The notes beneath the pieces are model-generated. The model was not told the DNA's origin. It did not search any database and worked only from the letters and a program-made list of their open reading frames with translations. Both the position numbers and the translations under genes were made by a program. Positions 1-64,000 of a DNA stretch of 64,000 bases are shown here, piece by piece. How positions within the stretch are numbered: the first letter of the stretch is position 1; each line of letters begins with the position of its first letter. Source of the DNA: an uncultured delta proteobacterium (GTDB taxonomy: Bacteria; Desulfobacterota; Binatia; Binatales; Binataceae); the NCBI GenBank assembly GCA_963794325.1, contig CAWCDG010000002.1, positions 352,001 to 416,000 on the forward strand, read 5' to 3'.

Positions 1-107
1 TTGCTTATGTGCTTGTCCATTTTTGGGCACCATACGATAACGAATTTGCTGAGGCGTCGCAGGAGGATCGTAGTTGGCAACGTTGGGCGACGCAATTGTC
101 TTTAAAT

Positions 108-1400
108 CTAAAATTTCCAGATGACGTTGAGCGCGAGGAAATTGTAATAGTCGGATGAAAGATGGCCTTGAAGTGTTCCAGCGAGAGGTCCGCGGCGAGC
201 ACTGTAAGGTGCAGGGCCCGCGTCCAGCAACTCCCACGCAAGGCCGGCCGTTATGTCGCGATTGATTTGATATTGAATGCCGGTGCCATATCGCAGCTGG
301 CGATCGAGCGGCAAGCTGGGCACTCGGTTCGCCTTCGAGACCGGCGAACTGTCATAGGCAAATCCCGCTGACCAGAGCCATTTTTCACCGAACCGAAATT
401 GCTGTCCGATCGCGATCTGACAGGTATCCGAAAAATGCAGGTTGGCCTCAACCGTCCTTTGCTTGCGGGCGGAAATTCCAACCGGGAACTCTCCGAACGC
501 AGACCAGTTCTGCCATCCGACATTACCCATCAGGCTCCAGTTCGAGGTGACGTCGTACAGTCCGCTCAGCATTACCTGTTGCGGCACTTCCATCGGGATC
601 TCGATCTTTGTGCCGCCGATCCTCTGTCGAATACGGTTGAGAATAGGACCAAGACCCGTGACGTGCGGCCGAAAGCCGAATTTGTAGTCGATCGGCGACT
701 GATAGGTGAGACCGACGCGGAGTTTAGCGATCGGCCTGAGCAATAGGCCGACGTTACCGCCGAATGCCTCATCCCACGACTCGAACGCGAGGCTGCCGTC
801 CGGCACGCGCGGAAGTGCACTGTTAATCTTCGATTGAAACAGCAGACGTCCGACTGAGAAGCTGAAACCCGCGCCCACCGAGAGCCAGTCATTCACCTCG
901 TAAGCGATTGACGGATTGACTTTGCCGGTGAGGAGTGGCTGCCGCGTCACGTAGTATCGTCCCGTCCATGTCTTTCCGTAGTTGAAGTTTCCTCCGAAAT
1001 CGGAGACAGCATCTACGCCGAGCCGAACGCGTTCCGAGAGCTTGTAAACGTAAAAGAAACCTCCGAGGGGCATGAACACTCCGGCGTTGCCACCACCTCC
1101 GCCCGCGGTTGTCGTTTGCGGTGCCACGTCGAAGTTATTGGAGGGAAGTATGGCGCCAGATGCCCCCAGCAACTGTGAACGGTCGAGGAGAGTCATCCCT
1201 GCGGGATTGGCGGCGGCCGTTGAGGCGTCCGCGGCCATCGCCGCTCGTCCGGCGCTTGCCGTGCCGAGGTCGGGCGCGCCGGTCTCGTACAGCAACAAGC
1301 CGGCGGCTCGCGCGCAGGTGACGAAAGTCAGCAGGATGAGTGTCGCGACAGATATAGTTCTGTAAACTTTACGCAATTGCGGTTGCATTGTGAGTTTCAC
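108..1400 (-). CDS. OmpP1/FadL-family outer-membrane transport protein
   Basis: Signal peptide. N-terminal 'GLLLYETGAPDLGTASAGRAAMAADASTAAANPAGM' matches the FadL hatch pattern. Amphipathic beta-strands and C-terminal Phe (WKF). Confidence 0.85.
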   Translation of the reverse strand: MKLTMQPQLRKVYRTISVATLILLTFVTCARAAGLLLYETGAPDLGTASAGRAAMAADASTAAANPAGMTLLDRSQLLGASGAILPSNNFDVAPQTTTAGGGGGNAGVFMPLGGFFYVYKLSERVRLGVDAVSDFGGNFNYGKTWTGRYYVTRQPLLTGKVNPSIAYEVNDWLSVGAGFSFSVGRLLFQSKINSALPRVPDGSLAFESWDEAFGGNVGLLLRPIAKLRVGLTYQSPIDYKFGFRPHVTGLGPILNRIRQRIGGTKIEIPMEVPQQVMLSGLYDVTSNWSLMGNVGWQNWSAFGEFPVGISARKQRTVEANLHFSDTCQIAIGQQFRFGEKWLWSAGFAYDSSPVSKANRVPSLPLDRQLRYGTGIQYQINRDITAGLAWELLDAGPAPYSARRGPLAGTLQGHLSSDYYNFLALNVIWKF

Positions 1401-2159
1401 TTCGACATCAATACTTTGCCGGTCGTGCTATCGATGTTGAATAGCCAGAAGGCAGTCACGTCCTCCTCAAGGATCATTGCGACCATGCCTACGCCCGGTG
1501 CAAAGAAGTTGTAGCCCGTGTTCTGCGTGTGGGCCGGTCCAACCTTGCCCTCGCACTGAACGCGGAACAGAACGGCCGGAAATACCCCAGCCGGTACTGT
1601 TACCTGGTAGGTGCCGACGTACGTGTAGGTGCCGTTGATCGATCCTGAGTACTTCTGGTCGCTGGGATCGTCAAGATAATTTACTGAGACTTGCTGCGTG
1701 TAGGATCGCGACTCTCCAGGTTGCATGCCTTTGGGCACGAATGGATTAGCCGGTGTGGTGACTACTACCACTCCTTCGCCAGCGTCGGTGAGCGCGGCCA
1801 TTATGATATCGCCCTGTTCGGTCTCGCGCATGAAGCCCGCTAAGGATGGAGTCATCTGAAAGCGCCAGGCCTTCCTGCCGCCGGGACGCCGGGTCTTCCA
1901 CAGCCCAAGAGTCTGAACGGTGCCGGCGTTAGGTCCGGCCATCACTTGGAATTGCTGCGACTTCTGTTGCAAGCGGGAAGTAAGAAGATGGATCGCCGAT
2001 AGGATTGCTCGGCAATGCGGCGCCCACCACGCCCGGACCAAGCTGAGCGGTTATATTCTGCTGATCCTGCGCTGGCAATGGCAGCACGACACCTTGGGCG
2101 CGTGCCGATCCCGAGCAAAGCAGCAAGAGGCCGAATGTCACCGCTACGAATGTTCGCAT
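1397..2159 (-). pseudogene. Exported hypothetical protein interrupted by a +1 frameshift near 1970 (probably a sequence error)
   Basis: ORF 1929..2204 (signal peptide MRTFVAVTFGLLLLC...) and ORF 1397..2041 join at 'SSYFPL|QQKSQQF' if one base is removed. Span is 763 nt (3n+1). The stop overlaps the FadL GTG start. Confidence 0.65.
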
Positions 2160-2205
2160 CACAGTTCCTTCCTTTATCGCTGACTGGCGTCGCTGTTGAA
2201 CCAAG

Positions 2206-2517
2206 CTAGTTCACTAATCCACTCTGGACGAAGACGCTACCCTTTGGCCCGATTCGGACGCATTCGGCCTGTCCGTTGTAGTCGGGGTTGCAGATTGGTT
2301 TGTCAGCGGCAGCACACTTGAACAAGCCTGGTTCGATCTGCTGGCACTGATTGATATCGAAGTGTAGCTCGGTCTTCGCCAGTGCCGCTTGCTGGGCCGC
2401 AGATGGTTCGGACGACGACGAGCACCCGGCCAATTCCAACAGTCCTAGCAGTGCGATGGTTAAAAAGATCGGCTTTACCACTGGTAGTGCCTTCACTCCT
2501 GAGAGTTCTGTCACCAT
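2206..2517 (-). CDS. Small Cys-containing lipoprotein
   Basis: Lipobox LAGC after a hydrophobic stretch; four further Cys; co-oriented within the operon. Confidence 0.65.
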   Translation of the reverse strand: MVTELSGVKALPVVKPIFLTIALLGLLELAGCSSSSEPSAAQQAALAKTELHFDINQCQQIEPGLFKCAAADKPICNPDYNGQAECVRIGPKGSVFVQSGLVN

Positions 2518-2545
2518 CGATGTTTCTCCACTCGGGTTTCGGAAG

Positions 2546-2581
2546 GCGCGGAGGGCAGTTCACGTATGCCGCCCTCCGCGC
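2546..2581. terminator. Intra-operon GC-rich hairpin (stabiliser or terminator)
   Basis: GCGCGGAGGGC (2546-2556) pairs with GCCCTCCGCGC (2571-2581), just downstream of the sulfatase stop. Confidence 0.4.
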
Positions 2582-2590
2582 ACAGTTCAA

Positions 2591-4288
2591 CTATTCGCCT
2601 TCGTGCTGCTTGATTGCTGCATCGATTTGGGCCTTAATCGCCGAAAGGTTGAAGGATGCCGGCGCTTGCATCGGAGGATAGTCGATCGCCGTCATCGCTA
2701 GCTGACCCACGTACTTCTGAACCATCACGAAGCGCCAGAATTCGCGGGCGTAGAAATCGTTCAAATAGCCTCCGCCCATATCGTTGGTGCTCTGGCCGCG
2801 AGTAGCGGGCGTGCGCTCGAACGGATCTTGCCGGAGGTTCACGATGGTCGGCATGTCGGTCGTGACCTTCTCTCCGGGCCAACCCCACGGCTGCTGGAAG
2901 AACTGATACTTGAAGTCGTCGATGCGCAGAGCGCCCAAGTGCGGTCCACCGAAGTAGAAGACCTCGTGACGCTTGGATGGACCATTACCGGTCAGTACAT
3001 CCATTTGGTCATAACCGTCGAGGTGATTCTTATACTCGCGGTCTCCGAGCGTCACTCCTTGCAGAAGCTGTTTGGTCACGTCGGGATTACCGGCCGCATC
3101 AGAGAGTGTCGGCAGCCAGTCGAGTCCGGAGAAAATACCGTTCTCAACGGCACCGGGCTTGACGTGACCCGGCCAGCGGATGATGGCAGGAACGCGGAAG
3201 CCACCTTCAAAGACAGTTCCTTTGGTAGCTTTAAACGGGGTCATGCCGCCGTCGGGCCAGGTGAACACCTCGGCACCGTTATCGGTGGTGAAGATGACGA
3301 TGGTGTTGTCGGCCTCGCCGATGTCCTCGATGTGCTTCAGGATCTCGCCGACGCTTTCATCCATCTGCGCCATGCCGGCCTCTTCAACATTGTAGTTGTC
3401 CTTTGCATTCATCATCGCCTGGTACTTCGGCGGCAGATAGGTGAAGACGTGCATGCGGGTAGTGTTATGCCAGATGAAGAACGGCTTGCCGTCCTGTTTG
3501 GCCTTGTCCATAAACCCGTTCGTACTCTTTACCAGCACGTCGTCGAAGGTCTCCATGTCGTACTTGGCCTTGCGACCTTCCTGCCAGTTCTGCATGTCTT
3601 TCATGTTGGGAAATGGCGCCAGAGGACCTTCATCTACGATCTTCTGCTTGCCTACCTTACCCCAGCGCGGCATCACGGTAGCGTCGTCAGTGTCGGATGC
3701 CCAACAGTGCGTCAGATTGCGCGGCCCAGTCTTGTCTATCCAATCCTGCGGGTAGTCGAACCAATACGGATCCGACATCGCGTCGAGGTGGTACAAGTAG
3801 CCAAAGTATTCGTCAAAGCCGTGGACGCAGGGCAGGTACTTGTTCAGATCCCCGAGGTGGTTTTTCCCGAATTGAGCTGTCTCATAACCCTGCGCCTTCA
3901 AGACAGTGGCCAGGGTGACGGCCTGTGCTGGCAACCCTACGTCGGCACCTGCCTGGCCAACGGTGGTCAAACCGGTACGTAGGGGCAACTCGCCGGTGAT
4001 GAAATTGGCGCGACCAGCCGTACAGCTCGCCTCGGCATAGTAGTCGGTGAACATCATGCCCTGGGAGGCAAGTTTGTCGAGGTTGGGCGTCTTGCCCGAC
4101 ATGATACCGCGGTGATAGGCGCCGATGTTAAACCAACCCACGTCGTCGCCCATGATGACGAGAATGTTAGGCTTCTTGTTCTGCGCGTATGCAGTATGTG
4201 CGAAATTCAAGCCGATGATCGCCCCGATGATGAGGGCGATCGCGAAATACCTGTTTTTCCAGACACGCATGAAAATATCCTCCTGCAC
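2591..4288 (-). CDS. Arylsulfatase (Cys-type, exported)
   Basis: KPNILVIMGDDVG, SCTAGRA formylglycine motif, FGKNHLG, TTDNG, EGGFRVP; signal peptide. Confidence 0.92.
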   Translation of the reverse strand: MQEDIFMRVWKNRYFAIALIIGAIIGLNFAHTAYAQNKKPNILVIMGDDVGWFNIGAYHRGIMSGKTPNLDKLASQGMMFTDYYAEASCTAGRANFITGELPLRTGLTTVGQAGADVGLPAQAVTLATVLKAQGYETAQFGKNHLGDLNKYLPCVHGFDEYFGYLYHLDAMSDPYWFDYPQDWIDKTGPRNLTHCWASDTDDATVMPRWGKVGKQKIVDEGPLAPFPNMKDMQNWQEGRKAKYDMETFDDVLVKSTNGFMDKAKQDGKPFFIWHNTTRMHVFTYLPPKYQAMMNAKDNYNVEEAGMAQMDESVGEILKHIEDIGEADNTIVIFTTDNGAEVFTWPDGGMTPFKATKGTVFEGGFRVPAIIRWPGHVKPGAVENGIFSGLDWLPTLSDAAGNPDVTKQLLQGVTLGDREYKNHLDGYDQMDVLTGNGPSKRHEVFYFGGPHLGALRIDDFKYQFFQQPWGWPGEKVTTDMPTIVNLRQDPFERTPATRGQSTNDMGGGYLNDFYAREFWRFVMVQKYVGQLAMTAIDYPPMQAPASFNLSAIKAQIDAAIKQHEGE

Positions 4289-4299
4289 GGCCCTTTACG

Positions 4300-5664
4300 T
4301 TATTGACCTTGACGCACATTCCATCCATTAGCCGTCAGTTGCTGACGCGCGAGCGGAGTCATCTGGCCGTTGAGCAAGATAACGCGATGGTGCATAGCCA
4401 GCATCTGAGGATCAGTTACAAAACCAGCCGTACGCGGTGTCCACGATACGTAGTCAACCGGGGCGGGCAGAATCGTGGCGCCATTCTGATCGCGTGCGAC
4501 TATCGGTCCGGGAACTCTGAGTCCTGTTATAGGAGCTTGCTGCTGACTCCATTGAACCAGCATGTGCAGCGAAGTGACCAGGAAACGCGCCTGGTATTCG
4601 GTCATCATGTTGCCGATAGCGACCGCCGCCGCGCGACGACCCGGTATGTTGCCGAGCGCCTCGAGGTCTTTGACCGCGTCAACCTGTAGACTCAAAGGAA
4701 TCGCGGTGTTTGTGCTGAACGCCACGATTTCTTCCTGCGACAAGCCGAAACTCTTCAACTTTTTCTGAACGAGGATGATCAGGTCTGCTCTAGGTGTCTG
4801 ATAGACGAGATCGTTGGTGACCGTTACGGCTGTGATGATCATTGAGCCGGGGACGGCCATCATGGCCGCTGAGACCGTCATACGAGCGGAGAACATGACC
4901 CAAGCGACATGGTTCAGCTTCTTGGTGAGGATTGGATCGGAGCTGTAAGGATCGACGTGTAGTTCATGCGCCAGCTGTCGACGGACCTGGTCGTAGCCCA
5001 GCGCTGTAAGTGTAGCGTTGCCCGCCTGACCGGCGGCTTTACCGCTGCCGAAGGAATTCGAAGCCGACGATGCTATCGTTGTCGCGCCCAGGCTGACGCG
5101 GCCAAACAAGTCCCCGACTCCGCTCGGCAAGCCGGTGACCGTATCCATCGGATGCATGATCATATTTCCCGCGGCGGCTACCGGACGTACAGCGCTTGTA
5201 ACCAGCGCATTGGCAAACACGCTGCTGTTACTCATGCCATCGAGCTCCGCGATAGCTGGAATCTCAGACAGACGTATCTTCAGCATGTCGAGGCTTTCGA
5301 CGTAGTAGGTGCCCGCGTCGTCATGAAACACGCTCGGGTCGGCCACGATGGTGTATTGGCCCATCACGCCATTAGTCGGTGCTTGCGGCTGAACGGTATA
5401 CCCCGGTCCCGAAAGTGGAGCCCCGGGCAGCAGCTCGGCCACATTGACGACCGGCGGCTCCTCGTATTGTCCTCCCGCTGCGCCAAGCTGGGACGGTTGA
5501 ATCGCTGCCATCGGCGGCGGAGGCGCTGACGGTGCGGCCGGCGCTTGCGCAGCCTGGCTCGGTGCGGAAGGCGCTGTTTGAGAGCAACTCGCCAGCAAAA
5601 ATCCGGCGAGCAGAACCGACAGCAAGCCTGTCGCACGCTTCATGTTTTTCGAGTTCAGTTTCAT
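4300..5664 (-). CDS. Hypothetical lipoprotein with Pro/Ala-rich N-terminus
   Basis: GAGGAG RBS before ATG 5664; lipobox LASC; first gene of the leftward operon. Confidence 0.7.
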   Translation of the reverse strand: MKLNSKNMKRATGLLSVLLAGFLLASCSQTAPSAPSQAAQAPAAPSAPPPPMAAIQPSQLGAAGGQYEEPPVVNVAELLPGAPLSGPGYTVQPQAPTNGVMGQYTIVADPSVFHDDAGTYYVESLDMLKIRLSEIPAIAELDGMSNSSVFANALVTSAVRPVAAAGNMIMHPMDTVTGLPSGVGDLFGRVSLGATTIASSASNSFGSGKAAGQAGNATLTALGYDQVRRQLAHELHVDPYSSDPILTKKLNHVAWVMFSARMTVSAAMMAVPGSMIITAVTVTNDLVYQTPRADLIILVQKKLKSFGLSQEEIVAFSTNTAIPLSLQVDAVKDLEALGNIPGRRAAAVAIGNMMTEYQARFLVTSLHMLVQWSQQQAPITGLRVPGPIVARDQNGATILPAPVDYVSWTPRTAGFVTDPQMLAMHHRVILLNGQMTPLARQQLTANGWNVRQGQ

Positions 5665-5725
5665 TTTCTCCTCGGACTGCCTCTTCTGATTGGCGACAGA
5701 ATCGTCCATTTTTCCGGGTGGCGAT

Positions 5726-5743
5726 ATTGTACTTTGGTACAAT
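5726..5743. promoter_or_regulatory. Palindromic operator ATTGTAC-TTTG-GTACAAT (copy 1)
   Basis: Perfect 7-bp inverted repeat with a 4-nt spacer in the divergent intergenic region; identical copy at 15479. Confidence 0.7.
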
Positions 5744-5763
5744 GGCCGGAGAGGCGCCGCGCG

Positions 5764-6249
5764 ATGCATAGTTTGACTGCAAGGAACCGTGCGGATGACG
5801 GGGGGCCGTTGTCCCGCGAAAGCCGGTATCGTTACTTGGGGAAGAAATCGCCGGCCACAGTGATTGTGGTAGATGACGACGCGTCCATCCGCGGGGCGCT
5901 GCGCAGGCAACTTCGGATTTTGGAATTCAACGTCTTAGACTTCGCAAGCGCGGAAGAATTTCTGGCGAGCGAACTTCCAACCGGCGACGTTTGCCTTCTG
6001 CTGGACGTTTATATGCCCGCGATGACCGGAATCGAATTGTGCCGAAAAATGGAAGAATCAGGACGGCGACTGCCGACGATCCTGGTCAGCGGGCGCGACG
6101 ATCCGCAGACCCGGAAAACGATGCGCGAGGCAAAACCGGTCGCGAGCCTGCTCAAGCCCTTTGACGAAAAAAGCCTTCTACGTGCTATTAGGAAAGCTTT
6201 GCCGGATCGATCGAATCCTCCAGACTTGGAGCCGTCCACGACTCAATAG
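5764..6249 (+). CDS. Stand-alone response regulator receiver protein (start uncertain)
   Basis: VIVVDDD, LLLDVYMP (phosphoacceptor), ILVSG, LKPF; no output domain. Confidence 0.8.
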   Translation: MHSLTARNRADDGGPLSRESRYRYLGKKSPATVIVVDDDASIRGALRRQLRILEFNVLDFASAEEFLASELPTGDVCLLLDVYMPAMTGIELCRKMEESGRRLPTILVSGRDDPQTRKTMREAKPVASLLKPFDEKSLLRAIRKALPDRSNPPDLEPSTTQ

Positions 6250-6446
6250 CGCATTCAATTTTGTTCATTAAATTCCCGTGATCCTGACTTCCTGCCGCTT
6301 TTTTTCACAGCAGGAGGTTGGCTTTTCCGCGAGTACTTATTGTAAAGTTTGCCAACGAAAGGATCGTTCCGTCACCGTCCTCATCCTCCGTTTTTCGGTC
6401 TGGATCCAGGGCATTCGATCTGAGCGCGCGGTATCCGTTTTTATTG

Positions 6447-7793
6447 ATGCAACCTCGAACGCCCAATGCCACCGTCGCGCTGAAACGAGACCGGGGTGCG
6501 CGCGTCGCCCGCGAGCGGCGGGAGGTGGTGCGCTTCGAATCATTGGTCGGCGAACTGTCGGCTGCGATGGCGCGAGTGCCAGCTGATGAAGTCGACGGCG
6601 AAATCGAATTATGGCTAGGCAAAATCAGCCGAGCGCTTGATCTGGACCGGAGCGCCGTATACGAGCGCGATTCGCTGGACCAACCGGTGCGCGCAACGCA
6701 TACCTGGGTTCGACCGAATTTCCCGCCCTTCCCGCCGCACTACGATCCGGAGAAGTTCTTTCAGAGAAGCACCAGGTTGGTCATGTCGGGCAATACGCTT
6801 ACGTTCGCGCGTCCAAGCGAGATTCCGGCTGAAAACAAAGATGCAAGGCGCTTCGTAGAGCGATATGGACCCAAGGCTTCCGCGGCGATCCCGATGTGGG
6901 CCGGTGGCAAAGTCATCGGAGCGGCGACTTTCGGCAAGTTCCGCTCGCCTCGGAAATGGCCGCCTGAGCTGCTCGATCAGCTGGCGCTGGCCGTGCGACT
7001 TTTTGGGAGCGCGATCGAGCGGAAACAAGCCGAGGCGGCAATCCGCGCGGTGCGTACCGAACTCAGGGTAGCTTCGCGCCGCAACTCGATGAGCGAGCTG
7101 GTTGCTTCCCTCTCGCACGAAATCAACCAGCCACTCGGCGCGATTTTGAGTAACCTCGGCGGTGTTGCACGTTTGCTGAACCAGGGAAATCCACAGCCGG
7201 CGATGGCTCTGGAAGCGGTTAACAGCGCGATTGACGAGACCAAGCGGACCGCTGAAATCGTCCGTCGGATCCGCTCAATGTTCAAGGGGCAAGTTGAGCA
7301 CAAAACCGCTATCGGCATCGGCCGCTTGATTGGCGAAGTGGTCAAGCTAACTGCCGGCGAGGCTTCGGTGCGGAAGATTTCAGTGCAAACCGAGATCTCG
7401 CCGCCCGGACAACGAGTCATCGGCGACTCGATCCAATTGCAGCAGTGCGTGCTGAACCTCCTGATGAACGCCTTCGACGCGATCACGGAGGCCAAGTCGG
7501 CTCGACGCGAGGTCGCAATCAAGGTGCAGTCGGAAAAGATCGGATGGGTGGGAGTCAGCGTATGCGACAGCGGCGGGGGCATTGCTCCGGTCATCGCGAA
7601 ACGCCTGTTCGAGCCATTCGTTACTACCAAGACCGACGGAATGGGACTCGGCCTGCTCGTCACCCGCTCAATCGTGGAGAGTCACGGCGGAAGAATTTGG
7701 GCATCACCGAATCCGGAGCAGGGCACCACCTTTACCTTCACTCTTCCTGTCGCCGAACGGAAACGATTAAGCGCATCGAGACGCCTCGATTGA
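6447..7793 (+). CDS. GAF-domain sensor histidine kinase
   Basis: N-terminal GAF-like region, H-box SLSHEINQPL, N-box QCVLNLLMNA, DSGGG, FEPFVTTK, GMGLGL. No obvious TM segment. Confidence 0.9.
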   Translation: MQPRTPNATVALKRDRGARVARERREVVRFESLVGELSAAMARVPADEVDGEIELWLGKISRALDLDRSAVYERDSLDQPVRATHTWVRPNFPPFPPHYDPEKFFQRSTRLVMSGNTLTFARPSEIPAENKDARRFVERYGPKASAAIPMWAGGKVIGAATFGKFRSPRKWPPELLDQLALAVRLFGSAIERKQAEAAIRAVRTELRVASRRNSMSELVASLSHEINQPLGAILSNLGGVARLLNQGNPQPAMALEAVNSAIDETKRTAEIVRRIRSMFKGQVEHKTAIGIGRLIGEVVKLTAGEASVRKISVQTEISPPGQRVIGDSIQLQQCVLNLLMNAFDAITEAKSARREVAIKVQSEKIGWVGVSVCDSGGGIAPVIAKRLFEPFVTTKTDGMGLGLLVTRSIVESHGGRIWASPNPEQGTTFTFTLPVAERKRLSASRRLD

Positions 7794-7836
7794 ATGTCCT
7801 CTGCTGGGTCGTCGACCCTTTTGACTGCTTCGTCAT

Positions 7837-8499
7837 TCACCCGGAGTAAAGCTGTAGGACTCCAGCCATACGCACCAAATCAGCTATTGAATCGGCGCCC
7901 ATCTTGGTCATCACGCTTGCGCGATGCGCCTTGACGGTCCGTTCGGTCGTTCCCAATTCGCCGGCGACCTGCTTGTTGAGTAAACCCGACGTGATGAGCA
8001 CGAAGACTTCACGCTCGCGGGAGGTCAGAGAGCGATGCCGCTCTTCAAGTTCGACGAGCTGCGATCTCTCAGCGCGACGGCGGCGGGAAAGTTCGGCGCC
8101 GCGAGCTATTGAGCTCAAAATGGCATGATCATCAAGCGGCTTTTCAAGAAAATCCACGGCGCCTTTCCGCATCGCGTGCATCCCGAGCGACAGATCGCCG
8201 TGACCGGTAATGAAAACAATCGACGCAAAGGGAATGGTGCGGCTGAGTTCCTCCTGCAGCTGCAACCCGTTCATTTTGGGCAGGTAGATATCGGCCACGA
8301 CACAATCGAATTCTCGCGCATCGGAAGCTTCGAGAAGCTCTTCGGCGCAAGTGTAGGCAACGACTTCGAGACCGGCGGTGCTGAGCTGGAACGAGAGGGC
8401 TTGCCGCATACTCTCGTCGTCCTCGATAACCGCGACCTTGATGCGCGCGGATGTCGCCGCAGAGCCGAAGTCCTCAACTTTAATCTTTGCGATCGACAC
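7837..8499 (-). CDS. FixJ/StyR/TodT-type response regulator (REC + LuxR HTH)
   Basis: VIEDDE, VADIYLP, ITGHGD, FLEKP; HTH LTSREREV...GLLNKQVAGELGTTERTVKAHRA. Confidence 0.92.
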   Translation of the reverse strand: MSIAKIKVEDFGSAATSARIKVAVIEDDESMRQALSFQLSTAGLEVVAYTCAEELLEASDAREFDCVVADIYLPKMNGLQLQEELSRTIPFASIVFITGHGDLSLGMHAMRKGAVDFLEKPLDDHAILSSIARGAELSRRRRAERSQLVELEERHRSLTSREREVFVLITSGLLNKQVAGELGTTERTVKAHRASVMTKMGADSIADLVRMAGVLQLYSG

Positions 8500-8739
8500 G
8501 AATTCACTCCCCAGAGAATTTCACCGCGAAGCTTGGCAAAATAGTACAAATCGTTCATGGAAACGAGCAAATGGACTCTGGTCAGACATGATTCGCCTTT
8601 GTTTCCCTGGAGAACAGGTCTCGCTCGCGCCTCCAACGACTACGCATCGTAGCCAGATTGCCGATTCGTACGATAGGGACGGTGTTCTGTATTGCGGGTT
8701 CGCTGCGATCGTGAATGGAATGCTTTCGAGATTTGATCA

Positions 8740-11121
8740 TTGAGCAGGAAGAAAAAGCCGCCGCGCTCGCAATTGCCTGCCGCGTCGTCAAAGCCTCGAC
8801 TCCTTTGGTTGCTTCCTTTAATTGCGCTGTCTGGAGTGGCGGTCGCGCTTGTGCTCCGACGGGCGCCAGAACCGGCCTCTCCGGTCGCAACAACACCTGT
8901 CGTGCTCGGCGCGAAATTCGTCGGTGCAGCAGAATGCGCGACCTGTCATCAGCACGAGAACGAACTCTGGCACGGATCGCATCATCAATTGGCCATGCAG
9001 CCGGCGACGGATTCGACAGTGCTGGGCGACTTCAATCACGCGAGCTTCGACAACAATGGCGTCACGTCAAACTTCTTCCGCAAGGGTTCGAAGTTCATGG
9101 TGCGCACCGACGGCCCGGGCGGTGCGCTTCATGACTACGAAATCGGGTACACGTTCGGTGTTTATCCGCTCCAGCAATATCTGATCGCGATGCCGGGCGG
9201 ACGCTTGCAGGCGTTGGGGATCGCGTGGGACACACGGCCGCGCGAGAGTGGTGGCCAGCGGTGGTTCTTTCTATACCCGGGCCAGAAGATAACGCCGCGC
9301 GATTCTCGCCACTGGACCGGTATCGATCAGAACTGGAACTACATGTGTGCCGATTGCCATTCGACCAACCTGCGCAAAAACTACGACGCCCGCACGCGCA
9401 CGTTTGCGACTTCCTACTCGGAGATCGATGTGTCGTGCGAGGCTTGTCACGGTCCCGGTTCGAACCACGTGACATGGGCGAAGAAGCAGGGCGATTGGGA
9501 GAAACTTGACGCGACCCAAGGCCTCACGATCGCACTTGACGAGCGCAAAGGCGTTGCTTGGCAGATTGATCCTGCGACCGGGAATGCGCGTCGAAGCTCT
9601 GCGCGTCAATCAGAGCGAGAGATTGAGACGTGCGCGCGATGCCATGCGCGGCGCGGCGAGATCGACGAAGACTATGTACATGGTCAGCCGGTGGGCGACG
9701 ATTACCGCGTCGCGCTGCTCGATGAGGACCACTATTTTCCTGACGGCCAGATAAAAGAGGAGGACTACGAATACGGCTCCTTCATCCAGAGCAGAATGTT
9801 CCACGCGGGTGTGACGTGTAGCGATTGCCACGAGCCGCACAGTTCCAGGCTTCGGGCCGAAGGCAATGGCGTGTGCGCGCAATGTCATTCGGCGCAAAAG
9901 TACGACTCGCCGGCCCATCATTTTCACAAAGTGGGATCGGCGGGCGCGCGATGCGTCGAGTGTCATATGCCAACGCGCACGTATATGGTCGTCGACGCGC
10001 GTCGGGACCATAGCATCAGGATTCCGCGTCCCGACTTGTCGATAAAGCTGGGCACTCCCAACGCTTGCACCAATTGTCATAACGACAAGTCCGCCCAGTG
10101 GGCATCTGATTCAGTGAACAAATGGTACGGTCACGCACCGGACGGATTTCAACACTTTGCTGAGACGCTAAATGCCGGATCGCAGGGAGCACCGGGCGCA
10201 CAACAATCGCTTGAGCGGTTAGTCGCGGACCTGGGGCAGCCGGCGATTGCCCGCGCCACGGCACTTTCGATGCTCGCCGCTTTCGCGCCGCCTCCAACCG
10301 ACGAGGCGGTTCGCGCCGGAGTCGGCGACCATTGGCCGTTGGTGCGTCGCTCGTCAGCTCGCGCATTGTCCAACGGCGATCCTGCGGCCAGCGCGAATGC
10401 ACTAACGCCGCTGCTTAGTGATCCTGTGCGCGCTGTGAGGATTGAAGCCGCAGAAGTGTTAGCTGGGTTACCCGCGAATAACTTACCCGCGGATGATGCC
10501 GCTGCTTTCAATCGCGCCACCGATGAATACATTAGTGCACAGGAACTGAACGCGAACCGCCCCGAAGCGCACATGAATCTTGGGTTGCTGTATGCGAGAG
10601 AGAATCACCTGGATAAGGCGGAGGCGGAACTCAAGACGTCACTGTTGCTCGACCCGAGCTTTGCCCCGGGAGCCGTCAACCTTGCCGACCTTTATCGCGC
10701 ACAGAACCGGGACGATGAAGGCGAACGCGTCCTCAAGGAAGCGCTCAGTCGTTCACCAGATGACGCGTCGCTGCAGCACGCGCTAGGTCTCCTGATGGTG
10801 CGTCAGAAGCACGGTGCCGAAGCACTCGACCTGCTAGGGGCAGCGTCGCACAGCGATCCTGGCAATGCGCGCTATGCCTACGTTTACGCGATCGCGTTAA
10901 ATGATGCAGGAAAGACTGCCGCCGCAATCAGCACACTGGACAGTTCTATCAAGGCGCATCCTTATGACCGCGATTCACTTGCCGCGCTTGTCGGCTTCCT
11001 GCAACAGTCAGGTGATTCTGCCAAAGCGCTGACCTATGCAAATCGGCTCAATGACCTCGAGCCTGACAATCCGCAAGTTCAACAGATGCTGAAGGACCTA
11101 CATGAGCATTCCCATGGCTGA
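8740..11121 (+). CDS. Multiheme (8x CxxCH) c-type cytochrome with C-terminal HEAT and TPR repeats
   Basis: CATCH, CADCH, CEACH, CARCH, CSDCH, CAQCH, CVECH, CTNCH. N-terminal TM anchor; HEAT-like 'LLSDPVRAVRIEAA'; TPR-like 'AHMNLGLLY'. Confidence 0.88.
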   Translation: MSRKKKPPRSQLPAASSKPRLLWLLPLIALSGVAVALVLRRAPEPASPVATTPVVLGAKFVGAAECATCHQHENELWHGSHHQLAMQPATDSTVLGDFNHASFDNNGVTSNFFRKGSKFMVRTDGPGGALHDYEIGYTFGVYPLQQYLIAMPGGRLQALGIAWDTRPRESGGQRWFFLYPGQKITPRDSRHWTGIDQNWNYMCADCHSTNLRKNYDARTRTFATSYSEIDVSCEACHGPGSNHVTWAKKQGDWEKLDATQGLTIALDERKGVAWQIDPATGNARRSSARQSEREIETCARCHARRGEIDEDYVHGQPVGDDYRVALLDEDHYFPDGQIKEEDYEYGSFIQSRMFHAGVTCSDCHEPHSSRLRAEGNGVCAQCHSAQKYDSPAHHFHKVGSAGARCVECHMPTRTYMVVDARRDHSIRIPRPDLSIKLGTPNACTNCHNDKSAQWASDSVNKWYGHAPDGFQHFAETLNAGSQGAPGAQQSLERLVADLGQPAIARATALSMLAAFAPPPTDEAVRAGVGDHWPLVRRSSARALSNGDPAASANALTPLLSDPVRAVRIEAAEVLAGLPANNLPADDAAAFNRATDEYISAQELNANRPEAHMNLGLLYARENHLDKAEAELKTSLLLDPSFAPGAVNLADLYRAQNRDDEGERVLKEALSRSPDDASLQHALGLLMVRQKHGAEALDLLGAASHSDPGNARYAYVYAIALNDAGKTAAAISTLDSSIKAHPYDRDSLAALVGFLQQSGDSAKALTYANRLNDLEPDNPQVQQMLKDLHEHSHG

Positions 11122-12190
11122 TTCGTCGGTAGATGGCAAAGGACGAGCTCCGATCGAGCTATGGATTGCTGGTGCCGCTGCAATCCTACTCGGCGCTCTG
11201 TGCCTTCTTGTACTAAGGCCTTTTATATCTGCCTCGTTGTGGGCGGTGATCCTCTGCTTCACGACCTGGCCGATGTTCCTGAGGCTGGAATCGATTCTGG
11301 GCGGACGACGAACACTGTCGGCGCTGCTAGCTACTTTGTTCCTGGCCGCGGTTATAGTCGTTCCCGTTGCGATCCTTGGAGCCACGCTGGCTGACAACGT
11401 ATCGAGCTTGATCGCGGCAAGTCAGAAACTCATCCAGCAGGGCCCTCCGAGTCCGCCTGACTGGGTCGCGAGTGTGCCGCTGATTGGCAGCCGCCTCGCT
11501 GACTATTGGAACTACTTGAATGAGAGCAGTTCGGTGAGGCTGCAGGAGTTAGCGCGGCTATTGCCTGCTGCCAAAACAATCGTCATATGGGGCGGTGGCG
11601 CTTTGGCCGCCGGAATCTTTCAGATCACTTTGAGCTTACTGATTGCGTTCTTTTTCTATCGCGACGGACAAGCCGCGGCGAATCAACTCCACGCCGCGCT
11701 TCGTCGGATCGCAGGGGGGAGCGGCGAGCGCCTTCTTGATCTCGCGGGCGCGACAATTCGGGCCGTCGTTTACGGTGTTCTTGGAACCGCACTTCTGCAG
11801 GGCGTAGTCGCCGCTATCGGCTTCGCTATCGCGAGAGTCCCTGGAGCTGTATCGCTGGGATTCGTCACCTTTGTGATGTCGTTTATTCCAGGCGGACCGG
11901 TGATCGTCGCGGCACCGGCTGCCTTCTGGCTCTATCGGCAAGGATCGATGGCGTGGGCGGTCTTTATGCTGGTGTGGGGATTGATGGTCGGGATGCTGGA
12001 CAATGTCGTGAAGCCTTTGCTCATCAGTCGCGGCGGATCGACCCCGATGATTCTCGTAATGTTAGGAGTTCTAGGAGGAGCGCTCGCCTTCGGTGTTATC
12101 GGGATGTTCCTTGGACCGACGCTGGTGGCATTGGGATATAGCCTTTTGGAGCAATGGGCCGTGTCCGCGAGCGAAGTGCGGCAAGCTTGA
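11102..12190 (+). CDS. AI-2E family transporter (YdiK-like)
   Basis: Polytopic membrane protein with 'DNVVKPLLISRG...GVLGGALAFGVIGMFLGP'. Confidence 0.88.
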   Translation: MSIPMADSSVDGKGRAPIELWIAGAAAILLGALCLLVLRPFISASLWAVILCFTTWPMFLRLESILGGRRTLSALLATLFLAAVIVVPVAILGATLADNVSSLIAASQKLIQQGPPSPPDWVASVPLIGSRLADYWNYLNESSSVRLQELARLLPAAKTIVIWGGGALAAGIFQITLSLLIAFFFYRDGQAAANQLHAALRRIAGGSGERLLDLAGATIRAVVYGVLGTALLQGVVAAIGFAIARVPGAVSLGFVTFVMSFIPGGPVIVAAPAAFWLYRQGSMAWAVFMLVWGLMVGMLDNVVKPLLISRGGSTPMILVMLGVLGGALAFGVIGMFLGPTLVALGYSLLEQWAVSASEVRQA

Positions 12191-12209
12191 TATCGACTGT
12201 ATTACCCGA

Positions 12210-15200
12210 TCACGGTCCGGTTCCTGTCAGGCCGATGTTGTGCGGGCTGGTTGGGTCGCTCGCGACGGTCACCGTCATGGTCGCGCTCTCCGCGGCACCG
12301 CCGGCGGTGGGCGTGAACTTCACCGCTATCGTGCACGACGAGTGTGGCGCCGTCGATGTTCCGCAGGTGCCGCCGGCGACTGCAAAGTCACTCGAGTTCG
12401 CGCCGCTGAAGCTCTCGCCCAACGGCAGCGAGAATCCCGACAAGTTGGTGACTGTCGCGTTCAGCGTCTTCGACGCCTTCGTCAGTGTGCCGTACGCGAT
12501 CGAAGTCGGCGCGACTGTCGCTGGTATGGTCGGTCCGGTGCTTATCGCTATGGTATGTGGACTGAGTGGATCGGGACTGTCAGCGATCGACAGCGTCGCC
12601 GATTCTGTTCCCAGCGCGCCCGGCTTAAACGTTACGAATATCGAGCACGCTTGGCCAGCGCCAAGGGTTGTCGCGCACGTTCCGCCAGTTACGAAGAAGT
12701 CGGCCGCATTCGTTCCGCCGAAGCTTTCGCTGAGAGTCACTGTCCGGGTCTGATGATTGGTCACGCTCAAGGACAGCAACGCCTTGCCGCCAAACTTCAC
12801 GCTTCCGAATACCAGGCTGCTCTTCGATGTGGTCAAACCGGCGATGCCGGCGCCCGATAAGGTCGAGTGCTGCGGGTTGGTAGTAGCATTGTCGAAGATC
12901 ATGAGCGTTGCACTGTGTGAACCGAGCGTGTTCGGCATGAACGCCACTCCTAGCGTGCAGCTGGTCTTGGGCGCGAGGGTGATTGGGATAGCACCGCATG
13001 TGCCCGTCCCACTTAGTGCATATTCAGCCGGGTCGGACGACGTCGTGCTCCCGATGATCAGCGGATGCGTCGCGCCGGTGTTATCGACCGTCAGATTCTT
13101 GGTAAGCGTCTGCCCCAAGGCAACATTGCCAAACGCGAGCGAAGCGGTCACGGACACGGTGGTGGTCGGTGTCGCAGTCGGCGTGGCTGTCGCAGTCGTG
13201 GTCGGTGTCGAGGTAGGTGTCGCCGTTCTGGTCGAGGTGGGAGTGGAAGAACTCGTTGGCGTAGTCGTGGAGGTCGCAGTCGGAGTAGCCGTGGCGGTCG
13301 CCGTTGCAGTAGCAGTCCTAGTAGCAGTAGGCGTTGCCGAAGGCGCGCCGCCGGTACCAAATGCTATCACGTTGGCCGAGTAGGCCGGGAAGTTGTACGA
13401 GAAATTTGTCGATAGCCCCGTTATAGGAGTACTAGCGATATTGGCAGAACCGACACCCGTCTTCGCCGCATTGTCCTGTGGTATGCCATAAGAGTACAGC
13501 GTCCCGCTGCTGCCCGGCGACGCGCCGCTGACGCTGATGTTGGTGTTGAACGCATTGCTCGGGCTCTTGTTCACGACCAGCAGCGTTAACCCTCCGGCAG
13601 TGCGCTCTGCGGCGCAAACGCTGACGAGAGGATAATCGCTGGCAGCGCCGACGAGTTGGTCGCCGCCACGTGCAAAGTGTTGCAAGAGCCTGTCGACATA
13701 AAACGTAGGATAGGTATCAGCGGGCCCTGCCGGATCGACACTGTCGGTAATGCCATAATCGCCGTACTGACGCCATCCGTAGAGCGATGAGGAATTGTTG
13801 TTGGTGGTTTCCTGACCGTTGCGCAAATCCCACCATACGACCGAATTAAACTCGGTGTTCATCGCGGCGCAGATACTGTCGGCGAGGAACAGACCGTTGA
13901 CCAGACTGGTCGTTTGCTTGCCGGGGTTCGAATAGACGGAATTGTTTTCAGTGCAGTCCAGCTCGACACCGCCGGCAGCAGCGGCAAGGTAGTCGTTCAA
14001 CTGCTGACGCAGATCGGCGGCGTCAGTAGTCCAGGTACCATTGGAAAGGAGCAGACCCGGATCGCTCTCGGCACCGGGCGCTTGCGCGTAGCGATGGTAA
14101 ATCAGGAAATCCGGCGTCACGCCGAGGCTGTGCAGCGTAGCGAGCATCACCGGCGTCCATCCGTTGTGCGTTTGCCCAGTTCTCGGATTAACCACCGGAT
14201 GATTGGTGTTGTTCGCGTAACTGTCCTCGCCGGTGACAGCGACGGCGCCTATCTTGATTGTAGGATCGACTGCTTTCATCTGCGCGTAGTATTGCTTGAA
14301 GCGCTGCGCGTAGGTGTAAGGATCGTGAGCGACAGTGTTAATATCGGTTTCCCACGATCCATAGCACTCGTTCCCGATTTCCCAATATTTGAATCCATAG
14401 TGATGTGTTACGTTGGATTCATTGACCCATGCGGCTGCCTCGGCCGGCGTGCCCGATCCGTAGTTGACGGTGATGAAGGCTTGAGTGCCGACCGCGGTTG
14501 CTACCTGAGCAAAACTGTCGAAGGACGTTGCCCACTGCCACGTATTGCTGTCTGTAGTGTTCGTGGCCCAGTGATAGTCGTCGGAGAGGGATCCACCGGG
14601 GAAACGCAGCGCCTGCGCGCCCATCGAGGTCAACAGACTAATCGTGTTGCTCGTGTCGAAGTCGGAATCCCATACGGCGGTGTTAACTGCAAAGTGGCGC
14701 GCATCGACGACACGCACCGGCTGTGCCGCATTCACCGTAACGTTCACGACGCTCGGGGGCGGCTGCGCCGTGACTGAGATCGTGTCTACGAAGAACGCCG
14801 GCTGCGTGGTGCCGCTGCGATCCTGGATCCAGAATCCGTCGAGGTCAGGCTGATTCTGCACCCCCAGCGAAGACAGTGGGAGAGTGATTTGCCTCCAGGT
14901 GTTCGCGGCAAGAGCAGGCAGAGTCACGACGGTCTGCGCCGTGCCATTGAGCGTCGCCTGTACTTGCAGCAACTGGCCACCAACCGGGCCGCCGTTAATC
15001 CAGAAGACCAACGCGGCGTAGGAGCTGGAATCGAAAGCGGCTTGATGCAGGTAGAGCGCCTGGTAAGGACCCGCGCTAACGCTGATGGAGTCGGTTCCTG
15101 ATTGTACCGGCGTCGTGTTGCTCAGATTCACTGTCGCCCAGCTCCAGTTCTGCCAGCCGTTGACCAGGGCGTCCGAATAAACGGACTGGTCGGTTTGCGC

Positions 15201-15293
15201 GTGGGCGATAGCGGGCAGCGCAACGCAGCACAGCAGCGGCGTCAAAACCGTAAGGAGCGATCGCATGCGGCGCGATATGACAGAAAGAGTCAT
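12210..15293 (-). CDS. Secreted modular glycoside hydrolase (clan GH-A, GH51/arabinofuranosidase-like) with Thr-rich linker and three Ig-like (ASH/choice-of-anchor D) domains
   Basis: LRFPGGS..DDYHW, YWEIGNE (acid/base), CTENN (candidate nucleophile). N-terminal CBM-like module. TATATPT linker. Three 'L.FG...F.V.GGTC...C.I.V.F.P' repeats. Confidence 0.78.
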   Translation of the reverse strand: MTLSVISRRMRSLLTVLTPLLCCVALPAIAHAQTDQSVYSDALVNGWQNWSWATVNLSNTTPVQSGTDSISVSAGPYQALYLHQAAFDSSSYAALVFWINGGPVGGQLLQVQATLNGTAQTVVTLPALAANTWRQITLPLSSLGVQNQPDLDGFWIQDRSGTTQPAFFVDTISVTAQPPPSVVNVTVNAAQPVRVVDARHFAVNTAVWDSDFDTSNTISLLTSMGAQALRFPGGSLSDDYHWATNTTDSNTWQWATSFDSFAQVATAVGTQAFITVNYGSGTPAEAAAWVNESNVTHHYGFKYWEIGNECYGSWETDINTVAHDPYTYAQRFKQYYAQMKAVDPTIKIGAVAVTGEDSYANNTNHPVVNPRTGQTHNGWTPVMLATLHSLGVTPDFLIYHRYAQAPGAESDPGLLLSNGTWTTDAADLRQQLNDYLAAAAGGVELDCTENNSVYSNPGKQTTSLVNGLFLADSICAAMNTEFNSVVWWDLRNGQETTNNNSSSLYGWRQYGDYGITDSVDPAGPADTYPTFYVDRLLQHFARGGDQLVGAASDYPLVSVCAAERTAGGLTLLVVNKSPSNAFNTNISVSGASPGSSGTLYSYGIPQDNAAKTGVGSANIASTPITGLSTNFSYNFPAYSANVIAFGTGGAPSATPTATRTATATATATATPTATSTTTPTSSSTPTSTRTATPTSTPTTTATATPTATPTTTVSVTASLAFGNVALGQTLTKNLTVDNTGATHPLIIGSTTSSDPAEYALSGTGTCGAIPITLAPKTSCTLGVAFMPNTLGSHSATLMIFDNATTNPQHSTLSGAGIAGLTTSKSSLVFGSVKFGGKALLSLSVTNHQTRTVTLSESFGGTNAADFFVTGGTCATTLGAGQACSIFVTFKPGALGTESATLSIADSPDPLSPHTIAISTGPTIPATVAPTSIAYGTLTKASKTLNATVTNLSGFSLPLGESFSGANSSDFAVAGGTCGTSTAPHSSCTIAVKFTPTAGGAAESATMTVTVASDPTSPHNIGLTGTGP

Positions 15294-15478
15294 ATTATTA
15301 CAATATGTATAATCGAATCGCGTCGGAGAGCAAAGAGAGTCTCGACAGTTTGCCAAACGTCGCCGTCAAAATGGGCAAAGAGCCATCCGCTGGCGACTTG
15401 GGCCAAGCGCGGCGTACTTTTTCCGCTTCTTCAAAAGGTTGAAGTCTTCGGAAACTCAACCGGTTTCGCCGGGAAGGT

Positions 15479-15496
15479 ATTGTACTTTGGTACAAT
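15479..15496. promoter_or_regulatory. Palindromic operator ATTGTAC-TTTG-GTACAAT (copy 2)
   Basis: Identical to 5726-5743; extends to TATTGTACTTTGGTACAATA; about 105 nt upstream of the 15603 operon. Confidence 0.7.
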
Positions 15497-15602
15497 AGCC
15501 GGAAACTTCTATGCGACGCAGAATGTGTTCCTCGAAACTCAAGTTCAACTCTCTCGATGGCGCTGAAGCGAGAGAACAGAATTGGGATCAAGGAGAACAC
15601 GC

Positions 15603-15920
15603 ATGTGGAATGCAAAAGCGGTGCTCCGTCGGATTGTCGTGCCCGCCGTCGGCGTCCTTACCGTGCTCTGGTTCGCTGGAGTAACCAGCGCTCAGTACGG
15701 TCAGTACCCGGTACTGGACCGGGTCGCCAATAAAGTAATTCAGAAATACCAGAACTCATCTTGCGAGCAATTGTGGCAGGAGCGAGGGCAGCCGAAATCG
15801 CAGCGGGAACAGGAGGCGGTTAACTTTCTGCACAACGATCCGCAGATGCGCAGGATGTTCATCGACCGAGTAGCGGCGCCTATCGCGAACAAGATGTTCG
15901 AATGCGGGATGATACCATGA
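15603..15920 (+). CDS. Small exported hypothetical protein
   Basis: AGGAG RBS, signal peptide, 'YQNSSCEQLW...ANKMFECGMIP'; stop overlaps the next ATG. Confidence 0.7.
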   Translation: MWNAKAVLRRIVVPAVGVLTVLWFAGVTSAQYGQYPVLDRVANKVIQKYQNSSCEQLWQERGQPKSQREQEAVNFLHNDPQMRRMFIDRVAAPIANKMFECGMIP

Positions 15921-16784
15921 GCGCCGCAACTCGATACCAATCAACCTGCGCTCTGCTAATCGCGTTCAGCGTATTTCTGAGCATGCCTGCCAATGCCCAG
16001 ACCGCGCACAAGGTCTCGAAGCCTTCGAAGGCGGCGGTCCAGGCTATGCCGGCGCCCGCGCCGGTGCTCGAGCCCAAGGCTATCGCGATTCTGAAAGCCG
16101 CATGCGCCAAGCTTGCCGCAGCCCATTCGATGTCCTTCACCGCGGTCATCAGCTACGAGAACCCGAGCCGGCTTGGCCCTCCGCTCATCTATACCGTACG
16201 CGACGATGTAACTTTGCAGCGTCCCGACAAACTCAAGGTGATAACACCGGGTGACGGTCCTGCCAACGAGTTCTACTATGACGGCAAGACCATGTCCGCG
16301 TATCGCACCGGCTGAGAACCTCATCGCAGTGGCCAGTGCGCCGCCGACGATCGACGCGATGCTGGATGCGGCCCAGCGAGATGCCGCCATTTACTACCCC
16401 TTCACCGATGTGATCGTCGCCGATCCTTATAAGGGGATCGCCGATGGGATGACGACCGCCTTCTACATTGGGCAATCGCACGTGATGGGAGGGGTCACGA
16501 CGGACATGGTCGCAGTCAACAACAGCTGGGTGTTTGAACAACTCTGGATCGGTGCCGACGACAAGCTGCCCCGGATGGCTCGCGCAGTATTCCACGCCGA
16601 CCCAGTCGGATTGCGCCATCAGATCGAATTCTCTAATTGGCAAATCGATCCAGTAATTGCCGCGGATGCTTTCACATCGCCCGGCCTCGCATCGGCGAAG
16701 CGAATCTCGTTCAGCCGACCGGACCCGCAGCTACCGCCAGGTATCAAGCCTCCGAAGCGCACCATGTCATCGACGGCAAATTGA
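15917..16784 (+). pseudogene. DUF2092-family (LolA-like) periplasmic protein with a +1 frameshift near 16304
   Basis: 'LQRPDKLKV...FYYDGKTMSAY' continues as 'APAENL...PPTIDAML...QLWIG.DDKLP' after removing one C. Span is 868 nt (3n+1). Confidence 0.75.
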
Positions 16785-16795
16785 GGAGTCGCATC

Positions 16796-17728
16796 ATGAA
16801 AAAAGCTCTGATCGGCTTACTAGGTCTCTCGATCGTGGCGCTTTTGCCCGGCCTCGCTGGAGCCTGGTCTCATGCCGGAAGATATGGTGGCTCTGAATCC
16901 GGTGGAGGTGGTTCCTGGAACGCCAATGGCGCCCGTGGGGCTTCCGCGTCGGGCGGAGGTGGCTCCTGGAGCGGCAAAGGCGCCTTCGGCGGCTCCGCAT
17001 CAGGCGGCGGCGGCTCCTGGAACGCCAGGGGTGGCAACGGCGGCCACGCGTCGGGTGGAGGTGGTTCATGGAGCGGCAAAGGCGGCGACGGCGGCTCCGC
17101 ATCAGGTGGAGGCGGTTCGTGGAGTGGTCATACTGAAAATGGCGGAACCGCTTCGGGTGGAGAAGGATCGTGGAATGCTCACGGAGCCAATGGAGGCAGC
17201 GCATCGGGAGGCGAAGGCTCATGGGGTGGCCAAGGCGCCAACGGTGGAACCTATAATCACAGTTATTACGGCAATACGTCGACCTACAACGGGAATACCT
17301 ACCACGCGAGCAACAACTACGCGACGACTACCTATAGCAACACTGGAACTTACTACGGCGGCAGCTATAGCACCTATCATCCACCCACTACTGTCAACTA
17401 CTACGGCAGCAGTTGTTCCAACTGCGGAGGCTGGAGCACCGCTGGCGCCGCTGCTGCGGGAGTCGCGGTCGGGGCGGTGGTCGGTGCGACAGTAGCTAAT
17501 GCGAACTCGAATGCAAACGCGGCGAACGCGTACAACTCCGGCTACGCTGCCGGCAGCTACAATACAGCGTACGCGATGGGAGCGATCTATCCGATGACAC
17601 CCCCGGGCGCCATTCAACAATACGTCAACGGCACGACCTACTACTTTTACGGCAACACCAATACCTGGTTCCTGCCTTCTTACGGCGCGAACGGCGTTTA
17701 CTATCGCGTGGTGCCTACCCCAGATTGA
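16796..17728 (+). CDS. Secreted glycine-rich repeat protein
   Basis: GAGGAG RBS, signal peptide, seven ~17-aa GGSASGGGGSWxxxGxx repeats, then a Tyr/Asn/Thr-rich region. Confidence 0.75.
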   Translation: MKKALIGLLGLSIVALLPGLAGAWSHAGRYGGSESGGGGSWNANGARGASASGGGGSWSGKGAFGGSASGGGGSWNARGGNGGHASGGGGSWSGKGGDGGSASGGGGSWSGHTENGGTASGGEGSWNAHGANGGSASGGEGSWGGQGANGGTYNHSYYGNTSTYNGNTYHASNNYATTTYSNTGTYYGGSYSTYHPPTTVNYYGSSCSNCGGWSTAGAAAAGVAVGAVVGATVANANSNANAANAYNSGYAAGSYNTAYAMGAIYPMTPPGAIQQYVNGTTYYFYGNTNTWFLPSYGANGVYYRVVPTPD

Positions 17729-17802
17729 TTTATCTAACTGGCGAAGGGGACTTCTTGATTGCTGTAGGTCGAAGTGGAATTGCCGTGGGAGGGCATCGTC
17801 TG

Positions 17803-20322
17803 ATGAACGCTCGACATCAAAAGACTGTACCGATTCTTGCGGTAGTTGCACTGCTGATCGTCGCAAGCTTCAGCGCAACCAGAGTGTCGGCTCAAGAAAT
17901 CAGCGGCGTACCTGGCTCACCCAGCTCCACTATGACGCTTGATGGCAAACAACTCCCGCCGCCACCACTGCCGTTCGGTGGCGTGATCAAGGAAAGCGCC
18001 AAGGATTCCACGCCGTGGTGGCCGCCGCGGGTAGTGCCGCCCAAGGGCGCGCCCAACATCCTTCTAATTATGACTGACGACCAGGGTTACGGTGTTTCAG
18101 GCACCTTCGGCGGCGTCATTCCGACGCCTGCGATGGATCGCATCGCCAACGCCGGCTTGCGCTACACCGAGTTCCACTCCACCGCGCTCTGCTCGCCAAC
18201 CCGCGCGGCGCTGATCACGGGGCGCAACCATCACTCGGTGGGCTTCGGCGTGATCGGCGAATTGTCCACGGGCTATCCGGGCTATGACTCTATCATCGGG
18301 CCCGACGACGCCACCATCGGCACCATTTTGCGAGACAATGGTTACGCCACTTCCTGGTTCGGCAAGGACCACAACATTCCCGCCTTTCAATACAGCGCCG
18401 CAGGGCCTTTCGACCAATGGCCGGTCGGCATGGGCTTCCAGTATTTTTACGGGTTCCTCGGCGGGGAGACCGACCAGTGGACGCCTTACCTTTATCGAAA
18501 TACGACCCCGGTGTTCCCGTGGATCGGTAAGCTAGGATATAACCTCACCACCGACATGGCGGACGATGCGATCAAGTACATGCACGATCTAAGCGCGGTT
18601 GCACCCGACAAGCCGTTCTTTGTTTATTACGTTCCGGGTGGCACCCACTCGCCGCACCAGCCGACCAAGGAATGGATCGAGAAGTTCAATGGCAAGTTCG
18701 ACATGGGTTATGAAAAGTTGCGCGAGCAGATATTCGCCAACCAGAAACGGCTCGGTGTGATTCCCGCGGATACCCAGTTGACTCCCTGGCCCGACGGGCA
18801 AACCGCATACGGTGGCGCAAAACTGCCGAGGTGGGACTCGCTCTCGATACTCCAGAAGAAGCTCTACTCCCGCGAAGCAGAAGTCTTCGCCGCCTATGCT
18901 GCCTACACCGATCATGAGATTGGCCGCGTGATCCAGGAGGTTCAGGACGAAGGCAAGCTCGACAACACGCTCATCATCTATATCAGCGGCGATAATGGCA
19001 CCAGCGCGGAAGGCACCCTCGAGGGAACATATAACCAGATGACCGCCTACAACGGCCTGCTTACCCTGCCGATGCCTCTGCAGATGCTGCACTACGAAGA
19101 TTGGGGCTCGGACAAGACCTACCCTCATATGTCAGTGGCCTGGTCGTGGGCGTTTGACACTCCGTTCAAGTGGACCAAGCAGGTAGCGTCGCATTTCGGC
19201 GGCACGCGGCAAGGGATGGCCATTTCATGGCCCGGCCACATCACGGACGTCGGCGGCATCCGCCCGCAGTTCCACCATGTGATTGATATTGTGCCCACAC
19301 TGCTCGAAGCCACCGGCATCAAGGCGCCTGAGGAGGTTAATGGGATCAAGCAGAAGCCGATTGAAGGCGTGAGCATGGCCTACACGTTCGACAAGGCAAA
19401 CGCCAACGCTCCGTCGAAACACGACACGCAGTATTTCGAGATGGTCGGTAACCGCGCGATTTATCACGACGGTTGGATCGCCTCGACGACGCCTCCTGCC
19501 GCGCCGTGGCTCCTTGCAACGGGCAAGTTGACCGACGTCAACGACTACAACTGGGAACTTTACCACATCACCGAAGACTACTCGCAAAACAACGACCTGG
19601 CCGCTAAGATGCCGGACAAGCTGAAGGAAATGCAGGCGTTGTTCCTGACTGAGGCCGCAAAATACCAGGTCCTGCCACTCGACAACACGGGCTTCTCGCG
19701 ACTCCTTACTCCGCGTCCAAGCGCAGTTGCCGGGCGAACGGTTTTCACCTACACGGGCGAGAACTCCAACATTCCGGTGGGAAATGCTCCCAGCATTTTG
19801 GACAAGGACTACACCATCACTGCCGACGTGACGGTCCCGCAAGGTGGGGCGGAAGGAATGATAGTGACCTTGGGCGGCCGCTTCGGCGGCTACGGCCTCT
19901 ATTTGCTCAAAGGCAAGCCGGTCTTCGATTATAATATGCTCGACTTGACTCACTACCGCTGGGAGGGCGGGGTGTTAGGCCACGGCTTGACGGCTGATGC
20001 GCTCGAGCCGGGCAAGCATACGATAGTATTCGATTTCAAATACGACGGACCGGGGCCAGGCAAGGGTGGTACAGGCGTGTTCACTGTCGATGGCAAAGAG
20101 ATAGCTCGCAAGAAGATTCCGCACACGATTCCATTACTCATGTCGATAGACGAGACCTTTGACGTTGGGAGCGATACCCGTACCGCCGTGAACGACGACT
20201 ATAAGCTGCCGTTCCGCTTCACCGGCACGATCGACAAGCTGACTTTCAACCTCGGTCCGGAGCAACTGACCGACGCGGATCGAAAGGCCATCGCAGAGAA
20301 ACTGGCAAGGGCCAGGGACTAG
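17803..20322 (+). CDS. Arylsulfatase (large AtsA-like, Cys-type)
   Basis: PNILLIMTDDQG, LCSPTRAALITGRNHH, FGKDH, SGDNG; C-terminal LamG-like extension; signal peptide. Confidence 0.92.
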   Translation: MNARHQKTVPILAVVALLIVASFSATRVSAQEISGVPGSPSSTMTLDGKQLPPPPLPFGGVIKESAKDSTPWWPPRVVPPKGAPNILLIMTDDQGYGVSGTFGGVIPTPAMDRIANAGLRYTEFHSTALCSPTRAALITGRNHHSVGFGVIGELSTGYPGYDSIIGPDDATIGTILRDNGYATSWFGKDHNIPAFQYSAAGPFDQWPVGMGFQYFYGFLGGETDQWTPYLYRNTTPVFPWIGKLGYNLTTDMADDAIKYMHDLSAVAPDKPFFVYYVPGGTHSPHQPTKEWIEKFNGKFDMGYEKLREQIFANQKRLGVIPADTQLTPWPDGQTAYGGAKLPRWDSLSILQKKLYSREAEVFAAYAAYTDHEIGRVIQEVQDEGKLDNTLIIYISGDNGTSAEGTLEGTYNQMTAYNGLLTLPMPLQMLHYEDWGSDKTYPHMSVAWSWAFDTPFKWTKQVASHFGGTRQGMAISWPGHITDVGGIRPQFHHVIDIVPTLLEATGIKAPEEVNGIKQKPIEGVSMAYTFDKANANAPSKHDTQYFEMVGNRAIYHDGWIASTTPPAAPWLLATGKLTDVNDYNWELYHITEDYSQNNDLAAKMPDKLKEMQALFLTEAAKYQVLPLDNTGFSRLLTPRPSAVAGRTVFTYTGENSNIPVGNAPSILDKDYTITADVTVPQGGAEGMIVTLGGRFGGYGLYLLKGKPVFDYNMLDLTHYRWEGGVLGHGLTADALEPGKHTIVFDFKYDGPGPGKGGTGVFTVDGKEIARKKIPHTIPLLMSIDETFDVGSDTRTAVNDDYKLPFRFTGTIDKLTFNLGPEQLTDADRKAIAEKLARARD

Positions 20323-20358
20323 GCCATTGGCGTTGGAATCACGGAATCTGCGGCCATC

Positions 20359-20784
20359 TTGATGAATAGTTCTTCGTCAGTGTACGCTCTGCAGTTTGCG
20401 ACCGCGGTGATTGAGGCAGGAGCCGGCTTCGCGCTACTGATTTTTCCTTCCAGAGCGGCAAGACTCCTGCTCGGCGCGCCACTGGATACGCCCGATGCGT
20501 TGACAGTCGCGCGCGTCGGCGGAATGGCCTTGCTCACTTTGGGTGCCGCGTTCTGGCTCGCTCGCGGTGACGCGCAAAGCCGTGCCTCGAAAGGAATGAT
20601 CGCCGCGATTTTGCTCTACAACGTCGGCGCAGTGTTCATCCTTGGCAGTTTAGGTATCGGGTCGCCGCGCGTCGGTGTAGCGCTATGGCCGGCGGTCGTG
20701 CTGCATACTGCGATGACCGCATGGTGCATTATGAGCGTTCGACAGTTGGGCGGCGCCGAAGAGGCAGATAGTCTCCGTCAATAG
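20359..20784 (+). CDS. Small 4-TM membrane protein
   Basis: Four hydrophobic segments; co-oriented within the operon. Confidence 0.6.
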   Translation: MMNSSSSVYALQFATAVIEAGAGFALLIFPSRAARLLLGAPLDTPDALTVARVGGMALLTLGAAFWLARGDAQSRASKGMIAAILLYNVGAVFILGSLGIGSPRVGVALWPAVVLHTAMTAWCIMSVRQLGGAEEADSLRQ

Positions 20785-20794
20785 CAATCGCGCA

Positions 20795-21469
20795 ATGAGC
20801 TATAACCAACCAATCGGGGATACCTCGCTAATCGCATGTCTGCATTGCGATTTGCTGCAGCGCATCCCCGATCTTGAGCCCGGGGCTTCCGCGCGTTGCC
20901 CGCGATGTAACAAGGAGCTATGGCGCCACCGTGTCGACTCACTCAACCGCACCCTCGCACTGACCCTAGGCGCGGCATTGCTGTACGTAATCGCGAACTC
21001 GGTACCTATGCTCGGTCTTACCATCGTCGGGCGCGACGCTTCGACTACTGTAATCGGAGGCGCGCAGCATCTGTGGGATAACGGACAGAAGATAGTCGGA
21101 GTGTTAGTCCTCTTCACCGCAGTCATCGCACCTGCCCTTCAGATCGGCTTGATGCTGGCTATCGTGCTCGGAGGGATGCGCGCGCGACCGCCGAGATGGG
21201 TAGGAACGCTGCTCCGCTATCATCCGACGACGCGCATCTGGAGCATGATCGAAGTCATGATGGTCGGTGTGCTGGTCGCCTTGGTCAAGATTGCGGACTA
21301 CGCTACCGTGATTCCGGGAATGGCGCTATTCGTGCTCTGGATACTTGTTTTCGTCCTCGCCGGGATGTCGGCTGCCTTTGACTCGCGAGATGTTTGGGAG
21401 AGAATCCAGTGGGCGGGCGAAGCCGAGCGCGACGCTGCGGGTGAGGCTCTTGCGGAGGGAACATCGTGA
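20795..21469 (+). CDS. pqiA: Paraquat-inducible protein A, first half
   Basis: CLHCD...CPRC zinc-ribbon-like motif, 'WSMIEV' signature, TM helices. Confidence 0.85.
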   Translation: MSYNQPIGDTSLIACLHCDLLQRIPDLEPGASARCPRCNKELWRHRVDSLNRTLALTLGAALLYVIANSVPMLGLTIVGRDASTTVIGGAQHLWDNGQKIVGVLVLFTAVIAPALQIGLMLAIVLGGMRARPPRWVGTLLRYHPTTRIWSMIEVMMVGVLVALVKIADYATVIPGMALFVLWILVFVLAGMSAAFDSRDVWERIQWAGEAERDAAGEALAEGTS

Positions 21470-22122
21470 GCTCTGCTGGTATCACCGCGATGCAGCAAGG
21501 TCTGCAAAGCTGCGAAGGCTGCGGGCTGCTCTCGCGTCCCGAGCCGGGCGAGCAAGAAGGGCGATGCCCGCGCTGCGACGAAAAACTTGAATTTCGAAAG
21601 CCCGACAGCTTCCAGCGGACGTGGGCGTTCCTGATTGCGGCCGCAGTCTGCTACATCCCGGCCAATGTGCTTCCCGTGCTGACGACGACGACGGCGGCAG
21701 GCGCCGAGTCGGACACTATTATGCAAGGTGTAGTGTTGCTGTGGTCGCCGACGGGATGGCCGTTGTCGATCATCGTGCTCGTCGCGAGCATCATGATTCC
21801 CAGCGCGAAGATTCTCGCGCTCGGCTACCTGTTAATCACCACCCAGCGCGGCTCGGTCGCCAATAACGAACAGCGGATCCGAATGTACCGGATGGTCGAG
21901 TTCATCGGACGATGGTCGATGGTCGACGTGTTCGTCGATACTTTCACGGCGGCGTTGATTCAGCTCCAGCCACTAATGTCAGTGGAGCCGGGGCCGGGTC
22001 TGATCTTCTTCGCGGCGGTGGTGGTGTTTACGATGCTCGCGGTCGAAGCGTTCGATCCACGGCTAATCTGGGATTCCATCAGTTCGCAAGAGGCAAATTC
22101 GAAAGAGGTTACATATGCCTGA
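21466..22122 (+). CDS. pqiA: Paraquat-inducible protein A, second half
   Basis: CEGC...CPRC, YIPANVLP, GRWSMVDVFV, FDPRLIWD. Confidence 0.88.
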   Translation: MSSAGITAMQQGLQSCEGCGLLSRPEPGEQEGRCPRCDEKLEFRKPDSFQRTWAFLIAAAVCYIPANVLPVLTTTTAAGAESDTIMQGVVLLWSPTGWPLSIIVLVASIMIPSAKILALGYLLITTQRGSVANNEQRIRMYRMVEFIGRWSMVDVFVDTFTAALIQLQPLMSVEPGPGLIFFAAVVVFTMLAVEAFDPRLIWDSISSQEANSKEVTYA

Positions 22123-23704
22123 TCGCGATCCGCCACGCTCGTCAGTCCCCGAATCGAGGAACGTGCCTAAGAAGCGCACGCGGCTGTCGCTGGTTTGGTT
22201 CATTCCGATTCTGGCGGCAGTTGTCGGCGCATGGGTGGCTGTGACGCGAGTGCTGAGCGAAGGCCCCAAGATAACGATCGTTATGAAATCGGCGGAAGGA
22301 CTGGAGGCTGGCAAGACAAAGATCCATTACAACGGCGTCGATATCGGCACGGTAAGAACAATAGAGCTATCGCCGGATCATCAAACCGTGATCCTGAAAG
22401 CGCAGATGGCGCCCAAGACAGAGACCTTCCTCGTCAAAGATACCAAGTTCTGGGTCGTGAGGCCGCGAATCTCGGGCGCCAACATTACGGGGCTCGGCAC
22501 GCTTATTTCCGGAGCCTACATAGGTGTGGAAATAGGCTCTTCACAGGAAGAGCAAAACGACTTTGTGGCGCTCGAAACACCTCCCATCATAACCGGCGAT
22601 ATTCCCGGGCGCTTCTTCATTTTGAAAACACCTGACTTAGGCTCGCTGGACACCGGCACTCCAATTTACTTCAGGCGGTTACAAGTCGGCCAGGTCGCAT
22701 CCTATGCGCTCGACAAGGACGGTAAGAATCTGACTGTCAAGGCGTTCGTGCAAGCGCCGTACGACCAGTACGTCAACCCTAACACTCGCTTCTGGCATGC
22801 GAGCGGAGTCGACGTGTCGCTCTCGGCGAGCGGTCTTACTGTACAGACTCAGTCGGTGTTGTCGATCCTTATAGGTGGCATCGCGTTCGAAACCGCACCG
22901 ACCGTTTTGGTCTTGCCACCGTCCGAAGAGAATGCAGTATTTACCCTGTACAGCAACCGGACCGAGGCCTTCAACCCACCTCCGCGCAATCCGCAAACCT
23001 ACGTGCTCATTTTCAAGGAGTCGGTTCGAGGCCTGACAGTAGGGGCGCCCGTCGAGTTCCGCGGTATTCCAATCGGCGAGGTAGCGGATATTCGCGCGCA
23101 AATCGACCTGAAGAATTTCGAGTTTTCAGTACCGGTGACCATTCGGCTGGACCCGACCCGGCTCGGAGTAAAGGTCGTTGATGCGTCGGCTTTCGTGGAT
23201 CTCGGGTCGATGCGTCGGAGGCTGATCGACAGCTTGATAGCTCACGGCGCTCGTGCGCAGCTCGCGACTGGCAGCCTGCTGACCGGAGCCGTTTATGTGT
23301 CGATCGACTTTTTCCCCGGAGCGCCGCCGGCGACGGTGGACTGGTCGCAGCAGCCGCCCCAGATTCCGACTACTCCCGGACAATTCCAGGCGACCGAGGC
23401 GACCGTCGAGAATATCGTCAAGAAGCTCGACAAGGTGCCCTTCCAGGAGATCGGGGTAGACCTACAAAAGGCTATCTCCCAGCTGGATGCAACCTTGGTC
23501 AGCGCACAAGGGACGCTAACCAGCGCGCGCGGCACTCTCGACAATACCACCACGCTCACCGGACCAAATTCGGCGCAGGTCCAGCAAGTAAGCAGCACCT
23601 TGCAGGAAGTGAGCCGCGCCGCGCGATCGTTGCGCGTGCTGGCAGACTATCTCGAGCGTCATCCCGAGGCGCTCCTTCGAGGCAAGACGGGGGAGGCGAA
23701 GTGA
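22115..23704 (+). CDS. pqiB: PqiB MCE-domain intermembrane transport protein
   Basis: VWFIPI TM, AEGLEAGKTKI, three MCE repeats, helical C-terminus ending LERHPEALLRG. Confidence 0.92.
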   Translation: MPDRDPPRSSVPESRNVPKKRTRLSLVWFIPILAAVVGAWVAVTRVLSEGPKITIVMKSAEGLEAGKTKIHYNGVDIGTVRTIELSPDHQTVILKAQMAPKTETFLVKDTKFWVVRPRISGANITGLGTLISGAYIGVEIGSSQEEQNDFVALETPPIITGDIPGRFFILKTPDLGSLDTGTPIYFRRLQVGQVASYALDKDGKNLTVKAFVQAPYDQYVNPNTRFWHASGVDVSLSASGLTVQTQSVLSILIGGIAFETAPTVLVLPPSEENAVFTLYSNRTEAFNPPPRNPQTYVLIFKESVRGLTVGAPVEFRGIPIGEVADIRAQIDLKNFEFSVPVTIRLDPTRLGVKVVDASAFVDLGSMRRRLIDSLIAHGARAQLATGSLLTGAVYVSIDFFPGAPPATVDWSQQPPQIPTTPGQFQATEATVENIVKKLDKVPFQEIGVDLQKAISQLDATLVSAQGTLTSARGTLDNTTTLTGPNSAQVQQVSSTLQEVSRAARSLRVLADYLERHPEALLRGKTGEAK

Positions 23705-24294
23705 TGGCACGACGTATCGCGCAACTGGTCTCGATCGGGTTGGTGGCTGCGCTTGTATCAGGATGCAGCACTGCTCCGTCGCGGTTCTACTCTTTGGCCC
23801 CGACCGCAACTGCAGACGGCACGCCGCCAACCACAGGCTCGGTGATGGTAGGTCCGGTCTCGATACCCGCCGCAGTAGATCAGCCTGAGTTTGTGGTGCA
23901 GGTCGCCCCGAACCGCGTTCAAGTCGATGAGTTCAATCGATGGGTTTCGCCGCTGGGTGATTCGATAGCTCGCGCAGTCGCCGGCGATCTCGTCGTCCTG
24001 CTCGGCACGCCAGACGTCGCCAGTTCACAGTTGGCGAATTGGGTTCCGGATTACAGAGTGACGATCGACGTGCAGCGCTTCGAGTCGGTTCAAGGTCAGG
24101 CAGCTACGCTCGAGGCGGTATGGACGGTGCGCAAGAGCGCGGGCGGTGAGACTCGATCGGGACGCACCGTCGCGCGCGAACCCGTGCAGGGTCAGGGTTT
24201 CGAAGCGCTTGCGGCCGGGCACAGTCAGGCAATAGCAAAGATGAGCGGCGACATCGCAGCGGCGATTCGCGCCGAAGCCGAGCAGAAGTCTTAA
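23701..24294 (+). CDS. pqiC: PqiC-family lipoprotein
   Basis: Lipobox VSGC, 'VGPVSIPAAVDQPEFV...RWVSPL'; directly follows pqiB. Confidence 0.85.
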   Translation: MMARRIAQLVSIGLVAALVSGCSTAPSRFYSLAPTATADGTPPTTGSVMVGPVSIPAAVDQPEFVVQVAPNRVQVDEFNRWVSPLGDSIARAVAGDLVVLLGTPDVASSQLANWVPDYRVTIDVQRFESVQGQAATLEAVWTVRKSAGGETRSGRTVAREPVQGQGFEALAAGHSQAIAKMSGDIAAAIRAEAEQKS

Positions 24295-24343
24295 CAGTCA
24301 ATCTAGCGAGAGACTTAGTTGAAGCGAAGGACAGAATGACCCA

Positions 24344-25939
24344 ATGAGCAGAATGAAACTACTATCGCGGCCCAAGGGCCGATCGTTGCCGTTGATACTT
24401 ACAGCGGCGGTCTTAATGTCCACGTCGCCGGTGATCACCGGATGCTCGCGCGGGGATGATCAACCTGCCGCGGCGCCGTCGGTCCAGGCGGAGCCGAGCG
24501 TCGCTCCGACGGCAGTGCCTGCGGCTCCTCCTCCCGCGGCTGCCGCGGAACCCGGACCGCCGCCCGGTGCTGCAACTGCGCAAGAGTTGCAGGAACTGGT
24601 CTCACCAATTGCTCTTTATCCCGACGTGCTCGTGGCGCAAATCCTCGCCGGATCAACCTATCCGACGCAGGTGGTGGAAGCCGATCGTTGGATGAAGCAG
24701 AACCCCAACCTCACCGGCGATCAGTTGGCCAACCAGGTGAATCAGCAAGCGTGGGATCCGAGCATCAAGTCGCTGACTCAGTTTCCTTCGGTTCTTCAAA
24801 CGATGAACGATAGCCTGGCGTGGACCTCTGAGCTGGGCGAGGCGTACTACAATCAGCCCGCGGACGTGATGAATGCTATTCAGGTCCTGCGCAACATGGC
24901 AGTGAACGCGGGAACACTTAAGTCCACTGAGCAACAGAAAATTGAAGTCCAGCCGAGTCCTCCCGCCGCGCAAGGTAGCGCGCAACCCTCAGTTCAGCAG
25001 ACGGTTATTATCCAACCGGCGCAGCCGAACACGGTTTACGTCCCCCAGTACAATCCGACTACCGCTTACGGTGCACCGGTCGCAGCGCCACCAGGATACA
25101 GCGGCAGCGATTTGCTTCTTACAGGTGTCTTATCGTTCGGAGCCGGGATTTTGCTTGGATCGCTGATCAATAACGGGAACAACAATTGGAACTGCGGTTG
25201 GTACGGAGGCGGCGGTAGCTCGGTCAAGTACAACAACAACGTTTACGTCACTAACAACAACGTGTACCCGGGGCGCTATCCCGCCGGTGGTGGCGGTTAC
25301 CGTCCGCCTGCATACCGTCCGCCTGCATATCGCCCGCCCAATGGAGGATACCCGGGATACCAACCACGACCGGGGCAATATCCGGCGACCAGGCCGGCCA
25401 ACGGTGGCGGCGGGTATAGTCGTCCTAACAATCCAGGAGTGCCCGCGACGCGGCCCTACGACAAGAAGACCGCAAGGCCGGCTAATCCAGATATCGCCAG
25501 ACCTAATTTCCCCAAGTCGAGCACACTCCCTAACAATCCAGCCGGTTCTAATCTGAACAAGAAAGAGGTTGGGAAGAATCGACCCAATCAGCCGGCTAAC
25601 CCTATCGCCGAGAATCGTCCAGCTAATCCTGCCGGCGGAAATCGGCCTGCCACCAAGCCTGCCAATCGTCCGGCCGACCCGGCCCGAGGCTTCGCTAAGG
25701 ACAACAGCAGCACGGGTGGCCGCAATAGCGCGCTAGGTGGATATGAGCCCGGTGGAAACGCGCGAGCATCCAGCGATCGCGGGCAATCCAGCTTCAAGGG
25801 AAATCAGAAACCCGCTGGCGGCGGAGGCAATCGTGGAGGAGGCGGCAACGCCAATCGCGGTGGCGGGGGTGGCGGCGGAAATCGAGGCGGCGGAGGCGGC
25901 GGCGGTGGAAATCGAGGCGGCGGGAAAAAGGGCAGGTGA
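24344..25939 (+). CDS. DUF3300-domain lipoprotein with long disordered Pro/Asn/Gly/Arg tail
   Basis: LVSPIALYPDVLVAQIL, WDPSIKSL.QFP, VYVPQYNP; lipobox ITGC. Confidence 0.85.
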   Translation: MSRMKLLSRPKGRSLPLILTAAVLMSTSPVITGCSRGDDQPAAAPSVQAEPSVAPTAVPAAPPPAAAAEPGPPPGAATAQELQELVSPIALYPDVLVAQILAGSTYPTQVVEADRWMKQNPNLTGDQLANQVNQQAWDPSIKSLTQFPSVLQTMNDSLAWTSELGEAYYNQPADVMNAIQVLRNMAVNAGTLKSTEQQKIEVQPSPPAAQGSAQPSVQQTVIIQPAQPNTVYVPQYNPTTAYGAPVAAPPGYSGSDLLLTGVLSFGAGILLGSLINNGNNNWNCGWYGGGGSSVKYNNNVYVTNNNVYPGRYPAGGGGYRPPAYRPPAYRPPNGGYPGYQPRPGQYPATRPANGGGGYSRPNNPGVPATRPYDKKTARPANPDIARPNFPKSSTLPNNPAGSNLNKKEVGKNRPNQPANPIAENRPANPAGGNRPATKPANRPADPARGFAKDNSSTGGRNSALGGYEPGGNARASSDRGQSSFKGNQKPAGGGGNRGGGGNANRGGGGGGGNRGGGGGGGGNRGGGKKGR

Positions 25940-25946
25940 AAGGCGA

Positions 25947-26894
25947 ATGAAAATGATTACAGTAAAGGCTAAAACCTCCGTCGCTCTTTCAATGCTCCTT
26001 CTAACGTGGTTGCTCCTGACGCCATTCGCGTCAGCCGATGACGCTGCCACTCAGCAAATATTTCCGACCCCTGACGCCGCCGCCAGCGCGCTGGTCGCAG
26101 CTGCCAAAGCGGACGACATGAAAGCGCTGAGCTCAATACTCGGTCCAGACGCGGATCAGATCCTTTCATCCGGAGATCCAGTCGCCGACAAGAACGCGCG
26201 CGACGAGTTCGCGCGCCGCTATCAGGAAATGCATCGCCTGGCCTACGACGACAAGGGTCGCGTCATTCTCTATATCGGCGCCGGGAACTGGCCGGTTCCG
26301 ATTCCCCTCGTAAAGAAGGATAGCAGTTGGGTTTTCGATACAGCGGCCGGCAAAGAAGATCTACTCTTCAGACGAATAGGCCGGAACGAGTTGTTCACAA
26401 TCAAGGTTCTCGAAGATCTCGCTAAAGCCCAGTCCGAATATGCCAGCGATGCGCACGATGGCGCCGTCGAAGGACAGTTCGCGCAGAAGATTCTGAGCGA
26501 TCCCGGTAAGCAGAACGGTTTGTATTGGGAAACCAGCGAAGGTCAGCCGGAGAGTCCCATAGGACCTATGGTCGCAACTGCCACTGCCGCAGGTTACAAG
26601 AGAGACAAAGGCGGAACTCCTATCCCGTTTCATGGGTACTACTACAAAGTACTAACCGGGCAAGGCAAGAACGCTCCAGGCGGCGCAAAACAGTATGTGG
26701 TCGATGGTAAGATGACCAATGGGTTCGCCTTCCTGGCCTATCCCGCCGAGTACCGCGCGTCAGGTGTGATGACGTTCATGATCAATGAGGACGGTGTCAT
26801 CGTCCAAAAGGACCTTGGGCCAGACACGGCAAAGCTCGCGACCGCGATCTCTGAATACAATCCCGACAAGACCTGGGACGAAGTGGACGAGTAA
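25947..26894 (+). CDS. DUF2950-family exported protein
   Basis: WPVPIPLVK, RRIGRNEL, NGLYW, PFHGYYYKVL, YRASGVMTF; the usual partner of DUF3300. Confidence 0.87.
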   Translation: MKMITVKAKTSVALSMLLLTWLLLTPFASADDAATQQIFPTPDAAASALVAAAKADDMKALSSILGPDADQILSSGDPVADKNARDEFARRYQEMHRLAYDDKGRVILYIGAGNWPVPIPLVKKDSSWVFDTAAGKEDLLFRRIGRNELFTIKVLEDLAKAQSEYASDAHDGAVEGQFAQKILSDPGKQNGLYWETSEGQPESPIGPMVATATAAGYKRDKGGTPIPFHGYYYKVLTGQGKNAPGGAKQYVVDGKMTNGFAFLAYPAEYRASGVMTFMINEDGVIVQKDLGPDTAKLATAISEYNPDKTWDEVDE

Positions 26895-26905
26895 GCCCCG
26901 CGACA

Positions 26906-27757
26906 ATGAGGGCTCGGGCAAAGACGTCAGTCGACACCAGGTTTCTCGGCCAACTTCGAGAGGAAGTCCATACTCGATTCGGTCCGCACCGGCATAGTGC
27001 ACTGCTCTTGGCGCTCATCGCTGCGTTCGGGGTGCGCGCCGTCATCGGCGAGAAAGGAGCGGGCTTCATACTATTCAGTGTCGCGCTGGTTTTCCTCCTG
27101 CTGGTGGCGCTGTACAACATCAACGTCGATGAGTTGGTCGGTGAAAGAGGTTTGCTGCTGAACCAGGCGAGGCACCGCCGACTATTGGGTTGGATGCTAG
27201 CAGCCGCAGCAGGAACAGAACGAATAGCGACCATCGTTGCGCCCGGCCCGACGCTCGACATGATCGGTACTGTCTGCTGGCTGCTATTCGTCGCATTTGT
27301 CACGGCCAGCCAGTTGCGCAGCGTTCTCAGGCAGCGAGAGGTGACCGGAGAAACCATTTGCATGGCTGTGTCGGTGTACCTGCTAATGGGCTTTTGCTGG
27401 GCTCTTCTGTACGCAATCATATTCCAGCGGCATCCGGATTCCTTTGCTGGTATCGTAGCCGCAGGCTCCAGCCAGTCGACCCGCTTTCAACACATTTTCC
27501 CGGTTTTCGGCTATTTTAGTCTGACCACCCTCTCAACTATCGGATTTGGCGACATAACCCCGGTAACTCTCCAGGCCCGCTATGCCGCCGTGGCAGAGGG
27601 AATCACCGGACAGTTCTATCTTGCAATCCTGGTCGCGCGGCTGGTCGGGATGCAGATGACTCAGTCTCCAACTCAGCACGCTGAACAAAAAGCTATCGAC
27701 ACTGGCGCAGAAAGAGAAATGAGACACCGCGCTGCAGGCTTATCCTGGCGTGGCTGA
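26906..27757 (+). CDS. Potassium channel family protein (Ion_trans_2)
   Basis: Pore motif YFSLTTLSTIGFGDITP followed by EGITGQFYLAILVARLVG. Confidence 0.82.
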   Translation: MRARAKTSVDTRFLGQLREEVHTRFGPHRHSALLLALIAAFGVRAVIGEKGAGFILFSVALVFLLLVALYNINVDELVGERGLLLNQARHRRLLGWMLAAAAGTERIATIVAPGPTLDMIGTVCWLLFVAFVTASQLRSVLRQREVTGETICMAVSVYLLMGFCWALLYAIIFQRHPDSFAGIVAAGSSQSTRFQHIFPVFGYFSLTTLSTIGFGDITPVTLQARYAAVAEGITGQFYLAILVARLVGMQMTQSPTQHAEQKAIDTGAEREMRHRAAGLSWRG

Positions 27758-27802
27758 TGGGCGCTAGCTAGGAGCGGGTCTGGGAAGCCGGAGGAAACAT
27801 TG

Positions 27803-28559
27803 GTGAGCCCATTCGAAGTCGGTTAGTATCGTACTGGCGAGCGTCTTCGGAGGCGCGCTACTCGGGATGGCTATTCACAGGATGCTGCCGGAGCCGCATC
27901 TGAGCGCGGAATCCAAAGATGTAATCAAGCTTGGGATGGGACTGATTGCCACAATGTCGGCTCTGGTCCTGGCGCTGCTGACTAACTCGGCGAAAGGTTC
28001 TTATGATGCGCAGCGAAACGAAGTCACCCAAGCCGCCGCTAACATCATCCTGGTCGATCGCGTGCTGGCTCATTACGGACCAGAGACGAAAGAGGCTCGC
28101 GATCTTCTCAAGCTCTCCGTTGCGGGAATGATCGATCGAATTTGGCCTAACGACGCTGTCGGAAATGCGAAGTTGGGGCCTACGACCGCCGGTGGTGAAT
28201 TATTCTTCGACAAGATCCAGGAACTCACGCCTCGTAACGAAATGCAGCACTCGCTTCAGGCCCAAGCCATTAGTTTGAGCATTGCGGTTGGACAGGCGCG
28301 CTTGATGCTCTTCGAGCAGGGTGTCCGATCGATCCCGATGCCGTTTCTGGTGCTGCTGATCTTCTGGGTGACCGTTATTTTTCTAAGCTTCGGACTTTTC
28401 GCGCCGCACAATGCGACGGTTATCGTAACTCTATTCCTGTGCGCGCTTTCTGTTTCGGGTGCGATCTTCTTGATAATGGAATTGGACCGCCCCTTCGGCG
28501 GGGTAATTCAGATTTCCAGCGCCCCGCTGCGTAACGCCCTGATGAATATCGGCAAGTAG
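27803..28559 (+). pseudogene. DUF4239/bestrophin-like membrane protein with a +1 frameshift near 27823
   Basis: GGAGG RBS then GTG AGC CCA TTC GAA GTC GGT TAG. Removing one T gives VSPFEVGSIVLASVFGGALLGM, in frame with ORF 27867..28559 (ELDRPFGG motif). Confidence 0.7.
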
Positions 28560-28784
28560 CCTTTTTTGTGCGGATGTCGCGCCGACGGCGCTTTAGCATC
28601 GGCACAAAACCGCCACGCCGCCTGAATCTCGCCCGCCAAAATCTTGTCGTTCAGGTCGCTGCGCGCGATTCTCTGCGCTATAGGTCTTTTCCTTTGCTTG
28701 CTTCAACAATGGCACTTGGCACATATCCCGAGCGGCATTCTTCTTGCTCATCTACCTGTCGCAACTGCGAGGTAGAACCAATCC

Positions 28785-29891
28785 ATGGGAATCAGTGCTC
28801 TTAAGAAAAATCCGGGACTGGCGTGTCTTGCTATCCTTGCGCTTTCGTTTTTCTTTGCAAAGGTGACGCAGGCATGCACCGGCATCAGGCTTATAGCCGC
28901 CGACGGGACTGTGGTTTATGCGCGCACGCTCGAATTCAATGTTGACCTGGATTCCGATGTGCTCGTGGTGCCGCGAGGTTACGCCCGGAGCGGTACGACG
29001 CCGGATGGCGAGAATGGGCTTAAGTGGAACTCAAAGTACGCCTCGGTCGGCGCCAATGGCGTGGGCCTTCCACTCTTGTTCGACGGCGTGAACGAAAAAG
29101 GCCTGGCTGCGGGGTTGTTCTACTTCCCCACAACCGCGGGCTACTTGAAGTACAACAGCGCGCAAGCCTACCGGACGATCGCGCCATGGGAGGTTGGTTC
29201 GTGGATCCTGGAGAATTTCGCGACGGTCGATGAGGTCAAGCAGAACATTGGAAGCGTGACCGTTGCTGAGGTCATGTTCAAGCAATGGGGCTTCGTGCCG
29301 CCGGTCCACTATGTGGTTCACGATGCCTCGGGCAAGAGCATCGTGATCGAATACGTCGAGGGAAAACTGCATGTCTACGATAACGTGATTGGAGTGATGA
29401 CCAATTCGCCGGCGTTCGACTGGCATATGACAAATCTCCGCAACTACTTGAACTTCTCAATTGTGAACAAGCCGCCCTTGGAAATTGGCGGCGTCAGGCT
29501 GACCGCGCTGGGCCAAGGCACCGGGATGCTCGGGATGCCGGGCGACTTTACTCCGCCATCGCGGTTTGTCCGCGCGGTCGCCTACAGCACGTCGGTGGTG
29601 CCATCCGCGACCGGTGAAGAAGAGGTGCTCGAGGCATTTCACATTCTGAACAACTTCGACATTCCTGAAGGCGCGGCGCGTGAGAAACACAAGGACGCGC
29701 ACGGGAACATCATCTCGGATCACACCATTTGGACGAGCGCTTCCGATCTGAAAGCGAAGCGCTACTACTTCCGGACCTACGAGAACAGCGAGATTCGTTC
29801 GGTGGACCTGATGAAGATGCCGCTCGATGCCAAAACCATCACGAGCATTCCCATGAAAGGCCCGGAGATCATCAGGTCTCTGAACCCTTAG
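28785..29891 (+). CDS. Choloylglycine hydrolase / penicillin V acylase family Ntn-hydrolase (exported)
   Basis: Signal peptide followed by catalytic Cys 'CTG...YARTLEF'; DGVNEKGL, TNSP, PGDFTPPSRFVR. Confidence 0.9.
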   Translation: MGISALKKNPGLACLAILALSFFFAKVTQACTGIRLIAADGTVVYARTLEFNVDLDSDVLVVPRGYARSGTTPDGENGLKWNSKYASVGANGVGLPLLFDGVNEKGLAAGLFYFPTTAGYLKYNSAQAYRTIAPWEVGSWILENFATVDEVKQNIGSVTVAEVMFKQWGFVPPVHYVVHDASGKSIVIEYVEGKLHVYDNVIGVMTNSPAFDWHMTNLRNYLNFSIVNKPPLEIGGVRLTALGQGTGMLGMPGDFTPPSRFVRAVAYSTSVVPSATGEEEVLEAFHILNNFDIPEGAAREKHKDAHGNIISDHTIWTSASDLKAKRYYFRTYENSEIRSVDLMKMPLDAKTITSIPMKGPEIIRSLNP

Positions 29892-30170
29892 CGTGCCTGC
29901 CAGACCTACGCCGACCAGCCCCATCTGCCAGGAACCGCATACTATTCGGGACGGACCCGAATCCTCCGTCATCAGCTGAAGTCGAGATCCCTTTTTGGAA
30001 GCGCCTGGGGGACGTTCTTGCGAGCCTTCTGACTAATTACAAAAAGAGTCTTGCAAATACTTGCTTTGGCACGCTATGGTGCGCGTACTTCTCCATATGT
30101 TCCGCCGTTGTGGGAGGGATTCTGGTCCAAGGCGGGAGTTCAATTTGCTGTGCGTGGTTCGGGAGGGACG

Positions 30171-31304
30171 ATGTCTGTTCGGGGGACGGGAAGTCTTCAA
30201 CAATCGCGGAAAACAAATCTCTGGATGATGGTGCTGGTTGCAGCCTTGGCGTTCAGCGTCGGGGCGTGCAATGGCGGATCGAGCAGCGGCGGTGGACCCG
30301 TACCGTCAATGCAACCGGGGCTTTGGGTGCCCAATTTTTTTGGCTACAACCTAATCGAGATCGAGCCCGGACAGCGTACGCAGAGCGGCACGCCCAGTGC
30401 GGCTCTGACGAATAACAGCGATTTTATAGATCAGCCCGAGGAAGCGCTCTTCGACCAAAAAGGCAATCTCTGGGTGAGCAATTGCTCCGATCTGCAACTC
30501 GGCGCCGGGACGATCACAGAGTTCACCCATAATCAGCTCGAGAATTTGCCTAAAGATTCCAGTCCTACTCCGAATGTGATTCTGATGGACGACGGAACTT
30601 TCAGCATTTTCGGTTGTCCATACGGCATCGCATTCGGGGTTGACGGCAGTCTCTGGGCATCCAATCGTTTTTCGGCCAATCTGATCAACTTCACGCCAAG
30701 CCAGTTGAACGTTGGCGGAGCGCAGTTCCCGAACACGGAAATCGTGTCGACCAGTTTCGGCAATCTCGAGGGAATTCAGTTCGATAGCGCCGGTACGCTA
30801 TGGGTCGCTGACGTGGCTCAGTCTGAAATGTTTGGATTCAAGGCCGCTACCCTCGCAGCTGCCGATGGTACGATTGCCGACCTTGCTCCCGACATCGTTA
30901 ATTCGTCGCCCGCGCTTAACGGCCCCACTGACGTGCTCGTTGACAAATCGGGCAATCAATGGGTTACAAATTGTCTCGGCGACACGGTCGCGGAGTTTGC
31001 CGCCTCCGACGTAGCCGCTAGCGGCAGCCCGACCCCAATCGTGGTGCTAAGCGCAACCACCGTCAGCACTCCTCCGGGCAACTCTTTCAGCCTTGATTGT
31101 CCGCAAGGGTTGTCATTCGATAGGAGCGGGAACTTGTGGGTGAGTAACGCTCTAAGCGACAACCAAGGTAGCATCGTCGAGTTCACTTCTTCTCAAATAA
31201 CCGAGAGTGGCTCTCCGGCGCCGAGCATCTTCCTGAACTCGAATCCGGCTGGAACAAACTTGAACCAGCCCGCGTTGTTCACCTTTGGTCCGAATATCAG
31301 GTAG
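30171..31304 (+). CDS. Beta-propeller (NHL/Vgb-like) lipoprotein
   Basis: Lipobox VGAC; five repeats of type 'FDxxGNLWVSN'. Confidence 0.72.
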   Translation: MSVRGTGSLQQSRKTNLWMMVLVAALAFSVGACNGGSSSGGGPVPSMQPGLWVPNFFGYNLIEIEPGQRTQSGTPSAALTNNSDFIDQPEEALFDQKGNLWVSNCSDLQLGAGTITEFTHNQLENLPKDSSPTPNVILMDDGTFSIFGCPYGIAFGVDGSLWASNRFSANLINFTPSQLNVGGAQFPNTEIVSTSFGNLEGIQFDSAGTLWVADVAQSEMFGFKAATLAAADGTIADLAPDIVNSSPALNGPTDVLVDKSGNQWVTNCLGDTVAEFAASDVAASGSPTPIVVLSATTVSTPPGNSFSLDCPQGLSFDRSGNLWVSNALSDNQGSIVEFTSSQITESGSPAPSIFLNSNPAGTNLNQPALFTFGPNIR

Positions 31305-31397
31305 CAGAGAACCTTTTGCATAGATGAGCCGAGCTTCAACACGACGAGTCAGGGCTCTTATTGAGCGACCGGCGTTTTTTTGGTGGAGGAAATTAGT

Positions 31398-34300
31398 GTG
31401 CGTTTGTATAATTCGATGAAAAGGCATCGCATAAGAAACGTGGTCCTGATGCTGGTGGTCGGGTTTTTGTTCGCGGCATTGTTGCGCGGCGATCGCCCGT
31501 CGGATGCCAAGACGTTCGCGGTAATGCCTCACGTTAAAGAGAGCAAAGGGGAAATAACTTGCAGCGGAGGATCGCTGACGCCCCACATGATGGCGACGCC
31601 GGTGAAGGATCTCGATGTCACCGGCGCATGCACAGTTGCCGCGGGCACCTATGTGTTCAAGAACGTTCTCATTTACGGCAGCGCCGACGGCAAGGCCAAA
31701 GGATCGCTTGCCTTTGCGGACGCGCCTATCGACTTCTGGGCCGAGTCTATACTGATAGAAAATAACGGAACCCTCACTGCCGGCGTGGCGCCTGATGGTG
31801 TGACGATCTCTCCGGTCGGCACCAACCCGGGCGGGAAAATCACGATCCACCTGTATGGTGCGCAGCAGTCCAGCAAGGAACATGCGGTAGGTGTGCCGTG
31901 CCATGACAAGACATGTGGAATCCCACCAGCCCTGTTCGAATCGAACATGATGAAAACCCTCAATCCGACGACCTGCGTAGCAGCTTCGGCAAAAGGCGGT
32001 ACGCTCCCTAACGACGACTGCTTCTACATGTACGATTCGATGCCTTATGACGACGGCGGAAATGTGCCGGCCTATTACGGCTACAAAGTCCTGGGTATAG
32101 GTTACGGCGGCACCCTGAGGCTCTACGGGAAAGAAGGCGCAACCTATCCCGATACCACAATCGATCCAAAGAATAGCGGCACCAGTTGGGTGCGCTTGAA
32201 CAACTGTGCGACAGGAACCTCGGATCCCAAGTGTAAGGACGGCGTCCTGCAGCCCGGCGCCACAACTCTAACTCTGTCAGGTGCGGTCGATTGGAAAATG
32301 GGCGACAAGTTTGTCGTTACGACGACCGATTACCTGACTTCGCACACCGAGCAGTTTACGCTCTCGGCCGACGCGAACGGCAACACGCTTACTATCGCGT
32401 CACCCGGGCTCGCGTTTCCGCATCACGCATCCGCGATCGATCTGACGTCGCGGATTCCGGCTGGCCGGAATTTTACCGACCTTACGTCCGTGGATACGCG
32501 CGCAGCAGTGGGGCTTTTGACGCGAAATATCACCATCGTGTCCGGCGGCGACAAGCCGATGACGGATCTTCCCAGTCCTCAAGTACCACCGGTTGCTGAT
32601 CCGAAGGTCTATTTCGGCGGGCACGTGGTCTTCAGGCAGGGGTTCAAGCAACTTCAGATTCAAGGAGTTGAATTTAATCAACTGGGAGAAGGCGGCAGGA
32701 TAGGGCACTATCCAGTGCACTTTCATATGGCGCGCCAGGTCCCGCCCGATACCTTTATTAAGGACAGCTCGATCTGGGACTCGATGACGCGATGGGTCGT
32801 CCTTCATGCTACCCAGGGCGTCCTGCTTGCTCGCAACGTCGGCTACCGGTCGATAGGAATGGGCTACTATCTCGAGGACGGGACCGAGATCAACAACAAG
32901 CTCTACGCAAATCTGGGAGTCTCAGCAATTTCGGCGGTCGACGACAAGGCCAATACCCGCCTGGTTCCCGGGATACTTGCTTCGTACAGGGATCCGGACG
33001 GAAAGGCCTATCCTCCCAACACCGAAAACACGCCTTACGATTCCGACTATGAGCACCCATCCTTGTTCTGGATCATGAATGGCTGGAACGATTTCGAGTA
33101 CAACATGGCAGTTGGCGCCGAAATGTGCGGCAACTGCTATTGGATGCCGCCCGCTGCCAACAGCGGCAAATCACGAGACATGAACTGGAAGGGTTACGCG
33201 TCCCTGCAGCAGAATTTCGATCACCAGGGCACCGCGCCGCTGCAGGAGTTTCTCGGCAATACCTGTTCGACCGCGATGATGGCTTTTCATATCAACGGCA
33301 ACACCAGCTATTGCGCAGGTATAAATACCCAGTTCAGTGATGCAGAAGCTGGCAAACAGTTCCATTCGATTAAGAACGATCTTCTGCCGTTGCCGAAGGG
33401 CAAAAAGGCGGAGGCTGGCAAGCCAATGGGAATTGATCCGGCGAATGAAACCTTCTATCCGCGGGTGAACGCCGGCGGAAATCGTCAGCCGACGAAATGC
33501 GACAACCTTAGCGGCGATTGCAGCACTACACAGACCTGCGCTAGCGGTCATCTGGCTAACTGTATGGTGATGGTGCTGGATCGCTTTACAACTTCCTTTA
33601 ACTTTGCCGAGGAGAATTTCGCCGCCATATGGCTTCGTCCGCAATTTAATCTCGTTCTCAACAGTGCGATGACCGACGTGCTTAACGGCGGTCTTACCTT
33701 CGTGACCGGGGGCGGCTATACGCGAGCCGATGCGCTGCCCGGGATTTGGGACGTTGCGAGGAAAAGCGTTTTCATCGGCAACAGCCAGGATCCTGCTGCC
33801 AATCCCTACGCGACCAATGCCGGCCCGGTGAATCCTGAGGGTGTCAAATGCGGCAACAAGCAGCCTGCCACGGGCTTCTGCGCACCGGTTGACGCCAACG
33901 GAAATGACCTGGGAGTTTCATTCTCGCGAGTGAGCTTCGGCGTGAATCAGCGATTCTTCAACATTTACGATGGCCCTGCGCTCGAGGACTCGAACGCCTT
34001 CCTCGACATTACGGCGACTCAGATTACCGATTGTCTTCTTACCGGGGACATCGATTTCCGATGCTTCAACAGCAAATGGATGCAGGGAACGACCCTGGGT
34101 CTTCCGGGAATCTTTGCGGGTGCCGGCAAGCCGCCGAAGTCCTGCTATCTACCCAATGCTGCGATCGCATGGAAGCAGCCTAACGGCTTTTACTATCCGC
34201 CGTCCTTTCACTCGACCAACCTGTTTTTCAACGACGTCGAAATTCGGCACTACGTTGTTCTCCCTCGATTTCTGACTGGCAGCTATAAGACCGACGATCA

Positions 34301-35558
34301 AGCCACCAAGGAACGCTATTGCAATCGCCAGCCGCAGATGTTCAGTCCTGACTTTACTGACATCGATCGACAGACTGAGCTGAACGATGATGACGGTTCG
34401 CTGACTGGCCTGATTGGGACAGTCTCAGTCAACCAGGATGATTTCTTCCACGCACCCACCCAGGATACTGAGTGCGAATCCGACGTGCTCGCCAACACCG
34501 AAGGGACCGCAGTCACCAGCCCCTATGACTACGTCACCACTGTAGTGTATCCGGATTGCGCAAAAGTACCGTGGACGGGCCCAGGTGAGAAACCCAATCC
34601 AGGAGCTTGCAACGATGGCACTGATACTTGGAGTTACGACTGTGCCGATTCAGCGTGCTACGGCGTCCCGATGTATCGCCAGCTCCTGAATAACGGCGAA
34701 ACCACTGCGCCCTTTATCCGGCTTGCATCTCAAGCCACCGGCCAGCGCGAAACGATGAATCCCGACAATGGCGTTTACTACATCGATACGACTGTTGACC
34801 GCGGCACGCAGTCCACCACAGGGAATAAGTTCAGTATCTTTGAGAAGAACAAGACTTACCACGTATTTCTTCTCTTCGCCAAAGACACCACCAAAGAGAC
34901 TTACCAGATATTCGTAGGTAAGGGACTCGATAAGACGACTGTCGAAAATTCCGTCAACTTCGAGAAGGTGGATGTATCCAGTGCGGCGGCCAAGTTCAAT
35001 GTCCAGCCGAACTTCCCGACGGGATGGTCGAAGAGCTATCAGCCCAATGATGATCCCACGACCCACAAGGGTGGAGGGATTCTGACGGTTACGATAAATC
35101 TGTCCACGATGGGCGGCAGCGGTTATCAGGACGACGTTGATAAGTCGATTTTCAATCCTGACAACCCCACGCAGACGCGCTGCCAGCCGTCAACGATGTG
35201 CGCGTGGAGCACCAAGAACTCAGACTGCGAGTGCAACATCAGCGACAATCAGAACGATCCGTTGGGATTGTTCTATCTGCGCGATGATTGCATGAAAGAC
35301 AACGGCACCGCGTTTTGCAAATGGGCGGTAAGCGATGTCGACTACCCCGACGCGGGTGCATATGGGTTTTCCTTCACTTTGGGAGATAGCTTTGTAACCG
35401 CCGCCACTCAGCCGGAGCGAGATGCGCTTCGACCAGATCCGTCCTGCTTCCCGAAAACCGATCCGCTTTGGAACCTCCCCTTTAATCCTGCGTCGAGTGA
35501 CGTCGCCGGTGCGTGCTTCTATGCCAGCGGGCCGCCGTCACCGATGTTCTGTCAGTAA
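31398..35558 (+). CDS. Large secreted G8-domain / parallel beta-helix protein (CEMIP/TMEM2/fibrocystin-like)
   Basis: G8-like 'ILIENNGTLTAG...ITIHLYG', 'RAAVGLLTRNI', 'FGGHV', 'GHYPVHFH', 'YYLEDGTE.NN'; Cys-rich. Confidence 0.75.
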   Translation: MRLYNSMKRHRIRNVVLMLVVGFLFAALLRGDRPSDAKTFAVMPHVKESKGEITCSGGSLTPHMMATPVKDLDVTGACTVAAGTYVFKNVLIYGSADGKAKGSLAFADAPIDFWAESILIENNGTLTAGVAPDGVTISPVGTNPGGKITIHLYGAQQSSKEHAVGVPCHDKTCGIPPALFESNMMKTLNPTTCVAASAKGGTLPNDDCFYMYDSMPYDDGGNVPAYYGYKVLGIGYGGTLRLYGKEGATYPDTTIDPKNSGTSWVRLNNCATGTSDPKCKDGVLQPGATTLTLSGAVDWKMGDKFVVTTTDYLTSHTEQFTLSADANGNTLTIASPGLAFPHHASAIDLTSRIPAGRNFTDLTSVDTRAAVGLLTRNITIVSGGDKPMTDLPSPQVPPVADPKVYFGGHVVFRQGFKQLQIQGVEFNQLGEGGRIGHYPVHFHMARQVPPDTFIKDSSIWDSMTRWVVLHATQGVLLARNVGYRSIGMGYYLEDGTEINNKLYANLGVSAISAVDDKANTRLVPGILASYRDPDGKAYPPNTENTPYDSDYEHPSLFWIMNGWNDFEYNMAVGAEMCGNCYWMPPAANSGKSRDMNWKGYASLQQNFDHQGTAPLQEFLGNTCSTAMMAFHINGNTSYCAGINTQFSDAEAGKQFHSIKNDLLPLPKGKKAEAGKPMGIDPANETFYPRVNAGGNRQPTKCDNLSGDCSTTQTCASGHLANCMVMVLDRFTTSFNFAEENFAAIWLRPQFNLVLNSAMTDVLNGGLTFVTGGGYTRADALPGIWDVARKSVFIGNSQDPAANPYATNAGPVNPEGVKCGNKQPATGFCAPVDANGNDLGVSFSRVSFGVNQRFFNIYDGPALEDSNAFLDITATQITDCLLTGDIDFRCFNSKWMQGTTLGLPGIFAGAGKPPKSCYLPNAAIAWKQPNGFYYPPSFHSTNLFFNDVEIRHYVVLPRFLTGSYKTDDQATKERYCNRQPQMFSPDFTDIDRQTELNDDDGSLTGLIGTVSVNQDDFFHAPTQDTECESDVLANTEGTAVTSPYDYVTTVVYPDCAKVPWTGPGEKPNPGACNDGTDTWSYDCADSACYGVPMYRQLLNNGETTAPFIRLASQATGQRETMNPDNGVYYIDTTVDRGTQSTTGNKFSIFEKNKTYHVFLLFAKDTTKETYQIFVGKGLDKTTVENSVNFEKVDVSSAAAKFNVQPNFPTGWSKSYQPNDDPTTHKGGGILTVTINLSTMGGSGYQDDVDKSIFNPDNPTQTRCQPSTMCAWSTKNSDCECNISDNQNDPLGLFYLRDDCMKDNGTAFCKWAVSDVDYPDAGAYGFSFTLGDSFVTAATQPERDALRPDPSCFPKTDPLWNLPFNPASSDVAGACFYASGPPSPMFCQ

Positions 35559-35800
35559 GCGCGCGCGAGGACAACTGAGTAATACTAACTAAATAGTCAC
35601 TAGGCATTAGTCACTTACTAATTAGCGTGGCTAATTTGACATACTTCGACACACGAGGTAAACTTTCATTCGTCGGAATCGCAAAACGAATCGAGCCCGA
35701 CTTTGATCCAGCCTGACCTGTGGCCCTTCCTGCTCGCCTTTGACCACGCTCCGCTAGACCAACCCAAATCCTGAGATATCAAGGCTTGAGGGAGACCCTA

Positions 35801-36175
35801 ATGGGACGACCTCGTTTCCATCCGATCCGGAACACTCTGGCCGCGCTCAGCATCGTCGGAGCGATGCTCCTGACGTTTGCGCCACCATGTGCTGCAACCC
35901 CCTGGCAAAAATCATGGGGCGACTACGACAGTCAACAGCAATGGCATGACGCGAGTTGGTGGCTGCAGAACCGCCACGACTGGGTCGCTTCGCATCACCC
36001 GGAATGGACTGAGAGCTACGCCGCAGTCCGCGGCCAAATCGGCGACTCCGATCGATTCCACGGACGGCATTACGGCGATGGAGGCTCAGATCGAGTGAAT
36101 GCCTCAGCACTGAAGGCCGCTAGGAACGAAAGGGCGAAGGCGTATTCCGAAGGACAGAAATATGAAAACGACTAA
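35801..36175 (+). CDS. Small exported Trp/His-rich hypothetical protein
   Basis: GGAG RBS, signal peptide, 'WGDYDSQQQWHDASWWLQNRHDWVASHHPEW'. Confidence 0.55.
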   Translation: MGRPRFHPIRNTLAALSIVGAMLLTFAPPCAATPWQKSWGDYDSQQQWHDASWWLQNRHDWVASHHPEWTESYAAVRGQIGDSDRFHGRHYGDGGSDRVNASALKAARNERAKAYSEGQKYEND

Positions 36176-36527
36176 CTATGGAAAAATCGCAATGACGTTT
36201 GGTGGAATCCTGATAGCGACTTTGGCCGCAGGATGTTACGGCGGCGGCGGTTCGGGTTACTCGAACGGAGGCTACGGCTACAATAGCAGCTACAGCAGCT
36301 ATGGAAGCTCCTATCCTTATAGCGGCTACAACGGCGGATATTCGTATCCGCGAAGCTATGGAAGTTCGTACAACAGCGGCTATCAGAATGGAGTACGAGC
36401 AAGTGAGAATCGCGACCGCCGTGCAGATCGCGTCACCAACCAGCATGCAGTTGAAGTAAATCGGGATCGCACTGTGGCGCGTACTGACACGACGCATTCG
36501 AGAGGCGAGAGCACGGAGAGAAACTGA
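36162..36527 (+). CDS. Tyr/Gly/Ser-rich lipoprotein
   Basis: AAGGA RBS, lipobox AAGC, YGS-rich low-complexity region. Confidence 0.65.
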   Translation: MKTTNYGKIAMTFGGILIATLAAGCYGGGGSGYSNGGYGYNSSYSSYGSSYPYSGYNGGYSYPRSYGSSYNSGYQNGVRASENRDRRADRVTNQHAVEVNRDRTVARTDTTHSRGESTERN

Positions 36528-36538
36528 CCCGCCGCCTG

Positions 36539-37150
36539 CTATGCAGCTATGAAGCCAGCGACCAGCGCAATAGCCGCGCCTACATTGTCGGCCTCGGTGC
36601 GGCCGCTGCGTGCGCGCGGCTTGAAGGAGTGATCGCCATCTTCGAGCCATTCGACCCGCACTGCGGGCGATAGCTGGTAGGTGCGGACCTCTTCCGGAAG
36701 GCCAAAGTTGTCGCGCGTTCCCTGTAGGATCAACGTTGGGGTTCGGATCGTTTCGAGGTGTTTCGTTCGCGTCTTCTGAACCTTTCCTGGCGGATGAAAC
36801 GGATACCCAAGGCACACCACGCCGAGAACCCCCGCGTCGTCGGCGACCATACTCGCTATCCTGCCGCCCATCGATTTTCCGCCGATCACGAGTTGGTTAC
36901 CGCCAACCTCTTCGATTGCGTCGCGGAACGACTGCATCAGGATGCGTGCTGGATCCGGCGCGCCTCCTTTCCCGGTTTCCCGCCGCCGCTGCATGTAGGG
37001 AAATTCAAACCGGATCACCCTAACGCCGGACGCTGCAACTCCTTCGGCGACGCGCAGCATGAACGGCGAATCCATCGGCGCTCCCGCGCTATGCGCAAAC
37101 AAAAATGATTTCGCCGCCTTCTTGGGCCCATCGAAAAGCATCGCCGCCAT
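36539..37150 (-). CDS. Alpha/beta hydrolase (KANL3/Tex30-like)
   Basis: AHSAGAPMDS, GGKSMGGR nucleophile elbow, GYPFHPPG, QGTRD, GDHSF. Confidence 0.88.
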   Translation of the reverse strand: MAAMLFDGPKKAAKSFLFAHSAGAPMDSPFMLRVAEGVAASGVRVIRFEFPYMQRRRETGKGGAPDPARILMQSFRDAIEEVGGNQLVIGGKSMGGRIASMVADDAGVLGVVCLGYPFHPPGKVQKTRTKHLETIRTPTLILQGTRDNFGLPEEVRTYQLSPAVRVEWLEDGDHSFKPRARSGRTEADNVGAAIALVAGFIAA

Positions 37151-37274
37151 GACGTTCGATCATCGAATGGTCGTAGCGTCAGTGCAACCTCATACTGCGG
37201 CGGAGGGAGCGAAGCCCAAAAAAAGGCGATTCGCTTCCTCCTCCGCCCCTTCTTCTGCGCAGTAGCCCGCCTTG

Positions 37275-37952
37275 CTACGAGGCGTGCGCGGATGCCGGCT
37301 GACTCGACGCTCTCAACGGCGCGGTCGCTTCGGAAAACTCAGCCAGGTAGCGCGCAACGCTCGGCCGGCTGTTCATTCGCGATAACCATTTCGCGACATT
37401 GCCAAACTCTGGCGACGGTGCGCCTTCCATCAACGATGCGATGTTGATTGGCGAGAAGCAGGAGATATCGGCGACGCTGAACTCACCGCACAGGTACTCG
37501 TTCTTGCCCAGCTCGCGATCGAGCCGCTGATACTGGCGCGCAAGCTCGGCCTTCGTCTGCGCGACTGCCGCCGCGTCTCGCGTCGATGCGTCGGGCTTCA
37601 GCAGCACCTCGCGCACCAGCACTCCAAGATTGGGCGCAAGCAGCATATCGCCGAGATCTTCGAGTATCCTGCATCGCGCGCGCTCAGCCGCACCGGTCGG
37701 AAACAGCGCCGGCTTCGGAAAGCGCTCGTCGAGGTATTCGAGAATGATCGTCGAGTCGGGAATCACAGCGTCGCCATCGACCAGCACCGGAATCTGCAGC
37801 TTCGGATTAAGCCGCGGCAACTCCTCAGGCTTGATCCATCCGGTGGCCGGCGTCCAGTTGACCAGCCGGGTTTCGTGCGCGATCGCTTTTTCGAACATCG
37901 CGATCCGCGGTTTGGCGCTGTAAACGCTCAGGGGAGAATAGTAGAGCTTCAT
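37275..37952 (-). CDS. Glutathione S-transferase family protein
   Basis: MKLYYSPLS, LNPKLQIPVLVDGD...DSTIILEYLDE, YLCGEFSVADI. Confidence 0.9.
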   Translation of the reverse strand: MKLYYSPLSVYSAKPRIAMFEKAIAHETRLVNWTPATGWIKPEELPRLNPKLQIPVLVDGDAVIPDSTIILEYLDERFPKPALFPTGAAERARCRILEDLGDMLLAPNLGVLVREVLLKPDASTRDAAAVAQTKAELARQYQRLDRELGKNEYLCGEFSVADISCFSPINIASLMEGAPSPEFGNVAKWLSRMNSRPSVARYLAEFSEATAPLRASSQPASAHAS

Positions 37953-37985
37953 CGTCGTCCTCCGTTCCATGCGAAATGTTTGAGA

Positions 37986-38399
37986 TCAGGCCGGTAGCAC
38001 CATCTGTGTTTGAGTGGTCACTGCCAGCAGCTTGCCGGTATCCGACGTCACCCGCGTCTGCCATACCATCGTGCGCCGCCCGCGATGTATCGCGACGCAC
38101 TCTGCTCGCACGGTCGTACCAACCATCGCTGGGCCAACGAAGTTGGTCTTCGATTCGATCGTCGTCGTCATCGCACCGTCGCGCAGGTTCAACGAGGTCG
38201 CACATCCTCCGAGCGTATCGGCCAGCGCCATCATCGCGCCGCCATGCAGTATCGCGGGCCGCGTGCACAGGTCTTCGCGAACCGTCATTTCCGCCGTCAC
38301 GCATTCCGGCGTCGCACTGACGAACCTGATTCCGAGCAGCTTGGCAAACGGCAGCATGTCGCGGTTGAGTTGTTCGATTGCGTCCATAACGGTCATCAT
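37986..38399 (-). CDS. PaaI family thioesterase
   Basis: LHGGAMMALADTLGG hotdog-fold motif. Confidence 0.9.
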   Translation of the reverse strand: MMTVMDAIEQLNRDMLPFAKLLGIRFVSATPECVTAEMTVREDLCTRPAILHGGAMMALADTLGGCATSLNLRDGAMTTTIESKTNFVGPAMVGTTVRAECVAIHRGRRTMVWQTRVTSDTGKLLAVTTQTQMVLPA

Positions 38400-38418
38400 G
38401 GGCTCAAGCTCCGGTGCG

Positions 38419-38467
38419 AGTGGACCATTGACAGTTCCACTTTAGGAAATAATTAAGGATCCACTTT
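38419..38467. promoter_or_regulatory. Probable MocR operator (inverted plus direct repeats)
   Basis: AGTGGA (38419-38424) and TCCACTTT twice (38436-38443, 38460-38467) in the divergent intergenic region. Confidence 0.5.
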
Positions 38468-38515
38468 CGCCTCCCATTGCGGGCGTAGTACGGTCGATTT
38501 CGAAGAGGTGCCCTG

Positions 38516-39997
38516 ATGTTCCTGAGGCTCGATGCTAACGGCGCTTTATACGATCAGATTTACCGTGCGCTCAGAGGCCAGATTCTCGGTGGCCGATTGG
38601 CCGCGGCGGCGCGGGTGCCGGCCACCCGCGACCTCGCGCGCGAATTGGGCGTCTCGCGCAACGTCGCGATAATGGCGTACCGGCAACTGCTCGACGAAGG
38701 TTACCTGACAGCGCGCAAGGGCGCCGGGACTTTCGTCGCGCGCGAACTGCCGCGCCATCTCGCGACCGTCCCCGCTAGGCATCCTCTTCGTGCTACGCGG
38801 ACGCGGACCAGTGCGCCTCTGCATCTATCAGCGTACGCACGTCGCGTTCGTGAGGCTTCGCATGGTGTCCAGTTCACGTGGGAGCCGCGGCGCGACGTGC
38901 TGCCCTACGATTTCCGCTACGGTCCGCCGTCGTTCACCGATTTTCCACACGAAACGTGGTGCCGCATCGTGGCTCGGCGCGCGCGGCGCGTCTCGATTCG
39001 AGATCTCGATTACGGTTCGCCCGAAGGACTGCCCGCATTGCGCGAAGCGATTGCCGACTACGCCGGCCGTGCGCGGGCGATCGCGTGCACGCCTGATCAG
39101 ATCCTCGTCGTCAACGGCTCGCAGCAGACGCTCGACCTCGCAGCGCGTGTGCTGGTCGATCCTGGCGACGTCGTGCTGTTGGAAGAGCCGCACTATCGCG
39201 GCGCGCGAACCGTGATGCGCGCGGCGGGTGCGAAGATCGAAACGATCGCGGTTGACGAGCATGGCCTGCGCACCGCCGAACTCGCGCAGCGCCGCACGCC
39301 CAGCCGTCTCGCAATCGTGACTCCGTCGCATCAGTTTCCGACCGGCGCGGTGATGCCGCTGGGACGGCGACTCGAGCTGCTCGCTTGGGCGCGGCGTTCT
39401 GACGCCTGCATCTTCGAGGACGATTACGACAGCGAGTACCGCTATTCAGGGCGGCCTATCGAGGCGCTCGCCGCGCTCGATGACAGCGGGTGCGTGCTGT
39501 ACGCGGCGACGTTCTCGAAAGTGATGTTTCCTTCGCTGCGCCTCGGATACATGATTCTTCCCGAGCGGCTTATCGAGCCGATCCGTTCAGTCAAGGCGCT
39601 GATGGACACCGGAGGACCCCATCTCGCGCAGGCAGCGCTGGTCGATTTCATTCGCGAGGGCCATTTCGAACGCCATCTGCATCGCACGCGGACGCGTAAC
39701 GCCAGCCGCCGCGCCGCGATGCTCGACGCAATCGAGCGGCACCTTGGCGCCCGCGCGCAAGTGTCAGGCATCAATGCCGGCCTTCATCTAATGCTCTGGC
39801 TGCGAGACTTGCCCGCATCGAGATCGCGCGAGTTGCGGATGCGTGCGGCGCGCGCCGGGGTCGGCGTGTACTCAGTGGATCCGTTCTATCTGAAACCGCC
39901 GAAGCAACTCGGGCTCTTGCTTGGTTACGCGTCGAAGCCGGAAAAGCAAATTGCCGAAGGCATCCGCCGCTTCGCTTCAGTAGTGAATTCCTTCTGA
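38516..39997 (+). CDS. MocR/GabR-family PLP-dependent transcriptional regulator
   Basis: GntR wHTH (PATRDLARELGVSRN...GAGTFV) plus aminotransferase-like domain (TPSHQFPTG, EDDYDSEYRY, TFSKVMFPSLRLG). Confidence 0.93.
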   Translation: MFLRLDANGALYDQIYRALRGQILGGRLAAAARVPATRDLARELGVSRNVAIMAYRQLLDEGYLTARKGAGTFVARELPRHLATVPARHPLRATRTRTSAPLHLSAYARRVREASHGVQFTWEPRRDVLPYDFRYGPPSFTDFPHETWCRIVARRARRVSIRDLDYGSPEGLPALREAIADYAGRARAIACTPDQILVVNGSQQTLDLAARVLVDPGDVVLLEEPHYRGARTVMRAAGAKIETIAVDEHGLRTAELAQRRTPSRLAIVTPSHQFPTGAVMPLGRRLELLAWARRSDACIFEDDYDSEYRYSGRPIEALAALDDSGCVLYAATFSKVMFPSLRLGYMILPERLIEPIRSVKALMDTGGPHLAQAALVDFIREGHFERHLHRTRTRNASRRAAMLDAIERHLGARAQVSGINAGLHLMLWLRDLPASRSRELRMRAARAGVGVYSVDPFYLKPPKQLGLLLGYASKPEKQIAEGIRRFASVVNSF

Positions 39998-40018
39998 GCG
40001 AGCGGAGTTCAATTCCTA

Positions 40019-40888
40019 TCAGAGTTCCAGTTGTGGCAGGAGCAGGTTCATTTGAAATCTCAAGGCGAATTGCTCGGTCTGCGTCGAGAACTGTCGATAG
40101 ACCATCCATTCGCCTGAGAAGGACGTGTCTATTGCGTAACCTTCGCCGAATTTCCAGACTTTCCCGAATCCGGCGCTAACCGGAATTTGAGTCGAAGTGT
40201 TATGACGCCAATTGATTGTCCAGGTCGCGTCGCTCGATTTCACATACCATCCGCGACCTAGTTGATAGGAGAGCATTGGTTGAATCTGCAGCGAGCTCAC
40301 CGGCACCGAATGCGACGAGGAATACGCAAACGACGTCGCCTGCTGAAACAGCCCGGCAATATTCAGCCCTGGAATTCCCCTGTACGAGAATGCCCAGGCC
40401 GGGCCCATCTGCCATGCCCCTTTCCCGGCAAATTCACTAGTGGAGGTAGGAAATACGAAGTAAGCCCCGACTCCCCATCGGAAGTGAGTCTCTTTTTCGT
40501 TCGGCCACGGCATCACGAACAGATCGAGCAGTTGGAAGTCGTCGAGCGCGGTGGTGGTTGTCGCGCCCTTGTTGCGGGGAACCGTGACGACTTGAATCGA
40601 CGGCCGAATAAGCTGCTCCAGCGGCGTGAACAATTGTGGGCGAACTGCCAGAAGCGGACGAAGTTGCAACGTGTTAGGCTGCGCATTCGTGCCGAACTCG
40701 GAGGGGGTGTAGATATCCTGAATTTTGAACTGCGTCAGTGCGGCGGTCGGATCGTATTCCTTCTCGGCCAGCCCCTCCTCGGTCAGATTTGTCGATGGGG
40801 TCTGCTGGGCGATACACAAAGAACAGCCCAGCAGCACCACAAATAGCGTTGCGAGGCAAGAAACGATGACGCGCATCGGATTGCTCAC
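40019..40888 (-). CDS. Exported, probable outer-membrane beta-barrel protein
   Basis: Signal peptide, alternating aromatic strands ('GKGAWQMGP', 'QPMLSYQLGRGWY', 'PVSAGFGKV'). Confidence 0.6.
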   Translation of the reverse strand: MSNPMRVIVSCLATLFVVLLGCSLCIAQQTPSTNLTEEGLAEKEYDPTAALTQFKIQDIYTPSEFGTNAQPNTLQLRPLLAVRPQLFTPLEQLIRPSIQVVTVPRNKGATTTTALDDFQLLDLFVMPWPNEKETHFRWGVGAYFVFPTSTSEFAGKGAWQMGPAWAFSYRGIPGLNIAGLFQQATSFAYSSSHSVPVSSLQIQPMLSYQLGRGWYVKSSDATWTINWRHNTSTQIPVSAGFGKVWKFGEGYAIDTSFSGEWMVYRQFSTQTEQFALRFQMNLLLPQLEL

Positions 40889-40979
40889 AATCCCCCGTTG
40901 CCTTGTTCACTTCCTTCCGCGACGAGCTAGCTGATTAGCCGCCGCCCTGACAATCTGCGCTTCTGACAACTCCTCGTAA

Positions 40980-40997
40980 ATTGATCTTTGGTACAAT
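40980..40997. promoter_or_regulatory. Variant operator ATTGATC-TTTG-GTACAAT (copy 3)
   Basis: 16/18 identical to copies 1 and 2; about 90 nt upstream of the 40888 gene. Confidence 0.55.
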
Positions 40998-41076
40998 GGC
41001 GGCTTCGCCATGTCACATGTCCGGCGGCCAGTGTGGTGGTCTCAGCGCAAACACCGGCTGATTGCTGTTTGAATGG

Positions 41077-43338
41077 TTAACGAGCCGGGCCGTTTAGATC
41101 GGCATCGTGCATCGCCTTGTGAATCGCGCCGAGCAAGACGGCTTTCTTCACAGGTTTGGCGATATGCGCGTCGCATCCGGCGTCGATTGCTTTGCTCAGT
41201 GCCTCGGCGAGGACTGACGCGGTCAACGCAAGGATCGGTATGCGCCGGCGTCCGGTCTCCCGCTCGATTGCGCGAATAGCACTGGTGGCCGAGTAGCCGT
41301 CCATGATCGGCATCTCGATATCCATCAGAACCAGATCGTAGTTGCCAGCTTTGAACATCTCGACCGCGATTGCGCCATTCTCGGCCTCGTCGACAGCGTA
41401 TGGCATCTTCTTGAAGTAGGCATTGACCAGCAGGCGATTGTCGCGGGAGTCGTCAGCTAAAAGGATTTTGAGCGGGCGCCTCTGGTTGAGAGCGTCGGCG
41501 CACGGAATTGAATCGACTACGCCGCGAGCAGTAGGTGAGGTCGGCCGCAATGAGACGCCGGTATTTCCAAGCGCTCGGTTAATCGCTTCGAACAGATCAA
41601 CATTCTTTATCGGTTTGATCATGAAAGTTCCGATGCCCACTGCGCGAGCACGCATCATGGTTTCGCCCAAATCATCAGAGGTGAGCATCAGGATGATAGG
41701 GCGGTCGCGCGGCGCCAGCGGACTGTCGCGAATCCTCGCGGCCACCTCTATCCCATCCATCGCCGGCATCCGGCAATCCAGCAGCACCGCGCAATAGGAC
41801 TCGCCGGCCGCTGCGGCGCGATCGATTTCATCCAGCGCGGCCTGGCCACTGTCGGCGCAGGTAACCAAAACGCCGCGCGCAGTGAGCGCCTGTTCAAGGA
41901 TGATACGGTTGGCGGCAGTGTCATCGACGATCAGAATACGCATGCCTGCCAGATGCGCATGCCCGGCGGCCGCGACCTCGACCTGGTGCGAGTGAGTCCC
42001 GAACTCGGCAGTGAAGCTGAAGGTACTGCCCTTGCCGACTTCACTGGTGACGGTTATCTCGCCCCGATACAACTCGACCAGCCGTTTAACGATCGTGAGA
42101 CCGAGCCCGGTGCCACCGTATTTACGCGTCGTCGACGAGTCGGCCTGGGTAAAGGCGCTGAAGATCGACTTCCTTTTGTCAGACGAGATTCCAATGCCGG
42201 TGTCAGTGACCGAGAAGCGAATCAGATCGGTGCCCGATTCGGAATCCGCACGCTCGACATCCACGCTGAGCACGATTCCACCCCGGTCGGTGAATTTGAC
42301 CGCGTTGCCAAGCAGATTGGCGATCATCTGCCGCAGGCGCAGCGGATCGCCGACCAGGATGCGTGGAACTTCGGAGGCGACCTGGCTGGTGAGTTCCAGA
42401 TGCTTCTGATGCGCGCGAAGCCCCGCCGTCTCGGCGACCGCATCGATCAGATCGCGGATGTCGAAATCGACTTCTTCGAAGCTTAGCTTTCCACTTTCGA
42501 TTTTGGCGAGATCGAGGATGTCGTTGATCAGATCGAGCAAAGTGGCGCCGTTGCTGCGGACGATATCAAGGTAGTGGCGCTGCTCGACGTTCAAGTCCCC
42601 TTCGGCGAGCATGTCGGCCATGCCCAGCACCGCGTTCATCGGGGTACGAATCTCGTGTGACATGCTCGAGAGGAAGTCTGATTTCGCGCGCGAGGCCTCG
42701 AGCGCCGCTTCGCGCGCGGCGATTAGCTCACGCTGCGTCTCCTTGATCTCGCCGATATCGCGAGTGATCGTGATGCAGCACCAATGTCCGCGAAACTTCA
42801 AGTTGAGCGCGGAGATTAGCCCGGTGTAGGTACTCCCATCCTTGCGGCGGAAGGTCGCTTCCATGTTTCGGACCACGCTTGCTCGTTTGAGCTCGGCGAC
42901 CAGGCGCGCGTTCTCCTCAGGGATCGCGAATGACGTGATTTCGCGTGAGCGGTGCCCAACTACATCTTCGCGCTGGTAGCCGCTGTGCCGCGTGTACTCT
43001 TCGTTGACGTCAACGTATCTGCCGGTTTCGAGATCGAGAATCATCATGGAGTCGAGATTCTGATCGAAGAGTTGGCGAAGCGCCGACTCACTTTCTCGCA
43101 AGCTGGCCGCGGTCAGCTCACCCTCGGCTATGATTTGGTCGCGCTGCGCAACTTCCTGTTCGAGGCGAGCCTGGGCTTCGTACCGAGCGGCGACCTGCTC
43201 GGCCAACTCGGCGCGGACGGCTTCGAGTTCGCGCTCGGCGGCAAGGCGCCGGCTGATCTCATCGTCGGCGATATCGGTCTGGTGGCGTCCCATTCTGAAA
43301 CCAATACTCCTCAAAGAGGCGTTTCTATGCTCGTGCAA
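41077..43338 (-). CDS. Hybrid sensor kinase (PAS-HisKA-HATPase-REC-REC)
   Basis: PAS-like region, MSHEIRTPMN, NLLGNAVKFT, YGGTGLGL; two receivers (LLDCRMP, LMDIEMP). Confidence 0.92.
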   Translation of the reverse strand: MHEHRNASLRSIGFRMGRHQTDIADDEISRRLAAERELEAVRAELAEQVAARYEAQARLEQEVAQRDQIIAEGELTAASLRESESALRQLFDQNLDSMMILDLETGRYVDVNEEYTRHSGYQREDVVGHRSREITSFAIPEENARLVAELKRASVVRNMEATFRRKDGSTYTGLISALNLKFRGHWCCITITRDIGEIKETQRELIAAREAALEASRAKSDFLSSMSHEIRTPMNAVLGMADMLAEGDLNVEQRHYLDIVRSNGATLLDLINDILDLAKIESGKLSFEEVDFDIRDLIDAVAETAGLRAHQKHLELTSQVASEVPRILVGDPLRLRQMIANLLGNAVKFTDRGGIVLSVDVERADSESGTDLIRFSVTDTGIGISSDKRKSIFSAFTQADSSTTRKYGGTGLGLTIVKRLVELYRGEITVTSEVGKGSTFSFTAEFGTHSHQVEVAAAGHAHLAGMRILIVDDTAANRIILEQALTARGVLVTCADSGQAALDEIDRAAAAGESYCAVLLDCRMPAMDGIEVAARIRDSPLAPRDRPIILMLTSDDLGETMMRARAVGIGTFMIKPIKNVDLFEAINRALGNTGVSLRPTSPTARGVVDSIPCADALNQRRPLKILLADDSRDNRLLVNAYFKKMPYAVDEAENGAIAVEMFKAGNYDLVLMDIEMPIMDGYSATSAIRAIERETGRRRIPILALTASVLAEALSKAIDAGCDAHIAKPVKKAVLLGAIHKAMHDADLNGPAR

Positions 43339-43430
43339 TAGAGAACGAGCAACTGTCGTGCCTCACAATCTTGGAAGCGTCACCGGGAGGTCAGAGCAAC
43401 GGAAGCGACTTAGGAGGGGCAAAGCGAGCG

Positions 43431-44248
43431 TCAAGATGATCGGGCGATTCGCTGATAGAGCAGGGCGGCGCCTTCGTAAATCGTCGCGCCGTTTTCGGGG
43501 CTGCCGACGAACTCGGCAATCTGTTGCATCTCAGCGACCCAGCGGTACGCCTTCGGGCGCATATCAGGAATCGCGCGATCGATGCGCGCGAGAAAGCTCG
43601 GCTGAGTGCGCTCGAGTTCGGATCGAAGCGCATCAGCAAGGCCTTCGCGTTCCGCGGCGCCGAGCATCGTCGCACATAGTGCGGTGAATCCCTTGGTGAG
43701 ACCGGCGTAAGAAAGCTTCAGGCCCGAGGCGGCGCCAATCGGACCGTCGAGAAGCGCGACATCGAGACCGAAACTGGCCAGCCGGGTCAGCAGATGCGCG
43801 TCGGCGCCCGACGCGTAAAAGCGCGGACCCTTCGCCGGGTCCTGAGTGCCTGCGACCGGTGGGCCTCCGATAATTCCGGCATCGATGAAAGTGATGGGGT
43901 CGAGAATGTCGCGGATACGCCGGCAAGTCGCGGGTGAGATCGCATTGCATTCGACAAAGGCGGGCTTCGAATGCGATGCGGCTGAGCGGACCACGAAGGC
44001 GTTCTGCGACCTCTACTGCCACGCCCGGAGGGCACGATCGAGAGAACGAAGTTCGCATCGCGTACCAACGAATCGTCGTCGCTTACCGTTTCGAGGCCGG
44101 CCTCGCGAACCCGCGCGACGCTCTCGGCACTGCGGCCCGCGATAGAGGTCACTACGCGCACGCCGGATGTTCGAAGCCGGCGGCCTACTGCGGCGCCCAT
44201 CTCGCCCGCGCCAACGATCGCAACCGTGACCAAATCCCGATCACTCAT
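43431..44248 (-). pseudogene. NAD(P)-dependent oxidoreductase (6PGD-like + DUF1932) with two +1 frameshifts
   Basis: GAGEMG Rossmann motif. Reads IVP|PGVAVEVAERLRGPLS|ASHSKPAFVECNAISP across three frames; KAYRWVAEM. Span is 818 nt (3n+2). Confidence 0.75.
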
Positions 44249-44297
44249 CGAAGTCCTCCCCTAAACAGAGACCATTGCACAACCGCTCGCCGCCTCT

Positions 44298-44505
44298 TCC
44301 CCTCTCCCATCGGGAGAGGATTTAAGGTGAGGGACCTTGTACAGCGAGCGCTTCGCACGCGATTCAAGATTCTGCCTCCGGATTGACGATGCAGAGAGCC
44401 TCGCATGCGTCGTGGTTGGGGGTGCGTCGGCCCGGCGTTCAAAAAAACCGGGATTCTTTGCTTCGCTCAGAATGACACAAGGAAGGTTCGCTCGAGAATG
44501 ACACA
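44298..44505. repeat. Intergenic REP-like palindromic elements
   Basis: CCTCTCCC-ATC-GGGAGAGG hairpin (44301-44319); TTCGCTC(G)AGAATGACACA twice (44462-44479, 44487-44505). Confidence 0.5.
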
Positions 44506-44511
44506 GGAGTT

Positions 44512-45651
44512 TCAGTAGCGGTTCAGGCGGGCCAGGCGGTCGGCGTGGAAATTTGGGTCGCCGAAGAGTTCCTGGCAGACGCGGACTCGCTTCATGAAGA
44601 GGCCGATGTCGAACTCGTCGGTCATTCCGATGCCGCCATGCATCTGCACGGCTTCATTCACGGCGAGCGTCGCACTCAGACCGGCGCGGGCCTTTGCCAC
44701 CGAGACGATCGCACCACTGCGGTCACTGGAATCGTCGAGGGACTGCAGCGCCTTGAGCACAGCTGCGCGGGTGACTTCGAGCTCGCAGTAGAGATGCGCC
44801 GCGCGATGCTGCAACGCCTGAAATTCGCCGATCGCCTTGCCGAATTGTTTGCGTTCCTTCAGGTATGCGACGGTGCGGCCGAAACTCTCTTCGCTGGCGC
44901 CGACCATCTCGGCCGCAACCGCGGCGCGGCCTACATTAAGCACGCCCTCGAGCACGCCCCAGCCCGCATCGATCTTGCCGAGCAGGTTGTCGGCACTGAC
45001 CTTCACGTCGTCGAAAGTGATTCGCGCGGCGTTGTGAGTATCTACGGCTGAGGTGCGCTCAGCGCGAACTCCGGGCGCGTTTGCGTCCACAATGAACAGC
45101 GTGATTCCGTTGGTATCGCCCGCTTTGCCTGAGGTGCGCGCGGCCACGATCAGAAGATTCGCGACGTGGCCGTCGATCACATAAGTCTTGGCGCCGCTCA
45201 GCTTGAAGCCGTTGCCGGTGCGAGACGCAGGCATCGCGATTTTTTCCGGATGATGCTTCGCGGTTTCGTCGACCGCCAATGTGGCAATCAATTCACCGGC
45301 CACAATTTTCGGCAGATAGTTTTCTTTCTGTTTGTCGTTACCGCCGCGCGCGATCGCGGTCGCGGCCAAAACTGCGGTCGAGAGAAAAGGGGAGGGCGTC
45401 AGCGTGCGGCCCAGCTCCTCCATAACGACCCCGGCCTCGACGTGTCCGAGTCCGAGGCCGCCGTAATCTTGCGGTACCAGGATTCCCGCCCAGCCCATAT
45501 CCACGAAGTTCTTCCAGAGCGCGCGCGAGAATCCGTCGGCGTCGCGATTGTCTCGCAGCGCGCGCAGATGAGCGATCGGCGCATTCTTCGCCAGGAAGCC
45601 GCGCGCATTGTCGCGCAGCATCGTCTGTTCGTCGTTCAGTAATAACGCCAT
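44512..45651 (-). CDS. Acyl-CoA dehydrogenase, small subunit of a heteromeric pair
   Basis: LNDEQTMLRD, EELGRTL.P.PFL, ERKQFGKAIGEFQALQHR, QMHGGIGMTDE. Confidence 0.9.
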   Translation of the reverse strand: MALLLNDEQTMLRDNARGFLAKNAPIAHLRALRDNRDADGFSRALWKNFVDMGWAGILVPQDYGGLGLGHVEAGVVMEELGRTLTPSPFLSTAVLAATAIARGGNDKQKENYLPKIVAGELIATLAVDETAKHHPEKIAMPASRTGNGFKLSGAKTYVIDGHVANLLIVAARTSGKAGDTNGITLFIVDANAPGVRAERTSAVDTHNAARITFDDVKVSADNLLGKIDAGWGVLEGVLNVGRAAVAAEMVGASEESFGRTVAYLKERKQFGKAIGEFQALQHRAAHLYCELEVTRAAVLKALQSLDDSSDRSGAIVSVAKARAGLSATLAVNEAVQMHGGIGMTDEFDIGLFMKRVRVCQELFGDPNFHADRLARLNRY

Positions 45652-45656
45652 CGCGG

Positions 45657-46838
45657 CTACGCACCCGGCAAGCCGAGGATGCGCTTGGCGATAATGTTGA
45701 GTTGAACCTCGCTGGTCCCGCCCTCGATCGAGTTCGCCTTGGAACGCAGCCATGCGCGGGCGGTGCGGCCCTCACGCGAGCGCTCGCCTTCCCATTCCAG
45801 CGCGTCAGTGCCGCCCGCCGACATCACCAGTTCCATCCGGCGCTTGTTGAGTTCGGTGCCGTAGTATTTCAGCAGTGACGAGACTGCCGGATGAGCCTGC
45901 CCGGCTTTGGCCATGTCGCCGGCGCGATCCATCGTGAGTCGAAAAGCGAGCGCGTCGATTTCGAACGCGGCTATCTGGCTGCGCAGGACGGTGTCCGCGA
46001 GCATCCCGTTTTCGGTGCCGACGGTGTCAGTCGCAATCTGCCCCAGCGATCGATTTTCCGACGTGCTGCCCATCCCGCCTATCATGTCGCGCTCGTGAGT
46101 CAGCAGATATTTCGCGATGTCCCATCCCTTGTTGAGTTTGCCGACGAGGTTCGCCTTGGGCACGAGTACGTCGTCGAAGAATGTCTGGCAGAAGGGCGAT
46201 GCGCCCGAGATCAAAGTGATTGGCTTGGTCGATACGCCGGCGCTCTCCATGTCGAACAGGACGAAGCTGATGCCCTCGTGCTTCGGCGCGTTGGGGTCGG
46301 TGCGCACCAGGCAGAAAATCCAGTCGGCCCTGTCCGCATATGAGGTCCAGATCTTCGAGCCGTTGACCAGGAAGTTGTCGCCCTTGTCCTCGGCACGGGT
46401 CTGCAGCGAGGCGAGATCGGAACCTGAGCCGGGTTCCGAGTAACCCTGGCACCATCGAATCTTGCCGTGTGCGATTTTCGGCAGATGCTCCCGCTTCTGT
46501 TCCTCGGAGCCGTACTTCAACAGCGCGGGCCCGAGCATCCAGATGCCGAAACTGTCGAGCGGCGAGCGGCAATTGAGTGCGCGCATTTCCTGCCGCAGGA
46601 TTTTTGCCTCGTCGCGCGAGAGTCCGCCGCCACCGTACTCGCGCGGCCACTCCGGCACGGTCCAGCCCTTCTCCGCCATGCGCTCGAGCCAGGTTCGCTG
46701 AGCGTCGGATTGAAATTTCCAATGCCGCCCGCCCCAGCAGGTGTCCTCTTCAGTTTGCGTCGGGCGGCGCATTTCAGAAGGGCAGTTGGCCTCGAGCCAT
46801 GCGCGGGTGTCTTTTCGGAACGTTTCAAGATTTTCCAT
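45657..46838 (-). CDS. Acyl-CoA dehydrogenase, large subunit
   Basis: WPREYGGGG, WCQGYSEPGSGSDLASL, NGSKIWTS, IEGGTSEVQLNIIA. Confidence 0.92.
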   Translation of the reverse strand: MENLETFRKDTRAWLEANCPSEMRRPTQTEEDTCWGGRHWKFQSDAQRTWLERMAEKGWTVPEWPREYGGGGLSRDEAKILRQEMRALNCRSPLDSFGIWMLGPALLKYGSEEQKREHLPKIAHGKIRWCQGYSEPGSGSDLASLQTRAEDKGDNFLVNGSKIWTSYADRADWIFCLVRTDPNAPKHEGISFVLFDMESAGVSTKPITLISGASPFCQTFFDDVLVPKANLVGKLNKGWDIAKYLLTHERDMIGGMGSTSENRSLGQIATDTVGTENGMLADTVLRSQIAAFEIDALAFRLTMDRAGDMAKAGQAHPAVSSLLKYYGTELNKRRMELVMSAGGTDALEWEGERSREGRTARAWLRSKANSIEGGTSEVQLNIIAKRILGLPGA

Positions 46839-47013
46839 AGTTGAATCTCGTGTTAATAGGTCTGTCCGCACGATTCAAGGTTTCGACGTTCATCAGTTCG
46901 ATCGTGATCCTTCCACCAAGACCGTCATTGCGCCTAAACCGAATAGAATGCATGAGAGCGAGCGTATGCGACGACGTCGCGATGCCATCCTCCATTCCCG
47001 ACGACACCTCATC

Positions 47014-47043
47014 ATCACCCATAATTTTATCACCCATAATTTT
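47014..47043. repeat. Tandem 15-bp direct repeat
   Basis: ATCACCCATAATTTT twice in the divergent intergenic region. Confidence 0.7.
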
Positions 47044-47200
47044 CCGTGCTATTTTGAGCATGGTTTTAGTTAGCACCGGCGATTTCCTTGTCTTTAGGTG
47101 GGCGTAATGATACTAACTCGCTACCTTACAACTTTGTGCCCGCGATAAGCTTTATCGTCAGCCTAAAGTTTTAAGTCCGCAGGGTGGGGAGTAATCACAT

Positions 47201-50200
47201 ATGACTGTTCGTAATTCCGGCGTAGCGCCGCGCGCGCGGTACAGGACTGCAGCGGTATCGATTGGGGTCGTGTTTGTAATGGCAATCGTGGTCCTGACCT
47301 TGGGATCGCGAATGGGCGCCGCGGTGTCAACCGCATCGGCGGCCCTGCCCGGGGCGAGTTCCGGCTCGGCGACATCCAACGTGGCCAGTCCGGCAAACAA
47401 GGCTGAAGCGATTGCAAAAGCCAAGGGCATGATCGCCTCGATGCCGACGTACTTCGAGCGCAACCAGGGTCAGACCGATCCGAGCGTCAAGTACCTGTCG
47501 CGATCGGGACGCTACTCGATGTTCCTGACCGGCGATGCGACGACGGTTATCTCGATGGTCGGCGGTCAGATTCACAAAGGGCCGGCCTTCGCGATGTCGA
47601 ATCCGCCGGCCAAGCCCGATGAAGATCGGCTGGTCGAGTCCGACGTGCGAATCCGCCTGGTCGGCGCCAATACTCATCCAGCGGTGGCGGGATTGGAACC
47701 GCTGCCGGGTCGCGTGAACTATCTTATCGGCGACGTCAAGTCGAAGTGGCACACCAACATCCCGACTTTCTCGCGCGTGAAATTTTCGGGCGTCTATCCG
47801 GGCGTGGACGTGGTCCATTACGGCATCGGCGATTCGCTCGAATATGACATCGTGGCGGCGCCGGGCGCTGATACTTCAAAGATCAAACTCGCAGTCGAAG
47901 GCAACGCCACGACTGCGATCGACAAGGACGGGAATCTGCAGATCATAACGGCGGCGGGCGTCGTCGTGATGCACAAGCCGATCGTCTATCAGCAGAGTGC
48001 TGACGGTAGCCGGACGCCGGTTGGCGGCGGGTTCGTGTTGGCCAAAGACGGCACCATCGAAAATAGAATTCAGCGGCGCGATGTGAGCTTCCAGCTTGCC
48101 GCCTACGACCATTCACGCGAACTAGTAATCGACCCGGTCGCCTCGATTCTGGTTTACTCGACCTACCTCGGCGGAACTGCGTCGAGCAGAGGTCCCGTGA
48201 ACCTCGAGCAGTTCGGGGGAGTCACCGGCGGCACCGCACTCACGGTGGCCGACCTCGGTTTGGACGTGGCGCTGGATTCCGCGAACAATGCCTACGTTAC
48301 GGGTATCGCGTATTCGAAGAATTTTCCGACTACTGCCGGCGCGTTCCAGACGACGTTGAAGGGTGCGAACGCGCAGCCAAATACCAATCCGAACGCGTTC
48401 GTCGCCAAATTTAATTACTCGTCGGCCTCCAACGCCGCGTCGTTGGTCTATTCGACCTATCTCGGTGGTGCGGGCGATCAGGTCCCAGGGGACGCGGGTA
48501 ACGGCGATGGCGATCTCGGATTTGGAGTCGCGGTGGACGCGGGAAACCAGGCATTCGTGGTCGGTCAGACCTATTCGTCAGGTACCGATACAACGACAGG
48601 TTTCCCGGGGACGCATTTGTGCGGAGCGTTTGGGCAGACCAACGACCAGGGCGCTGCCTCCACCAACGTGGGATTTGTCTCCAAGCTGAATTCCACCGGC
48701 TCCGACGTCATCTGGTCCTGCTACATCGACGGTTCAGACAACGCGACTGAGTCGCGCGTGGCGCTGTACCCCGTAGGATGCGGAGCCACGGTCGGAACGC
48801 AATGCAAAGCATATATGTCGGGCTCGACCCAGAGCACGATCGCCCAGGGCTTCCCTGGTACTGCGAACCGGTTCCAGATGGACCTGCGGGCAACCAGTGG
48901 AAAGAGCAATGCGACCTTTATCGTGGTGCATGAAGACGGACAGTCGCTCGATTACGCTACTCAGTACGGTGGTACCGGCAATGGCACGAACGCCGATGCG
49001 GGCGTTGCGGTTGCGGTTGACTCCAACGGCGACGGCTACATAACCGGCGCGACGTTCTCCACCGATCTGACGTTGGCAAATGCGGCGTTCAGCACCTACG
49101 AGGGCGGCGGAAACAGTCCGAAGACCAGTAACGCCTTTGTCGCTCAATTCAACCCGAACCAGGCCGGCTCGGTGCCGAATACCGCTTCGCTGATCTACGC
49201 GACGTACCTCGGCGGCCACGGTGCGAGCGGCACGGTCAACATCACGTTCCCGGTATCGAAGTCGATTACCCTGACGGTCGGCGACCTCGGAACCGGAATC
49301 CTGGTAGATTCCAGTTTCGATATCTGGGTGACCGGCCTTACCGCCTCCACTGATTTTCAGAAGATACCCGGCAACGTGGGGACTTCTTTCCAATCTCACA
49401 ACGAGGCTGGAAGCCGGACCGACTGCACTCCCAACACGGCCAATCCGCCGGCCACCGCCGCTTTCGTCATGCAGCTCGACCCGGTTCATCAAACCACTTC
49501 GAACCAGGTTCGTTATTCCACATATTTCGGCGGATGCGGAATCCAGGTGGCTGCGCCGATGGGATTCGGGACCGGGTCGATCGGATTCGGTGACGCCGCT
49601 ACCGGCATCGCCGCGGTCGGCAGCAAGATCTACCTCACCGGCGCGACCACCAGCGGCACCCTTGCGGGACATGATTTCCCGCTCAGCGCTAATGCGCTCG
49701 CCTGCAACAGCGCCGGGGGGTATCGCCTCGATGACAACCAGAGCGCCGGATTCAGCTTCGGCGGTGGCCTGATCGACATTCCAATCGTGGCGTTTGCCAG
49801 TGAGCTCGACACCTCGCAAGCGATGGCCTCAAATGAGCTGGTCTTTTCGACGCTGCTCGGCGGGACCGGTACGGCGGATCTCGGCGGAGGCATCGCGGTC
49901 GATTCGAATGGAAATCTGGTGGTCGCGGGACTTACCTATTCGACCGATTTCCCAATCACGCCGAACGCGTTCCAGTTCGCGAATAAAGGCAACAAGAACA
50001 GTTCGACCAACGCGTTCCTGACAGTGCTCGATCCGACCGGGTCCAGCTGTCCGACGCCGTTCCCGACGCCGACCGCGACCGCGACTGCGACCGGCGCGAC
50101 AGCGACCGCGACGCCGACCGCTACGGCGACCGCGACCAATACCGCGACTGCGACCGCGACAGGTACGACTGGTGCGACGGCGACCGCAACCGCGACCAGG

Positions 50201-50770
50201 ACCGCGACCGCGACCGCGACGGCGACCAGGACCGCCACCGCAACTGCAACTTCGACCTCAACTGGATCGTCTACTGCAACCGCGACCGCGACGGCCACCA
50301 GGACTGCTACGGCGACGGCGACTTCGACATCAACCGGTTCATCAACGCCGACTGCGACCGCAACCAGGACTGCGACCGCTACTGCGACCGCAACCGCTAC
50401 CGCAACGGCGACTCAGACCGCGACTCCCACCGCGACCGCGACCGCGGGAACCGGACACATAAAGGTGATACCGAAGAAGAAGCTGAACCTGAAAGCGTTG
50501 CCGAGCGCGATGGCCACGCGCACTATCACCATCGACAATACGGGTACTGGCCCGCTGACCGCTAATGTCAGTCCCACGTCGCTTAATCCTCCGTTCTCGG
50601 AGACGGGCGCGGCAGCCGGGATTGTTATCCCCGCGATGAGCTCTCATGAGGTGATAGTCACCTACTCGCCGACGAAGAAGGGAAAGTCGAAGACCTCGGT
50701 CACTATCACGAGCAACGATCCCAAGCATAAGAAGGCGATCAAAATATTGATACAAGGCACGGCGAAATAG
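47201..50770 (+). CDS. Secreted SBBP-repeat (beta-propeller) surface protein with Thr/Ala linker and C-terminal Ig-like domain
   Basis: FERNQGQ, VNYLIG, YPGVD, LVIDP, repeated YSTYLGG / AVDS.GN.YVTG / NAFVAK; long TATATAT linker. Confidence 0.85.
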   Translation: MTVRNSGVAPRARYRTAAVSIGVVFVMAIVVLTLGSRMGAAVSTASAALPGASSGSATSNVASPANKAEAIAKAKGMIASMPTYFERNQGQTDPSVKYLSRSGRYSMFLTGDATTVISMVGGQIHKGPAFAMSNPPAKPDEDRLVESDVRIRLVGANTHPAVAGLEPLPGRVNYLIGDVKSKWHTNIPTFSRVKFSGVYPGVDVVHYGIGDSLEYDIVAAPGADTSKIKLAVEGNATTAIDKDGNLQIITAAGVVVMHKPIVYQQSADGSRTPVGGGFVLAKDGTIENRIQRRDVSFQLAAYDHSRELVIDPVASILVYSTYLGGTASSRGPVNLEQFGGVTGGTALTVADLGLDVALDSANNAYVTGIAYSKNFPTTAGAFQTTLKGANAQPNTNPNAFVAKFNYSSASNAASLVYSTYLGGAGDQVPGDAGNGDGDLGFGVAVDAGNQAFVVGQTYSSGTDTTTGFPGTHLCGAFGQTNDQGAASTNVGFVSKLNSTGSDVIWSCYIDGSDNATESRVALYPVGCGATVGTQCKAYMSGSTQSTIAQGFPGTANRFQMDLRATSGKSNATFIVVHEDGQSLDYATQYGGTGNGTNADAGVAVAVDSNGDGYITGATFSTDLTLANAAFSTYEGGGNSPKTSNAFVAQFNPNQAGSVPNTASLIYATYLGGHGASGTVNITFPVSKSITLTVGDLGTGILVDSSFDIWVTGLTASTDFQKIPGNVGTSFQSHNEAGSRTDCTPNTANPPATAAFVMQLDPVHQTTSNQVRYSTYFGGCGIQVAAPMGFGTGSIGFGDAATGIAAVGSKIYLTGATTSGTLAGHDFPLSANALACNSAGGYRLDDNQSAGFSFGGGLIDIPIVAFASELDTSQAMASNELVFSTLLGGTGTADLGGGIAVDSNGNLVVAGLTYSTDFPITPNAFQFANKGNKNSSTNAFLTVLDPTGSSCPTPFPTPTATATATGATATATPTATATATNTATATATGTTGATATATATRTATATATATRTATATATSTSTGSSTATATATATRTATATATSTSTGSSTPTATATRTATATATATATATATQTATPTATATAGTGHIKVIPKKKLNLKALPSAMATRTITIDNTGTGPLTANVSPTSLNPPFSETGAAAGIVIPAMSSHEVIVTYSPTKKGKSKTSVTITSNDPKHKKAIKILIQGTAK

Positions 50771-50799
50771 ACGAGTAGGTCTCGACAGACGCGCGTAAT

Positions 50800-50831
50800 A
50801 AAGCGGCGAGCCTTAGGGCTCGCCGCTTTTT
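50800..50831. terminator. Bidirectional rho-independent terminator
   Basis: AAAGCGGCGAGCC-TTAG-GGCTCGCCGCTTTTT between convergent genes. Confidence 0.8.
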
Positions 50832-50889
50832 CATTCAGAATACAGCGGTCCGCGCGCGACAACGGAGCCCGGCCATAATACTGAAAAAA

Positions 50890-51696
50890 TCAAATCACAA
50901 TCCCACGATGCGCCCGCACGCTAAGTGAGTATCGTTCCCGCGCTCGGCTAAGCCGCACCGGCGCCGCGAACGCGCTCGACAGCATCGCCGACGTCAGCAC
51001 CTGCGCACGCGGTCCGGCCGCGAGCACGCGACCCGACTTCAGCACCAGCACATGTGAGAATATCGGTACGACTTCTTCGACATGGTGGGTGACCAGTACC
51101 ATTGTCGGCGCTCCTCGAGCACGGGCGATGCGCTGCAAAAATTGCAGGAAATGCTCGCGTGCGACCGGGTCGAGCCCCGCGCACGGCTCGTCGAGGATCA
51201 TCAACCTCGGCGATGCCATCAGCGCTCGTCCTATCAGCACGCGCTGGCGCTCGCCTTGCGATAGATATCGCCACGGACGATCGCGCAGGTCGCGCGCCTC
51301 GATACGACGCAATATTGCGTCGGCGGCGCGCCGATCCTCGGCGCGCATTTCACCCCAATAGCCGATTTGCGCATAGCGTCCGCTGACGATGGCTTTGAGA
51401 GCGGTCTCGCTGTCGTCCATCATCTGATGCACGCTCGAGCTGACCAGCCCAATTCGCGTCCTCAGCTCGCGCCAATCAAATCTCCCGTAAGTCTCACCAA
51501 GCACGCGAATCTCGCCCGCGGTCGGCGGCAGATATCCGGTCAGCGCCCGCAACAGCGAAGTCTTCCCTGACCCGTTGGCTCCAAGAATCGCCCAATGCTC
51601 GCCGCGCGCAACCCGCCAATCAACCGACTCAAGAATCACAGCCTCCCGCTCAACCCGCAGCGAACTCACTTCAATCACAGGCACACTAGATTTCAT
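50890..51696 (-). CDS. ABC transporter ATP-binding protein (ModF/YlmA-like)
   Basis: Walker A GANGSGKT, LSQGE signature, Walker B ILDEP, THH. Confidence 0.9.
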   Translation of the reverse strand: MKSSVPVIEVSSLRVEREAVILESVDWRVARGEHWAILGANGSGKTSLLRALTGYLPPTAGEIRVLGETYGRFDWRELRTRIGLVSSSVHQMMDDSETALKAIVSGRYAQIGYWGEMRAEDRRAADAILRRIEARDLRDRPWRYLSQGERQRVLIGRALMASPRLMILDEPCAGLDPVAREHFLQFLQRIARARGAPTMVLVTHHVEEVVPIFSHVLVLKSGRVLAAGPRAQVLTSAMLSSAFAAPVRLSRARERYSLSVRAHRGIVI

Positions 51697-51748
51697 CGTG
51701 CGCAAACTTTTAACAGCCCGCCTTGTCTGAATGCGAGCCTCCAGATTC

Positions 51749-51770
51749 GTAGGACGGAATTTATTCCGTC
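51749..51770. repeat. GTAG-type REP-like hairpin
   Basis: GTAG followed by GACGGAAT-TT-ATTCCGTC, a perfect 8-bp stem. Confidence 0.5.
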
Positions 51771-51853
51771 GGATTTCCCGCACTGGCAGAAAAGTTCAGG
51801 GATGAACTGTTCAGCCTTATGCAATCTCTTTCCCCGGCGCACAATGCCCCTCG

Positions 51854-53014
51854 ATGCAGCACCTCATTACACGCACCGGCGGTGAAAGCGAGACGCAGGC
51901 GGGCAAACTGATTCCTTCGTTCGTGATCGATACCGCCGGTGCGCCCGCCACCGCGCCGGCCTCCGGAGACTTATCCGCCTCAGCTCCCGAATGGATCGAG
52001 CTGCTCCCGTCGGGCGTCTTCTACGGCCGCGATGGACGCGGGCCGTTTCGCCTCGACGATCCGGCCGCGGTGATCGAATCGACGACCGCATTGCAAATGA
52101 ACGCGGGCATCCCGATTGACTACGATCATGCCACCGACTTCGGTGCGCCCGAAGGACGGCCCGCTCCCGCCGCCGGATGGATTCGCCAATTCGAAGTGCG
52201 TGACGGTGCGGTGTGGGGCCGGGTCGAATGGACCGCGCGCGCATCGAGTTCGATCGTCGCGCGCGAGTACCGCTACGTCTCGCCCGTGTTCCAGTTCGAT
52301 CCGAAAGACGGAAGCGTGACGCGGCTGCTGCGAGCCGGGCTCACCAACAATCCAAATCTTCATTTGACCGCGATTGCGGCGTCGCAAATATCGGCGTCCG
52401 ACAACCAAACGAAGGACCAACAGATGGAATTTCCAACTCAGGAATTGCGCGACCTGCTTAACCTCGAGGGCGATGCGACTGTCGCCGATATCGTCGCAAA
52501 AGTGCGCGAACTGCGCGCGGCCGGCGATGCGGCGTCGTCACAGTCGATTAGCACGCATGCACACGACCCCGCGCACTACGTCGCAATCGCCGAATTCGAG
52601 CGCGCGCTGACTGAGCTGAACGCGCTCAAAGCGGAGCACGCACGCGAACGCGCCGCGCATACGGTGGAAGAAGCGATTCGCGCGGGCAAGCTGGTACCCG
52701 CGCAGCGCGAATGGGCGATCGCGTACTGCGCGGCGGATGCGCGCGGGTTCCAGGCCTTCGCGGCCAAGCAGCCGTCCATCCTCGGCGAAAATCTCGGGCT
52801 GTCGGGAGAGCCGCCTGCCGACCGGCGCGCCGGCGGGCTCAACTCGGCGGAGCTCGCAATCTGCGCGCAGCTCGGCCTCAAGCATTCCGAGTTCATCCGC
52901 CGCAAGCGCGGCCGCGCGGACTTCCTGAGCCTCGAACGCGCCGATGCGGATCTGCGAAACGCGGCAGCCGCGGAACGCGGACCTTACGATAACCGAACAA
53001 CGAGGCGCTCTTAA
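51854..53014 (+). CDS. Mu-like prohead protease/scaffold (gpI)
   Basis: WIELLPSG, RDGRGP, IDYDHAT, APAAGWI, VEWT, YRYVSPVF, GLTNNPNL; helical scaffold C-terminal half. Confidence 0.9.
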   Translation: MQHLITRTGGESETQAGKLIPSFVIDTAGAPATAPASGDLSASAPEWIELLPSGVFYGRDGRGPFRLDDPAAVIESTTALQMNAGIPIDYDHATDFGAPEGRPAPAAGWIRQFEVRDGAVWGRVEWTARASSSIVAREYRYVSPVFQFDPKDGSVTRLLRAGLTNNPNLHLTAIAASQISASDNQTKDQQMEFPTQELRDLLNLEGDATVADIVAKVRELRAAGDAASSQSISTHAHDPAHYVAIAEFERALTELNALKAEHARERAAHTVEEAIRAGKLVPAQREWAIAYCAADARGFQAFAAKQPSILGENLGLSGEPPADRRAGGLNSAELAICAQLGLKHSEFIRRKRGRADFLSLERADADLRNAAAAERGPYDNRTTRRS

Positions 53015-53048
53015 TACTGAAAAAACTCGCGCTCTTAATACTGAAAAA
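53005..53048 (+). repeat. Tandem 20-bp direct repeat containing boxA-like CGCTCTTAA
   Basis: GCGCTCTTAATACTGAAAAA at 53005-53024 and 53029-53048. Confidence 0.75.
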
Positions 53049-53057
53049 GGTGAAAAG

Positions 53058-53540
53058 ATGGCGGCTCTAACCAATTCGCGAAATACGCCCGAGATGGCCG
53101 ACGGCGGCAGGATGCGCGTTTACCCGGTCGAGGCGAACACCAACGTTTACCTCGGCGGGATGGTCGCGCTCAACGCGGCCGGCAACGCGGTGCCGGCGTC
53201 GGCGACGACCACCGTCGCAAATGCGCTCAAGGTCGTGGGGCGCGCGGAATACGTGAAAAACGGAATCCCCGGTCAGAATGCGATCAACAATCCCGGCGCC
53301 GCCGCCGCGATTTCGATCGCCGCGCGCAAGGGAGTGTTCCTCTACGCGACCGACGGCTCGGTCGGCGCAGCCCAGGTCGGACTCGTCTGCTTCGCGCTCG
53401 ACGACAACAACGTTACCGCCACCGATCGCGCAAGCGGTGCCAATGTCCAGCAATACGCGGCGGCCGGCATTGTCGTCGCGATCGATCCAAGCGGCCAGGT
53501 CTGGGTGGATTTCTGGCATCAAGCGACCGCATCCGCATGA
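53058..53540 (+). CDS. Capsid cement/decoration-like protein
   Basis: MAALT..RNTP, YPVEANT..Y.GGMVAL, G..CFALDD..V, VWV; lies between protease and capsid as in Mu-like phages. Confidence 0.65.
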   Translation: MAALTNSRNTPEMADGGRMRVYPVEANTNVYLGGMVALNAAGNAVPASATTTVANALKVVGRAEYVKNGIPGQNAINNPGAAAAISIAARKGVFLYATDGSVGAAQVGLVCFALDDNNVTATDRASGANVQQYAAAGIVVAIDPSGQVWVDFWHQATASA

Positions 53541-53578
53541 CGATGACGTTCACCGGCTAAAAAGAGAGGAAATACTAA

Positions 53579-54523
53579 ATGGAAATCAGCGCAGCGAATC
53601 TGACCGCATTGTTCACCGGCTTCGACGTCGTCTTCCAGCGCGGGTTCGAAAAGCCGCCGTCATACTACGAGCAGATCACCAGCGTCGTGCGCTCGGCCTC
53701 GCGCCAGACTACCTATCCGTGGCTCGGACGCACTACCAAGTTTCGCGAATGGCTGGGCGACAGGGTAATCCAGGCGCTCGAAACGCACGAGTACACAATA
53801 GTCAATCGGAATTTCGAAGATACAGTGGCTATTGATCGAAACGACATCGAAGACGACACCTACGGCGCCTATGAGCCGATCATCGAGCAGCTCGGATGGG
53901 ACACCAAGGTGCATCCCGACATGCTGCTGTTCGCAATGATCAAGGACGCAGTAGCTAATCCCGGCGACGTCGTCGGCTTCGACGGCGTCCCGTTCTTTTC
54001 GGCGAGCCATCCCGTCGGCCTGATGGGTCAGACCGGAAACACCGCGGCGAATATCAACTCAAGCGGATCGGGTGCCTACTGGTATCTGATCGACGCGTCG
54101 CGAGTGATTCGTCCCTTCATCTTTCAGCTCCGTCGCGAATACGCAGTGACGCGAATGACCAATGTCGCCGACGAGGCGGTCTTCAACCGCCGCGAATTCC
54201 GCTACGGCGTGGACGGCCGCGCCAACACCGGCGTCGGCCTGTGGCAGTTGGCCTACGCCAGCAACACCGATCTCAGCAATCCGACCAACTACGGCGCGGT
54301 GCGCGCCGCGATGCGAGCGTTCAAAACCGATGCGGGACAGCCGTTTGGCGCGCTCTCGAGCCGCGACGGTGTGTACCTGCTGGTCCCCCCGACTCTCGAA
54401 GAAGTCGCGCGGCAACTGTTGAACTCAGAGTTCATGGCCGGTGCCGGCGCGAGCGCGAACGTCGCGACCTCGAACATCTGGCGCAACAGCGCGGACCTTA
54501 TCGTCAGCGAGTTCCTGGCATAA
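53579..54523 (+). CDS. Mu-like major head subunit (gpT)
   Basis: YPWLG...REWLGDR, N..FE.TV...R.DIEDD, FDGVPFF...HP, WYLID, PFIFQ.R, YGVDGR, WQLAY, LLVPPTLE. Confidence 0.92.
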   Translation: MEISAANLTALFTGFDVVFQRGFEKPPSYYEQITSVVRSASRQTTYPWLGRTTKFREWLGDRVIQALETHEYTIVNRNFEDTVAIDRNDIEDDTYGAYEPIIEQLGWDTKVHPDMLLFAMIKDAVANPGDVVGFDGVPFFSASHPVGLMGQTGNTAANINSSGSGAYWYLIDASRVIRPFIFQLRREYAVTRMTNVADEAVFNRREFRYGVDGRANTGVGLWQLAYASNTDLSNPTNYGAVRAAMRAFKTDAGQPFGALSSRDGVYLLVPPTLEEVARQLLNSEFMAGAGASANVATSNIWRNSADLIVSEFLA

Positions 54524-54619
54524 GGACGCGGTGAAAAGTGGAACAGCGATGAATCCAGTTTCCCTGAGCCGGCCAGACGCGGGTCCCCCTCCTGCCCGCA
54601 GCGCCGGAGTGCATGGCAA

Positions 54620-54661
54620 CTCTCCGCGGGCGCGCTTCCATTGTTCAGCGCCCGCGGAGAG
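54620..54661 (+). terminator. Perfect 14-bp hairpin downstream of the capsid gene
   Basis: CTCTCCGCGGGCGC (54620-54633) pairs with GCGCCCGCGGAGAG (54648-54661); only a weak U-tract follows. Confidence 0.5.
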
Positions 54662-54706
54662 ACCTTTCAGTCGAATAGTCACTTGCGATGCGACGAGGTT
54701 AGTACA

Positions 54707-55141
54707 GTGAGTTACGCGACCGCCCAGGACATGATCAATCGATACCCTAATCGGGATCTGGTCCAACTGACTAATGAAGATCCAACCGCGACGACCATAA
54801 ACAACGCACCGATCACTCAAGCCCTGGCCGACGCCTCCGCGGAAATCGACGGATACATCGAAGGCCGCTTCACCCTCCCGCTGACGGATCCCCCCGCCGT
54901 CCTCAACCGTCTCACCACCGATATCGCGATGTACCGCATGCAGTCGCTCCGCCCTCTGCACGACCTGGAAGATGCGCGGAAACGATATGAGGACGCGGTC
55001 GCGATGCTCGTGAAGGTAGCGGCCGGCGAGCTCACCCTCGGATTGTCGGCTGACGGCCAGGAACCACCAGTGACAGAAATGCAAGAGAAGGTACAAGGGC
55101 CTGATCGCACATTCAGCCGCAAAAATCTGAGGGGCTACTGA
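54707..55141 (+). CDS. Mu gp36-like (DUF1320) head-tail connector
   Basis: SYATAQDM..RY...L.QLT, ALADASAEIDGY...RF.LPL, DIAMY, RYEDA...L..VA.G...LG. Confidence 0.88.
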   Translation: MSYATAQDMINRYPNRDLVQLTNEDPTATTINNAPITQALADASAEIDGYIEGRFTLPLTDPPAVLNRLTTDIAMYRMQSLRPLHDLEDARKRYEDAVAMLVKVAAGELTLGLSADGQEPPVTEMQEKVQGPDRTFSRKNLRGY

Positions 55142-55142
55142 A

Positions 55143-55964
55143 ATGGGCGTGACGCTTGACGCGCCGTGGAACGGGTTGGTCTTCACACCGCCCTCCGCGA
55201 TCGACATCGCGACGATAGAAGACTCGATCGTTACTCAACTGCGTTCACAAATCAGCTCGATCGAAATCACACACTACCCGGATCGTCCCGAAACCTGGCG
55301 CATGACCCATCGCGTGGGAGCGGCGTTGGTGATGTACAAGGGCGCGCACTACGGCGACCTGCTCGACACCGCAGCAACAATCCAGGAACGCAAACTCGAG
55401 TTCGAGATCTCAATCATGATGCGCGATCTAGGATGGGCCGTCGGTGGCGAGGCGGCGGGGCCTAGTCCGGGCGCATACGCAATTATCGAAGCGGTCCGGA
55501 CCGCGCTGACCGGCTTTGAGGTTCCCGGCTGCCGCAAAATGTTCCCGGTGAGTGAGAAATTCGTGAAGCGCGACAAGCAGGGCGGCGTATGGACGTACGC
55601 TTCGACCTTCGCGCTGAGCACGGTTGCAGTCGAAGGCTCGCAGGCCGATGACTTTCCATTCTTCACCAAGGGCATCGCGCTCGAAGAAGGGGGAGAAAGT
55701 ACACTCACCGTCGGCGCGTCGGCATACTCGTTCAACTCGAATCTCCAGGTTCAGCTTCCCCACGGTAATGCGTTTGCAGTCAGCGTCACAGGTCCCGGCA
55801 ACGCGCAGTTGATCGAAGGCGCGGACTTTTCGGTGGATCGCGCGAACGGAATAGTCATTGCGATTCCCGGCGGTGTGATTTCAGCCGGCGAAACGGTGCA
55901 GATTGCGTACTCATACGCCGACGGGGCTATCGCGACCGCAGGCCAGACCGAGCCGACTAACTAA
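55143..55964 (+). CDS. Mu gp37-like neck/tail-completion protein with an extra C-terminal domain
   Basis: IEDSIV..L, YPD.P, GA.LV.Y.G, GAY..IE.VR..L.GF, GVW.Y; position between gp36 and sheath. Confidence 0.75.
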   Translation: MGVTLDAPWNGLVFTPPSAIDIATIEDSIVTQLRSQISSIEITHYPDRPETWRMTHRVGAALVMYKGAHYGDLLDTAATIQERKLEFEISIMMRDLGWAVGGEAAGPSPGAYAIIEAVRTALTGFEVPGCRKMFPVSEKFVKRDKQGGVWTYASTFALSTVAVEGSQADDFPFFTKGIALEEGGESTLTVGASAYSFNSNLQVQLPHGNAFAVSVTGPGNAQLIEGADFSVDRANGIVIAIPGGVISAGETVQIAYSYADGAIATAGQTEPTN

Positions 55965-56005
55965 TCGGACTAATAGTAACTCATCCGACTGAGTAAAGGT
56001 GATAC

Positions 56006-57547
56006 ATGCCAGCCAGTTTCCTGCATGGAGTTGAAGTAATCGAAGTACCTAATGGGCCGGTGCCGGTCACCGTCGTCAAATCGGCGGTGATCGGATTGGT
56101 CGGGACGGCGCCGACATGGGCGGTGGCGCCGCCAATAGTAGCGGCGGCGCTGAATACGCCGACGCTGGTGTCGTCGGCGCTCAACGCCGCAGAGTTCGGG
56201 CCGACAGTTCGCGGATACACGATTCCGTATGCCTTAGCAGCTATCCAGGCGCAAGGCGCGGGACAGGCGATCGTCGTCAACGTATTCGATCCGACGAGAC
56301 ACTTCACTGCCATAGCTGCGACCGCATTCACGTTCAACGCGCAGAACGCTATCAACCTCGGGCACATGGGAGTGTCGAATGTAGTAGTCACTAGTAATCC
56401 AACTGGTACTATGTACATCGCGGGCACTGACTACACGCTCGACGCGGTGAACGGAGCGGTATCGCTGGTGCCAATCGCCTCGGGAGGACATATTGCCGCC
56501 GGCGCCAGCGTGTTGATTGCGTTCGACTACGCCGATCCGTCGAAGGTGACGGACGCTGATGTGATCGGGGCAATCACCGGCGGCGTGTACACGGGACTTC
56601 AGGTATTCCAGACGACCTACGGCACGTTGGGATTCTTTCCGAAGATCCTGATCGCACCGAGCTATTCGCAAGACCCCACTGTCGCGACCGCTCTCGATGC
56701 GATGGCGACCAAGGTTCGAGCGATGGCGCTGGTCGATTCGCCGCCCGGGACGTCGGCTGCCGCGGCGACAACGAATCGCGGCGTAGTCGGCAACAGCTTC
56801 GCAACTTCGAGCAAGCGAACGATTCTCTGCTACCCGCAAGAGACGTTTTTCGACACTGGAATTGTACCGACCGGAGTGACGCTTAACGCTTCCGGAATCC
56901 CGCTGACATCGCAATTCAACGCGAACGCCGTGGGGCCATATTCGCAGTGGGTGGCTGGAGCGATGGCGGCGAAGGACCTGGCGCAAGGTTACTGGTGGTC
57001 GCCGTCGAACACGCCGGTTGCTGGAATGCTCGGGCCTGATGTTCAGCTCTATGCGTCCATTCTCGACGCGTCGTCGGACGTGAACAGTCTGAACGCCGCG
57101 GGAATCGTGACCGTGTTCAACGCATTCGGCACAGGACTTCGCGTGTGGGGAAACCGGAGCGCGGGGTACCCGACTGCGACCACGCCGGACAATTTTATCT
57201 CGGTACGTCGCACGATGGATGTAATCGAGGAATCCGTGGAGCTGGCGATGCTGCAGTTTATCGATCAGCCGATTTCGAACGCGCTGATCGATGCGATCCT
57301 GGCCAGTGCGAATGCCTTTATCAGATCACTCATCCAGCGTGGAGCATTGGTCGCGGGGGCGGCGAGCTTCAACCCGGCAGAGAATCCATCGGCACAAATT
57401 GCGGGAGGCCAGCTGGTATTCGATATCGACGTAATGCCGCCGCCGCCTGCGGAAAGAATCACGTTCGAAGCATTCATCGATGTAACGTTGCTGCAGCAAC
57501 TAGGGAGCACGAGCCCGATCACTGTAGCTGCGGGGGCGACGGCATAA
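56006..57547 (+). CDS. Contractile tail sheath protein (P2 FI-like)
   Basis: FLHGVEVIEV, SAVIGLVGTAP, PKILIAP, GYWWSPSN, LNAAGIVT, G.RVWGNR, FISVRRT, PPPAERITF. Confidence 0.93.
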   Translation: MPASFLHGVEVIEVPNGPVPVTVVKSAVIGLVGTAPTWAVAPPIVAAALNTPTLVSSALNAAEFGPTVRGYTIPYALAAIQAQGAGQAIVVNVFDPTRHFTAIAATAFTFNAQNAINLGHMGVSNVVVTSNPTGTMYIAGTDYTLDAVNGAVSLVPIASGGHIAAGASVLIAFDYADPSKVTDADVIGAITGGVYTGLQVFQTTYGTLGFFPKILIAPSYSQDPTVATALDAMATKVRAMALVDSPPGTSAAAATTNRGVVGNSFATSSKRTILCYPQETFFDTGIVPTGVTLNASGIPLTSQFNANAVGPYSQWVAGAMAAKDLAQGYWWSPSNTPVAGMLGPDVQLYASILDASSDVNSLNAAGIVTVFNAFGTGLRVWGNRSAGYPTATTPDNFISVRRTMDVIEESVELAMLQFIDQPISNALIDAILASANAFIRSLIQRGALVAGAASFNPAENPSAQIAGGQLVFDIDVMPPPPAERITFEAFIDVTLLQQLGSTSPITVAAGATA

Positions 57548-57571
57548 CTCGCCCGACACGAGAGGTACACA

Positions 57572-58090
57572 ATGAACATCCAGATCAACTCACTGACTAA
57601 TGCGAATATATACATCGACGGCATTGGACTACTCGGGCGAGCTGAAGAGATCGAGATCGCGAATCCCAAGCACAAGATGATTGACTACAAGGGCTTGGGG
57701 ATGGCCGGCACGGCTGAGTTGTGGGCGGGTGTCGAAAAGCTCGAGTCAAAAATCAAGTGGGCGTCTTTCGACGCGGAGACGCTCACGATGTCGAGCAGCC
57801 CATTTCAAACGCACTCCTTTCAAGCGCGCGGGAATCTCGAGCAGTACACCAGCCAGGGAAGAACCGCGCAGCTTCCGGTGGTGTATCTGATGACCGGGGT
57901 CTTCAAAGATGCGGGGAGTCCCACCTTCCGGCAACATCAGATGGTCGAGACTACTTCAATAGTAAGTATCTACCACTGTGAACTATTCGTCGCCGGCGTC
58001 CAAATATACTTGTACGACGTATTCGCCAATATTTACGTAGTAGGCGGCGTCGATCAACTGAGTACGTTCCGATCGAGTCTTGGCGGGTGA
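57572..58090 (+). CDS. Major tail tube protein (P2 FII-like)
   Basis: NANIYIDG..LLGRAEEI..., GMAG....GVEKLE; 172 aa directly after the sheath. Confidence 0.88.
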   Translation: MNIQINSLTNANIYIDGIGLLGRAEEIEIANPKHKMIDYKGLGMAGTAELWAGVEKLESKIKWASFDAETLTMSSSPFQTHSFQARGNLEQYTSQGRTAQLPVVYLMTGVFKDAGSPTFRQHQMVETTSIVSIYHCELFVAGVQIYLYDVFANIYVVGGVDQLSTFRSSLGG

Positions 58091-58097
58091 GTGACTA

Positions 58098-58463
58098 ATG
58101 AACACCGACGACACAACAGTGAATGGAGTGCGAATAGGTGGCAAGGAAGCCGCTGACGAAGCGGGTGCACGATCGATCGAGCTGCCGTCGGGCGCTCATG
58201 CCGAGGTGCGAAAAGGCTATGGGCGAGACCTGATGCGGGCGCAACGGGCAGCGGTCGGCGGAGACGCGAGCGCAGTGATATTTGCTTTGATCGCCGAGGT
58301 AGCTCGCGTAAATGGATGCAAGATCGTGTACGAGGACGTGCTCGAGATGGATCTGGCGGACGTTATGGCGTTACAGGCGGAGGTGATTGACGAAAATTTC
58401 GACCGCCCTCCGCAGCGAGCTTCGCAGGTCTCATCCAATTCGGATTCTCGGTCCAGGAATTGA
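58098..58463 (+). CDS. Tail assembly chaperone (P2 gpE / Mu gp41-like)
   Basis: Position after the tube; 'GRDLMRAQ...EDVLEMDLADV..L'. Confidence 0.8.
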   Translation: MNTDDTTVNGVRIGGKEAADEAGARSIELPSGAHAEVRKGYGRDLMRAQRAAVGGDASAVIFALIAEVARVNGCKIVYEDVLEMDLADVMALQAEVIDENFDRPPQRASQVSSNSDSRSRN

Positions 58464-58561
58464 GCGGGATGGATTTTGCGGAGCTGTCGTACTGGCTGGA
58501 CGCAATGATTGAGTATCAACGGATGTGCGTCGAACGCGGCGGAGGGGCGAGTCGTGACTAG
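58098..58561 (+). CDS. Extended chaperone (E+E'-like) made by -1 frameshift at A AAT TTC (58394-58400)
   Basis: In-frame X XXY YYZ heptamer. The -1 frame reads FRPPSAASFAGLIQFGFSVQELSGMDFAELSYWLDAM... to TAG 58559-58561, resembling GpE'-type 'EL..M...EL..W'. Confidence 0.7.
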
Positions 58562-58621
58562 TAATCGCAGTGACTATACCAGAGTGTGCGTAGTGAGTAA
58601 TCCACAAGAGACGGTGAGGCG

Positions 58622-58906
58622 ATGGGAATAAGACTATTCGTTGGCAATCTGAGTTTTTCGTTGGGCGATGGGGATTTGCGTGAGGCCTTTGCCGAGATAG
58701 GCGGTGTAGATCGGGCTGAGATCGTGCGCGATCGGTTCGACGGACGCTCGCGCGGATTCGGCTTTGTCGAAATGAAGACTCAGGACGACGCCGCGGTCGC
58801 GCTGCGGGCAATGAACGGCAAAGAACTGGCAGGGCGTCCTCTGCGAGTGGAAGCAGCGACCTCGCATCGTCGCCCGTTCGACCGCAACGCCGCGCGCCCG
58901 CAGTAG
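58622..58906 (+). CDS. RRM (RNP-1) RNA-binding protein
   Basis: RNP2 LFVGNL, RNP1 RGFGFVEM, 'MNGKELAGRPLRV'; GAGG RBS. Confidence 0.93.
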   Translation: MGIRLFVGNLSFSLGDGDLREAFAEIGGVDRAEIVRDRFDGRSRGFGFVEMKTQDDAAVALRAMNGKELAGRPLRVEAATSHRRPFDRNAARPQ

Positions 58907-58939
58907 AAACACCGAAAGACGGGGCATCGCAGCGAGCAC

Positions 58940-59774
58940 ATGGCAAAGCAATCCAGACCAATCAACCCGACAGGGGGGACCAGGCGCGCGGACGCCGCGC
59001 GCGCGCTTAGGCAGCTTGATCGAGTGACTAGTATCGCGCGCGAGAACCGTCGAATCTCGCGGGCTGCGGCGAGCGTTGCGCGGGCTCGAGAGTTTCGTTG
59101 GCAGCCCTCTGCGGGGGCTTCGCTTTTGAAGCAGGCTCAGTTTGTTGAAGAAGACTCGCGCATTGAGCGAGGAACTGCTCGCGATGGCTCTGGCGGCGGT
59201 TCAGCGTGCGAGTTGGGGCGGCAGGACTAATATCGCGACTGCAGAACCTGGGCGGCGTAGCGCGGCGGCATTGGTCGAGGCCTCGAGTCGCTCGCGCCGA
59301 CAGATTCCGGAATTGTTTCAGGCGATGAAGGCTTTGGCGCGGATTGAACGCTCGGTCGAGTCGGGAAGCGCGGGACGAGCGATTTCAGAGCTGCGAAAAT
59401 ACTCGATGCCTACGTCAGTGTCCAAGTCTAATACGACGGGCCGAGGGCTTGGGAGTCCGGAAGCGCGACAACCATCGCTCGCCGGCGCGGGCAAATTAGC
59501 GAGCGTCCGTATTGCGCGATCGATTCGCGCAGCGAAACTGCCCGCGAGTGTTTCGCAGCGGGAGTTCGCGCAGCCGTCGGGCGACGTGCGCGGTTCTAAT
59601 CAAACCGGCGGGCGAGGCGGGATTACGATCAACTCATCGCCGACAGTCGTGATCAATGCGCCTGCGAGCGGCGCCATGCAGAATGATGTGATTGGCGCAT
59701 TGCGAGCGCATCGCGAAGAACTGTTCGATGAGTTGAAACGGGAATCGGCGCGACGCGAGCGCGCGCAGTTCTGA
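58940..59774 (+). pseudogene. Short tape-measure-like protein in two overlapping frames (about 277 aa if joined)
   Basis: Occupies the tape-measure slot before gpU. C-terminus 'ITINSSPTVVIN...LRAHREELFDELKRESARRERAQF' resembles tape-measure termini. Span is 835 nt (3n+1). Confidence 0.5.
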
Positions 59775-59779
59775 GGAGA

Positions 59780-60370
59780 ATGCACTTGTTCGCAGCATTG
59801 GGCGACATTCAATTCGAAGTGGTTGGCTCTCCGGAAACCTATGAATCCGCGGCGGCGTATGACTTCGCCGAGCAGAAGGTGATCGAGAGTAAGCCGCTGC
59901 TGCAGTGGGTTGGCAACGATCTCGAACGGCTGAAGTTCGAGCTGATGTGGCACGCGTCATTCACGAATCCGGGGGCGCAGCTGGCGCAGTTGCGCGCGAC
60001 GGCCGCAGAGCACCTCGCACTGCCGCTGGTCTTTGGCAACGGGGGATTTCGCGGCTTCTTTGTCATCGAATCGATCAATGTGAAATCGCAGCAACTGTCG
60101 GCGGGCGGATCCCCGATTGCAATCCGCGTTGCCCTGGCACTCAAGGAATCGATAGCAGATCCTCTGCTGCTGTCCAGAACGCAGCCGCTGACTGGATTGT
60201 CGCCGCTGGGAATCGTGATTGCGCAGCAGGAGGCGGGTGGCCGTGCGAACGCGATCGCGTCCGGCGTGTCGGTATTACTCAGTATTCCGTTAGCGGCGGG
60301 GACAAGCGGTCCCAATCTTGAGGCAGGCGATGTGCCGGCCCCAGCTATCGTGAGGAGCGCGGGGCGATGA
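59780..60370 (+). CDS. Phage tail protein (P2 gpU-like)
   Basis: FAALGDIQF, KPLLQWVG..L, LPLVFGNG...G.FVIESI. Confidence 0.82.
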   Translation: MHLFAALGDIQFEVVGSPETYESAAAYDFAEQKVIESKPLLQWVGNDLERLKFELMWHASFTNPGAQLAQLRATAAEHLALPLVFGNGGFRGFFVIESINVKSQQLSAGGSPIAIRVALALKESIADPLLLSRTQPLTGLSPLGIVIAQQEAGGRANAIASGVSVLLSIPLAAGTSGPNLEAGDVPAPAIVRSAGR

Positions 60371-60609
60371 TGCTTTCGGGACGTTTAATACTTCACGTCA
60401 CGACGGCGGGTGAACGGTGGGACCTGCTAGCCTGGCGATACTACGGTGATCCGACTGACTATTCGCCGATTATAATGGCTAATCCGAATGTAGCTATTGA
60501 ACCGGTATTCGATGCCGGCATCTCAATAGCGATACCGCTTCAGCAGAAGAGCGCGATGGCGACGGCCAACCTGCCGCCCTGGAAAGTATCACAAGCGGTG
60601 AGCGGGTAA
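60367..60609 (+). CDS. Tail protein X (LysM-like)
   Basis: T.AGERWDLLAWRYYG......I..ANP, LPPWK. Confidence 0.85.
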   Translation: MMLSGRLILHVTTAGERWDLLAWRYYGDPTDYSPIIMANPNVAIEPVFDAGISIAIPLQQKSAMATANLPPWKVSQAVSG

Positions 60610-61625
60610 TGGCTGCGGGGGCATTTAATATAGTTCGATCGCCGCAGTGGATACTCACTTATTCGGATGTGAACATTACGGCAGATGTATCGGAGATGGT
60701 TCTTGCAATCAGGTATATCGATCGGCTCGACGGCACCTCGAGCGATCTGGAGATTGAACTCGAAGACTCAGGGAAGCTGTGGCAGGGGCCGTGGTATCCG
60801 GTGATCGGCGACATAGTCAGTCTGCAAATTGGCTATAGCAATGAGCTATTGCTGGACTGCGGAACATTCCAGATTGACGAGTTGGAATCGGATGGGCCGC
60901 CCGACGTTATGAGACTGCGATGCCTTGCCGCGTACATCACGACCGCGATGCGGACCGCAAATACTGTGGCCTACGAAAACATGGGCATCGTAGAAATCGT
61001 GGCGCAAATCGCGGCGAAGTATGGATTGACGGTGGTGATGGCGTCGTCCGAATCGGAAAACGACATAACGTTTGCGCGCGTGACGCAGCGGCGTCAGATG
61101 GATTTGGAATTTCTGAAGCGCCTGGGGAGAGAGCACAATTTTGATTTCACGGTGCGTGCCGGTCAACTGATCTTTTACGAGCGAGCGGCGCTCGAATCTA
61201 TTCCGGCCGCGACGTTGATTACGCGATCTGACACTTTGCGGTTCGCATTTCGGAACCGGGCGCGCCGAATCTACGACGCCGCGGACTTCTCGTACTTCGA
61301 TCCTGATACGAAAGAGCTGATTACTCAGTCGGTACCGTCGGACGGATCTTCGCCGACGGGCGATACCCTGAAAATCGTTGCGCGCTGTGAAAATGCAGAG
61401 CAGGCGCAGGTCAAAGCAGCAGCCGGACTTCATTTGCACAACATGGTGTTGGTGGACGCGTCGATTGAAGGACCCGGGAACACGGTGCTGGTGGCCGGGA
61501 ACAACGTGCAGCTCAGTGGATGGGGCGCGCTCGATGGGAAGTATTTGATCGAGACCGCAAAGCATCACATGGCGCGCGCGACGGGATACACAACATCAAT
61601 TGCAGCGCGACGGATTAACCCATGA
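60609..61625 (+). CDS. Baseplate hub / late control D family protein
   Basis: Y.D...G.S..LEI.LED, L.IGY, G.F.IDE....GPP, Q....DLEFL.RL, G.YLI....H....GY.T. Confidence 0.88.
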   Translation: MAAGAFNIVRSPQWILTYSDVNITADVSEMVLAIRYIDRLDGTSSDLEIELEDSGKLWQGPWYPVIGDIVSLQIGYSNELLLDCGTFQIDELESDGPPDVMRLRCLAAYITTAMRTANTVAYENMGIVEIVAQIAAKYGLTVVMASSESENDITFARVTQRRQMDLEFLKRLGREHNFDFTVRAGQLIFYERAALESIPAATLITRSDTLRFAFRNRARRIYDAADFSYFDPDTKELITQSVPSDGSSPTGDTLKIVARCENAEQAQVKAAAGLHLHNMVLVDASIEGPGNTVLVAGNNVQLSGWGALDGKYLIETAKHHMARATGYTTSIAARRINP

Positions 61626-62314
61626 ACGACATAATTGAATACCGCGAGCGATTTGCTGCGCTGAACCCCACGTTCCGGGTCGGGATTGTGCAGGCGCAGG
61701 ACCCCGCGCATGCGAAGGTGCGGGTGGTGTTTCCGGATTACGACGAAATGATCAGCTGGTGGCTGCCGGTTGTTTTTGCAAAGACCCAGAACGACAAGGT
61801 GTACTGGATTCCGGATATCGGCGAGCAGGTCGTTTGCCTGATGGACCTGCGCGACGAGGCCGGCGCGGTGCTGGGTGCGATCTATTCGAGCGCCGACACG
61901 CCGCCAGTAAACAGCGCTGACAAGTTTCATCTCGCGTTCAGGGACGGCGCGCACTTCGACTACGATCGCGTCGCGCATCTGCTCGATCTCCTTTTCCAGG
62001 ACACGACGGAACTCAAATACGACGCTCGGGTGCATCTGCTCGATCTGAAATTTCAGGATCAGGCGGAGCTGCAGTATGACGGTACCGAGCATGTTCTGAG
62101 CATGAATCTGCCGCAGGGTGCGGCGTTCAATCTCTCGGCGAACGGTGCGCAGATTCAGATCGACTCGAACGGCAACGTCGTCATCAAGAGTGGAGGGCTG
62201 GTTCAGATCGGGAACGGCCCGCTGGCAGGTGTCGCTCGGCTGGGCGATCGAGTGCAAGTCGGCGAGGCGACCGGAACGATCGTGAGCGCGAGCACCGACG
62301 TGCTGGCGGGATGA
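61622..62314 (+). CDS. Baseplate assembly protein V (central spike)
   Basis: OB-fold 'KVRV.FPD.....WWLPV', P.IGEQVVCL, G.VLGAIYS; beta-repeats. Confidence 0.88.
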   Translation: MNDIIEYRERFAALNPTFRVGIVQAQDPAHAKVRVVFPDYDEMISWWLPVVFAKTQNDKVYWIPDIGEQVVCLMDLRDEAGAVLGAIYSSADTPPVNSADKFHLAFRDGAHFDYDRVAHLLDLLFQDTTELKYDARVHLLDLKFQDQAELQYDGTEHVLSMNLPQGAAFNLSANGAQIQIDSNGNVVIKSGGLVQIGNGPLAGVARLGDRVQVGEATGTIVSASTDVLAG

Positions 62315-62733
62315 CGATGCCGGCAGGCGCAATTACACTTGCAGATATCAGATCGGCTGATTGGTCGTTGGCTCTAGGAGCCATCGGCGAAGTAGTGCAG
62401 GGGATCGCCGACGTCGAACAGTGTTTGGGAATTATTGTGACGACGCCGCGCGGGAGCGACCCTTTGCGGCCGACCTTCGGCGCGAATATCTGGCGGTACA
62501 TCGACTTTCCGATCAGTCTTGCGCTACCCGCAATCGTCAGCGAACTGACCTCGGCGATCACAATTTGGGAGCCGCGCGTGAATCTTGTTTCGGTGACGGC
62601 GCAAAGCGTCAACGATGCGACTGCGCAATCGGGCGCGCAGCTCGACGTCACGCTCAGCTGGCGGCTCAAGCTGGGCGTCACCGGGGCTCCCGTTCAGATC
62701 ACGACCGTGACAATCCCGGGAGCGGCGGTCTAG
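62311..62733 (+). CDS. GPW/gp25-family baseplate protein
   Basis: II.TTPRGS.PLRP.FG....YID.P, AI..WEPRV. Confidence 0.9.
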   Translation: MTMPAGAITLADIRSADWSLALGAIGEVVQGIADVEQCLGIIVTTPRGSDPLRPTFGANIWRYIDFPISLALPAIVSELTSAITIWEPRVNLVSVTAQSVNDATAQSGAQLDVTLSWRLKLGVTGAPVQITTVTIPGAAV

Positions 62734-62765
62734 CCGGGGCCGCGCCGACGCGATGAAAGGATGAG

Positions 62766-63938
62766 TTGATGGGTGCAGGAATTCCGTCGCTGCCGCCGCC
62801 GGTGTTCGTCAACGACGCGGACGGTCTCGATCCAAACCTGATCCTCGCGGACATGATCGCCGAGTTCGAGGCGGCGTCGGGCCGGACGCTTCAACCGGCC
62901 CAGGTGGAGCGCCTGCTCATTAATTTGTATGCGTACCGCGAATCGCTGGTGCGCAACGCGATTCAGTATGCGGCCGAGCAGAATCTGCTCGCGTTCGCAT
63001 CGTTCCCGATGCTCGATTATCTAGGTCAACTGTTGAGCGTCAATCGATTGGCCTCGCAGCCCGCGGTGACGACGATTCAATTCACCTTGACCGGCGCGCT
63101 GACGGTGCCGTTTACGATTGCTGCGGGAACCCTGGTCGGCACGAGCGATGGGCAGTTTGCATTCGCAACCAGCGCGACGATCACACTCGCGGCCGGTGCA
63201 ACCATCGCAAGTGTCGCTGCCGCCGCGACGGCTCCAGGAGCGGGTGCGAATGGATACCTGGCGGGACAAGTCAGCGTCCAGCTCAATCCGAACAGTTTGA
63301 TCGCGAGCGTGACGAACACCAGCACGACCACCGGTGGCTCTGCTCCCGAGACGGACGATCATCTGCGCACGCGCATCCAGGCTGCGCCGAATCAATTCAG
63401 CGTCGCGGGACCGAGCGGGGCGTACCGGTTCTTTGCGATCGGCGCGGACCCGTCGATCGTCGATGCGCAAATTGTCAGTCCCTCTCCCGGATCGGTGAAT
63501 GTGTATGTGCTGACGGGACCGGTGACGCAACAGCCTGCGCCGGCGCCGAACAGCGCGGGAGTCGCGAACTCCGCGTTGCTTGCAAAAGTCGCGACGGTGC
63601 TGAATGCCGACACGATGCGTCCGTTGACCGACACCGTGAACGTGCTTGCAGTGACCGAGGTGGACTACCAGATCACCGCGACGGTGACGCTGTATTCGGA
63701 TGCCGATCCCACTGCGACGATCGTCGCGGCAACGGCGGCCGTCACCGAACTGGCGCTCGAGCTGGCGGCCAAGATTCAGCGCGACATCGTGCCGAGCCAG
63801 ATAATTGCGGCGCTATCGGTGGCGGGCGTCTATGGCGTGACGCTCACGTCGCCGACTCTGACGACGCTCACCTATGGGCAGTGGGCGAACTGCACGACGA
63901 TCGCGCTGACGACAGCGTTCAGCACGGAGCATAGCTGA
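62766..63938 (+). CDS. Baseplate J/gp47-family protein
   Basis: AYRE.L.R, LDYLG, ETDDHLRTRI, SVAGPSGAY, PGSVNVY, RPLTDTV. Confidence 0.92.
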   Translation: MMGAGIPSLPPPVFVNDADGLDPNLILADMIAEFEAASGRTLQPAQVERLLINLYAYRESLVRNAIQYAAEQNLLAFASFPMLDYLGQLLSVNRLASQPAVTTIQFTLTGALTVPFTIAAGTLVGTSDGQFAFATSATITLAAGATIASVAAAATAPGAGANGYLAGQVSVQLNPNSLIASVTNTSTTTGGSAPETDDHLRTRIQAAPNQFSVAGPSGAYRFFAIGADPSIVDAQIVSPSPGSVNVYVLTGPVTQQPAPAPNSAGVANSALLAKVATVLNADTMRPLTDTVNVLAVTEVDYQITATVTLYSDADPTATIVAATAAVTELALELAAKIQRDIVPSQIIAALSVAGVYGVTLTSPTLTTLTYGQWANCTTIALTTAFSTEHS

Positions 63939-64000
63939 TGCCCGAGCTGTCGGCCGCTCCTTCGATTAACGATACGCGCACGCAGGCGCTGCTGGAGTTG
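63938..64000 (+). CDS. Probable tail protein I (P2 gpI-like), partial at window end
   Basis: ATG overlaps the J stop (TGATG); MPELSAAPSINDTRTQALLEL...; assigned by synteny only. Confidence 0.55.
   Translation, partial: MPELSAAPSINDTRTQALLEL

What the first reader, a model, noticed from the sequence alone, without database searches (positions are those of the whole stretch)
51854..64000. Candidate domesticated phage-derived particle: capsid plus contractile tail without adjacent packaging, replication or lysis genes
Seen: an uninterrupted operon of protease/scaffold, cement-like protein, Mu T capsid, gp36, gp37, sheath, tube, chaperone, RRM, mini tape measure, U, X, D, V, W, J, I. It starts about 160 nt from a divergent host ABC ATPase. 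The structural ORFs are intact and fine signals (slippery site, internal RBS, coupled stops/starts) are preserved. Established: Mu/BcepMu-type phages carry repressor, transposase, lysis, terminase, portal, F and G upstream of the protease, all absent here; R-tailocins and eCIS lack capsids; GTAs need portal and terminase, sometimes unlinked. Inference: a host-maintained system that fits no standard class. It could be a split-locus GTA, a capped tailocin, or a portal-less capsid carrying RNA or protein cargo. A prophage that lost its left half is the null model, and the right end lies outside the window.
Basis: partly seen in the sequence, partly recalled or inferred. Interest (0 to 1): 0.88.

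Follow-up and report, generated by a model that had tools for sequence, protein, structure and literature searches.

The report
Domesticated Mu-like phage particle genes
This is one half of an old Mu-like phage remnant without a transposase that soil bacteria of the family Binataceae have inherited vertically and kept intact, probably to make gene-transfer-agent-like particles; its DNA-packaging genes lie at a second, distant locus.

Summary
Window 51854-64000 is a BcepMu-type operon running from the protease to the baseplate. It ends about 4.5 kb past the window with a fibre and a spike-like gene, followed by host genes.

The "missing" genes are not lost. A CI-type repressor, Mor, small and large terminase and a Mu portal sit on another contig, at least 376 kb away. 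No Mu transposase, F or G was found.

The same element is single-copy in 64 of 100 sampled genomes of the family. It was in 0 of 71 genomes from 17 other families of the class. Its capsid tree follows host genera, and its divergence tracks RecA. dN/dS is 0.04-0.22.

In some genera portal and protease are adjacent. In others host genes lie between them.

Best reading: a vertically inherited, domesticated phage-particle system, most likely like a gene transfer agent (GTA). Its function is untested.

This genome's copy lacks the endolysin that relatives carry. Its tape-measure gene shows a 1-base frameshift that a short-read contig does not share.

The parts
50890..51696 (-). Host ABC-transporter ATPase, the divergent left neighbour. 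It belongs to the block of host genes lodged between portal and protease in this genus.
   Evidence: PF00005, E 4e-30. Probable ATG at 51696. Found next to the protease in 36 of 80 related loci.
51791..51824 (+). Conserved promoter/operator-like block AAAGTTCAGGGnTGAACTGTTCAGCCTTATGCAA, ending 30 nt before the protease start.
   Evidence: Present in 27 of 27 aligned same-genus upstream regions, while the sequence further upstream is unalignable. Present with 3-8 mismatches in 12 of 40 other-genus loci, ending 30-36 nt before the aligned protease start in 11 of them (132 nt in L066, whose protease match begins at query residue 47). Unique in this genome. A role as a Mor-dependent late promoter is inferred.
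51854..53014 (+). Mu gpI-type head protease/scaffold, with a possible nested scaffold start at 52424.
   Evidence: PF10123, E 1e-70. In-frame ATG with AAGGA upstream. dN/dS 0.18.
52944..53540 (+). Virion structural protein between protease and capsid. The true start is probably after the protease stop.
   Evidence: phrog_1731, E 1e-23, match from residue 39.
53579..54523 (+). Mu gpT-type major capsid protein.
   Evidence: PF10124, E 2e-92. Only copy in the genome. dN/dS 0.09.
54641..55141 (+). Mu gp36-type head completion/adaptor protein.
   Evidence: PF07030, E 3e-35.
55143..55964 (+). Gp37 / tail-terminator-like neck protein.
   Evidence: PF09646, E 3e-31.
56006..57547 (+). Contractile tail sheath (P2 FI type).
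   Evidence: PF04984 and PF17482. 43% identical to the BcepMu and phiE255 sheaths. dN/dS 0.11.
57572..58090 (+). Tail tube (P2 FII type).
   Evidence: PF04985, E 1e-37. dN/dS 0.04.
58098..58558 (+). Tail assembly chaperone (58098-58463), with slippery site A_AAT_TTC at 58395-58401 and a -1 extension to 58558.
   Evidence: Weak Phage_TAC_7 and Phage_TAC_15 matches. Frames read.
58622..58906 (+). Stand-alone RRM_1 RNA-binding protein with its own start, lodged between chaperone and tape measure.
   Evidence: PF00076, E 1e-21. Stop codons separate it from the chaperone's -1 frame. Found in 54 of 80 related loci, median identity 81%. dN/dS 0.06. Four host paralogues at 39-49% identity.
58940..59774 (+). 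Tape-measure candidate. It is split in the window into 58940-59230 and 59142-59774; the likely single protein is about 278 aa.
   Evidence: Identified by position only; no family match. One ORF of 253-368 aa in same-genus relatives. An X1 contig lacks one base at 59206. Highest dN/dS of the operon, 0.44.
59780..63938 (+). Baseplate module: gpU 59780-60370, gpX 60367-60609, gpD-like hub 60609-61625, gpV spike 61622-62314, gpW 62311-62733, gpJ 62766-63938.
   Evidence: PF06995, PF05489, PF24032/PF05954 (weak), PF04717, PF04965, PF04865. dN/dS 0.12-0.22.
63938..64000 (+). Start of gpI. The operon continues past the window with gpI, a 186-aa fibre protein and an 884-aa spike-like protein (C2:415938-420512), followed by a host Mur-ligase-family gene on the other strand.
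   Evidence: L003: PF09684, PF21882, Mur ligase domains. Fibre PHROGs. Atlas leads to tailspike/beta-helix clusters, all scoring under 0.9.

Best explanation
The window holds the structural half (head protease to tail fibre, about 16.7 kb) of an ancient BcepMu-like myovirus that lost its transposition and replication genes. It has been inherited vertically in the family Binataceae as a host-maintained particle-forming element.

The other half lies on contig C3:91.7-100.2 kb. It carries a CI/LexA-type repressor, the late activator Mor, membrane and lipoprotein genes, a Mu gp27 small terminase, the large terminase and the portal.

Proposed working (inferred):
1. DNA damage, or another signal, inactivates the S24-type repressor.
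2. Mor is made and switches on the late operons in trans. One of these would be the protease-to-fibre operon, through the conserved block just upstream of the protease. The split sits where I recall phage Mu's P_I late transcript beginning.
3. Heads are built and filled by the terminase through the portal, then joined to contractile tails by the gp36/gp37 neck proteins.
4. Particles are released by lysis.

The element has no means of copying or integrating itself. In this genome its two halves cannot fit in one head, so whatever DNA is packaged is largely host DNA. It would therefore act as a gene-transfer-agent-like (viriform) system.

This genome's own copy may be impaired. Its endolysin gene is deleted relative to two same-genus relatives.
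For: Second locus:
- One Mu portal in the genome, on C3.
- Mor, TerL and portal; the S24/HTH repressor; Mu gp27 TerS.

No mobility genes:
- PF09299, PF04233 and PF05069 were not found in this genome.
- PF02914 was found in only 4 of 101 family genomes, each time on a contig other than the element's.
- Host housekeeping genes directly abut the repressor in two further genera.

Vertical inheritance:
- Capsid found in 64 of 100 other family genomes and 22 of 30 genera, almost always once.
- Found in 0 of 71 genomes of 17 other families of the class.
- In the capsid tree of 52 rows, 11 of 12 multi-row genera form one clade. It needs 19 label changes against a shuffled mean of 41, and 0 of 200 shuffles were as low.
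- Capsid and RecA divergence correlate over 20 genomes (Spearman 0.90), and capsid dS is at least RecA dS in every pair.

Selection:
- dN/dS 0.04-0.22 for 15 structural genes, against 0.10 for the host ABC gene, at dS 0.6-1.0.
- TerL 0.22, portal 0.15.

Progressive splitting:
- Portal and capsid are 1.4-2.4 kb apart in 9 genomes, 4.5-15 kb in about 15, and 18-44 kb in 7. They are on different contigs here and in several others (coordinates).
- The first inserted gene, a methyltransferase beside the portal, is shared across several genera.

Other:
- The ABC/protease junction is confirmed by short-read contigs.
- The closest phages are Mu-like: capsid 42% to RS138, sheath 43% to BcepMu, with the same gene order.
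Against: - No particle, packaged DNA or expression data exist. Function is inferred from conservation alone.
- This genome lacks the GH108-like endolysin present in G077 and G095: about 517 bp are replaced by 49 bp.
- Its tape-measure gene is frameshifted as assembled.
- One complete same-genus genome (G077) has lost the genes from tube to gpW.
- 36 of 100 family genomes lack the capsid, and they are scattered on a weak RecA tree.
- Outer flanks are not shared between distant genera.
- A whole clade (11 loci) has no tape-measure ORF between chaperone and gpU.
- The regulators are phage-type rather than host-type.
- The conserved block upstream of the protease has no counterpart at the C3 locus, so the Mor link is unproven.
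- Only 28 of 44 fully covered loci keep all 13 core genes at 70% or more coverage in one match.
Confidence: 0.6

Rival explanations
1. A PBSX-like killer particle (a tailocin with a head). The element is kept because the contractile tail kills competing strains. The head and packaged DNA are a by-product that is not delivered productively.
For: - P2-type contractile tail and baseplate under the strongest constraint of the operon (tube 0.04, sheath 0.11).
- Distal fibre and spike genes are poorly conserved: fibre hits in 2 and spike hits in 1 of 80 loci, though many loci end before them. The spike is 30-40% identical in other genomes. This is as expected for target-range turnover.
- An SOS-type repressor.
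Against: - Terminase, portal, protease, capsid and neck genes are kept under purifying selection. Known R-type tailocins have shed them (recalled).
- The tape measure shrinks, and is absent from its usual position in one clade. That is hard to square with selection on an efficient killing tail.
Confidence: 0.17
2. A defective prophage in slow decay with no function of its own. Its apparent conservation reflects history, or selection on a few genes only, such as immunity by the repressor.
For: - Lesions in individual genomes: endolysin deletion here; tube-to-gpW deletion in G077; fragmented copies in G094, G054 and G046.
- Not found in 36 of 100 genomes.
- Repeat elements inserted between genes at the C3 locus.
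Against: - Neutral decay cannot keep about 25 genes open while synonymous sites diverge by 0.6-1.5.
- dN/dS of every structural gene is like that of a host gene.
- Purifying selection is also seen within a single sub-clade.
- The element survives being split by host genes in many lineages with both halves intact.
Confidence: 0.13
3. An active temperate Mu-like phage lineage that co-speciates with its hosts and moves by an unrecognised mechanism.
For: Complete late region, repressor and Mor. In nine genomes portal and protease are still adjacent, and the contiguous loci annotated there show the module in phage order. IMG/VR lists 112 contigs with this capsid.
Against: - No transposase, integrase or replication gene lies in or beside the element in the nine genomes examined.
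- PF02914 was found in 4 of 101 genomes, and elsewhere in those genomes.
- Host genes lie inside the element, and here its halves are at least 376 kb apart.
- The long IMG/VR contigs carry the same host genes, so they are chromosomal fragments.
Confidence: 0.02

Closest known systems
BcepMu-like transposable myophages (Bcepmuvirus; BcepMu, phiE255)
   Same: The late-gene order is the same: lysis, gp25/gp26-like, TerS (Mu gp27), TerL, portal, protease with nested scaffold, capsid, gp36, gp37, sheath, tube, frameshifting chaperone, tape measure, U, X, D, V, W, J, I, fibre. The sheath is 43% identical. Both have a Mor-family activator.
   Different: No transposase or transposition proteins, no GemA or other early block, no F (gp30) and no G (gp31). 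The repressor sits directly beside Mor. The tape measure is about 278 aa, against 846 aa in BcepMu. An RRM gene sits in the tail operon. Host genes lie inside the element. It is inherited vertically.
Ralstonia phage RS138 and Pseudomonas B3/D3112-like Mu-like siphophages
   Same: They have the closest isolated capsids (40-42% identity). They share the head module order, including the 'virion structural protein' between protease and capsid.
   Different: They carry transposase, early genes, F and G, and a non-contractile tail.
RcGTA-type gene transfer agents of Alphaproteobacteria (recalled, and passages of PMC8987985 seen)
   Same: A phage-derived structural cluster without replication or integration genes. 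It is inherited vertically, under purifying selection, scattered over more than one locus, and lost in some lineages.
   Different: An independent origin: a Mu-like head with a P2-like contractile tail, against an HK97-like siphovirus. It keeps phage-type CI and Mor regulators. Packaging of host DNA and transfer are not shown here.
PBSX-like defective prophages of Bacillus (recalled)
   Same: A chromosomally fixed particle with a head, terminase and contractile tail, no replication genes, and a repressor.
   Different: No sequence relationship was tested or expected. PBSX is one contiguous locus. Its known activity is killing.
R-type tailocins (pyocin R2 type; recalled)
   Same: A P2-type sheath, tube and baseplate module kept by the host.
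   Different: Tailocins lack capsid, portal, terminase and neck genes. Here all of these are present and constrained.

Membership tests
Gene transfer agent / viriform (domesticated prophage-derived particle) | A phage-like structural gene set encoded in the host chromosome, without genes for its own replication, integration or transposition | tested here: met
   No PF09299 or PF02914 in this genome. Host genes abut the repressor.
Gene transfer agent / viriform (domesticated prophage-derived particle) | Vertical inheritance with the host lineage | tested here: met
   Genus-congruent capsid tree. Divergence tracks RecA. Restricted to one family. The species tree itself was not built, and the RecA tree is weak.
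Gene transfer agent / viriform (domesticated prophage-derived particle) | Purifying selection on structural and packaging genes | tested here: met
   dN/dS 0.04-0.22.
Gene transfer agent / viriform (domesticated prophage-derived particle) | Particles package host DNA and cannot carry all of their own genes | not testable with these tools
   Only indirect evidence: in this genome the halves are on different contigs, at least 376 kb apart. Capsid capacity is unknown.
Gene transfer agent / viriform (domesticated prophage-derived particle) | Transfer of packaged DNA to recipient cells | not testable with these tools
   The organisms are uncultured. No data.
Mu-like transposable phage (Bcepmuvirus-like) | DDE transposase (MuA type) and a transposition ATPase | tested here: not met
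   PF09299 and PF02914 absent from this 85%-complete genome. There is no room between repressor and Mor in any of the 9 genomes mapped.
Mu-like transposable phage (Bcepmuvirus-like) | Mu-type head module: gp27 TerS, TerL, gp29 portal, F, gpI protease, gpT capsid | tested here: inconclusive
   All are present except F. PF04233 was not found. In contiguous relatives the portal-to-capsid span of 1.4-2.4 kb holds the protease and the small virion-protein gene, leaving no room for F.
Mu-like transposable phage (Bcepmuvirus-like) | Mor/C-family late activator | tested here: met
   PF08765 and phrog_836.
R-type tailocin | A contractile tail cluster without capsid, portal or terminase | tested here: not met
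   Capsid, protease and neck genes are in the operon. Portal and terminase are in the genome and constrained.
Extracellular contractile injection system (Afp/PVC type) | Afp-type sheath, tube and baseplate with an AAA+ ATPase, and no head genes | tested here: not met
   Head genes are present. No AAA+ assembly ATPase appears in the operon.

The most novel reading that the evidence does not exclude
This is a Mu-derived gene transfer agent that still packages the way Mu does. Packaging would start in situ at a fixed pac site near the repressor end of the element and run rightwards by the headful. The host genes that have lodged between portal and protease, and the chromosome beyond them, would then be preferentially mobilised. 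That would make it a built-in, host-owned lateral-transduction device. On this reading the conserved RRM protein and the shrinking or absent tape measure would be adaptations of the particle rather than accidents.
Probability: 0.15. Interest if true: 0.85.

Novelty: new member of a known kind. Interest (0 to 1): 0.64.

Why it matters
All described gene transfer agents come from a handful of independent domestications. As far as I recall, none derives from a transposable Mu-like phage or carries a P2-type contractile tail, and none is known from Binatota, an uncultured and widespread soil lineage.

Six full-text searches found no paper linking Binatota or Binataceae with a prophage, GTA or tailocin, and no paper describing a domesticated Mu-like GTA.

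The family offers a natural series of stages, from a contiguous element, through host genes lodged at one operon boundary, to fully separate loci. This makes the stepwise break-up of a domesticated virus directly observable. If the particles move host DNA, they would be a route of gene exchange in soil communities that cannot yet be cultured.

Tried and rejected
- **Shared promoter motif between the two loci.** The conserved block upstream of the protease occurs once in the genome. I saw no counterpart in the C3 intergenic regions, so co-regulation by Mor is not shown.
- **18-bp palindrome at 51753.** I first took it for an operator. It occurs 13 times genome-wide, so it is not specific to the element.
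- **RRM as the frameshifted chaperone's C-terminus.** Rejected: stop codons separate the two.
- **The 884-aa protein as a relocated tape measure.** Rejected on weak grounds: the atlas leads are tailspike and beta-helix clusters, all scoring under 0.9.
- **Outer-flank synteny across distant genera.** No shared flank genes between G000 and G012 or G041, nor between those two and any other genome compared; only these three were tabulated as queries. The right flank (a Mur-ligase-family gene) is shared by genera g1 and g21.
- **RecA tree for mapping gains and losses.** Too poorly resolved: only 3 starred branches.
- **IMG/VR.** 112 contigs carry the capsid. The long ones are the same chromosomal element with host genes, not free phage genomes.
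- **Expression.** No RNA holder was listed by the look-up of sequencing runs. This says nothing either way.
- **Supplementary files of papers.** Not consulted.
- **Structure and complex prediction.** Not used, because no open question here hinged on a fold.

Full report
**What is in the window.**
- Mu gpI protease/scaffold, a small virion structural protein, and Mu gpT capsid
- gp36 and gp37
- P2-type sheath and tube
- a tail assembly chaperone
- an RRM_1 protein
- a tape-measure candidate
- gpU, X, D, V, W, J, and the start of gpI.

The chaperone has a canonical slippery heptamer (A_AAT_TTC, 58395-58401), and its -1 frame stays open to 58558. Stop codons then separate it from the RRM gene, which has its own start. 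An in-frame ATG at 52424 with AAGGA upstream could give a nested scaffold, as annotated in BcepMu. Stops and starts overlap at U/X, X/D, D/V and V/W. The divergent ABC ATPase probably starts at 51696, leaving 157 nt of spacer.

One correction concerns the tape measure. The candidate is split in the window into 58940-59230 and 59142-59774, whereas same-genus relatives have a single ORF of 253-368 aa. A short-read contig of soil run X1 lacks one base at 59206 (depth 10.7 of 10.7), which brings the two pieces into one frame. The frameshift is therefore an assembly error or a strain allele.

**What lies beyond the window.**
The window is C2:352001-416000 of a 4.45-Mb, 10-contig, 85%-complete genome. 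Downstream come gpI, a 186-aa fibre protein and an 884-aa protein whose only leads are tailspike-like. A host Mur-ligase-family gene on the other strand and further host genes follow. No Mu early or packaging module follows the window.

**The missing half exists elsewhere.**
The genome has a single Mu portal, on contig C3, and a single gpT capsid, in the window. Around the portal lie, in order:
- a host carboxyltransferase
- an S24/HTH CI-type repressor on the minus strand
- Mor
- small membrane and lipoprotein ORFs interrupted by repeat elements
- a gp25-like membrane protein
- phrog_436
- a Mu gp27 small terminase (PF11985, E 5e-36)
- the large terminase (phrog_2)
- the portal
- then a methyltransferase on the other strand and further host genes.

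From the contig lengths and positions, portal and protease are at least 376 kb apart even if the contigs abut (my arithmetic). Mu F, Mu G and the Mu transposase families were not found in this genome. The genome is 85% complete, so absence is not proven.

**The element is a family trait.**
- Titles of public records with 74-99% identical capsids name Candidatus Binatus and Binataceae MAGs.
- In a sample of 100 other genomes of the same family, the capsid was found in 64 (22 of 30 genera; 50 of 68 high-quality genomes, counting G000). It was almost always present once. The portal was found in 61.
- In a class-level sample it was found in 9 of 9 family genomes and in 0 of 71 genomes of 17 other families.
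- In a phylum-level sample only 8 of 150 genomes had a match, all at 39-43% identity, which fits ordinary Mu-like prophages.
- A capsid tree of 52 rows (none from the unpublished genomes) puts 11 of 12 multi-row genera on one side of a branch. It needs 19 label changes against a shuffled mean of 41, and 0 of 200 shuffles were as low. The exception is one divergent copy in G090.
- Over 20 genomes, capsid and RecA divergence from G000 correlate (Spearman 0.90 for identity, 0.78 for dS). Capsid dS is never lower than RecA dS, so recent horizontal transfer is not indicated.

**Selection.**
Pairwise dN/dS against G000 was computed by the Nei-Gojobori method on pairs with dS between 0.05 and 1.5:

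| Gene | dN/dS |
|---|---|
| tube | 0.04 |
| RRM | 0.06 |
| capsid | 0.09 |
| sheath | 0.11 |
| W and J | 0.12 |
| D | 0.13 |
| gp36 and X | 0.15 |
| V | 0.17 |
| protease, the small virion protein and chaperone | 0.18 |
| gp37 | 0.20 |
| U | 0.22 |
| tape-measure piece | 0.44 |
| host ABC gene (comparison) | 0.10 |

Median dS was 0.6-1.0 for both element genes and the host ABC gene. For the C3 genes: portal 0.15, phrog_436 0.16, TerL 0.22, repressor 0.28, gp25-like 0.33 and TerS 0.43, the last three at near-saturated distances.

Of 44 related loci with full flanks, 28 keep all 13 core genes at 70% or more coverage in one match. Ten miss one, three miss two and one misses three. Two are clearly degraded: L030 has a tube-to-gpW deletion, and L023 has many breaks.

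**No mobility genes anywhere.**
- In the nine genomes mapped (G000, G004, G012, G016, G039, G041, G047, G077, G095), the order is conserved: repressor, Mor, lysis, gp25-like, phrog_436, TerS, TerL, portal, (insert), protease through fibre.
- There is no room for a transposase between repressor and Mor.
- In G012 and G041 housekeeping genes (FolD, a permease, an esterase, a CoA-transferase, polyphosphate kinase) directly abut the repressor.
- PF02914 was found in only 4 of 101 family genomes (one of them unpublished, G087), each time on a contig other than the element's.
- For comparison, RS138 (closest capsid, 42%) and BcepMu (closest sheath, 43%) both carry transposase, transposition proteins, early genes, F and G in their records.

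**Stepwise splitting.**
I took the portal-to-capsid distances from the coordinates:
- **1.4-2.4 kb, portal directly followed by protease:** G009, G012, G014, G016, G035, G037, G039, G041 and G081. These are genera g10, g13, g15 and g17, which form one clade of the capsid tree.
- **4.5-10 kb:** G002, G004, G021, G027, G032, G047, G051, G086 and G099.
- **10-15 kb:** G029, G048, G065, G074, G077 and G095.
- **18-44 kb:** G018, G023, G026, G040 (opposite strands), G046, G063 and G100.
- **Different contigs:** here and in several others, some of which are fragmented assemblies.

The insert begins with the same methyltransferase next to the portal in several genera. In this genus it contains o189, o278, further genes, a 1189-aa DUF7948 protein and the ABC ATPase. 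Compared with G077 and G095, G000 keeps the portal-MT-o189-o278 stretch on C3 and the 1189-ABC-protease stretch on C2. A 3.1-kb block of the relatives' insert lies at C2:511-514 kb in G000. A 4995-base short-read contig supports the G000 arrangement from 46426 to 51420.

The split sits where, as I recall, phage Mu starts its P_I late transcript. A 34-nt block ending 30 nt before the protease start is conserved in 27 of 27 same-genus loci, while everything further upstream varies. It recurs in 12 of 40 other-genus loci. It is unique in the genome, so activation by Mor in trans is an inference.

**Signs of impairment and oddities.**
- G000 lacks the GH108-like endolysin that follows Mor in G077, G095, G047, G041, G039 and (elsewhere in the element) G004. 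At the syntenic site about 517 bp are replaced by 49 bp. G012 and G016 also gave no match to this endolysin.
- G077 has lost the genes from tube to gpW.
- The tape-measure candidate is short everywhere: 370-507 aa in distant genera and 253-368 aa in this genus, against 846 aa in BcepMu.
- In a clade of 11 loci, and in G020 and G074, no ORF lies between RRM and gpU. Tail genes in that clade still show dN/dS of 0.05-0.15. I cannot explain this.
- The RRM gene is found in 54 of 80 loci. It has intact RNP motifs by eye and four host paralogues at 39-49% identity. Its role is unknown.

**Interpretation.**
The data fit a single ancient capture of a BcepMu-like phage in an ancestor within Binataceae. 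The phage then lost its transposition and early genes and F and G, persisted under purifying selection, had host genes lodged at one operon boundary, and was lost or damaged in some lineages.

Terminase, portal, protease, capsid and neck genes are all retained and constrained. This argues that DNA-filled, tailed particles are the selected product, which points to a GTA-like role. A PBSX-like killing role is the main rival. Simple decay and an active phage are poorly supported.

Literature searches found no report of such an element in Binatota or Binataceae, and no domesticated Mu-like GTA. I saw only search listings and passages of PMC8987985. Statements about Mu late promoters, RcGTA, PBSX and tailocins are recalled.

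Noticed in passing
window 51753-51770 (C2:403753); also C2:136409, 136453, 140269, 140314, 306186, 429744; C4:470266, 912499, 912593; C7:342801; C10:45235: The perfect 18-bp palindrome GACGGAATTTATTCCGTC occurs 13 times in the genome, counting both orientations. Several copies sit as pairs 44-94 bp apart. A compensated variant lies inside the C3 locus at C3:94605. It may be a genome-wide repeat, a hairpin or an operator.
   Followed up: partly
L004 (C3) about 9990-10130, 11030-11300, 12560-12800, 14400-14640; also upstream of the protease in relatives: Short repeat elements lie between genes of the C3 locus. They create spurious ORFs with repeated peptide stretches (two repeat types, each seen twice). 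Similar repeats match many places in the genome. They look like MITE-type insertions.
   Followed up: partly
window 58622-58906: A canonical RRM RNA-binding protein gene is conserved inside the tail operon, between chaperone and tape measure, in most genera (54 of 80 loci, dN/dS 0.06). It is absent from some clades. No function in a phage tail operon is known to me.
   Followed up: partly
L049, L052-L058, L062, L067, L070; G020 (L271) and G074 (L270): A clade of relatives has no tape-measure ORF between RRM and gpU, and none elsewhere in the operon. Sheath, tube and baseplate genes nevertheless stay under strong purifying selection.
   Followed up: partly
L107 (G077:C2:112001-132000) 14602-15131; L030: A complete same-genus genome has lost the stretch from the tube's 3' part to gpW. 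A partial tube gene is followed directly by the 3' part of gpJ.
   Followed up: partly
L004 9341-9431 versus L106 8697-9221: The GH108-like endolysin gene that follows Mor in same-genus relatives is cleanly deleted in this genome. A GC-rich hairpin occupies the site.
   Followed up: yes
window 47201-50770: A 1189-aa protein with DUF7948, SBBP beta-propeller and ASH/Ig-like domains lies next to the ABC ATPase. It is part of the host block lodged inside the element and diverges fast (48% identity in same-genus relatives).
   Followed up: no
G016:C15:1814-2800, G016:C30, G081:C39, G017:C621; G039:C5, G041:C41, G057:C16: A few family genomes hold a second, divergent Mu-like capsid or portal (49-63% identity), or a Mu-type transposase, on other contigs. 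Ordinary Mu-like prophages therefore also circulate in the family.
   Followed up: no
L004 16386-18591 (C3:100386-102591): A methyltransferase (PF13578) and two proteins of unknown function (o189, o278) always accompany the portal side of the split. In genus g28, o278 sits directly upstream of the protease. They could be cargo or diverged head accessory genes.
   Followed up: no

Follow-up and report, generated by a model that had tools for sequence, protein, structure and literature searches.

A single-RRM protein gene beside the tail assembly chaperone in a Mu/P2-type phage-derived cluster of Binataceae

The tail-assembly modules of phage P2 (E/E+E') and phage lambda (G/GT) are the closest described counterparts of the locus reported here, which has the same order of tube, chaperone with a −1 slippery site, tape measure and gpU, together with a conserved −1 extension of the chaperone. 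It differs from these modules in an extra gene for an RRM protein, placed between chaperone and tape measure, and in a tape measure that is short (257–382 aa in the genus) or, in four genera that have kept the chaperone, absent. Bacterial single-RRM proteins are known from types such as cyanobacterial Rbp and Bacteroides RbpB. The protein of this locus shares with them a full-length RRM_1 match, the RNP1 and RNP2 motifs and the predicted fold, but it lacks the Gly/Arg-rich tail, falls into a separate clade and is encoded inside a phage tail-assembly block.

The surrounding cluster resembles gene transfer agents (GTAs) and defective phages of the PBSX type, represented by RcGTA and PBSX. Like them, it combines a set of head, packaging and tail genes without mobility genes, is present in single copy between conserved flanks, has a family-wide distribution under purifying selection and carries host genes between its modules. 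Unlike them, it belongs to Binataceae, pairs a Mu-type head with a contractile tail of the P2 type, and includes genes for an S24 repressor and for an activator of the Mor type. Phage Mu offers a functional analogy only, that of a small nucleic-acid-binding protein devoted to late genes or to ejected DNA: Com is an RNA-binding translational activator and a zinc-finger protein, and N is a DNA-end-binding tail protein of the DNA-circulation family. The RRM fold differs from the folds of both. Full-text literature searches brought up no relevant work on RRM genes located in tail operons or on particles of phage origin from Binatia. What appears to be new is the combination, an RRM in the P2/Mu tail module of a GTA-like domesticated element, each component being of a known kind.

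An RRM gene within the head-tail cluster

The window, by which we mean the whole 64,000-nt stretch of DNA that was analysed, contains a run of phage genes that, judged by its predicted products, is a Mu-type head and P2-type tail cluster (Table 1). The major head protein is 94.6–97.5% identical in two relatives of the same genus. Beyond the window, the cluster extends into gpI and fibre genes (locus L008 has Tail_P2_I and a fibre C-terminal domain), and at its other end the protease gene is immediately preceded by a minus-strand gene for an ABC ATPase.

Table 1. Predicted features of the head-tail cluster, in coordinates of the window
Feature	Coordinates	Strand	Basis and remarks
Mu-like protease/scaffold (gpI)	51854..53014	+	Pfam Mu-like_Pro E 9.8e-71; phrog_328; first gene of the head-tail block in this genome
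Virion structural/decoration-like protein	52944..53540	+	phrog_1731 E 1.2e-23; no Pfam match
Major head protein (Mu gpT type)	53579..54523	+	Pfam Mu-like_gpT E 1.6e-92
Head-tail adaptor (Mu gp36)	54641..55141	+	Pfam Phage_Mu_Gp36 E 2.5e-35
Mu gp37-like protein, C-terminal Ig-like part	55143..55964	+	Pfam Gp37 E 2.7e-31; phrog_807 on residues 203–260
Contractile tail sheath	56006..57547	+	Pfam Phage_sheath_1 and sheath_1C; phrog_23 E 1.7e-92
Tail tube (P2 FII type)	57572..58090	+	Pfam Phage_tube E 1.3e-37
Tail assembly chaperone, zero-frame product (P2 gpE / lambda gpG analogue)	58098..58463	+	phrog_21320 E 1.5e-22; position; frameshift signature
Chaperone −1 frame extension (E'/T-like)	58391..58561	+	Open −1 frame; 56 codons and stop
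Slippery heptamer A_AAT_TTC, predicted −1 frameshift	58394..58400	+	In register with the chaperone frame
Shine-Dalgarno-like GGTGAGG	58613..58619	+	Just 5' of the RRM ATG
RRM protein	58622..58906	+	94 aa; single RRM domain and short basic tail
Short tape-measure gene	58940..59774	+	In two frames here, 58940–59230 and 59142–59774
P2 gpU-like tail protein	59780..60370	+	Pfam Phage_P2_GpU E 7.5e-26
P2 gpX-like tail protein	60367..60609	+	Pfam Phage_tail_X E 1e-12
gpD-like baseplate hub	60609..61625	+	phrog_52 E 3.3e-79; weak Pfam Phage_GPD
gpV-like spike/baseplate assembly protein	61622..62314	+	Pfam Phage_base_V; phrog_9992
gpW/gp25-like wedge protein	62311..62733	+	Pfam GPW_gp25 E 3e-12
gpJ-like baseplate wedge protein	62766..63938	+	Pfam Baseplate_J E 2.5e-48

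The RRM gene is read in the window as an intact open reading frame with an ATG start. Its product matches Pfam RRM_1 (PF00076) over the entire profile (positions 1–70 of 70; E 1.2e-21; 76.7 bits against a cut-off of 20.7), with LFVGNL as RNP2 and RGFGFVEM as RNP1, and matches no PHROG family. An AlphaFold2 model built from 29 aligned sequences (mean pLDDT 82.5) predicts the beta-alpha-beta-beta-alpha-beta order, with strands at residues 3–8, 29–36, 43–51 and 75–78, helices at 16–24 and 54–64, and a disordered tail from about residue 80. Eukaryotic RRMs are the closest solved structures, among them poly(A)-binding protein (E 3.3e-37). The canonical aromatic residues are kept at all three positions in 22 of 22 in-cluster RRMs, namely F/Y at residue 6 (RNP2 position 2) and F46 and F48 in RNP1. 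Identity to the four housekeeping RRMs of the same genome is 40–49%, and the Gly/Arg-rich tail of these paralogues is absent from the in-cluster proteins. Taken together, the gene is well supported as a functional single-RRM gene whose product is predicted to be competent for nucleic-acid binding.

The gene is a separate reading frame, divided from the −1 extension of the chaperone by stop codons. In the genus alignment, ACGGTGAG, the sequence around its Shine-Dalgarno-like run, is largely conserved. A scan of positions 51700–64000 found no sigma-70-like promoter on the plus strand and terminator-like sites at a frequency not above chance (7 found, 9.8 expected), and the GC content of the gene is in line with that of the cluster (0.611 against 0.602), with no compositional deviation. 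The RRM gene is co-oriented with the operon and shows neither its own promoter nor its own terminator; to judge from the scans, it is co-transcribed with the operon. Among the sequencing runs listed for this stretch, none is of RNA, a result that speaks neither for nor against expression. These results bear out the first-pass annotation, made from the letters of the DNA, in its description of a complete single-RRM protein with its own ribosome-binding site and no evident terminator, located between tail chaperone and tape-measure slot. The boxA-like repeats to which it had pointed did not hold up: allowing up to 3 mismatches, GACTAGTAATCGC occurs 9 times in the window against 13.4 expected. 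An Rfam search of positions 50500–64000 at E up to 1 gave one sub-threshold match, located outside the cluster, and no known element. A repeat scan of positions 51700–64000 picked out a 34-nt stretch common to the chaperone and tape-measure genes (82%) and otherwise weak repeat families only.

The chaperone was assigned on the combination given in Table 1; phrog_21320 itself carries no assigned function, and the Pfam scores for Phage_TAC_7 (22.9 bits, cut-off 25) and Phage_TAC_15 (19.9 bits, cut-off 22) both stay below threshold. The predicted frameshift signature is complete in sequence, consisting of an X_XXY_YYZ heptamer near the 3' end of the gene and an open, conserved −1 extension, situated between tube and tape measure. 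The heptamer A_AAT_TTC is invariant in 16 of 16 genus sequences and in register in all nine loci checked across genera, and the extension peptide is kept across genera, including those without a tape measure. The RRM gene starts about 60 nt 3' of the end of the extension, a gap that shrinks to a few or a few tens of nt in several genera. A complex prediction for chaperone and RRM protein returned a score of 0.00, which counts neither for nor against an interaction.

Distribution, descent and selection

The first-pass annotation had set a test beforehand, the position of the RRM gene in orthologous clusters, and the outcome was positive. Within the genus, every relative's locus whose flanks are long enough to tell (18 of 18) has the gene directly 3' of the chaperone; one further locus is cut off by a contig end. 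Identities in the genus are 83–97% for the RRM protein, 72–84% for full-length chaperone matches and 34–60% for pieces of the tape measure. In other genera of the family, the gene occupies this position in 18 of 32 loci (g39, g44, g37, g35, g27, g47, g45, g33, g36, g26, part of g38 and g40, and two second-copy elements), and the position is unchanged over RRM divergence down to ~41–47% identity. It is absent from the other 14 loci, including those of g51, g50, g49, g34, g28 and g42; a Pfam search of the g51 genome G110 found five RRM genes, none of them in the cluster. Since these 14 clusters otherwise look intact, the RRM is not essential for building the particle.

In IMG/VR, 36 fragments carry close copies, and 54 of 80 loci with a relative of the RRM have this tail type, with the RRM gene immediately behind that of the chaperone; the other 26 lie in unrelated contexts, many on contigs of 130–470 kb. 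Among the 80 GTDB loci listed, tail genes are nearby only in the two from Binataceae, and one GTDB record has the same gene order (RRM 86%, tube 94% and TAC 79% identical). A search of 50,697 deposited phage records gave a single weak RRM match, in a Microcystis jumbo phage (42% identity, E 1e-3). The tube gene was found in single copy in all 36 other genomes of the genus (84–97% identity) and in 75 of 120 other genomes of the family, covering 20 of 30 genera, and in none of 24 genomes from 12 other families of the class. The large terminase was found, mostly as an open frame, in 84 of 120 other genomes of the family (22 of 30 genera). These counts include unpublished genomes (G019 and G024 in the genus; G081, G105, G107, G122 and G134 in the family), without which the tube counts become 34 of 34 and 69 of 114; no conclusion depends on them.

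In a tree of 57 RRMs, the 35 in-cluster sequences form one clade (support 100/96) apart from 22 housekeeping RRMs drawn from six genomes of the family (one tree row comes from the unpublished G024), and grouping inside the clade follows genera. A wider quick tree of 107 rows, with 5 RRMs of the genus and 40 recovered sequences of other phyla chosen by likeness to the query, kept the clade (SH-aLRT 97) and did not join it to the housekeeping RRMs of the family. The separate clade for which the first-pass annotation had set a test was recovered in both trees. Its proposal of a recruited host factor fared less well: the clade did not group with host housekeeping RRMs in the wider tree, and the gene also occurs in an apparently mobile Mu-like phage, described below. 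An origin from a host housekeeping paralogue had been hinted at by a short branch in the first tree (94/96) and was not confirmed in the 107-row tree.

Selection was estimated as pairwise Nei-Gojobori dN/dS from 16 genus sequences (15 for the sheath). Four loci were left out beforehand: L013 because it is truncated, L014 and L026 because of their many errors, and L018 because it is unpublished. Within the genus, dS averages 0.7–1.0. The RRM gene has a dN/dS of 0.05 in the genus and 0.05–0.11 in g44 and g39, as compared with 0.05 and 0.02–0.09 for the tube, 0.10 and 0.05–0.07 for the sheath, and 0.15 and 0.10–0.13 for the chaperone. In g44 and g39, values for sheath, tube, chaperone, RRM, gpU and gpD span 0.02–0.19 overall. 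The RRM frame is intact in all 16 clean genus sequences. Of the features by which a moron is recognized, the gene has patchy presence (18 of 32 loci) and neither a promoter and terminator of its own nor a deviant composition.

A split cluster, a mobile relative and a lost tape measure

The packaging half of the cluster lies on another contig of this genome (C3). It encodes two regulators, an S24/HTH repressor and a Mor-type activator, together with a small terminase of the Mu gp27 type, the large terminase and a Mu portal. The S24 repressor would fit induction by DNA damage. In 18 genomes of the genus, a single contig carries both portal and tube at a distance of 13–36 kb; in G007 the distance is 1.25 Mb. 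Two relatives (G034 and G036) show the undivided order: a carboxyltransferase gene; repressor, Mor, terminases and portal; a methyltransferase gene and two small open reading frames; inserted host genes; the protease-to-fibre block; and a Mur-ligase-like gene. The host insert has the same ABC ATPase in both relatives, and a gene for a 1189-aa protein that is clear in G034 and weakly matched in G036. Their outer flanks, the carboxyltransferase and Mur-ligase-like genes, match the C3 and C2 loci of the present genome. In a different genus, G084 also keeps the ABC ATPase and 1189-aa genes upstream and the Mur-ligase-like flank downstream, and in G110 the packaging and head-tail blocks are contiguous without a host insert. 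The packaging genes are therefore missing from the window because a rearrangement in this genome split the element. The first-pass annotation had seen no local DNA-packaging motor, a point overturned by the small and large terminases and portal on C3, which in genus relatives lie 13–36 kb from the tube within the same flanking host genes.

The same arrangement occurs in a contig that appears to be an intact transposable phage (G171:C22). It encodes an HTH repressor, MuA transposase domains, a MuB-like ATPase, Gam, gp27, large terminase and portal, then MuF, protease, capsid, gp36, a Phage_tail_S-family (virion morphogenesis) protein, gp37, sheath and tube. Behind the tube gene come, in this order, the genes for the chaperone, for an RRM protein (Pfam E 2.3e-20) and for a tape measure that is 623 aa or longer (Pfam PhageMin_Tail). 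In a 47.5-kb IMG/VR contig, the tail block from sheath to tape measure is identical to that of this phage (100% in protein sequence), and gpU, X, D, V and W come next. Because the RRM is present in this mobile phage, it belongs to the phage lineage and was not added after domestication. We consider it well supported that a lineage of Binataceae Mu-like myophages has long had the RRM as an accessory gene in its tail-assembly block, in the order tube, chaperone with −1 frameshift, RRM, tape measure and gpU.

When this genome, which is 85% complete, was searched by tblastn (E 1e-4) with the proteins of the related phage, its portal, large terminase, capsid and protease were found, and MuA, MuB-like ATPase, Gam, MuF(-ART), repressor and Phage_tail_S-family protein were not; Pfam Phage_Mu_F likewise had no match in it. 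(Pfam Mu-transpos_C matched neither here nor in control genomes and carries no weight.) The cluster thus shows features by which GTA/PBSX-type clusters are recognized, namely structural and packaging genes with no mobility genes found in these searches, a fixed chromosomal place and purifying selection. On its conserved flanks, single copy, lack of mobility genes and purifying selection, it looks domesticated, that is, an immobile, vertically inherited candidate particle cluster of the GTA or PBSX kind.

The product of the tape-measure slot matched neither Pfam nor PHROG in this genome; over ~50 residues at its C terminus, it matches sequence that immediately precedes gpU in other genera. The slot holds a single open reading frame of 257–382 aa in 26 of 27 IMG/VR genus loci that reach gpU (the remaining one has none) and likewise in G034 and G036. 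The two-frame state in the window is an assembly error or a strain variant, since a short-read contig of run X1 (depth 10.7) is one base shorter at 59206, which by frame arithmetic yields a single 277-aa frame.

In seven loci of four other genera (g44, g39, g27 and g47), gpU follows within ~100 nt of the RRM stop with no tape measure between them. One tape-measure query found no copy elsewhere in five genomes without a slot copy; its sole match there was an alternate frame of the RRM gene, an artefact of the query's overlapping start. The chaperone is kept in all seven of these loci, and in the five checked it has the in-register slippery site and the conserved −1 extension. Three loci that lack both tape measure and RRM (L048, L049 and L050) also lack the chaperone, and across the other genera every locus with the RRM also has the chaperone (18 of 18). 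This co-retention pattern reflects few, phylogenetically dependent events, perhaps one to four tape-measure losses with the RRM and one or two without. To judge from the loci sampled, the tape measure is lost in four genera in which chaperone and RRM persist, under selection in the two where it was measured (g44 and g39).

Possible roles of the RRM protein and their meaning

The inherited slot across the family suggests, without proving, a role for the RRM in the particle. The reading that we rank first, with a probability of about 0.38, takes the protein to be a chaperone-handled, tail-associated nucleic-acid-binding protein. It would be made together with the tail-assembly proteins and handled by the chaperone as the tape measure is. 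Its final place would be inside the tail or attached to it, around the lumen or hub, and there the intact RNP surface would serve to bind single-stranded nucleic acid. It may, for example, bind DNA ends on their exit from the particle, a task comparable to that of Mu N. In genera without a tape measure, the RRM would be the only client left to the chaperone. We rank this reading first because the RRM keeps the chaperone-client slot and is never found without the chaperone, and because it is the only gene left beside a still-selected chaperone after tape-measure loss. Against it stand the otherwise intact clusters without an RRM (14 of 32 loci) and the failure to find homologues of MuF and the Phage_tail_S-family protein in the 85%-complete genome.

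Canonical RRMs usually bind RNA, and a function at the RNA level suits the domain no less well than one in the tail. The protein may then act in cis as a post-transcriptional factor of the late operon. Bound to the tail-operon mRNA, it would set the −1 frameshift ratio of the chaperone, control how strongly the following gene (tape measure or gpU) is translated, or keep the long GC-rich transcript unfolded or protected. We hold this main rival reading to be possible, if somewhat unlikely. Mu Com and the protein-stimulated frameshifting of some RNA viruses provide analogies for it, not homology. The conserved, canonical RNA-binding residues speak for such a regulator, as do the start of the gene ~60 nt past the frameshift extension (nearer still in several genera), its co-transcription as far as the scans tell, and its dispensability in some lineages, as would be expected of a modulator. 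Yet a comparison of the sequences upstream of the RRM showed no conservation between genera, the TAGTAAT...GTGACTATA stretch being genus-specific; the Rfam search recovered no known element, and the repeat motif of the first-pass annotation occurs at chance level. Moreover, slippery site and −1 extension are just as conserved in a locus without the RRM (L038 of g51), the RRM is kept where the tape measure is gone, so that regulation of the tape measure cannot be its sole role, and a regulator has no need of a fixed place beside the chaperone. More doubtful is a host-directed accessory gene, a selected moron acting late on host RNAs as a general RNA chaperone or takeover factor, with a position that is a historical accident unlinked to tail assembly. 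Its absence from 14 of 32 other-genus loci would suit such a gene, and RRMs do occur outside this setting, on the 26 other IMG/VR contigs (many of 130–470 kb) in unrelated contexts, in one jumbo Microcystis phage, and as some four housekeeping copies per genome in the host family. However, the gene has no promoter or terminator of its own and the GC content of its cluster (0.611 against 0.602), its position is invariant down to ~41–47% RRM identity, it has lost the RGG-type tail of the family's general RNA chaperones, and the chaperone is co-retained with it after tape-measure loss.

Two further proposals are contradicted by the data. A neutral passenger in a decaying prophage remnant, raised by the first-pass annotation as a neutral moron insertion, could be read from the division of this genome's cluster over two contigs, the tape-measure gene in two frames and the MuF and Phage_tail_S-family homologues that were not found; it is rejected by a dN/dS of ~0.05 at a dS of ~1, and we judge it very improbable. 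None of the 16 clean genus sequences has a broken RRM frame, the cluster as a whole is present in single copy between chromosomal flanks that two genera share, tube and large terminase are spread over 20 and 22 of 30 genera, respectively, and the tape-measure break is absent from the short-read contig. Least probable of all is the idea, also from that annotation, that the protein loads RNA into the particle in place of DNA. Its one support is that a gene of the structural operon encodes an RNA-binding domain, and it loses its premise because the packaging genes are present: small terminase, large terminase and portal are intact, conserved and, in relatives, adjacent to the head-tail block, and the related mobile phage is a DNA transposable phage.

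A bolder form of the tail-associated reading is that the chaperone loads the RRM into the tail lumen or hub and that, in the clusters without a tape measure, the RRM replaces it as the nucleating or plugging partner of the tube, perhaps with bound single-stranded nucleic acid. This is improbable on present evidence; if true, it would mean a contractile tail that dispenses with a protein tape measure and uses a chaperone-delivered nucleic-acid-binding protein instead.

Under tube-tight selection, the RRM is fixed in one slot both in a mobile phage and in a family-wide domesticated cluster, which points to an undescribed step of nucleic-acid binding, whether in the assembly of the tail, the delivery of DNA or the control of late genes. 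The usual view that contractile phage tails need a tape measure is challenged by clusters that have none and yet retain sheath, tube, baseplate, chaperone and RRM under selection. For the uncultured Binataceae, the cluster represents a candidate gene-transfer-agent-like system.

The tape-measure gene and clusters that lack it

In the window, the tape-measure gene occupies two reading frames. A short-read contig from sequencing run X1 has one base fewer at window position 59206, which would give back a single 277-aa frame. The break in the gene at this position probably stems from faulty assembly or from variation among strains. A 34-nt stretch of the chaperone gene is repeated in the tape-measure gene with 82% identity, a likeness that may be due to chance.

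In the contractile-tail clusters of four genera (g44, g39, g27, and g47), gpU follows the RRM gene without an intervening tape-measure gene. Nevertheless, these clusters retain the chaperone, with its frameshift site and extension kept in the five of these loci that were checked, and in g44 and g39, where selection was measured, the tail genes are under purifying selection.

Features and loci with their positions
Feature	Location
1189-aa secreted repeat protein gene and ABC ATPase gene, immediately upstream of head-tail block	window 47201-51783
Mu-head/P2-tail cluster	window 51854-63938; L008:1-4512; L007 (G000:C3:91685-100227)
34-nt stretch, chaperone gene	window 58331-58364
Tape-measure gene	window 58940-59774
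34-nt stretch, tape-measure gene	window 59168-59201
Loci without tape measure	L031, L032, L056 (g44); L029, L030 (g39); L035 (g27); L036 (g47); also L094
94-aa slot ORF of genus g38 (genome G170)	L042:3111-3395
Tandem housekeeping RRM genes	G000:C4:84589-85287 (L001, L005)
Transposable Mu-like phage, apparently intact, same bacterial family	L210 and L211 (G171:C22); L212 (IMG/VR, 47.5-kb contig)

The RRM slot and RRM genes elsewhere

In genus g51 (L037, L038, and L055) the RRM gene is missing, and ORFs of 95-124 aa with repeated ‘SLVGG’ peptides, probably reflecting underlying short DNA tandem repeats, fill the slot between chaperone and tape measure. The 94-aa ORF occupying the slot in g38 contains ‘RSFGFLQ’ and may be a decayed RRM; tblastn found no match between it and the RRM protein.

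On other viral contigs, 26 IMG/VR loci (L264-L292) carry RRM genes with 41-51% identity to the window's RRM. Many of these contigs are 130-470 kb long, and the tail type of the Mu-head/P2-tail cluster is absent from them. The tandem pair of housekeeping RRM genes in the window's own genome, separated by ~500 bp, recurs in G034 (same genus) and G084 (another genus).

The whole cluster and its host genes

The secreted repeat protein contains a long linker rich in Thr/Ala/Pro. In G034, its gene and the ABC ATPase gene both lie in the interval that separates the packaging block from the head-tail block, and in G084 both immediately precede the head-tail block; in G036, a second congeneric relative, the ABC ATPase gene lies between the two blocks and the 1189-aa gene matched only weakly. 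These placements indicate that host genes were inserted into the element.

The MuF protein of the transposable Mu-like phage (G171:C22) carries a fused ADP-ribosyltransferase domain (Pfam ART, E 7.4e-11). The Mu-head/P2-tail cluster, divided over contigs C2 and C3 in the window's genome, contains no transposition genes and retains an S24 repressor and a Mor-type activator. It is present in one copy, with the same host flanks in relatives. The entire cluster looks like a domesticated particle system that is family-wide.
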